Of a DNA stretch of 64,000 nt, positions 1 through 64,000 are shown one piece after another. Location: positions 1,274,627 to 1,338,626 of the forward strand of contig MU004230.1 of NCBI GenBank assembly GCA_010405405.1, in the 5' to 3' direction. The notes below the pieces were generated by a model. That model made no database searches. It had not been told where the DNA came from and saw only the letters and a program-made list of their open reading frames with translations. The stretch comes from Microthyrium microscopicum (Eukaryota). The translations under genes and the position numbers were made by a program. Every line of letters begins with the position of its first letter. The first letter of the stretch is position 1.

Positions 1-714
1 AGGATGATGAGGCGTAGCGTCGCTTGGGCCTGAATGTTGGGGAAATTATCCACCCCTGAGGCGAGATGCAGTGATGGACCGTTTTGGCTTTTTGCCTTCC
101 CTGTTGGGCGAAGAATATTCGGGGAAATTTAATGCACGTGTGGAGGCTCAGACAAACCCTTGGGTTGCGATTATTTGTGACACATTTTATGATGAACCAG
201 TTTGCGAGGATGAAGTTTAGTAACAATAATGATCGAGGGTCAAACATGAAGTTCTTAGAAGGTGTACTGCCCTTGCATGTTACATGACAGTACAGATATA
301 TCTGGGATATGTATTTTCGGCGATTCATGGCATGATAGTCTTGACGTCTGTGGCTATAAAACTATAAAATGGTTCAGGTGGCAATCACTATTTTATACCA
401 CGTACGGAGCACTCTGTTACCTTTGTGCTACCTATTTCAAAGCCAATCAAGCTTGATTCAGAACATGTCGTAAAGCTGCTCGAAGTCGATTCGGATGACA
501 GGAATTTAATACATGGACACACAGCATATGAAAACTTATACCGAACACCCATGGATTATCCCCACATGTGATCGAAGATGTTTCGAAACAAGTTAATTAT
601 GGCGATGGTTCGTAGATCTCATCGATTTCATTGATGGAAAAAAAGTCTAAAAGTAATCAAGTAGTCATTGAATCAAGCATGAAGAAACCTTGATATAAGC
701 ATATTCAAAGCCCC

Positions 715-786
715 AAAAAAAACACAAAAAAAAATCTCGAAACACATCATCGAAAACCAACCAAAAAAAATCACACACATCAAAAA
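715..786 (-). terminator. Pol III oligo-T terminator runs downstream of tRNA-iMet
   Basis: Several A5-A9 runs on + (T runs on -) start about 9 nt after the tRNA 3' end. Confidence 0.7.
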
Positions 787-794
787 GGATATTC

Positions 795-866
795 TAGCGA
801 TGAGTGGTTTCGATCCACTGACCTCCGGGTTATGAGCCCGGCGCTCTTCCCCTGAGCTACATCGCT
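795..866 (-). tRNA. Initiator tRNA-Met (CAT), intronless
   Basis: Reverse complement is AGCGATGTAGCTCAGGGGAAGAGCGCCGGGCTCATAACCCGGAGGTCAGTGGATCGAAACCACTCATCGCTA (72 nt). It has an A1:U72 pair, a GGG/CCC anticodon stem, anticodon CAT and an ATCGAAA T-loop (A54/A60), all eukaryotic initiator hallmarks. Confidence 0.97.
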
Positions 867-1771
867 TTAAGCCTAGTGCAAGACCTTTTGGTGATAAATT
901 TGAACTTCAAATTAACACAATTATCCACAAAGCAGATGTCAAAAATTGCTTGATTTGCGAATATATAATGTACCCTGGCTTCTGCCCAAATTCGCCCAGT
1001 CTACCTGCTTTAACGATCTTGATTCTATTTTCACGTTTTGTTTCTAGCCAGCCATCTTTCTACAGTAATAAATCTATAACATAATAATTGGTACTTTCTG
1101 AAAGATCAACTATTCATATCGCGGTCATACTACTTGTCATCACGAACCGATGCAAGCGTTTATATGATGAGAAAATAATGAAGCAATATTTCTGCAGATA
1201 TTGTTCATACATCTGCACATTCAAAATGTTTGGAAAGAGTAACATGGATTATGCTGATAAGATGTGACTCAGAGATAGAAATTGCTGCGCTTGCCCGTTG
1301 GCTATTTCGGCAGGGTGAGGTATTATGCCTGGGACCGCGGGTAATTAATCTATTACCCGACCACGTTCTAACTTCCTACTATCAACTTCACCTCCAACGA
1401 TAAAGACTTGCCGACCAAATGTCTTATTTTGTTCAGAAACCTCAAGCTGTTGTACTGGTTGTTGAGCCTGTCGGAAGTGTAAAGTACACGCATCCAAGAC
1501 CAACAATGTTAGACTAGCAGATAACTTTCCAAGGTTGAAGAACATCATGAATGGTATTGGGGAGAAGTCGGTATAGCCGCAACTCTAAATAGACACTATT
1601 GACACAAATAATCATCAAAGCTCGAGGTATGTTCTCACAGGAAGAAATACCAAACAAGCAAATGATCCAAAAAACTCCTGACAATGAACCCTGAATGCAC
1701 ATCTGGACTACTAATACACTAGATCCGCTCTCCCATAGCAGGGTAACGATATCAGCACCCCTTTTGGAGCA

Positions 1772-2991
1772 TTACATTACAATGTTCTCAATGCAACCAA
1801 AATTCTGGTCGACACCAGCTGGCTTCCACATATCATTTCCGAAGCTGAAGATGACAGTCTTGTCACCGACCTTGTTGATAATATCGGCAATGGCAGCGTT
1901 CTGAGCTTCTGGGCTAGCGACTGAAGCACCGTTGGATGGACCACCCATAGGCCAGCCAGATTCCAAGTTGTAGGCAGTCTTTCCGGGGCAGAATCCGGAC
2001 ACCTGGTCAAGTTGGCTCTTGGCAAAGTCTCCAGCGTTAGCGGCAATGACGGATCCATCGAAAAAGGTCTCAATGTTGGCAGCAACAATGTCAACAACGG
2101 GGCATAGAACACCCTTGTTGGCACCAAGAACGCTGACGACTTCAGTGGTGGTGACTGGAATGCTTCCCTGGCCGGCGGCGGTGAGAGCAGACTTTGCGCT
2201 GCTGACGAATGCGGCGAGGGATGGGCCGTCACAGAAACCGCTGGAGATGGCCTCGTTACCGACGACAAGCATGACGACGAGATCCCAGTTTCCGGCATTA
2301 CCCCAGGTCACGATCTGAGGGATTTGAGATTGAGCGGCAGCGATTCCGTCAGCCTTGATGAAGACTCCGAGAATGAGCTTTAGGCCAACAGTCCTGGCGG
2401 CAGCTCCAACAGTGTCGAGGGTATCGCAGTCAGTTCCGTAAACGCGGACGGTGGTGAATCCTTTGCCCTTGATGGTGGTAAGATCTGAGAGCACTTGGCC
2501 TGCCGAGAGGCAGGATCCGTCGGCGGTGGAGTATGGCGTATATGTGAAGCCCCACTTTTGACCATTGGCAACGATTCCGCCGGTTGAAGCTGGTGCGGAT
2601 GAAGCGGCCGGGGCAGCAGCGGATGATGGAGCAGCAGCTGATGGAGCAGGCGCTGGAGCAGAATATGGTGCTTGTGCATTTACGACGGGAGCAACTGGAG
2701 TTGAAACAGCGACTGCAGTTACGCTGATAACATTGACTTCGGTGCTGGTCAATGAAACGGTAGTGGTTGGTGCAGCTTCTGCGAGTCGAATTAGCCTTCC
2801 TCATCCTATTGAGGCGCATGCAAAGTGTCTCTACCATCTTCATAAACAGTGACCGTCACCACCTTTTTGCAGCATCCAGGCGCGAGTTCTCTTGGGATGA
2901 GATCCTTCTTTTGATGGAAATCGGCATGTCTGGCATGCAAGGAGAGGGCACCTCCGACGAGGGAGCCCAGGACGACTAGCGTAGATTTCAT
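1772..2991 (-). CDS. Secreted GH17 cell-wall beta-glucanase/transglucosylase (Scw11/BtgE-like), 2 exons
   Basis: Signal peptide MKSTLVVLGSLVGGALSLHA. Predicted intron 2779-2834 (GTAGAG..GCTAAT..CAG) joins the frames as YED/EAAPT. A Ser/Ala/Pro linker precedes the GH17 motifs VRVYGTDC, VVGNEA and ESGWP. Confidence 0.9.
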
Positions 2992-4818
2992 GGCGAGAGT
3001 AAACAACAGTGAACTAGCACTTGCGGGAATAGATGGTTTGGCCTAGGAAGGACGAAAGGAATGAATGTAGGACCGCTGAACGAGTGAAGCGATCTGGAAA
3101 GCACAAAGACAAAGCTGGAGTGAGATGTGAAAACGGTAGTTCGGAAGGAAGGAGTGTTGGAAAGATGGAGAGAAGGGTGAAGGATATTCGAAAGCGGAAA
3201 CAAGGCGCATGCTCTGGAAGCGGACGCGCCAAAGAGTCGCCAACGATTCCCGCCAACGAGTGGTGAGCGGGCTGGGACGACTCTTGGGCGAATTGGTTGT
3301 GCCAACTGCCAATGCTTGTCCATGACTGCGGCGCCACAGCGGTCGGTTTTTAGGCACTTGGCTGTGATGGCTGGCTCAGGGGTACACGCTGATTTGACGG
3401 TTGTCGTGTGAGTGCAGATTTGGCTCTTTATCGCGTAGCGCTCATCTTACTGTCGCTTGCTAAAGCCTAGCCTTGTAGCCGTTGATATCGGCGGCCTGAA
3501 CATGCGTGTTCTTCTCGCAATCTGGTGAACCATTTCATAATCAAAGTAACAGCAATTGTAAATAATCACAGCATATGGTTGCATTCCTGATGCTGATGGG
3601 AGAGGCTGGAGCGAGGATCAGAGCCTCTCCAGGGGCGGACGTTGCCGCATATGCACGGAACCAGGTACAAAGGGGGTTTTACCAGCTAGGCCGGATGAGG
3701 CAGGTATTCGTTATATACTTGCGAAGATCTTGCTTACAGTATTCTTTCGATGCGTTCAATTGGAATGAAGGTCTGAGAATATTACAGAACGAGCTTTGTA
3801 AGACTGTACCTGCATACAACACCAGGGGAGGGTGGTCAATGGTCCAACACGAACTCCCTTAATTTGACCGCACAGACTGTCCAACATCCCAAGCACCAAG
3901 CGATTCTCTTGCTCCACAACCTCTCGTTTCATTTGCTGACACCTCAAAGTGGCAGCTCGCTGTTGGATCTCTTGGGAGAGTCGTCATCATCGCCTCGCTG
4001 ACCATTGACAGTCGACCAATTTGACCCTGACTGCATTCCCCAGAACCATTTCGCGCCCACGATGCTTGGAAACTTATGCCAATCTTCCAAACAATCCAAA
4101 CATTGTTTCGTTTCCGAGCCGTCATTAATAGAATGCGCAACGGAAGTTTATCCCTGTGCTGGTGATCTTCGGTCAGGTTGACCGCTGTTCAAGATCTTCA
4201 TTTCCCGTTGCTCATCGTGCCATCCACCCCATCCACAAAAACACTTTTTGTTTTCTTCATTTCCCTAGGGCCAAAAATGCGTTGATCACCTCCATGGGCC
4301 CATTTTTGTTCGTTGCAAATTGAAATGATCCAATCATAACTCTGGCTCGCCGCCGGCCGATGTGCCTTGTGGCGTAGTTTCGTCGACACTGACAGCGCCG
4401 GGAGATCTCCAAGATCTTGTTTCTCAACTTCAAATTGCTCAGCGACCATTTAAAAAACCAGTCGACGACTCCTTGCTATTGGTCGTGATATTGTTACGTA
4501 CATGGACAATAGAACCACGACATTGGTTGTACAACATCCAAATCATGATCGCCATCGCATTAACAATATGCCATTAACAATTGCGCCTATTCTATGTATG
4601 CTATCTCACAGCGATTCGAGTGACAATTACCAAGAATAGGCATTTCAGTAGGTACGAGTGGAAAGGGCACAATTTTTATGCCTAACAGCCCACATTTCTG
4701 CTACTATTCACGGAAAAGTATTTCTCGATCCGCATCACATTTGCCTATAACTTGATTGAATATCAGACCTCTACGGCTTAACATACTCGAACATAATATA
4801 CATCACCACGGAGCACTA

Positions 4819-6229
4819 CTACTTTCTCTCCCCATCTACAGCCCAGGTGAGAATGAACATTCCCATAACATCTGCATTGCCCATCTACACGCAATCGTTA
4901 GTTGTTGTTTCATAAGTGGTGGGTATACTACTTACTGCATTATGCTCAGCGCCGCTTCGTCTACTCTGCTATTAGCAAGTTGCGCAAAAGTCTCATCAGC
5001 ATCAACTTACAGTGGGTGCTTTGCAAGATCATACACCGATTTCATGGTTAAAGTATCACCCTTCTTCACAGGAATCGCCTCTGGACAAGACGGCATCCCA
5101 GCGATGGACTCGAATCCATTTGCCTTTGTATAAATAGGCGCAGATACACAGACCTCTTTATCGTTGATAAGCAGAATCATACGCTCTCCTCCAATATGCA
5201 TGTGACCCTCTGTCACGCCAATATTAGCAATCCGCGATACCTGTCATGCGTGTACGAAGACTCACTGGCCGAAATAATCTTCCCATCCACAAGAATCGGG
5301 ATCTTGCGCCCAGTTGTCTCTGCAGGCCCAGTCTGGTTCAATGCAATCGCATTTCCTCCGCCGATCCCACCACATCCACCAACACTCAGCAGCGTTGACA
5401 CCGCATCAGATCCCACATGTCCGTCTACATACTCGATATCAAATGTCACATACACTTTGCGTGTGTCCGCATTGTAGTTGACCAGATCAGCCTGTAGCGC
5501 AAACGAGTCGTTGCTGCCTACAAAGAACCCGCTTGGGTACGCGCCGTCTTCGGAGGTGAAGTAGAATGGCGTGCTGTTATCGTCTCCCTGCGAGAAGAGC
5601 TCTGCACCGAGCAAGTCCAGCAAGTTGGTTTGCGTGGTATTCGTGCTGCCGACACACTTGGCGACAGGTTTGAGTGCTTTTTTGGAAATGTCGTGGGAGA
5701 GAATGTGGTGGATGTACACGCCTTGTGCTGGGCCAGCGGGGCTTCCATCTTCGAAGAGTAGGCCGGGCTTGCCGGCGAGGATGGTGCAGTTGGAGCACAT
5801 GCCATCGGATGTTAGTTCGATGAAAGCTTGGCCATTGGGATCAAGGGAGTTGATGAGTTTCTTGGGTTTGGGTTGCTGGTGATGTGTGAGTTACGATGCA
5901 GTTGTTGTTTACATTTATAGTCTTACCCCTTTTCCAGTAAGTGTGTATGGACCGAATTTGGCGATATGTCTCTTTGCGCCTTGTCGGACTTGGGGTTTGA
6001 GTGGTTCAGATACTGCAAAGTGTGCTTTCGGGAGGACCTTGATGAGCGCTGCTGTTGCATCGCCACCACTGCCTTTAAGATCTAGTTGGCCAACGATTCC
6101 AGCGAAAGGACTTTGGCCTGGAAGCTTAGGAGGAGCAGGGCCTGAGTGGTCATGTTGTGGAGCTCTTCGACCTACAGTACCCGCTTGGGCAATACCAAGG
6201 GGAAGAAGTAAAAGTGAGATATGCTTCAT
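4819..6229 (-). CDS. Secreted protein with HH / HxH / M motifs (PHM/SURNod19-like, putative copper-binding), 5 exons
   Basis: Signal peptide MKHISLLLLPLGIAQA. Manual splicing over 4 GT-AG introns gives ..SLDPNGQAF..MCSNCTIL..YIHHIL..KGHMHIGG..HPLRSGAEHNAMGNADVMGMFILTWAVDGERK*. The gene model is well supported; the family call is inference. Confidence 0.75.
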
Positions 6230-7535
6230 GATCAAACGAGTGTGTAGAAATATGGCTTCAAGACCTGAGTCGGACTGAACTATTTTTGTTCTCTCGATAT
6301 CATGGCAAGCGTTGTATATATACTACGGATAGCCGCGGACTTTACGCTGAGGATTTGCTGTGATGTTGAGATGACTATAGTACAAACCTGCGAATTCCGT
6401 TGGATTTTGCGCCGGATCGACGCCGGAACCGGGCAAAAAGAGATCATTAGATTGATTTAGGTTGAAAGCTCGAAACTTCTAATATAGTTATATTGAATTG
6501 CAGAAGTGAAGCAGTGGTTATACCTTGGCCAGGGCTGTGGGACGTTGATATTAGACTGGGGACCCTATATTACCCAAGCCACAATGACAGATCAATCGAA
6601 CAAAGTACCAGCTTTGACAGATAGGGTGTACGGTATACCAAGATACTAAAAGCTATAAGATATCCTGCTTGGGCAGGCGCATTTCTACCTAAGGGTTTGT
6701 CTCTGAACGAAGATACAAAATTTCGACTACCACATCGAAGAAAGAAAACAATGCAATAAGCGTAATCTCGTAGCCTAATCGGCACGCTTTAAGTAACCTC
6801 TATAAGACTTTGGCGTTACAGGGATGATATAGGTCGCCTCTTGAGAATCGGTCTGACCATTGACCCGGAATATTTCACCACTCTGTTTCTACTTGAACAA
6901 CTACTTTCTTTTCTAATTCTAGGGGAAATATCAGAGAGATGAAAGGAATGACTTTCATTGAACGACAGGTACATATTGATCGAGTTTCAATAATCATCAA
7001 CCACCAGATTTGAAAGTGATACTCTGATTTCGGTATTGGCTTTCATTTCGGCGCCGAGAAAGAATATCAAACCTTTGTCGACTAAAACTTCTGCTCGATT
7101 GTCTTTGTTAAGATAGCATATTGATCCAGTGAACAGATTCAATCAGGGAGTGAAGAGTCCAGGGAGGCAGATATCGCCGGCAATTACTTACCGGTCCACT
7201 CGTATCTCGGGTAGATTGGAATTTCTGTAATTCCAGCAATCAGAAGAATAATCTTCATATGTTCTCGAGGCATAAGGAATAGAGTAACTTGTTTTTAAAG
7301 TGTGGTGAAGATATACAATGCTCTCAAGACAACATAAATTGTCAGTCACTGCACGTTCGATCCAGATGTCTACCACCACGCCAATAAATTCGCGAACAAG
7401 AGGCATAAAGGATGCAAACATAGAGCATACAACAAACTACATAACCAAAAGAATACACCCAATCCTCGCGAACCAACGTCCCGCCTGAAGTACATCATCC
7501 CTTTCAAAACCACGTCAACCTCTTCAGCAACTATC

Positions 7536-10500
7536 CTACAAATACCCCAAACCACCGGCAACCCGCTCCAGGTCTCCTCTCACCACCATCTCTTCTGTTC
7601 CCAATTTTGAAAGCGCCTCAGCGCGTCGCTGCTTCGGCAGCTCGGTCCAGCGTCTCAACATCGTGCCATCCAACACACCCTTAATGCCCATCCGCTCGCT
7701 CTCCACCGCTCGATAGCCACGAGGATTAAGGCCGCAGTGGTGCTCGAGTTGGGCATTGAGGAATGTCTGTAGGCCGTTGAGGCGTAGGTAGATTAGTTCG
7801 TCAACAGGGGTGATGAGTGCTAGCACGCCTGTTTGCGTCACGACGAGGACTTGTTGTGGAAGTACAGGGGGTGGTGCTGTGATATTGGTGGTCCCGTTTG
7901 TGCCGTTGGTGGTGCCGTTGGTGCCATTGGTTTCTGGGACGGGCGTATTGTCGCCGGTGCCATTGGACATTTGATCTTCATCCTCTGATTCTTCATCAAA
8001 ATTGATAGGCGCCGGGGAAGAGGAAGCTGGTGCGTTTGGTAGGCTAGTGCTGGGCAGAAGATGCATGCCGACGGGGAAGTGGCCAGTATGAAAGGTGCAT
8101 TTCTGGATGAGAAGACGACCAGATGCTGATTTAGCGCCTATATGCTGTTAGTGACGTACAAGGGAAATGCAAATCGGAGCTTAAACATACTTTCGGGGTC
8201 GTATTGGAAGACGTGGATGTTTTTGTCGGCGTCAGCAGCAAGGATGTTGAGCTGATTGTCTTGTGGCAGGAATTCGGAGGATATGACTTCCATTCGTGAG
8301 CCTGATCTACCAAAGAGAATCATCTTGTAGGGCTCTTCCTAGAGGGAAGTCAGTTAAATGTATATGGGCTCTCCAGGCCACTTACTGTATATCCAGAGAA
8401 CCAGAGTCCCTTCGCTATATCACCTAGTAGGAATAATCCCGTGCCTTTGAGCACTTTGGATGTCGTGACATAGCACTGAATGTCCATGAAAGCCACCGGC
8501 AACAACTTTTGCTCCTCGATCAGCCCACGAACAAGACACTTTTGTCCCTGGGCGACCAAGAGGAAGCCTTGGGGTCCAATTTGAGCAATAGAAGTTGCTG
8601 CTCCTTTGACGTCTTCTTTTGCCCAAGACTGCAGTTTGAATCCGGTCTCAGGTCTGTTGGGCTCGGGAACAACCTTAACAACGTCCAGGATGTGTATTCG
8701 TCCTGCAGCAGCTTGGTCCTCACCCGTTGCTACAAGACTGCCCACTGCGACGAAACTTCTTCGTTCATGCGTCTTTTCAGAGGTCTCAAGATTAGCCACG
8801 GTCATTGTGAGGGCTATCTCATTAGGATCCAATGCATATCTACAGGTGAGTTAGCAATATGTTCCGGATGAAGGAGGCAGCAAAACTCACGAATCTATGA
8901 TTGCCCACTGTCCTGGATGCACAAGCTTGACTGATCCTCGATCAGTGACAGGTAGAAACTCGGTGTCTGATACGATTTAGCAGGTATAAAAAGTTTGGCT
9001 TGAAGTTTCAAACCTTCGTTCAACCACTCTTTGTGGTTATCATCCTCAGGCAACTTGAACTCGGCCTTTTCCGTCGTAGTAAGCGCATAGAGATCGTGCT
9101 TCTCAAGATAAGCTACGTGCGTAATCTCTTGGTTAACCCTTATGCGTTTGGTAGGCCAGCCAGTATCTCCGTATCTGCTTCCTGGCTGCAAACGACATAT
9201 TCGTAAAGTCCCCTAAAGGTCTTATTAGCAATGTAATTGGTGAATAACAAGCTACTTACCATATCATCGATGGATACAAACCCACGATCGCACTCTTCCG
9301 TGTGAAATGACTCCATACTATTGATAGCATGTCCACGAATTTTAATCACTCTCGCAAGACTTGATGCTTCCTTCAAGATGAAGCTACGAGCTGATCCAAT
9401 TTGGAATACAGTACTATAGCCATCAATATTCTGAAGTCGCCGAAGCACTGAGCCTTTTTGTGCTGTTTTTGCCTCTTGTCCATATATATCTGCAACTCTT
9501 GAAAGATTTGGTTGAGAGATCTTCTTCCAACGAATGTTGTGAAAGAACGGGCTATTCTTGGGCGGAATCGGATAGTAGTATGGCTGGTAGATGACTAGAT
9601 CGTCCTCTGATGTTCGGAGCTACAAACGTTAGGTTCTGAGAAGCTTCGCTGATCGAAAACACGTACAATTATATGGGGTGATTTTGTTGTTACATCCCCA
9701 ATGTCCGCAACTAACACTTCGACAAGAGTCTCCTTTGCTGCGAATCGTCGCTTGACAAAGTCATCTCCAATCTGACCAGGAAGATATTGAAAAGCAGGGG
9801 TCGTGTATATGGGCTTGTTTAGATTTGGTAGTTCAAAGACCTGAAAAGAAATTAGAATGATTGCACGTTCTAAAGTTGAGTTCCATTACCTCTAGTGAAC
9901 CCTCGGAAGACATTAAGAAAGCGTATACTTTGGAGTCTACACTGGAAGGACGATATAGACAACCAGACATCCAAGCACGTTCTTGCAGTTGCTTTCCTCG
10001 GTCCATTTCTTCTATATCACCTGAACTAGTCGCTTCGAAGATGGTGATACTCGAGTCACCTCGAAGGAGAAGCATATAAGGATCGCAAAAACTGACAGCA
10101 ATGACTGTGAGATCAGCATCTGTCTCCTCATCAACCACGGGAATGATCTGCTCAAGGCCAAAATCTGCACCAAAGACTGTTAGCGGGATGTTCCATCACT
10201 AAAGCAGAAAATAGGAGCAAGGGTAATGTGATTGATGTTGTTAAAAAGAATTTGTATTCGCTTATAGCACATCAAAGTGTTTCTAGAATTGCATGTTTGG
10301 CTTTTGTTCGCTCCATTGCCTTTTGCAGTATAACATTTACGCAAGCTCAACCCATCCCAACTGCCAGGTGCCACATGAGTGGACTCTAATGGGAGAAGCG
10401 AAGATACTCTTTTACGTGGGAGAAAGGATCGGAGAGGGAAAAGGAGCTGAAAAGCACGCCACTTACCTGAATTGTAACATCGCACCTCACTCGTCTTGAC

Positions 10501-12507
10501 CTGCACAATGCGGGTTCCAGCTGCAAGGTTGCCAATATCTACAGTAGAGCCTTCAGTCTCAAAGTCTCCCTTTTGTGTTTTGTTGAGGCTTCCTTTGTCG
10601 ATGGTATAAAGCCATGAATCACCTCCGGATTCTGCATCGGAAGTTTCGGAAACAATCAAGTACTGATGAAATGTAGAATCTGGTGATAGCAGCTCTGTAT
10701 CCTTGGACCCCTTAGGAATGAGACCCCGGAGAGCCGAGGATTTAGAATGAAATGTCCAGACAGCTTTCATCGAGGACATATCTACTTCTTGAAGAATCAC
10801 AGGATCAATTTCTTGTCCTGATACTGCCAGAGCTCCAGAACGACCACGGCCGTTTGGATAAACAAGTTGTAGCTCAGATATGGTACTACTTGCTGTTTTA
10901 GCTTGGTTGTTAGAGGTTAGTTTGCCAAACGTTACATCCCCTGTAGGACATAGATTGGGAAGTCTGTCATGAACTCGAAATACAATCTCAGAGGGGATAA
11001 TGGGCTCAGCATTTCGACTCGTTGTTCTCGAAATCGTAGCTCCCCCACCATATATATCATCGTCATCTTCAATATCGTTCTCGTCGAAGGATATATCCGA
11101 GTCGTCATTCAACATGTCGGCATGCGATCGCTTTCGAGCTATCTGAGTGGTCTTCCGAGACCAGCCAATGACTAGAGAGTCATTATCTTCACTGCCGATG
11201 AAAATTTTGCCTCGTCCGAGGTTGGAAGAACATGATATTCCAACAGGTGCAATATCGCCACCTTGAGATGTCGATACTCGATGCACACCCAATCCAGCGA
11301 CTGATCTTCCATCCAAGCTAAAGCTAAGGATAGCTAGATCCCCAGAGGTCAGCATAATGAGCATGTCGCCATTTTCACCAAGTGGTTGAATGGAACAGCC
11401 CTCAAGTCTCAACCCGGCACTTGATTGATCAGCCATTGAGAATGATGACGATTGTCTTGCAAACTCGTTGACTGCAACAGCCGTTGTCTTCCCACCCTGG
11501 TCGACGTGAACTATTTCGTTGTAACCGAGAAGTAGAGCACCACCGACAGGTAATGGAAGTGGCACTATCTTCCAAAGATCTGATGGAAGACGGGTGACAG
11601 AAAGAATTGTAGTAGAAGCTTGCTGCTCTAGATCCAGAGTGAACACCTTGTAGCAGAGCATATCTCTTCTTTCTACAGTCATGGCTGAGGACACGGCACG
11701 CGATGAGTAGAGCACGCAGCATGTGGGTTCGCGGTACTCGTGTAGAAAAGCCATATGGACTGGGAATATTATTGCTGGGTCCATTTCAGTCAAGGACAAA
11801 ACAAATGAGGGCCCATAAGGCGTATGCGTAGTCAGCAAGTCGCCATTGGTTTGAGTCTTGTCTTTGATTGGCCTATCAGCAGGATCATCAAGGTCGGGGT
11901 CGAAATCATCGTCTGCGTCGTCTTCTGGTTGTCGGAATGGAATAATGGCGATATGGCGCGGGCCAAACCGCATGATGGCACACCGATTGCGTGGCTCAAC
12001 AGAGAGATAGCATGGACATTGGTTCAAATCTTGAGCCCAAGGTGCATAGGGTAGACCATTCTCAAAATAGTGAATGGAAATGGTAGATATAGAATATCGT
12101 TCGGGGTCCCATTCAACCAAGGCAGCTTTGGTATCACGAAACGCTACTAGCAAAGCATCGCCACCAGATTGTGATTTGATCAGCTTTACTCGAGCGACTG
12201 ATGCAACGGTTCCGGACAGGGGATATTCCGCGACCAAGATGAGCTTGGAGGTGCTCTGGAGCTTCTGTAGAGCAACATCGGAGAAAAAAGCTTGGTCGTT
12301 GGAGGTACCGGCGGTTATATCTTGTGGTAAGGGCTCGAGTCCTTCGCTTGAGTTGGCTTCATCCTGAGTGGTGGTTGTTTTCAGTTCAAAGATTTGAAGC
12401 AGCGATGTTTTTGCGACTAGTAGGTTGTTTGAGCGCGCAGACAAGAATGGAAGAACAATTGCATGAGATACAGCAGTCGGCGGTGCTATTTCGGTATAAC
12501 ACTGCAT
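7536..12507 (-). CDS. CFT1: Cleavage and polyadenylation specificity factor subunit 1 (CPSF160), multi-exon (~8 introns)
   Basis: N-terminus MQCYTEIAPPTAVSHA..NNLLVAKTSLLQIF, then SISTISIHYFE and AFLHEYREPT. C-terminal CPSF_A motifs KEDVKGA, LLPVAFMDIQCYVT and HHCGLNPRGYR are spread over successive minus-strand ORFs. Confidence 0.96.
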
Positions 12508-12647
12508 GGCGCAAGATGCGGTCAGAAGTCATGGGCGATGAACCGGTTTTGCGACAAATTGAAAGCGAGAAGATTAGCGGAAGAGGAATCGAAGTCGCGA
12601 GAGCGGTAGTTGCATTGGAGCACAAAAGCGCGCCTCCAGCTTGAGAT

Positions 12648-15538
12648 CCCTTTCCATACCAGTGCTTCGTGCACCCTTGGAGGCGTCGTTTAAGCTATAT
12701 TCTTCTAACCTAAATAGGAAATATTCTAAGCAATTAAAAGCTATAATTCATATAGGAGCACAAGCTAAGGGGTCTTCTAATTACTAAGCCAAAATATCTA
12801 TATTTAAATATAATTATTAGAGTTAAATTACCTTCGTTAAGCCCTTCTTATTATATAGCATTATCTTATAATCTTTATATCTAATCTAATTATAATTTAT
12901 AATGCCTATCCCTACCAATTTATTAGTAAACTAGATATTAAAATAGCTAGATATTAGTATATACTATCTTTATAATAATTAATAAAATAGGTATCGCAAA
13001 GAGGTATATTTTCTATATATTCTTTATAGTACTAGAAAGTTATTCTTATCTTTAGGCGTATATTATCTAATTAATAGTATCTTTATTAATAATAAGTATA
13101 TTATTTATACTTTAGAGGTAGTTAAGCTATTTTATAATAACCTAAGTAAAATCTTGTAAGAAATAGTTAAGAGCTATAAATAATATATTTTAAGCTATAA
13201 GAGTCTTATATTTTATAGCTTTTTTAATATAAGCCTATTACCTTTAGAAAGCGCTACTTCCTATATATCTTTTAGTATGTTTTAAAGTATAAACTCTATA
13301 TTAATTATAAGTAAAATTATTATAAAGAAAGTACGTTATTTCTATTATACTTAGTTATTATAAAGTGCTTATAAGTCTAGAGCTTTAGTACTAAGAGGTA
13401 TATATTTATAATAGTAGTATTAATTAACTATAAAAAAAGTAATATTTACGTTCTAATACCTAAAACTAATATTAATAAAGAGCTAAGAATAAGACGAATT
13501 AAATAGTAGTATTCTTAAGTAAATTAGACTTAAAACTAAAAAGTTATATAGTTAATCTAAAAATATAAGAGATTTCTTACCCTTATAGTAGACTATATAG
13601 TAAGATTGCTATTAGTTAGTAATATTAATACTACCTATAAACTAGTTATACTTAATAGCTACTATAAGCTATAGATATTAAATTACTACGTAATTACCCT
13701 AGATTTAATTTACTTAACGTTTATTATATACTAATTATATATTTAGCTTCCTTCTAGATACGTAAAGTATCTTAGAAGATAAGTAATAGTTTGTTAAGGA
13801 ATTTTATAAGAATATAATCGCGCTAGAGGATACTAAGTATTCTATAAACGCTTTTAGTATCTATTCTACCTTATAGCTAAGTATTAGATTCCTTTAATTC
13901 TAAGGCGTATTAATAAGGATAATCTTTAGATCTTACTTAGGTTATACTAGAGTATTTAAAGCTATAATTCCTTAGGACCTAAAGAAGATGTATATTATTA
14001 AAGAAGTTATTAGTAAAGATTAGGAAGCGTTTAAGCATAAATAATAAAGTAAGTACTATTATAAAAACTATCTAAGATGTTATACTTAGATTACTCTAGA
14101 AGCTTAAAGTACCTAAAGAAGGACTCTAAGAATATACATATACTAATATATCTTTATTACTATTTAATAATATAAAACTACTAAGAATTATATAAAGATA
14201 ATTCTATAGGTATTCTAAGAAGTAAATAGCAAGTACTTTAAAGCCTTTAAGAATTAGCTTCTCTTTTATATAAACCTTTCTATTAATTCTACTAGTAAAC
14301 TTTACTATTATCTTATTAATTAAGACGTAGTTCGTAGAAATTATAGTATCTTTAAAGCGCTAAGAGAGGATTAAGAATAAGGAATCTAGCTTCTTAAATA
14401 GTACTTCTCTTCTTTATATAAAAGTTTTTAGTACTTCTATCTTATTAGGAGCTTTTAAATAGATATTCTTTTTAATAATCTACTAGTAAGTACGTAATAT
14501 AAAGCTTAAGATATTATTTAATAGTATAATAGTATTAAAGCTCTAGAAATTTATAATATCTTAAACTAAGTAGGCTCTAAGATAGATAAGAATACTAAAG
14601 AATATCTAGATCTTTTCTACTAAAATAGGCTTAATTAAATTTAAATCTTTACCTATAGTAAAAAGATTAAATTATAGATATAGATTAGTATTAGTAGTAA
14701 TTAAATTAAAGTCTTAGTCCTTCTATAGTATATTAAAAAAGATTAGTAGTATATTATAGTAAGTATAAAGGGTATCTTAATTTTATAGTTTATAGCCTTT
14801 AATTAAGGAAGCTAGATTTACTAATCTTCTAAGTAACTAATATAAAATTTAATATTATAATAATAGCTCTTTACTATAGAAATTATCTAGCATCTTTATA
14901 GCAAATTTATAGTATAGTAGATATTAAAGAGGGATAAAATCTAACTTTAGTTAACCTTCTATAAGTGCTTTACATCTAGATTAAGTAGTATAGATTATAT
15001 CTCTATCTATAGGATTAAAATATAAGCCTAAGTTAAAATTAGGTAGAGAAACTTTAGGATATAGCGATAATACTAATCCTATAAGATCTAGTAATAAAAG
15101 TATATTATTATTAATATTAGAAAAGAGAGCTTTAAAAAGAACTCCTCCTTCTTCTTCCTTAATATCTACTTATAGAACTATAGATAGAAATATATTAATA
15201 TAGTTTAGTATCTTAGTTAGTAAACTAATACTAGAAGATAAGATTAGGCTAATTTTAAAAGGATAGTAGGTACCTAGATTAGAAGATTAGTAAATTTAGT
15301 TACTATAGTATTATTTAACTAATTTTTATCTAATTAATACTAAAATTTTAGAAGTTATAGAGTTAAATTATAGTTTGCTAACGTATATATTTTTATTATG
15401 GGCAGACTTTAGGTATATATTAGGGGGAACATAAGAGTAGTAGCTTATTCTCATATTTTAGGTTTGGCGTTAGGCCTAAAAGGGCTATCTTCCGTCGGTT
15501 GTGGCGGATGTCGATAATTTAGTATGGAATGGAAAGGG
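12648..15538 (-). mobile_element. RIP-inactivated piggyBac DNA transposon (~2.9 kb)
   Basis: TpA-rich, ORF-less block bounded by inverted ends CCCTTTCCATACCA (12648) and TGGAATGGAAAGGG (15538), 13/14 match. Reversing RIP on the minus strand gives SIDEMMVKFTGR..KPIPEGFKVLA (~14230-14330), FTDNFF (~13995-14020), YNQFMGGVDIADQ (~13605-13655) and a C-terminal VPLCDTCF (~12975-13010), matching the DDE_Tnp_1_7 layout. Confidence 0.9.
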
Positions 15539-16102
15539 ATGTTCATGGTATGTAGGGGAGTACCTAAGTCGATCTTCCGGCTTGGCATTCTCGGCATGCC
15601 GAAACGAGTCTGCTCGGCTTCTATCCATAACAACAGCCGAGCTTTAAATATCAATGTGAAGCTTCAGTATAAACCGTCATTATCGCAGCTATTTTTGAAC
15701 AAGACATTGACTTCTGAACCCTGCCATTCTGTTAATCGTTTTGTTATCCAGCGACTCATTGGAGCACATGGAAAGGTGGCTAGAACTCCTTACATTCGCC
15801 TCCATCAACTGATTCTGCAATCGCAACAGAGGCCAAAAAGTTCATTGATCGACTTAATAATTCCGGTAACTCATACTACTCAGTGCTGGTGTACTCTATC
15901 AAGGAGCAGCCCTACCCGGTAACTTGGGTAAATCTGGACCGAGTTTAGTGACTCAAGCTCTTGAGCTGCTGCTGCTACTCTACCTTACTGTGACTCAACC
16001 ACTGACTGGCCAAAATTTGGCCCAACATCATTCAAAATACTGCCCCGCGCTCTTTCCAGGCGCCTTCTACCCACTCTTCGCCAATCTCACTATTATTCCA
16101 AG

Positions 16103-19100
16103 ATGGCTCTGAATGCTGCCTCGCATAACCCTAGTAAGTTCTATTTGCTCATTTTTCTCATCTTGCGCTTGGTCAATATGCATTGGAGGCCTCGCGTGCG
16201 ATACAACCATACTTCCCAATCAACGGGAAACTTATATCACTCTCCAAATACTCGAACCACACTTCCCCAACCCATCAATGACGTTCTAGAATTCCTACTT
16301 ATCTGTTTTGTATAGCTGGAGAACCAACTGGTCCTGTCTCTGGCCAGCCTCCTTCCCTTGCCGACGACATCAAATCAGATCTTCTTCAATCCTCACAGAA
16401 TGATGCGCAAGCTCAGTCTGCCCCAGGCCGTGACGGTGGCGATGCGGAAGGTGGCAAGAAAGTCAAATCGGCAAAAGAACTAGCTAAAGAAAAGGCAAAG
16501 GCTGACAAACTGGCAAAGTTTCAAGAGAAGCAGGCCAAACTCAAAGCAGCAGCGGCAACGAAACCGAAAGAAAGCAAAAAGGAAGCCAAACCAAAAGAGG
16601 AACCACTGCCAGAATACATTGAAGAGACACCGAAAGGCAACAAGAAGATACTGAAGCCTCTCGATGACGTCTTCCACAAAGCCTACGTCCCCAAAGTTGT
16701 AGAATCGGCATGGATGGACTATTGGAAGAAGGAAGGATTCTTCGAACCGAAATTCGACACCAACGGCGAAGTATCCAAGGAAGGATACTTTGTCATTCCT
16801 ATACCCCCACCCAATGTGACTGGTGCTTTGCATTGCGGACACGCCCTTGCGACTGCTTTACAAGACTGTTTGATCCGGTGGAATCGCATGCGCGGATTGA
16901 CGACGCTTTACGTCCCTGGATGCGATCACGCTGGTATCTCGACTCAAAGTGTCGTCGAGAATATTCTCTGGCGAAGAGAAAAGAAAACTCGTCATGATTT
17001 GGGTCGCCCTGCGCTTGTCGAACGTATCTGGGCTTGGAAGGATGACTATCACAACCGTATCCGAAATGTACTGGACCGCTTAGGTGGATCTTTCGACTGG
17101 TCCAGAGAGGCGTTCACAATGGACAAAGAACGTGGTATCGCTGTGACCGAGACTTTCGTCCGTTTACATGAAGAAGGTCTCATTTACCGATCAAATCGTC
17201 TTGTAAATTGGTGCACTCAATTACGCACTTCACTTTCCAACCTGGAAGTGGAAAACAAGGAGCTAACAGGCCGAACCCTCTTGGATGTGCCCGGTTACGA
17301 AAAGAAGGTTGAATTTGGTGTCCTTACTTTCTTCAAATATCCAATCGAAGGATCAAGCGAGACCATCGAAGTTGCCACTACCCGACCAGAAACCATGCTC
17401 GGAGATACAGGCATCGCCGTGCATCCTAACGACAAACGATACCAGCATCTTATAGGCAAAAAAGCAAAGCATCCCTTCGTTGACCGCCTCCTCCCAATCT
17501 TTGGTGATGATTATGTTGATCCAGAATTTGGAACAGGTGCTGTCAAGATTACTCCCGCGCATGATCAAAACGATTTTACCTTGGGCAAACGACACAATCT
17601 TGACTTCATTAACATTTTGAACGACGATGGCACCTTGAATGCGAAGGCGGGACCCATGTTCGAAGGCAAAAAGCGTTTTGATGTGAGATATGAGGTCAAG
17701 GCGGAGCTCGAAAAGCTTGGCCTGTATGTCAAGCAAGAGGACAATGCCATGTCTGTACCACTTTGCCTCAAGTCCAAAGATATCATCGAACCAATCATGA
17801 AGCCTCAATGGTGGATGTCGATGAAGGACATGGCCGAAGACGCCATCAAAGTAGTAAAATCTGGGGAAATTATCATACGCCCCGAGTCAGCCGAGAGAAA
17901 CTACTACCGCTGGCTAGAGTCGATACAAGACTGGTGTCTGTCTCGACAGCTCTGGTGGGGACATCAATGCCCTGCGTACTTGGTCAACATCGAAGGCGAG
18001 CACATTGATGAGACTAGCAACGATGCATGGGTGACCGGGCGAACACTCGAGGAGGCAGAGAAGAAAGCCGCGGAGAAGTTCCCAGGAAAGAAGTTCACTC
18101 TCACTCAAGATCCCGATGTCTTGGACACATGGTTTTCCTCTGGTCTATGGCCCTTCGCCACATTAGGCTGGCCTAATCAGACACATGATCTCGATAAGTT
18201 GTTCCCAACCTCTGTTCTCGAAACTGGTTGGGACATTCTGGTAAGAACAGAATCCAAATCTTCCCACCAAACAAGAAAACACGCTAACTTTTTTGCAGTT
18301 CTTCTGGGTTGCTCGAATGATCATGCTTAGCTTAAAGCTGACGGGCAAAATTCCATTCAAAGAGGTGTACTGCCATAGCTTGATTCGTGACAGCGAGGGA
18401 AGAAAGATGTCCAAGAGTCTTGGCAATGTCATTGATCCCATTGACATTATGGAAGGAATATCATTGAAGGACCTTAACGATAAGCTTCTGGCTGGCAATC
18501 TCGATCCTAAAGAACTGAAGACGGCCACAAAATATCAGCACACATCGTTTCCTCAAGGCATCCCTGAGTGCGGCGCAGACGCTACTCGCTTTGCCTTAAT
18601 TCAATACACCACTGGAGGCGGTGATATCAGCTTTGATGTCAAAGTCATCCACGCTTATCGACGCTTTGCCAACAAGATTTATCAAGCCACAAAGTATTCC
18701 CTCGGAAAATTCCCAGACAACTACACTCCACAAGCTAACCGGAAACTGACGGGCAAAGAATCGTTGGCTGAGCGATGGATTTTGCACAAGCTCAACAGCG
18801 CTGCCAGGAATATTAACGACGCCTTGGAAAACCGAGAATTCTCAAAATCGACCCAGGTTGTGTACAGTTACATCTACGATGACCTGTGCAACGTCTATAT
18901 TGAGAACTCAAAAGCAATTATTGAGCAAGGTACCGAAGAAGAAAAACGGTCTGCAATTGATACTCTCTATACGGCAACTGAAGGTGCTCTAACCATGATA
19001 CATCCTTTCATGCCGTTCTTGTCAGAGGAGCTTTGGCAACGACTACCTCGACGACCCCAAGACTCTACACCATCCATAACTATTGCACAAGTAAGCTACC

Positions 19101-19664
19101 CCGATTTGATCTTAGTTCGCACATTAATCATGACAGTACCCACGACACGATCCTCAATTTGATAACCTCGATGCCGAGACCCAATATGGAATCGTTCAAG
19201 GAGCTTCCGAGGGTATTAGATCGCTCATCACGGAATACAAAATACAGGGCAGCCCAGTTGTTCAGGCGAGCGACGATGCCTCATTCTCCATCATCAAGAG
19301 CGAATTGCAGGCCATCAAATCTCTTGCTGGAAAGGGCGTCACGTCCGTCAGCATCCTTGGCCCCAACGACCCCACACCCACGGGAAGTGCTGTCTATGTT
19401 GTCGGCAAAACTGCCGCTGTATTCCTCGAGGTCAAGGGCCAGGTTGATGTTGATGATGAAATCAAGAAGGCCCAAACAAAGCTTAAGAAGGCTTCGGATG
19501 GCGCTTCCAAGCTGAAGATGCAGCTTGCGGACGAGGAATTCCGTGCTCATGTGAGCGCTGGGGTCTTGGAGACGGAAGAGACTAGACTGGCTGAGTTTGA
19601 TGCACAGATATCAAATTATGAGAGAAGTATCGAGCAGTTTAACAAGCTCAAACTTGAGAACTAA
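16103..19664 (+). CDS. VAS1: Valyl-tRNA synthetase, 4 exons (probably both cytosolic and mitochondrial)
   Basis: Motifs [13 protein letters not shown] (HIGH), [21 protein letters not shown] and [10 protein letters not shown]. Predicted introns are 16134-16315, 18241-18298 and ~19091-19137. Confidence 0.97.
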
Positions 19665-21672
19665 ATTGTTGGCTTAGGGATAGAGAATCTGTTAGGCTGC
19701 CAATGATCAATGTACATTAACATATCAACAACGAAAGTGTATTGCAATTTCCCTCCACTCAAACAAAAAGCTTAGCCAGCGAAAGCTCTCATCACTCATA
19801 CGGAGAAATGAATTGGGCGGCCTGCGTTTCCAACGACCACATATCGCGAATTGTTCCCATTTCTACACACTTCCGATTTGACCACTCACGTTGTCTTGTT
19901 TCCGAATTGTAATTACCAGCGGGTGCTGCGGTAGTCAATCAGGAAAACATGGTAACACCGAGATAGAGGCTATGTCATGGATCGATTACACAACATTGTC
20001 TAACCATTTATAGCGTTGCGCTGCCCTTTGCAGCGTCATATTCAGTCACTGGATCACTCCTTGCGTACGACTGAGGCTGCCTGTTCAACAAATTCGTCAA
20101 AATGAAAGAGAAAACCTGCCAAGCTCCCAGGGATATACATTTCGTTCATGATGCCAGGTTGCCTGATGGTTAGCTGCCCAGTTGCCTCAATCTCGACAGG
20201 GTGGAGGTTTCTGAAGAACGACTGTGCTGCAGTTCCACGCTGCCCGTTTGGAATCCCAAATGAGGCAATCCAATGCTGATCCCTTCCTCTCCAAGGCCAG
20301 TTAATCATAGCTTCAAAAGGTTGTCTAATTAGCCAATTGGAACCAAAGCCGACCTTCCGCTGGGTGGTGCAATAAATGAGGCTGAAGAGATTCAGCCTTT
20401 AGTACCTTTTTCAGCCTTGTGCATATACGTACTGACTACCCCTGTCAATTCCATATGTTTTGCTACATACAAGATTTACAGAGCATCGGCATCCGTGGAA
20501 CTGGTGGTCCAAGATGGGAAACGGCAGTCTGTATGCCATGCGTCTGGATTCCACGCCTACCTGCACCATTCGCAGGTTACTCATGCAAGCGTGACAGCTG
20601 ACGAAGGTTCGGTAAATAGGTCGTGTTCCCAGACTCCTCATTTCCCCGAATCTTCATCTCCTATAGCAGCACACAGATACGTGGCGCGGGATCGATCCCG
20701 GGACGACAGCTCGCGCTCATTAGCAGAACCTGCGTCGTTGAATGGGGGTACAAAGCTCGCGCGCGTGGACAGTCGCACAAGGGGTATCGGCATCATATCC
20801 TGCGTTCGCAAGGTCAGTTTTACCATATGTCGGAACCATGAACATCGTTCCGGGGTGGCCTTAGAACAAGGCGTAGATATCTCTGCATATCATATGTACG
20901 ATACTCTGCATCCTGGGAAATTGCGGCTATCGTGAACTCATCGGACCTATAGTCGGCGACAATTACAATGTCTAGTCCCCAAGGCTCACTCGATATCATT
21001 TCTCTTTGCCTGGCAAGGACAGGGGCTATCGTGAAAGCAAGAAGGCAGTGATGCTACTAGTTGTAGTTGGCACATTTCAAGATGGAAGTCGTATTTAAAG
21101 AACCAGAATGCCATCCTAGTGAAGTATTGCTTGCGAGATCATATGAATGTCCTTCTCTTCTGCTTTGATCTATATTCTATAGGGAATATATGCACATCAA
21201 ATGGCCGCTCAACAACCACACTACCAACACGCTAACCAGGCCACTGGTCAGCAATCCAGGCACCGTGGTGCAGATCAGGGCGACGACCAAACTCATGGGG
21301 GGTCGACACAGTCCGTCAAGAACGGTCTCTCGTGAGTAGTTCTTACTTCACATTGCTTATTCCAATCAATGACTTTTGAAGACAAAATGATCCTCAATAT
21401 GAAGAATACAACATGGAAAGATATCTCACTGAAGAAGAGAGACATGAAAAGATTGCCCAAGGACTCTTGTCTGGTATATCCTATGCCCAGAATGGAGGAC
21501 AAGGAACCAACGGAGCAGGCAGGAATTGATACATAAGTCGAAGGACAGCTTGTAACCTTGTATCTCATGTATGAATATAGGTCATTACCAAGTGGCGTGG
21601 AAGGATATGTCCATCAAAGGAAGAGAGTGTTAGGAGGATTATAATATTACTACACCTACAATTTTAATATGA

Positions 21673-23478
21673 TTAGAAAGTTGTTTGTGCCAACCGACTT
21701 GCAGCATTACGTGCGTCGACGCGATCCTCATCGTCATCCTCCACCAGCCCTTTCAGACCCGACTTGCTCGACGACCGCTCGCGGCCTAGCGTCTCCTCCA
21801 TGTCTGGCTCCTCAGGCACAGGGAGACCGGCAAGGTTTCCACTTTCCACCCGCCTCACTCCATCGGGTCGCCGCTGGACTCCAGACCAAGCATCGCCCTT
21901 TGGTCCTTGGGAACTAGCAAGCGAAGATCTTCTAATCTTTGGATGATGTTCTCGTCCAAGACGGCTCAAGCCACCGCTGGTATCAATGTTACGGATATCA
22001 GGTCGGACACTCTCCAACGTGGCCAAAACGCGTCGTTCGGCCTCGATTTGACGGATCACATATTCCCGGATACTGCTTCTCATCATAATACAGGTACGAT
22101 CGAACCAGCGTCGTTGCTCTCCAATGAGATTCTTGGTTACTGCTTGCGTCTTCTTGTCAAGATCTTCCTCTGTTCGTTTGGCTTCTTCCAAAGCGGCTAT
22201 AGCATCATCCACTTTGTCACGTTTAACGCTGCTGGAGCTTCGAAGGCGCTCAGCGGATGCCAGTTTAGTGCGAGTGCTAGCTCTCGCGGTTATGAGATCG
22301 CGCATTAGGATTTGTCGATTGGTGAGAGTTTCTTTAACAACAAAAGCGTCGCTGCTGTGGTACTGAAGAGGATCTGAAAGGGAAGACGCCTCGAATGTGC
22401 CTTGCGCCAGGTGAAAATCGCCCACGGCTCTGATAGTCGCTCCAAGTTTTCGATATGCTATTGCCAGTCCTGGGTGCTTCTCTTGTGGTGACATCTGGGA
22501 AAGGGTCACCCCCATTTGAGACTCGGCCAGACCAAGACCTATCCAAGTTAGTGTGAACCTATATGATGAGTTCAAGGTAATGCTTACTACGCCTGCTCTT
22601 CACTACCTTGTCAACCTTTTGTCCTGCGTCCATAGTTCCCAGGTAAAATCGCTTGACAATCGGCCGAGCGTCTGCAAGCTCTATAGTCTCATCTGGGGGC
22701 GGTGCGAATTGTTTAATGACTTTTCTTCTCATGCCAGTTGCTGGTTGTTTACGTCGTACAACTGGACTATATCCAAAGTCGCTTTCTACAAACAGTTGAG
22801 TTTCTTCGTCTCGTATCAATATTTCGTTGGCGCAAACAATATTGAGCCATCGTTGCATATTGTTCTTGACTTTGGTTTCATCTTCTTCAGTTCCTGCGCC
22901 AGCCGCTGTTGCTGAAGCCGGTACCGCCGGAACTAGAGCTTCTGGGTTCGCGGACATGAGATGCTCAGCATATTTTGTAAATTCGCTATGCGTTCTTCGC
23001 ACATCGCGATATTGTGTAGTTCGATATTTGGGAAGGTTTGTCTGTGAAGCATGATTTAGTAAAGCTCTACACGGGCTCAGCACAATTGAAGCCATACATA
23101 GACGTCAAACTTGAGAATTGGATCCTTTCGCCCATTTCGTTCCAAGCCTGTCACCTTGGCTTGAAGACGATATTGAGGACGTTCTTGTCGTTGTCGCTTA
23201 GCTGAAGCTTGTGTTGGGGCTGGAGCACTTTGAACTCTAGGCTCCTGTGGATGCGGGGCGTCCTGCTCTGAAGAGTCGGGAATATGATGACTGTCTTGCG
23301 TTGGGGATGCGAATGGCCTTTCATCATCTAATTGGGAGTGATCAAGCTCAGGCGATTCTTGAGCAGGTGGAAAAGAAGGCGAAACAGCTGCAGCGGCCGC
23401 AAAAGTCGTATGATTAGGTTGTGGAGAGGTTGCCCATGGTGAAGCCTCTGGGTGGTCGTCAGCGCCAGAGAAATTCAT
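21673..23478 (-). CDS. VPS17: Retromer PX-BAR subunit Vps17, 3 exons
   Basis: Motifs LQAKVTGLERNGRKDPILKFDV, TNLPKYRTTQYRDVRRTHSEF, DAFVVKETLTNR and C-terminal RVDARNAASRLA. Confidence 0.93.
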
Positions 23479-23800
23479 GGCAGTATATTAACGGAAATGC
23501 TTGTTATATGGCAACGATAGCAAAGCAAAGAGAAGGACGTCAGCGAGACGTTGGTGGTAGTAGCACTTAGTAGTAGTTGGATAGGTAGGCTTCGCTTGGA
23601 TTGAAGCTTGGAGCTTTGGAAGGCGCAGATAGGTCAGTGCGATCATGCCTTCCCAATCCGGTCAAGCGCTTGATCAATCCTTCGACTTGACCTTCGTCTA
23701 CTAAAGACTCTCGAAAGACCGTAAATCGCCTACTTCTTCTCATTCATGTTTGTTGGCACCTCGTTTTCATTCTGTCCTTCTTACTGCATAGCTTCAGGGG

Positions 23801-26461
23801 ATGCGTTTGGCGAGGTCTTTGGCACTGACAAGTCCGCGTCTTTTGCGACCACAACTTTTTTCCATCAAGACCTATCCAAGATGTTTTCATCAGTCGAAGA
23901 AGCTAAGAGCTGGGAATCTTATCGGAGCAGACAATGTCTCTAAGACCCGGAATATAGGCATCATTGCTCATATTGATGCAGGAAAGACAACCACGACGGA
24001 GCGCATGCTCTATTATAGCGGCTATACAACAAGAATTGGAGATGTCGACGATGGCTCTACAGTGACAGACTTTCTTCCGGCTGAAAGAGCAAGGGGGATT
24101 ACGATTCAATCTGCTGCTATCACCTTGCACTGGCCCCCAAAGTCATCAACATCCTCAGAAAAGGTCTTACCAGGACAGCCATTGTCTTCAATTTCCCACG
24201 ATATCAATTTGATCGATACGCCAGGTCACGCAGACTTCACCTTTGAGGTACTTAGATCACTGCGCGTACTTGATGGAGCTGTTTGTATCCTAGATGGTGT
24301 CGCTGGCGTAGAAGCCCAGACGGAAATTGTCTGGTCACAAGCCAGTAATTATGGAATTCCAAAGTTGATCTACATCAACAAACTGGATCGGACTGGTGCC
24401 GAGTTCTCCAGAACTGTTCAAGAGATTGCTTTGAAACTTCGAGTATGGCCCGCTGTATGTCACATTCCTTGGTGGCAGGGTTCAAACCGACAGTTTTGTG
24501 GGATTGGAGACGCAATCAACCTGAGAGCACTTGAATGGGAAGAAGGGAGTGATGGTCGATCAATCAAAGTAAAGACTTTGGCCGAACTCCAAGAGTCCGA
24601 TGCTGTATTCGCAACAGAAATTACCAAAGCCCGCATAGCTCTGGTAGAACTGCTGAGTGAACATGACGACATCATGGTGGAACAGTTTCTGGAAAACGAT
24701 GAAAATCATCTGGCCATTGCTCCACTTGCACTCATCGAGTCACTCCGGCGGTGCACTCTGCAACAACCACAGGCCGTCGCCCCTGTGTTTGCTGGAGCCA
24801 GCTTCAGGAATATAGGCATACAGCCATTAATGGATTCAGTGGTAGACATGTTACCATCCCCTTCTGAAACCAGCGACTCCGATATCTCAATGAGTGGGAT
24901 CCAAACCAAGCTCCGTCCATTTTTGGAGGGCAAAGTTCAACTACAGTCTTCGTTATCGAGTAGACGAGCAGCAACTAAAATCTCCCTTACAAACATTCAA
25001 GCATGTGCTTTGGCATTCAAAGTAGTCAACGACGCCAAGCGCGGAGTTCTTGTGTACGTTCGCGTCTACTCTGGTGCTCTACAGCAAGGCTCGGCGTTGT
25101 TTAACACAACTCTGGGCGTTGGAGAGCGTGCATACAAGCTAATGAGGATGTATGCGTCCGATGCTGTTGACCTCAAAGAAATTGAAGCTGGCCATATTGG
25201 TGTTATAGCGGGTCTGAAACATACGCGAACTGGAGACACCTTAATTTGCTACTCTGGAATGAACTCCAAGACGGGCCCTCCAGCTCCGGTCAACAGCCTG
25301 CAACTGAAACCGATTACAATTCCTCCGCCAGTATTTTTCGCCAGCATTGAACCGCAGAGTCTCGCTGAAGAGAAAGCGGTAAGCAATGCTTTGGATATTC
25401 TGCTCCGTGAAGATCCTAGTCTCCATGTTTCTACTGACCCCGAGTCTGGCCAAACACATCTTTCTGGGATGGGTGAACTGCATCTTGAAATAGCTTGCGA
25501 TCGATTGATTAAAGATTTCAAAGCCAAGGCAACGGTCGGGAAGATCGAAATTGGCTATCGAGAGACTATCACGGAGTCATCTGGTGAAAGCAGGATTACC
25601 ATCGATCGCGAGATTGGTGGCAAAGCAACACACGCAGTGAGTGTGTCGTCTGTTGAACCACGAGATGTGAACGACAGAGTCGATCAAATGCACATCTCTC
25701 AGGAGGACGATACTACAACCATTCTCCTACAAGACAATAACATCCTAACGGTTCACCATCCCGCATTTGACTCCTCAGGGTCTGCCATCAATGCGCAAGA
25801 CGCGTCCTTGCCACCGGGACTGAGCTTTAAATCTATTCTTGTCGCTATTCAAGCTGGTGTAGCCGCTGCATTGGCTCGCGGGCCGAAATATGCACTCCCA
25901 GTACATTCTGCAAATGTGAATATGCAGTTATCGCCCAAGGATCACATTTCCACAGACACCACCACGGGGGCCATTGCATTGGCCTCCAGAAAATCAGTTC
26001 AGGCGGCATTGAAAGCTGCGTGTGATAAACGGGACTCGACCCTTCTGGAGCCGGTAATGCTTGCAACCATCACCGTACACGAAGGCGATCTAGGGTCTGT
26101 GGTTCACGATATTACAGCAGCACGGGGTGGTCAGGTACTGTCTTTAGGGGAAGATGACGCGGCAATGTCTACCACTGGTGAAAGACTAGACCAAAGGGAA
26201 GAGTGCGTCATTGATCTAAAAAAAGTATACACGCCCCCGGACCCGTTCACTTCAGGCGCGGCTCAAATTTCCTCTGATAATGCTGCCCAAATAAGACGCC
26301 AAATTATAGCCAGGGTTCCTCTCAAAGAGATGGTTGGGTACCTGAAACACCTCAGAAGCTTGACGGGCGGAAGGGGCACGTTTTTGATGCAGGTCGACCG
26401 GTTTGAGCCAGTTCGCGGCCAACGGTTGAAGAAAACTGTCAACGAAATCCGGGGTTTGTAA
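23801..26461 (+). CDS. MEF2: Mitochondrial ribosome-releasing factor 2 / EF-G2mt
   Basis: Arg/Leu/Ser-rich presequence, then RNIGIIAHIDAGKTTTTERMLYYSG, TDFLPAERARGITIQSAAIT, LIDTPGHADF, NKLD, GMGELHLEI and LRSLTGGRGTF. Confidence 0.95.
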   Translation: MRLARSLALTSPRLLRPQLFSIKTYPRCFHQSKKLRAGNLIGADNVSKTRNIGIIAHIDAGKTTTTERMLYYSGYTTRIGDVDDGSTVTDFLPAERARGITIQSAAITLHWPPKSSTSSEKVLPGQPLSSISHDINLIDTPGHADFTFEVLRSLRVLDGAVCILDGVAGVEAQTEIVWSQASNYGIPKLIYINKLDRTGAEFSRTVQEIALKLRVWPAVCHIPWWQGSNRQFCGIGDAINLRALEWEEGSDGRSIKVKTLAELQESDAVFATEITKARIALVELLSEHDDIMVEQFLENDENHLAIAPLALIESLRRCTLQQPQAVAPVFAGASFRNIGIQPLMDSVVDMLPSPSETSDSDISMSGIQTKLRPFLEGKVQLQSSLSSRRAATKISLTNIQACALAFKVVNDAKRGVLVYVRVYSGALQQGSALFNTTLGVGERAYKLMRMYASDAVDLKEIEAGHIGVIAGLKHTRTGDTLICYSGMNSKTGPPAPVNSLQLKPITIPPPVFFASIEPQSLAEEKAVSNALDILLREDPSLHVSTDPESGQTHLSGMGELHLEIACDRLIKDFKAKATVGKIEIGYRETITESSGESRITIDREIGGKATHAVSVSSVEPRDVNDRVDQMHISQEDDTTTILLQDNNILTVHHPAFDSSGSAINAQDASLPPGLSFKSILVAIQAGVAAALARGPKYALPVHSANVNMQLSPKDHISTDTTTGAIALASRKSVQAALKAACDKRDSTLLEPVMLATITVHEGDLGSVVHDITAARGGQVLSLGEDDAAMSTTGERLDQREECVIDLKKVYTPPDPFTSGAAQISSDNAAQIRRQIIARVPLKEMVGYLKHLRSLTGGRGTFLMQVDRFEPVRGQRLKKTVNEIRGL

Positions 26462-27400
26462 AGAATTGAGAGACATCGAATGCAAATGTTTCGTTTCTCT
26501 TTCCGCCATCTACGGATATAACCAACCTGAGATCCATTTTTATCCAACTGAACGCGCACTTTTTAATCTATGGAATACTTCTAGAAGTTGCTATTTCTGG
26601 CCGACTCTGCAACTTCTACGGAACATTTTGCCAACTCACTATGATGCCACATTATGCAGAATTACCTGGACAACTTGAAGGCCGTATCCAATGCCCTGTT
26701 CTGATTCTGGGGTTTATTTTTATCAACTGTTCAATCTTGTTGTATCACCACAATTTCCTTTACCCAACGGCCAGCGGCCGCAATCATGGGACTGTACCAC
26801 AAAATTGAGAAGGATATAGGATTCGTTATCAAGATCAATATTTCAGTTATCTCATTAAAGGGTCTACCCCGACCCGTCACATGGTGAGACATTCAGTGGT
26901 GATAAGGAACAGGCGGGTTATACAAGCTCGAGCAAGCAGCTCTTCCAAGCTTCAGATCTTCAATTGATCCAAAGCACATTTGTAAGAGTACCCCAAGCTG
27001 TTGTGGCCAATAGACTTGTGGCAACAATATAGCTTAAAGGACAAATCCACCCACCCCTGCTGGCCACAAAGATGCCAAGGCCCTGTCTTATGGAAACATC
27101 CGAGATGCAGGAGACTTTATGGATGTGGCTGGCAGCCAGCAGACCCATCAAACGACGGATCGTCCCTATCGACGTTTTCACGCCGAGGCGTGCAATATAT
27201 GCTCTGGAGCTTTGCCTCACAGTCCAGCGTTGATTCTTGAACATCATGTCTATCATGTCTATCATACGATCCTTGAAGAGGTCGAAGATCTGGACTTACC
27301 ACGATCAATCATTTCAATCCGGTAACTAAAGTTCTAGACGGACGTCGATGCTAGCCTATTCAAGTCTTAAGATGTACTTTATAGGAGCTTAAAGTGAGTA

Positions 27401-27627
27401 CCGTTTTCTTCCTTTCAATTGACGCATTCTAGCGCCGGATTTTACGGTGATGGAAGCTTTTAGGCCTGCGCCAAAAGGGGCAAAAGGGGGTATCTAAGCT
27501 CTTTAAAGGGACAACTTAAGAGACTTTGTAGCGAGTTGTTTATAAAAGTAGGGGTACGAAAGCCAAATAAGCCACCAATTCGGTCAAGCCCCGCGCTAGA
27601 ATGCGTCAATTGAAAGGAAGAAAACGG
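27401..27627. mobile_element. 227-bp MITE of the Tc1/mariner-pogo type
   Basis: Perfect 35-bp TIR CCGTTTTCTTCCTTTCAATTGACGCATTCTAGCGC at both ends, flanked by TA (27399-27400 and 27628-27629). No coding capacity. Confidence 0.9.
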
Positions 27628-28092
27628 TAGGCTCCATGCATCAGCAATGCATAGGACAACAAGAAGGCAATGCAGCCCTGGTCTATCCCGCCACTGCTCA
27701 ATTCCCGGTCCAGTTCCTATTTCTCTCATTCTTACAGGTTCTTATTGCTAGTAAAGTTGAAATCGCACGGACGCTGCATACTTAATATCTTACGCAGTGG
27801 TAGCTGCACTCACAGCCCATGCCCTGAATGGAGCTCAGTGCACTGATATCATACAACAATATGGACGGGTTGGCGCAATTGCAAGAAGCCAGCATGTTCC
27901 AGTATCATAACATGAAGTATAGTGTCTTGTCCGGGGCATACACTTGAGCTCTTTATAATTCGGATCGGATCCGCTCCAAGATCGGTATCTCGAATCAGTA
28001 TCAAAATCACCACCACAATATTACACTCTTTTCAAAAATATCCTTCACGTACAACTTAACCTATTGTCCTGGTTTGCTTTCGGATTGAAGAG

Positions 28093-30572
28093 ATGTCTAG
28101 CCGCAAAGCACCCGGTGACAAGGGCGGCGGCGCGATTGAATTGATCGAATATGCTGAAGGCAAAGGATCAGATAGCCTAAGCGATGCTGAGAAACTAGAG
28201 ACCGAATCTCGAACACTTTCACATGATGACGATAAAACTTACAACAAGCCACCAGATACCGCAAGAGATCTCGTATCTGAAGTCTTGATGGTTGACGACG
28301 ACCCATCACTCAACCCCTGGACATTTCGAACATGGTTTGTTGGAATTGGCATTTCAGTATTTGCCTCTATCATCACATCGATAAACACATTCAAACCTCA
28401 AGCAGTACATATTCACACAGTCTTTGTGGTCGTTATCGCGTACCTCATGGGTCTCGCTCTTGCTGTCATCTTGCCATCCAGAGGCAGAATTGGAAAGATA
28501 CTAAATCCCGGACCATTCCACAAGAAAGAACATGCCGCCATCATCGTTATGGTTGCGGCAGCGTCAAGTACACCAGAGGCCATGCACGTTGTCGCTGTTC
28601 AACGGCTGTTCTATGACATCGAAATTAGCCCACCAATTGCATTCTTTCTCATCCTGTCAACTCAAATGCTTGGATTTGGAGTGGCTGGATTACTTCGAAA
28701 AACTCTGGTCTATCCAGCGAAGATGCTCTACCCGGCCAATCTACCAACTGCATCCCTTTTGGAAAACCTCCATCGGGATCGTGCCGCTACCGCAAAACGA
28801 ATGAGAATATTCTATATCTCATGCGGTACTCTGTTTGTCTGGCAACTATTCCCGCAGTACATCATGCCACTGTTAGCCGGTATCTCTATCTTCTGTTTAA
28901 CGAATCAGAAGAGTTTGTTTGTAACCAACCTGTTTGGTGGGTCCATGGCGAACGAAGGTCTTGGTGTCTTGAGTATATCACTTGACTGGACGATGATAAG
29001 TAAGTTGAGCTGCCAAAAGCGAATGCCGATCTGTACTAACCAAGGAAAATAGACTCTGGAGGAAGTCCACTGTGGATGCCTTTCCAAACTCAAGTCAACA
29101 CCATGTTGGGTTATATATTGTCCATCGGTATTTTCATGGGACTGTTCTATTCTAACGCCTGGAATGCGCGCAAGTTTCCCTTTTTGTCACCACTCATGTT
29201 CTCAGACAAATCTACACCGACCAAATATGTCGTCTATAACCAAACCGCAATCCTCGACAAGAACTATCGGGTTCAAGAACATTTGCTCAACGTCCAAGGC
29301 CTACCCAATCTGACATCATCCCACGCATTCGCAATGAGCATCCGTAACATTGGAATCACAGCTTCCGTGGCACATATGATGCTCTGGCACTGGGAAGACA
29401 TCAAGTCAGCTTTCGCATTTCTCAGCGCATCATCGTTTGCGACATTACTCAAGCCTAAGCAATGGAATTTGAAGTTCTGGCAACACAAGCCGACTAAGCT
29501 CACCCGCGAGGAAGCTGATGCTATATGTCCCCATTATGGTCTAATGCAGGCATACGATGAAGTACCTGGTTGGTGGTTTGGCCTAATCTGGGTCTTCTCA
29601 GTGGTAGTTGGCTTAACAACCAGTACCATTGCAGGATCTACTCTTCCTTGGTGGGCCTTTTTCGTTGCCATTGCTGTCTCCGCGGCGTCTTTGACCTTCT
29701 TTGCTGCACTCACAGCAATGTACGGTTTCAGTCTTATGGTCCAACCTATCATTCAAGCCCTGGGAGGTGTCCTCGTACCTCAAAAGCCCATTGCCAATCT
29801 TTACTTTTCAACCTTTGGGTTCAATTCTCTTTACCAGGCGAAGCTCATGCTGGTCAGTAATCTCATGTCATTAAGAGGGCCTTAACTAACTCCTTCGCAG
29901 AAAGATCTTAAGTTGGGTCAATACGTCCATTTACCACCTCGTTGCACCTTTGTCATGCAGATCTTTGGTACTGTCATTGGCTGTCTGTGCTCATACCTCA
30001 TGATGATGAAAATCACTACCGAAAAGCGGGATATCCTTCTCGCAATCCAGGGTACCAACGTCTGGTCCGGTCAAATGCTTCAATCCGCCAACTCCGCAGC
30101 TATCGGCTGGGGTGGCTTGGGTGCAAAAATGTACTCGCCAGTGGGAAAATATCCTTTCGTTTCAATTGCGTTCTTCGTTGGCATGGTAGCACCACTTCCA
30201 TTCTGGCTCATCCATAAAGTTGCCCCGAAGCTACGCCTCGATTACTGGAACACTGCCATTATCACCTCTGCCATGGCCATCCTTGATCACGGCACACACT
30301 CCGCTCTCCTTGTTCATTACGCCACAGGATTCTTCTCTCAGCTCTATCTCCGCAAGTATCGTACCAATTGGTTCATCAAATACAACTACGTCTTATCCGC
30401 CGGTCTCGATGGAGGCGCTGCTTTCATCAGCTTCCTCTTGACATTCACCGTTTTCGGAGCTGGCGGCAAAGTTGTACCATTCCCACCATACTGGGGTAAC
30501 AATTTCCAGAAAGGAAACTACGATTACTGCATGAAAGATCCCGGTTTGGGATCACACAAGAAGGCACATTAA
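28093..30572 (+). CDS. OPT-family oligopeptide transporter, 3 exons
   Basis: Motifs DDDPSLNPWTFRTW, NPGPFHKKEH, KDLKLGQYVHLPPR and KYNYVLSAGLDGG, with many transmembrane segments. Introns at about 28999-29052 and 29853-29900. Confidence 0.95.
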
Positions 30573-31574
30573 ACACCTGTTTGATACTTAGCGCGGCGCC
30601 ATTCTGATTCTTTATTTAATTGTTTCGCATTACCATATACCACACATCACGGCGGAGTTTTGGGCATCACTTGGTGCTGGCATTCTGTATTTAGAGCGAC
30701 GAGTTATTGGTTTAGATAGACAGCAGATCTGAAATCATGGTCCCATGGAGGCGAAAGTCGATTTGTATATGATACAACTTCTAGGGTTGGGGGTCCAATA
30801 AAATGATCTACAAAGACGCTCGTCCGATTATATCGATTGTGATAAGATTAGTCTAGGATACATGGCCAAATTTGGGCCGGAGTCACCGGATAGCTCACGG
30901 CTTTGTATAATAGATTAGATCGCTTCTTGATCTTGCAAGACTGCTTACGCGGCTGGAGTGCCGAGACTTTTATACTCACTCCGGGGTTGGTGCGTAGGTC
31001 AGTGTACATATTCGTTTAATGCATGTACCATGAGAGCCTCAGCTCATTCTGGGTTTCAAGGATTCTCAATGGGGATTTGTAAAAGCATTTCGAGAGCGTT
31101 TTGAATCTCTACCTTGCAACAAAACCTGCTCTCAGGAGCGAAGGCTAGCATTTGATAGAAAGCAGCATTCTTGAGTGAATGCTGGAGTCGTATGTTATGG
31201 CTGCGAAGTGGAATCATGCTATGACTTACAATATCTATTAGCATGTTTCCGTTCATCCCCTACAAGACGGTGCTACTTGTATTTCGCCTTTTCTGCAACT
31301 TCCTCTTCGTCAAGTTTGTAGGCTCCTTCTAGTCCTCCACTTGATATTCGAAAACCTTGTAATGTTCAATACCTTCATTTGCTATGGAGGTCATATTTAT
31401 TTAAAAAATCTATAAAGCGTGAAATGAAACGAATATATGCGTCACTATTACCGATCATAGTAGACAACGAATCTGAACATAGCCCGCTGGATGAGTTCCG
31501 ATTCTTAGGTACGCATATGAGACTGCTAACAATAACTTGATTGGTGGCCAATGGGTGAGGTTCCCCTTTTGCCT

Positions 31575-32861
31575 TCAGGCGGCTTCGTACAGGTCTTGCA
31601 GATTCTTAGGTAAACGGTCTTGTTGTTTCCATCTCTTAGACTCCTGGTGTAGAGCTTCATACTCCGGAGAAGGGAAGCAGCTATACTTTCCATAATCGAT
31701 GTATCGAGTGAAGACTCTGACATGAGAATTCTGGTCGCCTGTCACAGCATCGACGTCCTTCGTCAGCATGTCCTTCATCTTTGGACTCATGGTCTCCATA
31801 GGTGCTGTTTGGAAAGTCATTTCACAAGGACAGCATGGACACCGATAAAGTCCGCTTGAAAGCGGCAGCTTGGCGATTTGCTGATACTCGCTTTCGTTGC
31901 GATGACTGCTGATACGATCGTTGTAGCCGTCATACTTATGACCTGTCATTTCAGCAGCCGCTTCGCGCAAGGCGGTACTCTGGAGGATGCAGGTCAAGCC
32001 ATGGACAAAATCTCCTCCAATATCCAAGTCGCGACGCACTGCCATGAGTTCGGCAAGGTCGGCTGACGTGATGGTGTTTTCGCCAGGCTTATGGAGACTG
32101 TATGCCTCCATTTTGATGAGGAGATGATCTTGGACCATCTTTGCGCTGCGGATCTGGGCCCAGCCATTGATCTTCTGTGGATTGTCCTCGGGCCGGCAGT
32201 CAATTGCAGTGGCTGGTTGACCAAAGCTGGGACCATACTTGTTTGCTCTCAGCATGAGAAATGCATCTTTCCACCACAGGGTCCGGCTCCAGGTGCAATA
32301 CATGCCTGGTTGGCGATGCCAATGACGGTCAACATAGGGCATGAAATTTTGACATTTCGGGTGGCTGGGAACGGTCCTACTCGGGCGGTCATAGTTGTTG
32401 GCGTGAATATCGAAAGAATCAGCTTCCGCCCGCTGGAGGACATTAGCATTTGAGTTGTAATCATACCTACTGTTGGGGTTTTTGACTTACCTTGGACAAC
32501 TCACGACCACGGTTGCGCGGATGATAGCTATGACACTTATGGCAGAGTATCATATCTGGAAGAGAGCCATCGAAATGAAATAGAAATCTTAGGTGGTTTT
32601 TGCGGTCCTCGGACGACATGGACGTTTTAAGCTTGACGAATGGTTCCGGACCGACATAGAGAAACATCCATTTCGACGTGCAGCCAAGCATCACTTCATC
32701 GCAAGTATCGAGATAAGAGGTTACTGCATTCACTTTTAGCTGAAGGCAGCAATAGAAGTAACAGTCTTTCTATGACGACTGCAAGATTTAATGCTTTGAG
32801 GGAGTATCTTACTCTCTTGCAAAAGCTCCAGTGGAAGCTGGCCGATGTAACAACAGGACAT
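31575..32861 (-). CDS. F-box-like hypothetical protein, 3 exons
   Basis: Splicing gives MSCCYIGQLPLELLQEITSYLD (F-box-like), then CHKCHSYH. A second intron joins in frame to ORF 31575-32342, which contains CPCCPCE. Confidence 0.7.
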
Positions 32862-33402
32862 GACTGTTCCCTCGAAGGTAGATGCTTTTTGAAGGCGACG
32901 GTATTAATCGGACGTAAAAAGCGGTAGACAAAGGTCGAGATAGGCGTTATGACGGGCAATAAGATGAGGCTGGTGCATAAAGAACATTAGACAGTAAGTC
33001 AAAGCGTGACTGGTGTTGAGCCAGAAGTTGTCAAATCGACTTTGTTAGCGAACGCATAGGTACAGCTGATTTCGCAACATGGAGTAGGTACAGTGATATT
33101 GAGTACTAGTAGTACTAGAGGTACTAAGTGATGTGGCCACAAAACATTTTTATGGTACAGCGGTACTACTTGTCACTGGAGTACCGCACCGGCTGTTGAG
33201 GCTCGGCGCCTCACTAAATTAGGTACTGTGTCGGACATCTATCGAGCTTTTCAAAGGAGCCTACAATCTTCCATAGACACAACTACGAAGTTGATCAATG
33301 ACAGAAAATCTGGTTGATTCAGGAAGTAGATGAAGTTGCGAAGCACTTACTCTAAAAAGTGCATCTCTGACTCCATTCCCCGCACATCCAATATTTTCCA
33401 TC

Positions 33403-34679
33403 ATGCCCACTCTCTGCGTCCAGTGTTCCAAAGATCGCGCCGTAATAGTACGACCGAAAAACCATCAGAAACTTTGCAAGAAATGTTTCATCACAACGTT
33501 CGAGACGGAAATACACTTTACCATCACCTCCAACAACCTCTTCCAGCGTGGTGAACGTGTCGCCATAGGCGCCTCAGGTGGCAAAGACAGCACAGTTTTG
33601 GCCAGTGTACTCAAGACACTCAACGCCAGATATGATTACGGAGTCGAACTGCTTCTCCTCAGCGTCGATGAAGGCATCCGAGGCTATCGGGATGATTCGC
33701 TGGAAACCGTGAAGAGAAATGCGGTGCAATATGAAATGCCCTTGACCATCGTTGGCTATGACGAGCTATATGGCTGGACTATGGATCAGGTTGTCGAGCA
33801 GGTTGGCAAAAAGGGCAACTGTACTTATTGCGGTGTCTTTCGACGACAGGCTTTGGATCGGGGAGCTGCTACACTCGGCGTTGAGCATGTTGTTACCGGC
33901 CATAATGCTGATGATATGGCGGAGACTGTCTTGATGAACTGTGAGTTGCCATGTATTTCATCACGACCTACGATCTAATCAATCCTATAGTATTGCGAGG
34001 AGATATTGCTCGCCTCTCGCGGACAACGTCCATCATAACATCAACTCCATCAGCGACAGCTGTCGCCAATCCAAATGTTCTTGCAAATATCAAGCGAAGC
34101 AAGCCGCTCAAATACGCGTACGAGAAAGAAATTGTCTTGTATGCACATCACATGTCTCTCGATTACTTTAGCACAGAGTGTATATACTCGCCTGAAGCAT
34201 TCCGCGGTAGTGCACGAGCGCTGATCAAGAACCTGGAACGGATCCGACCCAGCACCATCCTTGACATTGTTCGCAGCGGAGAAGACATGGCCCGTCTATG
34301 TCCCGGCTACGAGGATAATTGTCGTGCTGGATGCAACACTGCTGCGCAAGGCGAAGAGGAAGAAGCTGGCTGCGGAAGCTCAGTTGGACGGTCTGCGGGC
34401 GGAGAGATGCAAAAGCTCGAGGCGATTCTAGCTCAGCAACACATCAGCGAAGACGGGAATTCGAATGGTCATTCGATTGAAGTCGAAGTCAAGAAGGTGG
34501 TAACAAGGGTCTCGAAGGTAAAACCATCGAAGAAGGCACCAGTCCAGCAAACTGTTGGACAATGTGAGAAGTGTGGATACATGTCCAGTCAGCGCGTTTG
34601 CAAAGCTTGCGTTTTGCTGGAGGGACTAAACAAAGCTCGGCCAAAAACGGGTATCCATATCGCAGACGGGTATATTTGA
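33403..34679 (+). CDS. NCS6: Cytoplasmic tRNA 2-thiolation protein 1, 2 exons
   Basis: PP-loop [41 protein letters not shown] and a C-terminal [16 protein letters not shown]. Intron 33941-33990. Confidence 0.96.
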
Positions 34680-35720
34680 AGTGCAGAGCTCAAGCTGATA
34701 TTGGGCGCTCGACACCAAATATGCGCGTGCCGACTCCGCGTCAACATCGCGATGTGCGGGCTTTTGCTAGGAAGTTAGGAACATGCGAGACTGGATATGC
34801 CAGTCGCGTGAGCCATCGTCAGGTCTATTCGAGCAACTGTCGATTGTGTAATCATCAGGAGTAAGACCGAATGAGACATGTTCTCTCGCAGAGAAGTTTT
34901 CTGGTGCGAAGAACCATGGTTCTGGAGGAGTGATGGACCCTCCAAACCTCACGCTGGGCAGGGAATGCTCATTGGTGCATGTGTACGATTTGTCCTAGTC
35001 TGGCAGTATTGGTGATAAGCAAAAACAATAATGAAGAACTCGGATTGTGAATAACAGACAATGGAGTCGGCTCTCAGAGTCTCAGCTCTCAATAGTGAAC
35101 TGATCAACAGACAATGAACTTTTGAAAGCTCAAAAGCTCAGAAGATGTATGCAAGGGTGTATCCCTGTCTTTATGGCGATTAGATTCTGATCCCGGGGTT
35201 AAGATGCGACGCACAGCCCAAGTCTGCAACTAGCGGCCTTGGCACCTCTTTCGCGGCTTCCATTACTGAAGTTGCGACAAACCACCAGCACTCCATCTCA
35301 ACCTTTCCCACCTCCTGATGACCACCTAAACTTGTCGCCCCACCCTTGTCTAGTTACTCCAAAGCTGCCGAGATTCTTCGAGGAGCTTTTCTCATTTCAA
35401 TCGCTTGATAGCAAGCTGTTGTTCGCATTCAGGAGCAGTCGCTGTATTGCAGAACCGTCTCCCACCCTGTAAGTCTTTTTGCGACTAAACTGGTCTTCGC
35501 GCAGCTCCCCAAGCCAGCTGTATCATCTGGATGAGGTTTCCATACATTAGAACCTCAGCCGTCCAGTCAATTTCTGCCCAGTCGCTGTAGTAAACACTTT
35601 GCAAAGCTGTTCAAGCTAACCGACTTGTGTGCAGCTAGCTGTTCATCGAGTCTGACGCGAACGATGACCCGAGCTCTTTGACCAAACTCTCCATCGGACA
35701 AACTCGTGGTCTACTTAGTT

Positions 35721-38700
35721 ATGAACAACCAACCCCACGACCAGTGGACGTCGTCGAACCCACCAGTTCCTCAGACGTCACACACGACATCGCCCTCTCA
35801 AGCGATATCCCAAGGAATTACGCAGAATAACTCAAGTTCTGGTTCTCAGAGTAAGCTCTCATCACTCGCACCAAGAAGTTTCAGCGCATCTAACCCCAGT
35901 TACCAGTTCCAAATTTCTACCCTACTTCTTCTGCGGCTTCACAGTCTTTGAATCCACTGGCTGCCCTAGCTAGTCTACAGCAAAACGCGCCCACACTCCA
36001 CACGCGTCCTCACGAGGAGCATCCGCAAGCCCACCAATATTCTCCACCAAATCATCAGACCCGAGCATATCCTGTTGCGGTTTCAGCAGCAGGATCTGCT
36101 CAATTTATACCACAAGCTATCTCGGAATCGCAGCACTCCTCAGACCATAGAGAAACAACAGCAATGGAAGACATCAGAAGACAGGCAGAACAGCGCGAGA
36201 GAGAAATGCGTGAGAGACAAAGTAATGGCGAGCCTCAAATCCTCCACCAGCCCGTTGCTTTGGCCCCAAGTGCTAGAGTCCTAGGTCCTAACGGTATCTT
36301 GGGTGGCCAGGCCAGTCTTCAGCAAATTCCGCAGATGCAACCTCAGCAGGTCTTCGCTATGGCACAGCCACAGAACGGACAGCCAATTCCACAATCACAG
36401 GCGTCTCATCTCCTGATGCCCGGCTTTAATCCAAATGGACAAGGAGCTCCGCTCAATCAAGCACAGCAGCCTATATTAAACGATGCTCTGAGCTATTTGG
36501 ATCAAGTAAAGATTCAATTTCAAACGCAACCCGATGTTTACAACAGATTCTTGGACATCATGAAGGACTTTAAGAGCGGAGCTATTGACACGCCGGGTGT
36601 GATTGAACGAGTTTCACAGCTTTTTGTTGGTAACCCAGACCTGATACAAGGTTTCAATACCTTCCTTCCCCCAGGTTACAAAATAGAATGCGGAGGTGAC
36701 GACCCAAATGCGATCAGAGTTACGACGCCTCAAGGCTCAACCATACACCAGCTTCAAGCACGGCCACCATCACCACCTTATGATCAGCGCTCGCAGCCAC
36801 AACATGAGCACGCACAAGGAGGAAACGAGCGCGCCTATTATGATCGACCCCAATTCGTCCAACAGCTGATGGGTCCTCAAGGTCAATCCTTTCCCTCTGA
36901 TGGGCGTGCCACTATTGCCAACTTTGCGCAACAGCAAGGCCCAGGTATGCCCATCTCTCCCGAAGGACGCCGTGATCAACCAGGTCCACCAATGTCTCAA
37001 GACCAACGCAGTTTGGCAGCGTTACAACAAGCCAGCGCGCCACTTGATGCACGCGGACCTATGGGTCGACACTTGGGAGCCGCAGACATTGGAAATATAG
37101 CGGGTGCTGTTGGCCTTATGAACGGCAGCGCAGCCGCTGTTGCAGCTGCTGGCAACGCCGCAGACAAGCAACGCGGCCCGGTTGAATTCAACCACGCAAT
37201 CAATTACGTGAATAAGATCAAAAATAGATTTGCGACACAACCGGACATTTACAAACAGTTTCTTGAGATTCTCCAGACTTATCAGCGCGAATCGAAACCC
37301 ATTGGCGAGGTGTACAACCAGGTTACTACCCTGTTTCGGAGTGCTCCAGACCTTCTTCAGGACTTCAAGCAGTTCCTGCCAGATTCAGCAGCGCATGCCA
37401 ATGCAGTAGCTGCTGGTCGTAAGGATGATGAGGAGGCCTTCCCACTGAGTAACATGCGTGGCGGGCCAGGAGGTGGATATGGGCCAATGGTGGCTCAAAC
37501 TATGCTTCAACAGAGTCCCCCACGTGCAAATGATATTCGTCTACCTCCGGTTGGTAACTTCGGTCCAACTCCAAGTTCTGGAGGTGGTAAGAAGCGCAAT
37601 CGCGCGGATAGACAGCAAACAGGTGGCGCAACACCTGGCGAATCTTCAACTGGCGCACGAACAGGACAACCTTCTGGCAGTGCCCAATCCAAGGTAAGCT
37701 CAACTTTAACTTTCTTCCTACACCTACCTTTCTTTGTCAATTGCTACAGAGCAGCAAGCTTTTAAACTTTCTTTGTTCTCAACACAAAGTTGATGACCAA
37801 GTCTTATACTCTTTGTGTTGCCATCTCACCAGACTATCTGCGTATTTTACCGCTCGCGATCAAATTGACGAGTAGAAGCTAACGTGCTCACGCAGAAGCA
37901 TCGCGCTGACCGCAACCTTGGATTCCGACAAATGAACCACTCTGACTCAGGTTTTGCGCCTATGATGACCAACCCGTCAACCATTGCAAACCTCGTTTCT
38001 GTTCCGAATGAAAAGGATTTCCACATGCTTGATAAGATTCGAAAGCATATCAACAACAAAAACACCTTCCACGAATTCATCAAGCTTTTGAATCTCTTCA
38101 CTCAGGACCAAGCTGAACCTCAGTATATCATCACGCGGGCTGCCGAGTTCCTGGGCAACAACAGTGAATATATGAATTGGATGAAGGGATTATTCAATTT
38201 GGAAGAGTTCAAGTCTAAACTGGATTTCAACAACGAGGATAGAATCACGAAAACACAACTCAACCGCTGCCGCGCGTATGGCCCAAGCTATCGTAAACTT
38301 CCAGTGGCTGAGCACACCCAGCTATGTAGTGGTCGAGACGAGCTTTGTAAATCTGTGTTGAACGACGAATGGGCTTCTCATCCTACCATGCAATCAGAAG
38401 AAGCGGGATTTGTTGCTCACCGCAAGACCTCCTACGAGGAATCGCTTCATCGTATTGAGGAAGAGCGACACGACTACGACAGCAACATCGACTGCCTAGT
38501 GCGCACTATCCAACTTCTTGATCCTATCGTTCGGGCCTTCACATCTAATCAAAACCAAAACCCGGATGCTCCACGTCAATACCAGGTAGATTCAAAACTT
38601 GGAGGACAGAGTGAGACAATCTACAAGCGCACAATCTACAAGCTATATGGTCGGGAGCAGGGCAACAGTGTTATAACACAGCTGATGTCTAATCCCCAAG

Positions 38701-40701
38701 CTGTTGCTCCGCTACTTCTTGCTAGGTTCAAAGACACTCTGGAGAAGTGGAAGGCTGCTCAACGACAGTGGAACGAGGTCTGGCGCCAGCAAACCTTGGC
38801 GTCCTATCACAAGAGTCTTGATTATCAAGGCTCTACTGTCCGAAATGGTGGGGATAGAAAAGCATTTGCCCCTAAACAGGTGATTGCTGAAATCAAAGTT
38901 CGCTTCGAGGAGCAAAAGAACGCGATCCAGCTGCATGGCCGCAAAGACAGACTGAACGATCCTCAATACAAATGCGAGTTCAAAAATTCTACGGTGCTGA
39001 AAGATGCTCAACAGCTGGTCGAGTCGCAGCTCAATGACGAAGCGGCCGATACTGTCATTGGTATCAAGAAACTCTTCAGAGCTCTTTTCGATGGCGAAGA
39101 TGCTCCTGCTCTTGGGCAGTCTGAGGCCTCAGGAAGCGCCTCACCTAGTTCCAAAACCAGCCAAAAAGCACCAGCAGAGTCGTTGCGGAGAACCGCCGTA
39201 ACACGAGCTGGTCGATCCGGAGCTTCAGCACCGGAAAGTCGCGCCACTACACCTGGATCGTCTAATGGTGGCGATGATAACGTCATCGAATCTGCCGAAA
39301 TAGAGACTGGAGAGACTGAGACGTTGGCTATGGAGTCATGGTACAAGCCAACGCCAGTCACTCTTGGTGGAGAGCAACTGCCGCACGCCAAGCCATTCAA
39401 TCGCACTGAGTATAGCTTGTACTGCCATAACAACCTATTCGTCTTCTTCCGTCTGTTTACAATACTCTATGAACGACTGGATGACTTGTACAACTATGAG
39501 AATCGCGTTGTCGATCTTGTGAAGATACAGCTCGCAGACAAGCCCGCGAGAGATCTTGGAATGCTAGAGCGTGAGCCCAAGGACTACTGGGCTGTCACAA
39601 CCCCATCAAGTGCAGAGAACAGTTTCTACCGGCAAATGGTTGAGAAGTTCGACTCGCACCTTCTAGACAACAGCAGCATCAGCCAAGTCGAAATTGAAGA
39701 AACTCTCCGACGCTACTACCGTGACTGCGGCTGGCGATTATACAATTTCGACAAACTCATCATCGCTATTGCCAAGGCGGCTGGTACAATGTTTAGTGAT
39801 GGAATAACCCCGGACTTGATGAGACTCTTTGAGAAGGACCGCAAACAGTCCACTACTACCATTCAACTCCAATTAAAGTATCGAAGCTCAGCATTCAAGC
39901 TGCTGCCCAAGGAAAAGGAAGCTGATACATACCGCATCACACTTGTTAGTGTCCCGTCTTTCTCTACCTCCTTTTCCATTTTCTCTGAAGCATTTGACTT
40001 CCCATTTGCGACAAACACTGTTGATGAAGCTTCTGACCTTTATTTTGCGACAAACAATACTGAAGCTTTTAATACCCCTCTACAACAAGACTATAGCCAA
40101 AAGCTCACACTAACCGATTCAGAATCTTCCACAGAAATCCTCGAATCAGATTGAAGAAATTGAGCAATCGACTGCCTCAGAAAATACCACATCGCCCCCC
40201 TCCAAATATCGCTCTATATCACTTCGAGTATTCGATCGCGATATGCCAACATTACCACTCACCAACGGCGAAGTTTCAGAGCGGTACAATCATTATGTTA
40301 CATCATTTGCCATGATACCCCCCACGGAGAACGTTCCCCCGATCAACTCATTCCCTTTCAAGCCATCCCATACAGAACCCGACCACGAGCAAGAAACCCC
40401 CATTCGCCAATCCAGGGTTATCGACGAGCACATTTCTTTCGAAATCGGTGTTCACGACTACAAGATCAAGTTTCAGCCCAAGGGGTTTGAAGTACTATTG
40501 AGCAATCGTGTCGAAACACAGGAGTGGTACGATGATCTGGAAAAGTTGCTGACCGAGGATCGACAAGAGAGAGAACAACAGGCAGAGATCAAGGTTGCGA
40601 GTTTCTCTGAACCACAGGCTGCGCCTGATGCCGAAGAGGCAGCCGAAGCATCTGTAGTGGAGGAGAAAGTTGACGATATGGAAGTGGACATTCCTGTGTA
40701 G
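35721..40701 (+). CDS. SIN3: Sin3 co-repressor scaffold (PAH1-3, HID, Sin3a_C), about 4 exons
   Basis: PAH1 DALSYLDQVK..YNRFLDIMKDFK, PAH2 VEFNHAINYVNKIKNRF, HID GPSYRKLP..CSGRDELCKSVLNDEWASHP. Introns at about 35850-35900, 37694-37895 and 39945-40121. The start codon is a prediction. Confidence 0.93.
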
Positions 40702-41129
40702 AATCGCTGGGATCGTGAGCCGAGCATGTTTGTGCCTGGGGAATGGCGGTTTTTTCGTTGATCATTGTTTTTTCTGTTTGGCGCCACGGTCTTTGACTAT
40801 TAGTGATTGCATCCCCTGGTCTGAGTACTAGTGAAAAGAGGTCCGCTGGTCAGCGAGAAGTTATGTAGTAAGTAATGCAAATTCTATGAAGTCCATTCTT
40901 GTCTATTTCCATCGTCGGTTCCCATCAGCCGCCGATCTAGGCCGTGTAGCACGTTTGCCTGCGTGTCTGAAGGGGAAGGAACGACTCCAGGCAGCATCGT
41001 GAACCCCAACTTCATCCCATACACCACCCAGCTTCACCCCATGTTCTTCCCTTTTATCCATCCTGTCCATCTCGTTCCTTCTCTTTTACCTATCTCAACT
41101 TCCTATCATTTACCATCATACTTCCTACC

Positions 41130-43834
41130 ATGCCCATCCAAGCCCTTCCAAAATATACGAGTTTGCTCCTCTCCTCGGGCCAAGCACTCCTGGACCCAGC
41201 CAGCATCGTCAAAGAACTTATCGACAATTCTCTAGATGCTTGTGCTTCCAGCATCACCATCGAAATAGCATCCAACACGCTTACCAGCATCCTCGTGCGT
41301 GACAATGGCCGGGGCATCAGCCCGGATGATCGTGCTTTAATTGGTCAACGCTACTGCACGAGCAAAATTCGAGGTTTTGAAGACTTGGAGCGTGTGGCGG
41401 GGACGAGTTTGGGCTTTCGCGGCGAGGCTGTGAGTAGTCTTGTGAGCGTTGCGGAGCGTGTGGAAGTCACGACGCGCATTGAGGGTGAGGCGGTGGGGGT
41501 TGTGTTGAAGTTGGGAAGGGATGCGGGGAAGATTGGGTATGTATGACGCTGAGTGAGTAGCATGGGGACGTTCTTGCTGATATGACTGTTTTCGCGGTGG
41601 GTAGGCGAGAGTTGGCGGCTCATGCAGTCGGCACATCAGTCAAGGCCATGAATATCTTTCATCAGCTTCCAGTCCGGAAACATACTGCGGAGAAGGATGC
41701 TGGAAAAACTATCGCGGCCATTCGAAAGACGGTACTGGCTTATGTATTTGCGAGGCCGAAAGTGCGGTTCTCGTTCAAGGTACTGGGTGCGAAGACGAAC
41801 AAGGCGAACTTTTTGTACGCTCCATCTGCGGCCGGCTCGTCGGTTGAGGGCGCGGTTCGGGTCTTGCTGGGCAAAGAATGCGCGAGCCAGTGTGCCTGGA
41901 TTGAAGAGACTATTGATGGCTTCACCTTCCAGGCAGTCTGTTCAAGAGTAGGCAGTGATGTGGCCAAGATTTCGAACATGGGCCATTTCTTGTCCGTTGA
42001 CCATCGACCTGTGGCTACGAGGACAGGTGCTCTGAAGAGTATTCTCACGACATTCCGACAAAAGCTGAAAGCGCACGATCGAGCATTCGAAGGTGTCAAG
42101 GATCCATTCCTATGTTTGAACATCAACTGTCCATTGGGAAGCTATGATGCCAATGTGGAGCCATTGAAGAATGACTTGTTGTTTGTCGATTCTGGCTGTG
42201 TGCTATTGGTGGCAGAACAATTCTTTGCGAAGATATACCCAGTTCAGCAGCGTATCGCAGAGCCTTCGGACATTCGAAAAGACATAGGACCTGGCCTCGA
42301 AGAGCCGAGCAGCAGCGCATCTTTAGCTGGAAGAGGCCTCCCAGACACCCCAGGTCGAGGCATTCTCCAGTCATCGTCGCCGCGAGCACTGAATGTGCTA
42401 GATCCTTGGACGCCGAATACCAAAACAAACACCGGGATCCCCGAAGCCGGTCCTCGCAGCGATGCTACACTGCCTAGTAGTGATCCATTCACCCCTCTTC
42501 CTTCCCAGATAGGACAGTCTATGGGCGCCAATGTCAATATCTCCCCTAGGATTGGCAAATCCAACATGTATGATTGGGATGAAGACGAGCTTGAGAATCT
42601 GCCTCCTCACCAACCCACGGATACTGTTGAAGATGAACACAACTCAAGAAGTAGATTGGACATAAGTGCAAACCCATTCACTTTTGCCAAAATGTCGGCT
42701 CCAATTCACCCAAATGCTGCAGTCAATTCGGTCATTCCAATCCGTTCAACCGCCCCAGTTCATTCTTTCACTCCTATGCAATCGAACATGCCTGTGATTT
42801 CCACGGATCCTGTACGTCCAACGGCGGCCCAGATACTGAGAGATGTCATTCCGCTACATGGCAACAATTTCGGCATGCCTTCTCGAAATCGAGGCCAGCC
42901 TTTGCCGCCATGTACACCTTCGCGCTCGATCAATGCGCAATATGGAGACACTTCTCTCATGTCCCTACCTAATTCAACGCCAACTCGACCTGCTCAGCTT
43001 CCACCAAGAATACCGGCATATGTTCCAGTGGCTCAGCTTTCTTCGCCAATGGGCCGTCGTCAAATACCAGGAGGCCGTGGTGATACCACACAGAATGGGA
43101 TGTATGTTGTCGGTGCGTCTACGAGAGCCCCACGCACCCACGTTGAACATACAAGCAATGGCTCCTATGTCATGAACTCACCTGCCGGACCTCCAGCTCC
43201 TCGAAAGAGACCTGCTAAAACCAAACAAGTGTTGTCACATGCTACTCCGGAGTTCCCGCCCCTAGAGAGACCAGAAGGCAATCTTGATATTCGTGACATG
43301 CTCACCGCAACCAAGGCTCATGATCGTACCCACGATAAGAGCACACGTTATTTCGACCCGGCTACGATCAAGCGACTAGGCTCACCTAGTTATGTTCATC
43401 CTTCAATCGAGGCCGCGGAACAGAACGTGACAGGCGCAGAATTGACGAGAGATGGTGATGATGATGATGAAGATCACGCAAGCAAGCGCCAAAGAACGAC
43501 ACGCACTATGACCCGTCTACAATCTGCAAATCTACCCTTGAATCGTATTCCTATTGGCCAAGAGACCCATAGCCTTGTTGTGAGAATGAAACCGGCAAGC
43601 TTGATATCGTTTAGTGGAGCTGTTGTTGGACTGAAAGAAAATGTGCTGCCGTGGGATTTCATTGACGAGTTCTCTTACGAACAGGAGCTTCCAGTTCTAT
43701 GCCAGGAGTTACAGTCGTTCTGGGGGGAGATGATCTCAAAGCTGATCCGCTTGAAGTTCGATATGGAGGGCAATGATATAGAGGCCAGAATTACCTCTGG
43801 CTTGCGACATGTGGAGGAGCTAAATCCTGAGTAA
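41130..43834 (+). CDS. MutL-family mismatch repair protein (MLH2/PMS1-like), 2 exons
   Basis: GHKL ATPase motifs IVKELIDNSLDA, VRDNGRGI, TSKI and LGFRGEA, plus transducer YDANVEPLK. The C-terminal half is long and low-complexity. Intron at about 41538-41603. Confidence 0.88.
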
Positions 43835-43986
43835 TAAGTGCTGAAGTGTAAGGTGACGGAAAAGTAATTATTTCGGAGTCTGTTCGAGACTGTATGTCGT
43901 CCATGTTCTACTATACATAATATATTTAAAAGCGCTATGTTCAAGCTTCGTTCCATTCCCCATCAAATGCGTCTGTGAGACCACAT

Positions 43987-44772
43987 CTACCTTCCTTGCC
44001 TACTGCTCTGTCCCTCCGGCAGCATATGTCTTATATACTCCACCATCATCTTCGTCGACACCGTATTCCACGTCCCTCTCAATTTCATCCTCCTCTCTAC
44101 CCGATCAACCTCCTTCATGCCCTTGGTATCCTTCACCTTCTCTCCCCCATACACACCCCTTACCACGCGGTCCACCAACTGCTGCCGATACGGCTTCGGC
44201 ACTGGCGTAAAATCGACCTTGACTGCCGGAACCGTCTTTTTAAACTGCCAACTCAGTCGTGCTGCCGCATCCACTGCCTTCTCCTGCGCCAAAGCCACGG
44301 CCCGTAACTTCTCGTCCTCGTCTCGAAAGCGCATTACGCGGCCGTACCGCAGATTGCGCGCGTTTAGAGCGTCGAAGCCGATGCTTGTATCTTCGCGGCG
44401 CGCTAGGTTGGCCATGGCGGACTCGAGGGTTGCGCGCCGTGCAGTGGGTGTGCTGGAGGCCGTTGCTAGGTGGTTTGTGATGAGGGATTTGGCGGATAGG
44501 CGAGTTGGTATTGGCAGGGGTGTTGAGAGGAGGGTTGGATCGGCTGGTGTGAGGGCAGTTTCGTCGGTTGGTGCTGAGTTCAAGGCAAGCTGGGCCTTCT
44601 CCCTGGCATAAGTGGCTTTGAGCTCGGCTTCATGCTCGAGAGCTTCCTTGAGGGTGACGAGCTCCCAGAAGGTTCGGTGTTGGGGAGTTCTGGCTCTGAA
44701 GTAGGACTGGGATGGACGGAGGAGTGTGGCAGTGGGCCGGGAGCTACGGCGGAGGAGATGTTGTCGCTCCAT
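43987..44772 (-). CDS. Hypothetical basic protein with probable mitochondrial presequence
   Basis: 261-aa intronless ORF with coding-like composition. The N-terminus is rich in Arg/Ser/Leu (MERQHLLRRSSRPTATLLRPSQSYFRARTPQHRTF). Confidence 0.7.
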   Translation of the reverse strand: MERQHLLRRSSRPTATLLRPSQSYFRARTPQHRTFWELVTLKEALEHEAELKATYAREKAQLALNSAPTDETALTPADPTLLSTPLPIPTRLSAKSLITNHLATASSTPTARRATLESAMANLARREDTSIGFDALNARNLRYGRVMRFRDEDEKLRAVALAQEKAVDAAARLSWQFKKTVPAVKVDFTPVPKPYRQQLVDRVVRGVYGGEKVKDTKGMKEVDRVERRMKLRGTWNTVSTKMMVEYIRHMLPEGQSSRQGR

Positions 44773-45095
44773 TGCGGCTTAATGGCGTGTTTGGAGATTG
44801 ATGGGATTTATCTGCAATGGGTTGAAGTTGGAGATTTTTCTGGAGATGCTTGGCGTCTAGCTCATTGAGATGACTAAGCCAGAGCCCCCTTATATATGAC
44901 GGCTCATAACGGCCACCCTGGCCAGTTTAGCAAAACTAAAAAGTATAAAGCTCTATATTTTATGAATGTAATATTCCTATACTTATTTCCCTATTTTAGC
45001 GCTTTAGATAAATTCTAAAAGGGATGTTCAAAAATTACATATTTTTTAATACCTAAATTAAGGTAATTAGTAATAATAACTATGATATAGTAATA

Positions 45096-45345
45096 GTATA
45101 GCTATGTTAGTAGGCAAGGTATAGCTATGTTAGTAGGTAAGGTATAGCTATGTTAGTAGGAAAGGGTAAGATAAGTATAGCTACGTTAATAGGTGAGGTA
45201 TAGCTGCGTTAGTAGGTAAGGTATAGCTACGTTAGTAGGTGAGGTATAGCTATATTAGTAGGTAAGGCGCTAAGAAAGATATAGCTATATTAATAATAAA
45301 GGTAACGAGAAAGATGTAGCTATATTAATAAGAAAGGTGTAGCTA
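45096..45345. repeat. Subterminal tandem array of a ~23-bp unit (GTATAGCTAYGTTAGTAGGTRAG), about 7 clear and 3 degenerate copies
   Basis: Directly visible just inside the left TIR. Confidence 0.9.
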
Positions 45346-45599
45346 TATATTATTAGTTAAGGTAATATAATTAGTATATATATAGATTAGTAATAGAAAT
45401 TAATTAAGAAAGGCTTTTGATTCTTAATAATATACTAATAGGTAGAAGTTAACTATTATTATAGAGTTTAATATAAAGTATAGTATTTCTCTTTTCTTCT
45501 TTAGTATTAGTTATATCTCTTAGGTAACTTTTATTATGTTAAATGCTTATATTGATTTAATTATATACTAAGTCTTTATTAAGAGCTTAGTATTAACTA

Positions 45600-47030
45600 A
45601 AGGCTATATTAATGCTAAGGTTTGTAAATAGCTTCTTAATAAATATAGTATAGAGGTTTTTATTTAAACTATTCGTTAAAGAATTAATAAATAGAGGATT
45701 TAAAGAAGAACTATATAGCTTAATAAAAATTTAAAGAACGTAATAAAGGCTTTATTTTATGTCTTTAATAGTAATGAAAGAGAGATAATATATATCTTAT
45801 AAGATTATAGGTATAAATTTTCTTAAAGGACTTTATGATAATATTATTAGAGGCTTAGAATATCTTGTTAGTAAGACTATAAATTATATTAAAAGTTCTA
45901 TAAAGTATACTTTAAGAATAATTATAATATAATTTAGCGTAAGCTTTAATAATCCTATCTTAGTGTTATAAATTATGAATATTATATATTAGTAATAAGA
46001 ATTAGAGCCTAGGGACGTAATATATTTCTAAGAAATGTTTATTTTATTTAATAATAATTAGATTTAGAAGCTACTGCTACTTAATAGAAATAAGTATATT
46101 AAAAATAGGGTGAATATAAAGTTAAAGGTTTAGATTATATTTAGTCTATTAATAGGTATAATAAACTAAAGTAATTTAGCTTTAAGATTTATAGCTATAT
46201 TAATGCCTACTTAAGATATCTTAACTATTATAATATTAGTATATTAAATAAGATGAGTATTAGCTATCTCTACTAATACTTAGATTATTTAGAAGGTAGG
46301 CTAATTTAGTTATAATTTATTTAATTAGACTAAGGTAGCAAAATAGTTATGTTTGCTAATGCTTATTATAAATTCTTGCTTGCTTATAAACCTAACCTTT
46401 ATTTTAAGGACTATTTTCTATATAGGATAAGTATTACTAATTAATAGATAGAACGTTAGTAGGAAAATCTTAGTGGATCTATACTAAATAAATAGAAAGT
46501 AAGTTTTATCTTATTAAAGTAATACTAATATATACTTTAAAAGATATACTAATTCTTTATAGGAGTTTTTTAAGTAGTTTTAAAGAGATAGTAAATTCTC
46601 GTAAGATAGACTTACTAATTGTATTGTAATATTAGCTATATTTATATTTATTTTGTAAAATATTATTACTAGATACGTTTATAACTAGAATAATTATAAG
46701 TTAACTAATACTAAGAAAAGGCGCTCTAATACTATTAATAGAAAGCTATAGTACTTATATAATTATTCTTAGAACGTAGAGAAGGTTAGCTTACTAATTA
46801 ATCTTAAACTTATTTATGTAGTAAAGTAACAAGTTAGTAACTAGAATAAAGATGCCTATCTACCTAAAGAAACTCTTTAATAGTGCTAATAAGAACTATA
46901 GTAGATGGGGTTTAATCCCTTTATAGACTCTTTTAGTAATACTTAAGATTGCTAGAGAAAGATTAATCTATTTAGAGGTATTTACTTAACTTTAAGGAGC
47001 GTATTAAATAAATATATCCTTAGTAAATAG
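45600..47030 (+). pseudogene. RIP-degraded IS3EU/integrase-core DDE transposase (limits approximate)
   Basis: De-RIPed readings: EYKVKGPDYIWSIDG(H/Y)DKLKQFGFEIYGCIDAYSRY (~46110-46230), FIRSDRGGETVMFADAH (~46316-46366), YGTSTANQRIERWW (46421-46462) and WNNHK (~46686). This gives the D, D and E motifs in order. Confidence 0.85.
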
Positions 47031-50000
47031 TTACTAATTATGTATCTTCTAGTAATACTAAGTAGTAAAGAGAATTAGATTAAAGCTAATCTTAGTTAGC
47101 CTATTATAGTTATACTAGCTAATATAGAATAAGATAAGGTTAAGAAATTTATTAAAGTAAGGATAGCTAAATTCTACATTATATTAGATATAGTAGAGGT
47201 AGACTACTTTTATATAAAGTAAGCTCTGTATTCTAATGACGAATCTTAGCTTACTTACTATAATACTTTACTATAAATAACGCTTCTTTAGTAGATAAAT
47301 AATATATTTCTTAACTACTCTTTATTTAAGAAACTTAATTCTATTATATAAGAACTTGCTCTTTACTAATATATATATTAAGTTAATACTTATTTGCTTC
47401 TTTAATATTTATACTCTTATATTTCTAATTTTATATTCGTTATATTAGCTTTAGGCCTCCTTTATAGACCTACTTAGATACTTAACTCTTAACTAAAAGG
47501 TATACTATATTTAGCTTGTTAGGATATAGATATAGCTTAGTAAAGAAATTATAATTAGAATATAGGTGTAGAGTGTCCTTCTTACTTTTAAGAAACTAGT
47601 ATTCGCTAGGTAAAGAGAGTACCTTAATTAGTAGGAGGGTAGTTAAAAGAGAATTCTTAACCCTAGGTTAGACTACTACTAGAACTAGTAGTAATTAAAG
47701 AAGAAACTATTATTTATAATATTAAGTTATATCTATTGCCTACTTAATAAGTTTTTATAGTTAAGATTAAATAATTTGGGTTTATAAGTAGTAGCCCTAT
47801 ATCCTTACTTAATTTGTATATTTAAATAGAGGATTATTAGGATAGAGAAGAAGATACGCTAATATAAATAGAGTCTAAAGCTCTTATTACTTAGTTAGCT
47901 CCTTACCTAAACTTAGTATTAGTTAGGAACGTAAAGATAGGTTAGCTTTAAAGTATTAAAGATAATCTAAGTTTAATATATTAAAGCGCTAAAAAGACTT
48001 AAACTAAATAGCCTTATAATTTTAATACTTAGAAGCTTTTTTATAATAATATACTACTAGATAGTAAAGAGATATTCTAAAAAGTAGCCTAAATAAGTAA
48101 GTTTGCTAACTTACTAATAGAATATAGACTATTAGCTAATAAGAGCTAGGTTTTTTTAGTGGTATTATCTATTAGAGTAATATAAATAGCATTTTGTACT
48201 TTATTATAAAGATCTTATTTAAGTATCTAGACTAGGATATTATTAAATAGTTTTAGGCGTTATATAATAAGGGTAAAGGTATAAAGTTCTATATCTTTCT
48301 TTATAACGACGTAGAGGATATTTAAGGAGGTATAGATAAAATTAAAAAGAAAGAACTAAGATTTAATAAGGTTAGTAGAATATATAATGAACCTTAGAGC
48401 TTAGAAGATTTTTTTAAGAATGGGCTATTTAAGCTAAAAAAGGAAAAGGGGATGAGTAAAGTATAGTTTAATATTAACCTTATCTTTTAGATTATAAGAA
48501 CAAATTATAAGACTTAGGTAGATTACTATGAGTAACTTAATAACTTAGAAACCTTAGTTTTAAGAGGATGAGAATAGCCTAGTAAAATAATACTAAGGCC
48601 TAGATACCTAGATATTATATTACTTATACTACTTTTAATTTAAAGTATTAAAAAGGAGGATAAGCTTAGTAGTGCTATTACTATAGTTGATTCTAATGCT
48701 TTTTAAAAGATTAAGAAAGAGTTTAAGCTAGCTATAATTAACCCTAAGGCCTTTCTTAACTTAATTAGATAAAGTAATGGTAAAGATAAAGTTTCTAGTG
48801 AATCTAGTAATTCTAGTAATGATAGAGAGCTACTAAAGGATAAAGAGTTGCTAAAGGGAACTAAAGGTAATAATAACTATAAACTATACCTAGAGCTAAT
48901 AAAGAAAACTCTTACTAAAAAGAAAAAGAAAGGTAATGATGTAGAAAAGTTAAAGCTATAAATTGATAAGGCGCTTTATAAACGTAACGCTTCTAATACT
49001 AAGCTGTTTAATTAAACCTTTTAAAAGTATAGAAAAGGGCTAGTAGTAAGCCTAGAATAAGAATAGGAGGAAGTAGAGGCCTAATAGGTTATATAGCTTA
49101 CTGCTAAGAAAGGTCTATAAGGCGGCTTAGGTAGGAAAGAAAAAAAAGGACGTAGTAGTATTAGTAGGCGAGGTAGGCATAGTAGTATTACTAGTAGAAA
49201 CTAATTTGTTTTTATATTTCTTTACTAGTACTCTTTAGTCTTTCCTTTAGGTAGTTTTACTTTATATTGCTAATAATATTATTCTTAGGTCTTATCTTTA
49301 TTTTAATTTGTAGTATAATAACGCTGCTAGGTAAAGCTTACTAAAAGAAGATAGGCCTAGCGTCTAGCTAGTTAAATAGAATAATATTAGTTTATAAATA
49401 TAAAATAGCCTCTTACTAATTATTTAAAGTGCTAGAGTACTTTAGCCTTAAGCCTTAGCCTTTATTAGGAATACTAACTAAGAATACTATATAAATAGTA
49501 ATGCTATCCTTAAGAAGTAGACTATACTAGGTTATGCTAGACTTATTAAAAATTAGCTACTTTTTATTATTAGATATAGTATTAATTTCTTTAATTCTTT
49601 AAAAGAAATTAATTATTTATTATTTCTTTAAGACTTTAAGTAGAGAGGATTAAGCCTTTACGCTGCCTATATAGGCTTTAACTTATATAGAATTAAATAG
49701 TTAGGAAGGACTAACGCCCTATTCTAAATAAGGGCTACGTAATTTAATAATATATCCTTATAAGGCTATATATATATTGCTAAATAATAAGTAACTAGCT
49801 TATTAAATTGTAATGCCTTATCTTTATATTACTAAACTAAGCTCCTCTAAATCCTTAAGTAGTTTATTAACTTATAGATTAAACTTAAGTAAACGTTAGT
49901 AAGTATAGTAATTAATATAACTTAGTAAAAAGAAGTTATAAAGTAGGATATAAAAAACTAGCATATAATAATAAAAAAAGTGAATAATAAGCTTAAAGGT

Positions 50001-53000
50001 AAGTAATATATAATATTTTTATAAACACGTTAGAAATAGAACTTAAATTAATAACTAAATTAATTAAAAGCTATACTAAACTAAGAATCTAAATACTAGG
50101 GAGTTATTAGTTAAGTGTTAATATAATTCTATAAAAAAATTAGTTATGTTTCTATTTAATAATATTAACTACTTACTAGGAAATGTAATAATAGTAGTTA
50201 AGCTCTAACTCTAATTCTAAAAAGACTTTTGTAGCCTATTAGTCTATAGAGGAGTTATAGTCTTGTTTAAGATAGATATAATATTAGTTAGTAGAAAATA
50301 ACTTAAGGAGAGTTAATAAAGTTGATTATTAGGCCATTAGGTACTTAAGGGTATAGATAGTAAGCTCTTTAATATTTAGACTATATCTTTTTAAGACTCT
50401 CTAATTAGGAGTAACTTTATTTTTTTTCTTATACGTAATATAGTTATTTATATCCTTATTATTAAATTTATAATAGCGTTTTAATAACCTCTTACTATTA
50501 TACTTATAAAGAGGGTAGCCTTTATTAAAGTTAACCTTCTAAACTAATTACTTATTCTTTCCTTATTCTTTCTTAATCTTTACTCTATTTATCTTTTTTA
50601 AAGCTCTTAAAGATATATTAATTTTTTTAGCGTTATTTAAAATATAAATAAGCTAGTAGTACTCTCTCTATTTAGTACTATCTATTTAAATAAAACTTAC
50701 CTTAGCTTTGCTTATACTTTTAAGAATTTTTCTTACTTGCTTATATAATCTTTATAGTTTACCTTAAAAGCGTATTAATAATATTAATATACCCTTACCT
50801 TTTAGAAGATTTAAGTCGCTAAACTTGACTAATAAGCCTATTATATTATTATTATAATCTATATATATCTTTATCTTCTTTACTTTTAAACGTGCCTTAA
50901 AAATATTTAACTTCTCTTTGCTATCTATATAGCGCTAAAGGTTCTTATAGAAGGGCTCTAGGTAAGATTCTTTAATTTAATATTATATTATATTAATTTA
51001 TATCTAGTTGTTAGTATTAAAGATTTAATTAAATCTATAACCTTTAGAGTAAATATTATTAAGATAATATATAGGACGAAATAAAGCTTATAATTTCCTA
51101 GCTACTTCTTAGTAAACTAAGAGAGTAGCTAGGAATGTATAAGCTTTATTTATTTTAAGGACTTTTTAGCTAAATTCTTTTATATTAAAATATCTTATAA
51201 AATAGTAACTTTAACTATAGAGTAAGATCTAGAGAAAGTTATACCTATATTAACTTATAATTTTAATTTATCCTTCGTCTTAGATAATATACTACTAAAA
51301 GGTATACTATACTAAAAAAGGATTAAATATAACTTATATATATTTCTTTTAGTATTTTTAAGTCTTTATCTTTTAATATTAGACCCTAACTACCTCCTAG
51401 GTAAACTAAGAGAATAATTAGAGTCTAATATAGCTCTAGAGGAGCTAATACCTACCTAAATTAGGATTTTTATTAGTTTAATATTAAGTTAATATTCTTT
51501 TTAATAGTAGGAGGAAGTAGATAAATTCTTACCTATTAGTTATCTTATTGCTAATATATATTTCTTCTATGTAAAGTATTATCTTAATTAATAATATAGT
51601 AGGTAGAAATCTAGCACTTTATTAGTATATATATAATAAAGTCCTTAATAAAGATATACTATTATATTAAATATAACTATCTTTCTAAAAAGAAGCACTA
51701 CTAGCTATATTTTAATTAATACTTATAATATATATCTAAGTTTATAATTAGCTTTAACCTATTAATATAATACTATCTTTATAGATAGAAGACTTTCTAA
51801 AAAGATAAAAGAACTAAATATATAATAAGCACTTAGAGTAGATAAAGTAGTATACTTACTTTGCTATTCTAAGCGTAGTAATAATAAGTAAAAGTAAATA
51901 TATTAAAAAATAACTACTAAAATAAATAGGGATACTAAAGGTAATCTTTACTATCTTGAAGTAAATTAGTAGATAATAGAGTAAATTTAGGACTTACTTA
52001 AAGCGTACGTTATGAGCTTAAATCTAGTAAAGGATAGCTTATAATATATTTTTTATATTTTTGTTTTTATTAGTTATAATATATAAAATATAAGCCTACT
52101 ATTCTATACTCCTAGATATCTTAAATAAATCCTTAGTTTATTCTTAAAGCTGTTAATTGTTACTAGGTAATAAGGTAGATAAATACATAAGCTTTATAAG
52201 TTAAAAGTTTAACTGCTTAGATTTTATAATATTCCTTTATAAATAAACGTAATGATTAGTTAGTAACTACTATAGCTAGTAATATATTTTTAAATATTAG
52301 CTAACTTTAAGTTACTCTTTTACTGCTTAATTGTCTAGCATTTAGATATATACTATAGTTACTACTTTTATTTACTAGGGATTAGTACTTTTTAATTTAA
52401 GAAGAACGCTACTTAAATAAAGATATTTAGAAGTAGTTAATTAGCTTACCTCTATATATTAATAAACTAATAATAATGTTTGTTAATATCTATTTACGTT
52501 ATTTAGTATATATTAATAGAAAGTATATCTTTACCTTTCTTATAATATACTACTAATTATATACTAAGTAATAAAGTTTCTCTATTTTTTTAGAGGCTTC
52601 TATATCTATATTCTTTTAATAATAATATTTACTACTTTAGATTAATAATATATACTAAGATTTCTATCTAAGGAAAAATTAGGTATATCTAAAGTGTAAC
52701 TACTAGCTAATAAATAATATAGTTAAATTATCTTAATAAGGCTACCTAAAGTCCTTACTTAATAAACTTAACCTTCCTAGAAAAGATATATACTTTATAC
52801 TAAAATAAAGAGTGTGACCTTTATTATACGTTAGGGCTAACGTATTAGATATATTTATTAATACTAGATTAAGGTAGGATTACTTTTTATAGATAAGAAT
52901 ACTCTTAGTAAAATTAAGAGCTTATAGTTTATATAGGTTAATAATCTTATAACCTATTTATACTATTTATATTATTCCTAATATAGTACTTATGCTTCCT

Positions 53001-55810
53001 AAGGATATAAGGTGCTATATAGAATTATTTCTATATATAATAATAATAAGGCTATAATAATATTAGAAAGTCTTTATATAGCTTAGTTTAAATAAAAATT
53101 ATAGTAGAAAATTATAGTAGTTAGCTTTGGTTTTTAGGCTTTACCTTCCTCTTAATTGCTAATTTATTAGTATTTAGTTTAGATAGTATTTAAATAGTAT
53201 ACTAGTTTTTAACTAACTTTCCCTTATATTATAAAATATAAGCTTTTTTAATATATAAAATAACCTAATTATTATACTCTAAACTAGAGTATAACTACTA
53301 TATAAGTATAATAGGTTATATAGAACTATAGCCTTAGAAGAGTATTATTAGTAAAATAGGTAAAGGAAGAATAAGATTAGACTTAAAAGGTATACTAGAA
53401 TTACTCTATTATAACTAGTAAGCCTATCTATAAGATAAAATTTCTAAATAAGAAGGTAATTAGTTATTATTAATAAGCCTACTATAGATAGTAGTCTATA
53501 GTAGGCTATAACTAATAAAGGGTAGTAATATTATTTATATTCTATATATAGTATCTCTAGGTAGTAAGTAGTTATAGTATTTAGTATAATTAAAATACTA
53601 ATTAATTAATAGTTAAAAACTACCTATATTACTATGAATTAACCTAGCATGATATAATATATTAATATAGAATGTATTAATATTAAAGATGTTAAGACTT
53701 TTTTTTAAAAGAAAAAAATTAATATAAAAAATACCTTACTATTTTAATCTTCTCTAGAAAGTATATTAGAGAAGGGTAACTAATGAAGTATAATAAGATA
53801 TCTTTAATAATAAATACTAAAGTATAAATAGTTATAAAAATTATTATAATATCGTTGCCCTAAAAGGGTCTTAATATTAATTAAGATCTACTAAGATACT
53901 CTTATAGTAATTTTACTAAGTATTAGTATAAATATACTACTTAATAAGCTTTATTATAGAAAGCTTTACTTGCCTAAGTAATACGTAGTATTAAATAATA
54001 CTACTTAGTAATAGAAAGGCTTTATAGCTATCCTAGCTAGTTAATACCTATATATTTAGAAAACTAGACTAAGTTATAGAGATAGGTTAGATTAGTAATC
54101 TCTACTAGTTTTAGCTGCCTTAAAGCTAAGTAATTATTAAATAGTACTTTAAAAAGTAACTATAAGTTATTCTTTTTATTTTACTAAAATAAATATATAT
54201 AATAAGTAAAATAATATCTTAATTTCTTAATAATATCTTAATCCCTTATATAATAAGTAAAATAATATCTTAATTCCTTATATAAGGCATCTCTTTGCGA
54301 AGGGTAGATACTTTAACGTATTCTAATAAGTTGTTTATAAAACGCGCGTTATAAGTAAAATACTAAGTATTTTATTATAAAGTATCTTACTATACGTATT
54401 CTCTTAAGTAGTCTCTAGAGAGGAATAGTATAGTAAGCTTTATAATTAATTTTATATACGTAGAAGTATATTATATTAGAGAGTATAGGATTAAGAGTAG
54501 AGAGAGCCTTTTAGCTAAGAAGGCTTACTCTATAGTAGTAGGACGTTATTCTTAAAGTAATACTTACTATTAAATTATTATAGTAAGATTGCGTAGGTAT
54601 AAAACTACTATGTAGTATAAGCTTAATATTATTATAGATTCTACGTAATTTTTAATATTACGTATTAGAATTTACTAAGATTTTACCTCTTTTTTTTTAT
54701 AAAAGAGCTAAAAATCTATTATTCTTTTACTTACTTAGCTCTTAATATAGCTATAGAGAAACTTAGTAAGACTTAGATATACGTACTACTTATTATATAA
54801 ATTAGCTTAGCGCTACTTAGATATAATAGCTAGATTAGAGTTATAGTCTTCCTCTTACTTAATGCTAAAAAATCTTACTTTATTAAACCTTCTTTATTAT
54901 AATTCTATTGCTTAATTATATTAGTTATGCTTAATTTAATAAGGGAATATAAACTTATATATAATTTAGCCTTATAAGATTATTATATAGTAGTGCTAAC
55001 TATCTTAGTACTAATCTTATGCTATTTCTTTACTTTTTTTATATTTTTATAAGTATAGTGTTCTATAATAGTAGGCTAGCCCCTTAGATATTTAAGTATA
55101 GATATATTTTATAAGATAATTAGTATTTATAAGGAATATTTACGCCTTTAGCATTAGTAGTTCTACTAATTAGTAAGCTAAATAGTATATATAATGGTTT
55201 AGTATATAAGCTAAGAAATATAGGCTTGCTAAAACGTAACTTTACTTTATATAATATAAATAGAGAAGTCTAAAATACTTTATATTAACGTCTTAAAGCT
55301 TGCGTAATTATATTAAAAGCTAGAAATTACTTTTAAGGATATAAATTAGTAGTAGAAGAGCATTAGAAGACGTTATAGCTAAAAGGATAGAAGTTTTTAG
55401 CGACTTAGACTTACTAAAAGTTAGTAAAGTAGTTATAAGTAAAAAGGATAACGCGCTAGAATAATATTATTTAGTAAAGGATTATACCCTTTTCGCTATT
55501 AAGATATAACGCCTAATCTAAAGAGACAATATATAAAGGAATAACTTAAGAACCTATAAAAGAGATAATACCCTAAAAGAGATATTATAGCTAAGGCTTA
55601 CCTATAAGCTAATTTAGTAAGGAACTACTATTACTAAGCTTTATTAAACTTTACTATAGTTGTAAATCTATAACTTTGCTTTTATTCTTTTAAGAGAGGA
55701 GCCCTATAGTGCTAGCTCTAATTAAAACCCTTATGCAAAGTTATTTTATTTATTAAAGCTATTTTAAGGAAGATATTATAAGTATAGTTTTCTTAAAGAA
55801 TATTCTCTTA

Positions 55811-56078
55811 CTAAATTTAGTAAGCTTTTTTACGAACTAATATCTTTACCTATAATATATCCCTATAACTATACTAAAATCTATTTATAACTTATAGCCT
55901 TTAACCTATAAGAATATCTTTTAGAGGCGCTTTTCCCTAAATTTAGTAAGCTTCTTTATAAACTAATATCTTTATTTGTAATATACCCCTATAACTATAC
56001 TAAAATCTACTTATAGCTTATAGCCTTTAACCTATAAGAATATCTTCTAAAGGCGCTTCTTCCTAAATTTAGTAAGCC
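55811..56078. repeat. 126-bp tandem duplication (2 full copies plus a partial third) next to the right TIR
   Basis: CTAAATTTAGTAAGC recurs at 55811, 55937 and 56063, and the intervening sequences align. Confidence 0.9.
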
Positions 56079-56480
56079 TTTAACTAATATCTATATTAGT
56101 TATTACTAATTATCTTAATTTAGGTATTAAAAAATACGTGATTTTTAAATATCCCTTTTAGAATTTATTTAAAGCGCTAAAATAGGAAAATAGGTGTAGG
56201 AATATTGCATTTATAAAATATAGATATTTGGACCTTTTGGTTTTGGTGAAGTGGCTAGGGTGGCCGTTATGAGCCGTCATATTATATCAATGTTGACATC
56301 AAGAGAGCCAAGAAAACCAAGACCACTCGACAATCCCATCATAACAAAATTTTGCCACAGAATTCCAGCAAACTTCGAGCAGAATTAGGAAGCCGTTTGT
56401 TATTCCAACTTTTCCCCTGAGTATACCTATCAAAAGTCCATTGCGTCGCGTCCAGACTCTGAGGGCGCCTTCACTTCACC

Positions 56481-56696
56481 ATGCTTCGACGACCTCCAAC
56501 CGCCATTACTTTGACTACAGAGGACATTATCAAATACGAAGAAGTCCGATCGAAACTCGCCGTCCAGAAAATGGAGAACATCAAGCGCTTTGAGCAGAGT
56601 AGTCAAGCAACTCATACTTCGACAGCGACTCAAAAGTCCAGAGCTGGCAACGCCAACGACCGGATCATGGGCACGGGGAATGGTAGCGCGAACTGA
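56481..56696 (+). CDS. CDC26: Anaphase-promoting complex subunit Cdc26
   Basis: N-terminus MLRRPPTAITLTTEDIIKYEE matches the APC_CDC26 signature. The protein is 71 aa and ends in DRIMG. Confidence 0.85.
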   Translation: MLRRPPTAITLTTEDIIKYEEVRSKLAVQKMENIKRFEQSSQATHTSTATQKSRAGNANDRIMGTGNGSAN

Positions 56697-56980
56697 AAAT
56701 TTCTCCTAACTATCCTTACCTCAAATACTCAATAACGGTCGGACGGTATCTTCTTCTGATGACACAAAGAAAAGAGCCCGGGCATTGGTGCAGAACATGG
56801 TTGGACTAAAATCATTCCTTGCTTGCTACCCAGGAACGCGCACTACCTCCTTTGCATTCCTACACGTAGCTACTAAACAAGTACGCTCTGTCTCAATCAC
56901 AATTCAGTTTATGAAATTATTATTGCTCAGAGTCTATGTGCACCGAATTGTTGCTGGCTTGACGACATCACCACGGCATC

Positions 56981-59602
56981 ATGTGCCAACAATCGATATA
57001 TCAACGTTGTTTTTTCAATCTCATATGGTCGATCGCTTGCATAATACATTTTTCTCCCGTGGTTACCTCGGAAGATACATACTTTCCTGTAGAGAAGGTT
57101 GAAAAGCTCTTGGAGAAAAGAGCCGGATCGCCATGGTGGTTCGCAAACATCGCGCGGCATGGAACCGTACCTTTCAATTCCGATCCCAACTACGTCCTAT
57201 ATCGCAATGTGGCGGACTATGGAGCTGTCGGTAAGTACCCATTTTACAAATGTAATGAACCAACTGACTAGGTTGATAGGTGATGGGCACGCCAACGATA
57301 CACAAGCTTTCCTCGATGCCTTCTTCCTTGGCCCGCGATGCGTCGGACAATTTGATCCTGTCAATCCGTGTCAATCTTCGACGATACAGCCTGCAATTGT
57401 CTATGTTCCCCCTGGAACTTACTTTCTTACTAATCGAATTATCATGCCATACAACTCGATTATCATTGGTGATGCACTCGATATGCCAACTTTAAAAGCT
57501 TCTGCCGACTTCAATGATATTGCCATATTGGATCCAGATCCGTATGTTTCAGGAAACGACCAATGGTATGCTAATCAGAACAACTTTTTCCGACAAGTGC
57601 GGAATCTCATCCTCGATACCACCAATACAGGAGTCTCATCTACTGTTGCTGGCGTTCATTGGCAGGTGGCCCAAGCGACCTCTTTGCAAAATCTAGTCTT
57701 CAACATGATTGTGAGTAAAGACGAGAACAACAAACAGCAGGGAATCTTTATGGAAAACGGGTCTGGTGGGTTTATGAGAGATCTCATCTTCAATGGGGGA
57801 GGCATAGGATTCTTTCTTGGGTAAGAATATAAAGATTTCTGATTATGTCATATGCTGAGAACAACAGGAATCAACAGTTCACAAGCACAAATCTGACTTT
57901 CAACAACTGCTACAAGGGAATCAGGATGAATCAAAATTGGTTGTGGTCATTCAAAGATATAACTTTCAATGGTTGTACAATCGGCATTGATATGGTTCAG
58001 GCTGGCGATCCATCCATTGGTCCAGGCTCTCCGTCTCTTGGTTCTGCCATCCTCGCGGACTCGACATTCATCAATACTGATACAGGAATCGTGAGTACAT
58101 ACAATTGCTCATATTCAAAACCAGCTTCGGCTGGCACCTTGATCGTCGACAACGTCGATTTCACAGGCGCTGGTATTGCGATTCGCAACCCTAACGGCAC
58201 CGTAATCCTGCCCGGAGGTTCAGTTGTGGCTGGATTTATGGCAGGAAATGTCTATTCGGCACAATATGCTCAGAGATTTTTCCCCAATCATGACAATCAG
58301 ACCTGCTATGTTCCCCAGGCCATACCTAGCTGTTACCAAGAAGCATATACACCCCCGACTAAACCTGCAGGCTTACTGGGCCCCAATGGTAAAGTCTTCG
58401 ATCGAGCCAAGCCAGCTTACGACGACTTCACCGTAAGTCAATTCATATCAGCGAAGGTCGACTTTGGTTGTGCGGGTGATGGTGTCGCTGATGACTCTGA
58501 CTGCCTGCAAAATCTCTTCAATTCAGTTAATTTTAACCAAGTTGCATACATTGATGGTGGAGCATACGTTGTCACAAAACCGATTTTCATCAAACCGAAT
58601 ATCAGGATCATGGGCGAAGGTTGGCCTAAGATCATGATCAAGGGCGGCTCGTTCTGGGGAGACAAGGCAAATCCAGAAGTGGCATTCACAGTTGGCAACA
58701 AGGGAGACATCGGCAAACTCGAGATGCAGGACATCGTTTTTGAGACCCAAGGTCCAACACCGGGTGCTATTGTGATGGAGTGGAATCTGGAAGAGGATGC
58801 ACAAGGTAGCGCTGGTATGTGGGATGTTCACTGGCGGATGGGCGGCTCAGCTGGGACTTTGATGCAAGAGAACTGCATAAAGACCCCTACTGAGGTCTTG
58901 AGTGTAGCGGACCCAAACTGCTTTACCGCTTTCCTGCTTTTGCATATCACCGAGACCGCGTCATTGTACATGGAAAACAACTGGGGCTGGGTTGCTGATC
59001 ACGAGCTTGACCAACTTCCCAATGATCAACTCAATATCTGGAATGGGAGAGGACTGCTCATCGAGTCTGTAAAGCCAGTGTGGGTGGTTGGCGGCTCATT
59101 TGAGCATTCACAACTCTACAACTACCAGGTGGCGAACGCGAAGAACGTTTACATGAGCCACATACAGTCGGAAACAGCGTAAGTAAGCCTGAACTTTCAT
59201 GACCACAAGCTAATGATTCAAAATAGATATATGCAAGATAACCCAATTGCGACTCTAGCATATCCACCGCAAGCCAGTTGGGATGACCCTGATTTCAGTT
59301 TCTGCCAAGGTTTGACAAAGTGCGTCAAAACTTTTGGATTGCGAATATACAACAGCACCTACGTTTACATTTACGGGGCTGGATTGTATTCGTTCTTCCA
59401 AAATTACGATTCCAGTTGTTTGGTTCCGCATAGCTGTCAGACCAATGCCGCAAGTATCGAGCTGTCGGAAGCGGTGTACGTTTATGGCTTGTATTCAGTT
59501 GGCCACGATAATATGATGTTAATGGATCAAACGCCGTTGGTGCCTCAGGGAGACAACTCGAACACGTTCGGTGAAAGCATTGCGCTGTTTGAGTATGAAT
59601 GA
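56981..59602 (+). CDS. Secreted GH55 exo-beta-1,3-glucanase, 4 exons
   Basis: Signal-like N-terminus and a Kex2-type LEKR, then YRNVADYGAV/GDG, NQNNFFRQVRN, HWQVAQATSLQN, GIFMENGSGGF, WGWVADH and QSETAY. Introns at about 57232-57279, 57821-57868 and 59180-59225. Confidence 0.95.
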
Positions 59603-60337
59603 TGGATTATGATATTTGGAGTGTTATCAGGTTATTAGGAACCTGTCCAAATGGCCCAGTAGATTAGCAATACTAATTTTTGAAACAAACTTCTTGATTC
59701 AGAGTCATCGCCTCGTTTGTTTCTCCCATCAATACTACATCCGAAGGTTGTAGCGATGGAAAAACGTGATTCATACACAAGGGTTTCTGAAGGTACTGTT
59801 ACGTTGAGGCCCGTTCGTCCGGCTAATTTTAACTTCACTTCTTCGAATCCACCTCCGAACTCCATCACCATCTCCATAACCATTGAATGGTTAGTCCACT
59901 CGTTACTCGCCTTCATATTGGACGTTGTACAACAACATAAGATGTATTCACATCTCTTTCAGCATCCGAGTACAGCTGGTCTGTCCTGTACCATAGAGTC
60001 GGAGACTGCATTGTACAGCCACTCTAGACCGTGGTATCGAATGATGGACGCGTCGTTAATGAGAAAACTTAAACGCGTAGCAATGATCAGTATCTTAATG
60101 CCAAGAGCTAGGGATGCAATACGTGCGGTCATAAAGAGGGTCAACGGAATGGGCTGGTGCCCAGTAGTCGTGGAATGGACGGCACCGCGTTGTGTGCTCC
60201 CCAGCGCGCTCAGAATGTTCCTACGCAAAAACATCAAAAGGCGCACCAGTATTGCACCTAGTGTGTGGCATTAGCTACTCTTACATTCGTTTATACTTGT
60301 TGGTGCATTAGATTGTCATCGTCTATCTACTGCAGCT

Positions 60338-63300
60338 ATGAGGTTTCCGACGGCCTACTGGCCTCTTGGCCCAGGTCTCCTCTTGTCACTCTTTACTCAA
60401 GGTGCGCTAGCAATTCCTCCTTCCGGTCAGTCATTTTCTTCTTGTTATCCTGCATCAGCATGTCAGGGCCAAATGGTTGCGGGCGGCATGCCCGACTGCC
60501 TGCTAGGCGGCGGAGACAGATATTGTTCTTTCGGCTACTACCAGACTTGTACTGCATTGGGAATTCTCGCAGGATTCAGCAACATTCCCATATGCTCTAC
60601 AACTTCATCATCACGATTTTCTTCATCAGTTGTCGCGGCGCCATCCTCGATCTCGGCAGTGATCTCCAGCTCATCGCCATCAACGCCATCTGCAACCAGT
60701 CTCTCACCAAGATCATCATCGGCTCCCTCGTCAGCACCAGCTATAACAAGCTCGCCTAGTTTCAGGAGCTCTTCGTCGTTGGCTCCCATCTCAAATTCCG
60801 CTGGAATTTCCAGTCTATCACCGGATGCTGGTGGGGGTCTTGAACTAGGAGTTTCCGTGGGACTAGGAGCGTCGGGCATAGGGGTAGGAGTTTCCCTCGG
60901 TTTGGGAGTCTCTGCGGCACCGCCGGTTTCAAGTTCGCCCAGCTATAGAAGCTCCTCCTCGCTGCCGTCCATTCCGGGCTCCGCTGTGATGTCAAGTTCA
61001 TCATCATCGGATACTGGTGGTGGCATCGGTATAGGAGTATCGATAGGGTTAGGAGGTTCTGCCTCGCCCGCTGTCACGATCTCTCCCAGCTACAGAAGCT
61101 CTTCTCCCATCTCTACCGCAATATCAATTTTATCATCAGATGCTGGTAGTGGCCTCGGACTTGGAGTCTCCTTGGGATTAGGAGTTTCCTTGGGTGTAGG
61201 CGTTTCCTTGGGAGTAGGAGGCTCCGCATCGCCCGCAGTCACAAGCTCGCCCATAAGCCCTTCTCCGTTGGCATCTATTCCAAGTCCCGCTGCAATATCA
61301 CTTTCTTCGTCAGATGCTGGTATTGGCCTTGGAATAGGATTATCAATAGGAATAGGAGCAGGGGCTTCACCCGTCATTACGAGCTCGCTCAGCTACAGAA
61401 GTTCTTCTCCAGTGGCATCTATTCCAAGCTCCGCTGCAATATCACTTTCATCATCGGATGCTGGTAGTGGCTTTGGAATAGGAGTATCAATAGGAGTAGG
61501 AGCCGGCGCTTCACCCGCCATTACCAGCTCGATCAGCAACATGAGTCCTTCGCCATTAGCGTCCAATCCGAGCTCCGGTGCAGTATCCAGCGTGTCATCG
61601 GATGCCGGAGGTGGCCTTGGCCTAGGAGTTTCTGTGCCTGGTCTAGGAGTTTCCGTAGGGATAGGAGCAGGAATCTCGGGGGGAGTATCTTTAGGAGTAG
61701 GGGTTGGTGTTAGCCTTGGGGCCAACTCCATAGTCTCTAGTTCTATCGATCTCAACTCTATTCTTCCTAGTTCTATTGCTCTTAGCCCAGTCGGATTTAG
61801 TTCTCTCGGTGTGAGCTCTATTGCCGTCAGTTCTATCATGTTTAGTTCTGTCGCCACTGAGTCTCTCGCCCTGAGTTCTCTCGATATCAGTCCTATCGTC
61901 CTCAATCCCGTTGTTTCCAGTTCTGCTGTTCCTAGTTCTACGGCTCTTAGTTCTGTCGACGTCGGTTCTGTCAGCATCAGTTCCGTCGACGTCAGTCCCA
62001 CCCTTCCAAGTTCTGTTGCTATTGGTTCTATTAGCCTTACTTCTGTCAACACTGCTTTGTCGGCCTCTAGTTCTCCGATTCCCAACAATATCACCCCTAA
62101 CATTATCCCGAACATCGTCACTAACATTATCCCTAACATCATCCCCAATATCATCTCCAATATCATTCCCGGTCCCGTTTCTAGTAATCCGATTTCACTC
62201 AGCTCGAATCCCGCGGGCGAAAGCTCAATCAGTTCCAATTCTTTGGATACGAATTCTATCCCCCCTATCTCAATGCTCTCCAACATTCTTTCACTGCCGT
62301 CAATCTCGGTATCTAGTCTGTCGATCCCATCGATTGAGCTTTCAAGTTTTCCATTACCCTCAATCACGTTGCCAAGTCTCACCGATTCTTTAAGTCTGTC
62401 TTTGCCCTCAATCAGCATATCGAGCATTTCAAAGTCATCTAGCTACATGCTAGGTGATACAAGTCCATCAATCTCGGAATATTCAATGTCTGCATCATCA
62501 GACACTGAGTCATTGGTGCCGACATCATCAGAAATGCAATCATCAATTTCAATACCATCAACCTTTACATTATCAATACCTGCAACATCAATCGGGCTGT
62601 CGTTGTCTTCGCTATCAATCACAGCTGGAATATCGTTACCAACGACGGTGATAAATTCTCAATTGATTTCATCAGCGTTCAGCTCACCTTCACCATCACC
62701 TATTCTCAACAATATCATTCCTCACATTATCCCAAACATTATCCCGAACATTATCCCGAACATCGTTCATGGTCCCATCTTCAATAATCCAGCTTCGCCT
62801 TCTCCGAGCCCAAGCTCAACGGGTGGTAGCTCAGTTGAAGCAAGCTCGATCAATTCTATTTCCTCAACTGGGATGTCTGAAACATCTGTTTTGGCGTCTT
62901 CTCAATCCATTGTCTTAAGCTCTTCAAACCTGCCATCTGCGGATGGGTCGAGCCTTTCATTCTCATCTTCATCGGACGTTGTGCCTTCAATTGACTCAAA
63001 TAGCGAGTCAGCAACGTCAACCCTTCTATCAAACGCCGTCTCAGGCGCCAACACAGCTTCCTCAGTGGCCAGCGCTTCTGTCGATTCAAGTACAAGTCTT
63101 TCTGCAATAGTCCCTAGTTCCATTTCAGCCATGTTATCTGCACCAAGTTCTGCATTGGATCCAGCATCATTATCATTATCAGCCAGCGCTTTGATGAGTC
63201 CTTCACCAATTGCTTCGAATTCCTTCTCAACAATCGCATCGGCGACCGATTCAGCACTGACGATTTCAAATTCAGCAGTCTCCTCAGAACCATTCCCGTC

Positions 63301-64000
63301 ATCATCGGATACAATCGAATCACAGTCGGACTCGGCCTCCTCCGACTTGAGCTCCGAGGCGCCGTCCGGCTCTCAAATGATAACCACGCTTGGTTGGAAT
63401 ACTCTTGGATGTTATAAGGATATTCAGCCTACTCGGGCACTGGCGGAATTCACCCGTATTGGTACAATGGATCAAGAGCTATGCCAGTCGATTGCTAGTA
63501 CTTCTGCCATGAAGTGGGCTGCGGTTGAGTATGGAACTGAATGCTGGTTTGGAAGCACGATTGCCTTCACAATAACAGAAGACGACCCCGTTTCATGCTC
63601 ATTCCCCTGTGGTGGAAACAGCCTTGAAAGCTGTGGAGGTGGAAGTGTAATGAATCTCTTCTATCTTTCCACGCTACCACCAAGTTCGTCCTCAGCAATC
63701 TCTTCCTCGCATATAACATCTAGTGCACACTCTTCAGCAGCGTCATCCTCAGTTCATACAAGCTCACAAGCTGCAAGTCCATCACCGAGTATCAGTTCGC
63801 CTGTTTTGGCTCCTACATCTTCAGTAGCAAGTTCCTCAACAGCGAGTTCCTTAGCAGCAAGTTCTTCAGCAGCAAGTTCCTCGGCAGCAGGTTCATCATC
63901 AGCAGGTTCTTCGAGCTCGCCGATATCAAGTTCTTCCGCTGGGATTATGGCCTCGACCACTCAGTCAAGCAGTCTAGAATCATCAATGATCGCTAGTGAA
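60338..64000 (+). CDS. Giant secreted Ser-rich mucin-like protein with a WSC domain (partial, continues beyond the window)
   Basis: ATG at 60338 opens MRFPTAYWPLGPGLLLSLFTQGALA (signal), then a 6-Cys segment and a very long Ser/Pro-rich region. A WSC domain lies at ~63388-63667 (GWNTLGCYKD..ELCQ..VEYGTECWFG..CSFPCGGNSLESCGG). The frame at the window end matches the start frame, so it is probably absent from the ORF track because no stop is reached. Confidence 0.88.
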   Translation, partial: MRFPTAYWPLGPGLLLSLFTQGALAIPPSGQSFSSCYPASACQGQMVAGGMPDCLLGGGDRYCSFGYYQTCTALGILAGFSNIPICSTTSSSRFSSSVVAAPSSISAVISSSSPSTPSATSLSPRSSSAPSSAPAITSSPSFRSSSSLAPISNSAGISSLSPDAGGGLELGVSVGLGASGIGVGVSLGLGVSAAPPVSSSPSYRSSSSLPSIPGSAVMSSSSSSDTGGGIGIGVSIGLGGSASPAVTISPSYRSSSPISTAISILSSDAGSGLGLGVSLGLGVSLGVGVSLGVGGSASPAVTSSPISPSPLASIPSPAAISLSSSDAGIGLGIGLSIGIGAGASPVITSSLSYRSSSPVASIPSSAAISLSSSDAGSGFGIGVSIGVGAGASPAITSSISNMSPSPLASNPSSGAVSSVSSDAGGGLGLGVSVPGLGVSVGIGAGISGGVSLGVGVGVSLGANSIVSSSIDLNSILPSSIALSPVGFSSLGVSSIAVSSIMFSSVATESLALSSLDISPIVLNPVVSSSAVPSSTALSSVDVGSVSISSVDVSPTLPSSVAIGSISLTSVNTALSASSSPIPNNITPNIIPNIVTNIIPNIIPNIISNIIPGPVSSNPISLSSNPAGESSISSNSLDTNSIPPISMLSNILSLPSISVSSLSIPSIELSSFPLPSITLPSLTDSLSLSLPSISISSISKSSSYMLGDTSPSISEYSMSASSDTESLVPTSSEMQSSISIPSTFTLSIPATSIGLSLSSLSITAGISLPTTVINSQLISSAFSSPSPSPILNNIIPHIIPNIIPNIIPNIVHGPIFNNPASPSPSPSSTGGSSVEASSINSISSTGMSETSVLASSQSIVLSSSNLPSADGSSLSFSSSSDVVPSIDSNSESATSTLLSNAVSGANTASSVASASVDSSTSLSAIVPSSISAMLSAPSSALDPASLSLSASALMSPSPIASNSFSTIASATDSALTISNSAVSSEPFPSSSDTIESQSDSASSDLSSEAPSGSQMITTLGWNTLGCYKDIQPTRALAEFTRIGTMDQELCQSIASTSAMKWAAVEYGTECWFGSTIAFTITEDDPVSCSFPCGGNSLESCGGGSVMNLFYLSTLPPSSSSAISSSHITSSAHSSAASSSVHTSSQAASPSPSISSPVLAPTSSVASSSTASSLAASSSAASSSAAGSSSAGSSSSPISSSSAGIMASTTQSSSLESSMIASE
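60735..61720 (+). repeat. Six imperfect coding repeats (SSDAGxGLGxGVSxG...PAxTSS) within the WSC protein
   Basis: A GATGCTGG-like anchor recurs near 60822, 61008, 61137, 61311, 61455 and 61599. Confidence 0.85.

Follow-up and report, generated by a model that had tools for sequence, protein, structure and literature searches.

A RIP-inactivated IS3EU/GingerRoot-type transposon in Microthyrium microscopicum and a 6.2-kb arm shared among six transposon lineages

Within the window analysed here, a stretch of 64,000 nucleotides of Microthyrium microscopicum (contig MU004230.1), GC content is about 20–26% between positions 44895 and 56281, versus 41–54% in the flanks. This raises the question of what kind of element lies under this decay, and how much of its length belongs to it alone. 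The earlier note, made from the letters only, had proposed a full-length IS3EU-like DDE transposon hidden under repeat-induced point mutation (RIP), a proposal supported by the termini, the transposase profile and the other copies in the genome. Judged by its sequence, 44895–56281 is a RIP-inactivated DNA transposon that carries terminal inverted repeats (TIRs), of the IS3EU/GingerRoot type, referred to as family A. The IS3EU type itself and the length are already known; the new point is a near-identical 6.2-kb arm that occurs across six IS3EU-type lineages. The ends of the element comprise the following features:

44890–44894, no strand: left target-site duplication (TSD), TTATA, 5 bp
44895–45080, plus strand: left TIR of about 182–190 bp, its outer ~55 bp common to 12 MITE-like copies
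45088–45337, plus strand: subterminal tandem repeats of 23-bp and 35-bp units, copy number differing among copies
55811–56077, plus strand: right subterminal tandem repeat, with 2.1 copies of a 126-bp unit
56096–56281, minus strand: right TIR
56282–56286, no strand: right TSD, TTATA, 5 bp

The inverted-repeat arms (44894–45083 and 56093–56282) measure 190 nt and are 87% complementary, and the mismatches in the first ~182 nt are mostly transitions. The termini read TATGACGG...CCGTCATA at 44895 and 56281, with TTATA flanking both; the ~182-bp TIRs, TAT...ATA ends and 5-bp duplication described before were all seen again. Collecting copies by their TIRs gave 17 paired family-A copies, 5 full and 12 short and MITE-like (all copy counts here are minimum numbers, and several loci are masked in part). 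TATGA..TCATA ends are present in 17/17, and TA..TA termini with TIRs are part of the IS3EU/GingerRoot definition in the available text of PMC10045372. The TSD is a perfect 5 bp in 16 of the 17 (5/5 full, 11/12 short copies) and extends to 6 bp in none, hence it is indeed shorter than the usual 6 bp, as had been suggested. An alternative reading of a 3-bp TAT duplication, with ends 1 nt further out, is excluded because these perfect 5-bp TSDs vary in sequence; the other four full copies carry GTTCG, GGTTT, GTTGT and GTAGT at the same ends. The description as unusually long does not hold, given that published fungal IS3EU elements span 8–13 kb: for Puccinia and Tuber, 15 of 27 table rows of PMC12730594 range from 8,337 to 12,933 bp, and 5 of these 15 exceed 11.4 kb.

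The composite RIP index lies between +1.0 and +2.1 in the 22 bins wholly inside the element; of the 8 remaining bins, 7 have values below zero. Pairs of family-A copies differ by 883–1137 transitions versus 2–90 transversions. The element is invisible to ORF calling, as had been stated: the ORF list for 36000–64000 has no ORF of at least 90 aa inside it. Direct Pfam scans of the RIPed frames matched in 0/6 read-through frames and 0/4 frames of the transposase region, and an Rfam scan gave 0 matches. Taking the maximum GC over 5 to ~20 copies raises GC only to ~30–37%, with most stops still in place, since saturation of CpA/TpG sites extends to every copy. No intact copy was seen, every long copy found being dead, and the read-derived contigs contained no empty site. 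A single read-derived joint that skips the element (44949–56241) was rejected as an empty allele; it retains both TIR tips and thus fits a MITE.

The left part of the element carries the coding features that can still be recognized:

45536–46498, plus strand: transposase exon 1, RIP-broken, with Clr5/HTH-like N-terminus and DDE core (profile E=8.1e-20); catalytic codons D ~46151 (now N), D ~46328 and E ~46451
46499–46560, plus strand: predicted intron of ~60 nt, from a frame shift; the ORFs of the closest intact relatives also stop just past the W-R-V motif
46561–47220, plus strand: transposase exon 2, RIP-broken (E 7e-14)
47450–49150, plus strand: probable second gene (ORF2), from coding-frame scores, seemingly spliced and with a charged tail rich in KxE

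The two-exon DDE transposase spans 45536–47220. Reversal of C>T/G>A changes only, the route by which ordered integrase-core motifs had been noticed before, recovers four motif strings with one exact match each, in the expected order and the same frame (46142, 46187, 46319 and 46421), and the reversed control of this search gave 0 matches. They follow each other as they do in the IS3EU core alignment from Repbase (PMC10045372, supplement). The available text of that source describes an IS3-like DDD/E transposase that lacks an N-terminal HHCC motif and has its first D 100–300 residues in; here, the first D lies ~205 codons past the ATG at 45536. Absence of HHCC is read from the Clr5/HTH matches of relatives, since RIP removes both H and C from the copy itself. 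Intact relatives match rva_4 (PF24764) in 9/9 cases and Clr5, weakly, in 4/9. The profile test of the element is partly circular, since the homologs were recruited with the earlier note's own motif; its matches nevertheless cover the N-terminus and exon 2 as well. Metagenome matches number at least 120, of which 80 have flanking DNA and 52 gave a stop-free ORF of at least 70 aa with the motif. PF24764 has no match in the genome, and a word-based homolog search with the transposase alignment found none. In a RIP-aware profile scan, matches were confined to the transposase, the TIR common to MITE loci and a host gene (P0001, see below), apart from stray hits at E~1e-3, one in the forward set and one in the reversed control.

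ORF2 has a strong coding-frame score at 48100–49000 and a weak one at 47450–47950. In position and strand it corresponds to the second gene seen in its closest relatives from metagenomes, with no significant alignment to them. A match by eye to the second protein of two relatives (L113 and L155) is not counted as evidence, because second-gene profiles built from the metagenome relatives gave no significant match to the element. An atlas search with the L113 second protein gave no usable match. Profiles of TET/JBP and alpha-kinase from metagenome ORFs likewise had no match in the element, where RIP may hide distant homologs. The earlier description as a multi-gene element is supported only in part: the left ~4.5 kb is taken up by the transposase and a probable second gene, and the right 6.2 kb, instead of being cargo private to this element, is a shared segment in which host-gene pieces and no identifiable complete gene were found.

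Might this element belong to a different integrase-like superfamily (IS481EU, Ginger1/2), or should it be placed in an unnamed lineage with a 5-bp TSD? The fixed 5-bp TSD departs from the 6 bp that is usual for IS3EU and the 6–8 bp of GingerRoot in the available sources. As the source says "usually" 6 bp, we regard 5 bp as a variant and not as exclusion from IS3EU. The TA..TA ends, the series W-x-I-D-G-x-D-K-L / G-C-I-D-x-x-S-R / R-x-D-x-G-x-E / S-T-x-N-Q-R-I-E-x-x-W as in Repbase IS3EU (PMC10045372 supplement), the 6–7-bp TSDs made by sister lineages about equally distant from each other in the transposase core, and the presence of both TSD lengths among intact relatives (5 bp in two, 6 bp in three) all speak against another superfamily, which appears highly improbable. 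Ginger1/Ginger2 have TG..CA termini, and IS481EU has TSDs of ~4, 15 or 25 bp; both were rejected for this element. In a DDE-core tree, the copies themselves would be displaced by RIP bias.

The right part of the element is occupied by the arm and the features it contains:

49676–55900, no strand: passenger segment common to six IS3EU-type lineages of this genome
50240–51400, minus strand: possible reading frame (ORF3), broken by RIP, with most of its coding signal at 50295–51200
50357–50526, minus strand: 170-bp piece homologous to residues 170–225 of host gene P0001
50739–50790, minus strand: piece with homology to P0001 in its Cys-motif region, residues ~142–158 (E 0.012)
51343–56020, no strand: distal 4.7 kb, which also occurs as a subtelomeric repeat close to 9 contig ends, in a single polarity throughout

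The arm is present in all 15 IS3EU-type elements found (the elements to which 15 transposase matches and lineage D map). These form six lineages (A, B, B', C, D and E), each with its own matched TIR pair and TSD and with different TIRs. TSDs are 5 bp in A, 6 bp in 6/8 and 7 bp in 2/8 elements of B and B', 6 bp in D and in E; in C there is one of 5 bp and one of 6 bp with a mismatch. In the transposase core, transversions per 1000 sites amount to 125–163 for pairs of A, B and C and to 71–88 for B versus its variant B'; between lineages, the arm core (51345–54200) has 0.7–4.6. A sliding comparison between lineages gives 19–35% in the left 5 kb, 0–2% in the arm and 13–31% in the last bin, and with RIP changes disregarded, similarity across the arm block is ~99.7%. 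Its left edge is graded over ~49500–50230, with residual homology, and its right edge lies within tandem repeats.

Variants at 51094, in a 2-bp indel at ~53135 and in a 6-bp deletion at ~50570 are diagnostic of lineage and show that the arm alleles, for the most part, moved along with their family. Against family membership, sites 53015, 53077 and 53079 group A1–A3 with the subtelomeric copies, and sites 51481–51512 group A5 with E. The subtelomeric copies are the most divergent versions of the arm (3.5–10.6 per 1000), contain tandem arrays of ~94 bp and look like broken right arms, because their end is a decayed terminus of IS3EU type, similar to lineage B. The proximal 49700–51340 is absent from them, yet equally shared among the elements.

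P0001 is an intact host gene (C1:3421261–3422250). The 170-bp piece has 128 positions the same, 29 RIP-type changes, 7 reverse transitions and 6 transversions relative to it, and the Cys-motif piece scores 85 versus a shuffled maximum of 58.5. P0002 is a distant full-length homolog of P0001 with the Cys motif kept; an atlas search with P0001 gave no usable match. For ORF3, a word-based homolog search with its alignment found none, comparison with solved structures gave only E>0.7, and its N-terminal 285 codons matched only RIPed copies in the genome. The scarcity of indels in 50230–54200 does not count as proof that it codes, given that recent homogenisation accounts for it equally well.

On this sequence evidence, the window holds a dead family-A IS3EU/GingerRoot copy, the arm of which probably spread among co-resident lineages by inter-family recombination before RIP killed them. 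The transposase would have bound the TIRs and inserted the element through a staggered cut of 5 nt, where most sister lineages would use one base more, and may also have mobilised the MITEs. The right arm would have acquired pieces of a host gene (presumably in this direction) and passed among at least six IS3EU-type lineages by homologous recombination or by template switching in gap repair, with exchange points in the partly homologous sequence behind ORF2 and in the subterminal repeats. Recombinant lineages may then have kept transposing, each with its own TIRs and transposase, and a truncated right arm of one lineage presumably became the subtelomeric repeat. In later sexual cycles, RIP would have saturated the CpA/TpG sites of all long copies, and short MITEs would largely have escaped.

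Other histories of the arm have to be weighed against this one. It might be a selected selfish passenger with working genes, derived partly from the captured host Cys-motif gene, which aided any IS3EU holder (for example against silencing), swept all lineages by inter-family recombination and seeded the subtelomeres; we give this a small chance. If true, a cargo unit would spread between transposon families instead of transposing. Inheritance of the arm from a common ancestor, with ectopic gene conversion from the high-copy subtelomeric pool after insertion and with low-copy left halves beyond conversion, would account for the residual homology several hundred bases left of the arm (6–9% transversions at 49700–50230), for the short patchwork tracts common to single copies of different lineages and for the abundance of the distal part at chromosome ends. 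However, arm variants and indels mostly sort by family, so most homogenisation predates each family's last burst; the equally shared proximal part is the one that subtelomeric copies lack, and their divergence makes them poor donors. Such a history is hence rather unlikely, even though exchange between active elements is hard to separate cleanly from gene conversion at a later time.

An independent mobile element that inserts at the same place in IS3EU elements would explain the same relative position in every lineage and the occurrence of a part outside, near contig ends. It would have its own termini, whereas neither edge displays a TSD, a TIR or sharp identical ends, the edges being graded and different between lineage pairs; nor is there an arm-less full element among the 15, and the lineage-B-like terminus of the subtelomeric copies also speaks against it. 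We consider this very unlikely. An assembly artefact, with repeats mis-joined or averaged, could be invoked since no short-read contig spans the element. It appears extremely unlikely: copies differ by 8–10% at independent RIP sites, every element has matching TIRs and a matching TSD on both flanks, and no difference is seen where read-derived contigs align to this copy, at both its junctions and in two interior stretches.

IS3EU is poorly described, and this genome offers a natural series, with the fixed 5-bp TSD of family A beside relatives of 6–7 bp. The 5-bp family widens the definition of the superfamily, and the determinant of TSD length becomes testable with the intact relatives. The shared arm is a quantified case of a multi-kilobase block that crosses between TIR families, the transposases of which are about fifty times more divergent. 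Repeat libraries treat each family as a single unit that runs from one TIR to the other, an assumption which this arm breaks; the arm also links part of a DNA transposon with the growth of subtelomeres.

Each ingredient has a precedent, namely gene capture by GingerRoot, passive transfer of TET/JBP genes and recombination between Mutator clades. Within the literature covered, which takes in few subscription journals and 15 of the 27 IS3EU rows of PMC12730594, no direct report of a 5-bp IS3EU or of arm sharing was found. As far as the available parts of the sources go, IS3EU/GingerRoot (Kojima & Bao 2023, PMC10045372) shares the TA..TA termini, TIRs, IS3-like DDE motif series and probable second gene, and differs in its usual 6-bp TSD versus the fixed 5 bp and the cross-lineage arm found here. 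The TET+ IS3EU elements of Pucciniales and Tuber (Kojima 2025, PMC12730594) are likewise fungal IS3EU of 8.3–12.9 kb with extra genes; their passenger genes move passively between transposon lineages, without own ends or TSDs. They have TAYGG..CCRTA ends and a 6-bp TSD, versus TATGA..TCATA and 5 bp here. Their cargo consists of a TET/JBP gene and an alpha-kinase gene, the former lying between the transposase and the latter, whereas neither a TET nor an alpha-kinase match was found here. In the part of that paper available, only one transfer exceeds 70% DNA identity, as against the 6-kb block described above.

REP9/Styx of Zymoseptoria (PMC8232023, PMC10853768) is, in the accessible text, a multi-gene 7.9-kb IS3EU-related TIR element of a Dothideomycete with RIPed copies in sister species. 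It has a 43-bp TIR, DUF3716 genes and a 6-bp TSD in 33/36 copies and is still active, versus a TIR of ~186 bp, a 5-bp TSD and a dead element here. Identity with it was rejected: of four matches to PF12511 (DUF3716) in the genome, none lies inside these elements. GingerRoot elements of Selaginella (PMC6839031) average 8.6–8.9 kb, and 22/77 carry host-gene fragments of 84–1654 bp with 79–98% identity. Their TSD is 6 bp (few 7–8, none reported at 5 in the available text), and the same text reports no single arm common to different TIR families. Maize Mutator clades (PMC10401008), as described in the available part of that source, come from another superfamily and resemble our case in that internal sequence is exchanged between elements with divergent TIRs, with TIR symmetry regained. 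In maize it is transposase genes and single TIRs that are shuffled; in our case the passenger arm is found in all lineages and TIR and transposase stay paired.

The element (window 44895-56281, 11,387 bp) starts with TATGACGG, finishes with CCGTCATA and is flanked on both sides by a TTATA direct repeat. An inverted-repeat search of the window finds it bounded by a 190-nt inverted repeat with arms 87% complementary. GC content is ~20-26% within the element versus 41-54% in the flanks, and 22/22 bins wholly inside it have composite RIP index values between +1.0 and +2.1. With reversal restricted to C>T/G>A changes, four motif strings find one match each, ordered and in frame (46142, 46187, 46319 and 46421), and 0 matches in the reversed element used as a control. 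These checks bear out the TIRs, the TTATA repeat and the de-RIPed motifs described in the earlier note.

The left TIR has 35 matches in the searched 37-Mb genome (G000): 5 pairs bounding elements of 11.4-11.7 kb (family A, copies A1-A5), 12 pairs spanning 554-1192 bp, and one solo end. Perfect 5-bp target site duplications (TSDs) of differing sequence flank 5/5 long and 11/12 short copies, so the 3-bp TAT reading offered as an alternative is wrong. No TSD extends to 6 bp among the copies checked, and the genome-wide tally suggested earlier yields several TIR-bounded copies with a constant 5-bp TSD in 16 of 17 pairs. The long copies are 89-92% identical, their differences being nearly all transitions (963, with 2 transversions, between the window copy and the next long copy), in agreement with the expectation from RIP. 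The short copies have the terminal ~55 bp in common with family A, possess ~150-bp TIRs of their own, are diverged from each other and mostly retain CpA/TpG sites; judged by sequence, they are probably MITEs mobilised by the family-A transposase. A solo ~40-bp left end of family A lies at C10:944605, with no partner within the flanks fetched. One family-A MITE (C10:729924-731115) is of double length, has additional sequence plus an inverted repeat in its interior, and keeps its 5-bp TSD.

Direct scans of the RIPed sequence (Pfam on frames, PF24764 against the genome, word-based homolog search) gave no transposase match. Searching metagenomes with a pattern made from the first motif gave at least 120 matching relatives, 80 of them at loci with flanks; in 52 of the 80 an ORF contains the motif. 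PF24764 (rva_4) was matched above cut-off by 9/9 relatives' proteins tested, and Clr5 by 4/9, one above cut-off. A profile built on the relatives' cores finds the window copy (E=8.1e-20) and 12/12 element sequences tested, with reversed controls at E>1, a test which is partly circular because the relatives were fished by the earlier note's own motif. The matches extend beyond this motif, to the N-terminus and to a second exon in another frame, and the series of motifs corresponds to that in the Repbase IS3EU alignment (PMC10045372, supplement, as available). The proposed IS3EU-type DDE transposase is supported by these data, and membership of another superfamily appears extremely improbable. 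The probable second gene has no significant match to profiles of the metagenome relatives' second genes, TET/JBP or alpha-kinase.

Features of the element and its insertion site:
~45536-47220, plus strand: transposase gene (profile match, motifs)
46499-46560, plus strand: putative transposase intron (frame change)
~47450-49150, plus strand: probable second gene (coding-frame scores, layout of closest relatives)
43987-44778, minus strand, and 56326-59602, plus strand: divergent genes with a short intergenic region, split by the element

The element is located between these host genes, an unnamed ORF starting ~120 bp to its left and a pectate-lyase-fold glucanase-like gene which it lies just upstream of. 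Contigs of run X5, presumably RNA, cover both genes without differences and give the right one two GT-AG introns. Contigs of DNA runs, possibly the source of the assembly, reproduce the two junctions without a mismatch, and none of the run contigs shows an empty allele. Elsewhere in the window lie a separate RIP-like AT-rich block (12690-15500, ~2.8 kb, GC ~22%) with no match to the IS3EU profile, a 231-bp stretch with 61-nt inverted arms (27399-27629, 84%) that may be a short MITE or a hairpin, and long minus-strand low-complexity ORFs with 144-bp, 18-bp, 15-bp and 12-bp repeats (60500-63900).

The interior at 49676-55900 (the arm) matches many further G000 loci with ends unlike those of family A. 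They belong to additional IS3EU-type lineages, with a matching TIR pair specific to each:
B and variant B': 5 long copies of B; TSD 6 bp in 6/8 and 7 bp in 2/8, including two MITEs
C: 2 copies; TSD 5 bp in one, 6 bp with one mismatch in the other
D: TSD 6 bp
E: TSD 6 bp

The transposase search of G000 gave 15 matches which, with lineage D added, correspond to 15 elements, and the arm is present in 15/15. Nested insertions enlarge sister elements to 15, 56, 27 and 26 kb (C12:34556-49858, C5:2106964-2162539, C5:2514979-2541789 and C6:873645-900116), their TSDs still intact.

Divergence between lineages was measured in transversions, which RIP does not produce. Lineages A, B and C differ by 125-163 per 1000 in the transposase core, and lineages by 0.7-4.6 per 1000 at 51345-54200; along the element, values of 19-35% in the left 5 kb drop to 0-2% in the arm and rise again to 13-31% in the last bin. 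The left edge of the arm is graded (6-9% at 49700-50230, weaker homology further out) and has no TSD or TIR, and the right edge lies inside tandem repeats adjoining the TIR; that the arm is a target-specific nested element seems very unlikely. Arm variants sort mainly by family, with short tracts crossing families (A1-A3 group with subtelomeric copies at 53015-53079, A5 with E at 51481-51512). An ancestral arm homogenised by later gene conversion is unlikely, if less so than the nested element, and an assembly artefact is the least credible explanation of all. We favour transfer of the arm between lineages, possibly via recombination, or via template switching while gaps were repaired, ahead of each family's last burst. 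The DDE enzyme would cut and paste with a 5-nt stagger and mobilise MITEs in trans, and RIP would have come last, after transfer and bursts.

When 1.84 billion proteins were searched with a profile of a putative frame in the arm (51399-50242), the single match was P0001 (E=3e-7), a gene that this genome carries intact and only once. The arm contains two collinear P0001 pieces, one of 170 bp (128 positions identical, 29 differences of RIP type, 13 others) corresponding to one of two internal repeats in P0001, and a Cys-motif piece ~210 nt upstream in a different frame. Since P0002, a distant full-length homolog, retains the Cys motif and the 170-bp piece spans one of the two repeats, capture from host to element is the simpler, albeit unproven, direction. 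No gene was identified in the rest of the arm. The distal arm (51343-56020) recurs near 9 contig ends in a single polarity, in tandem at some and directly adjoining telomere repeats at one. These copies terminate in a decayed end resembling lineage B, with no transposase match in the stretches fetched, some of them masked; we take them for right arms that were broken and multiplied together with the subtelomere. Telomere repeats abut truncated arm copies at differing points (C4:1-1886; window 52216 in run X1), which suggests that chromosome ends healed inside the arm.

In the literature searched, to which Repbase Reports and most subscription journals did not belong, neither an IS3EU family with 5-bp TSDs nor a single multi-kilobase arm shared by every IS3EU lineage of one genome is described. 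In the parts of the sources available, IS3EU TSDs are "usually 6 bp" (PMC10045372) and those of GingerRoot 6 bp, a few 7-8 (PMC6839031), from which the family-A TSD departs. Where a TSD could be seen in intact relatives from metagenomes, it measures 6 bp in 3 and 5 bp in 2; at 3 further TIR-bounded loci none was seen. One intact 6.4-kb relative with a 5-bp TSD holds a 952-aa ORF without Pfam hit (L166:4537-7392, minus strand), and in a metagenome contig a histone-fold ORF lies beside an IS3EU-type transposase (L115:4310-4954). Contrary to the earlier note, the element is not unusually long: the 15 rows available, out of 27 for IS3EU in Table S1 of PMC12730594, list lengths of 8,337-12,933 bp, and GingerRoot averages 8.6-8.9 kb with frequent host-gene fragments (PMC6839031, as available). 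As to its multi-gene nature, the transposase stands, the second gene is indicated by coding scores and layout, and the remaining arm adds no identified gene; such a gene count is not new, REP9/Styx carrying four genes in 7.9 kb (PMC8232023 and PMC10853768, as available). TET/JBP or Tet-like 2OG-Fe(II) ORFs occur at the metagenome loci with IS3EU-type transposases L142, L186, L123, L129, L130 and L152, and an alpha-kinase at L165, which fits the TET+ IS3EU layout published in the available part of PMC12730594.
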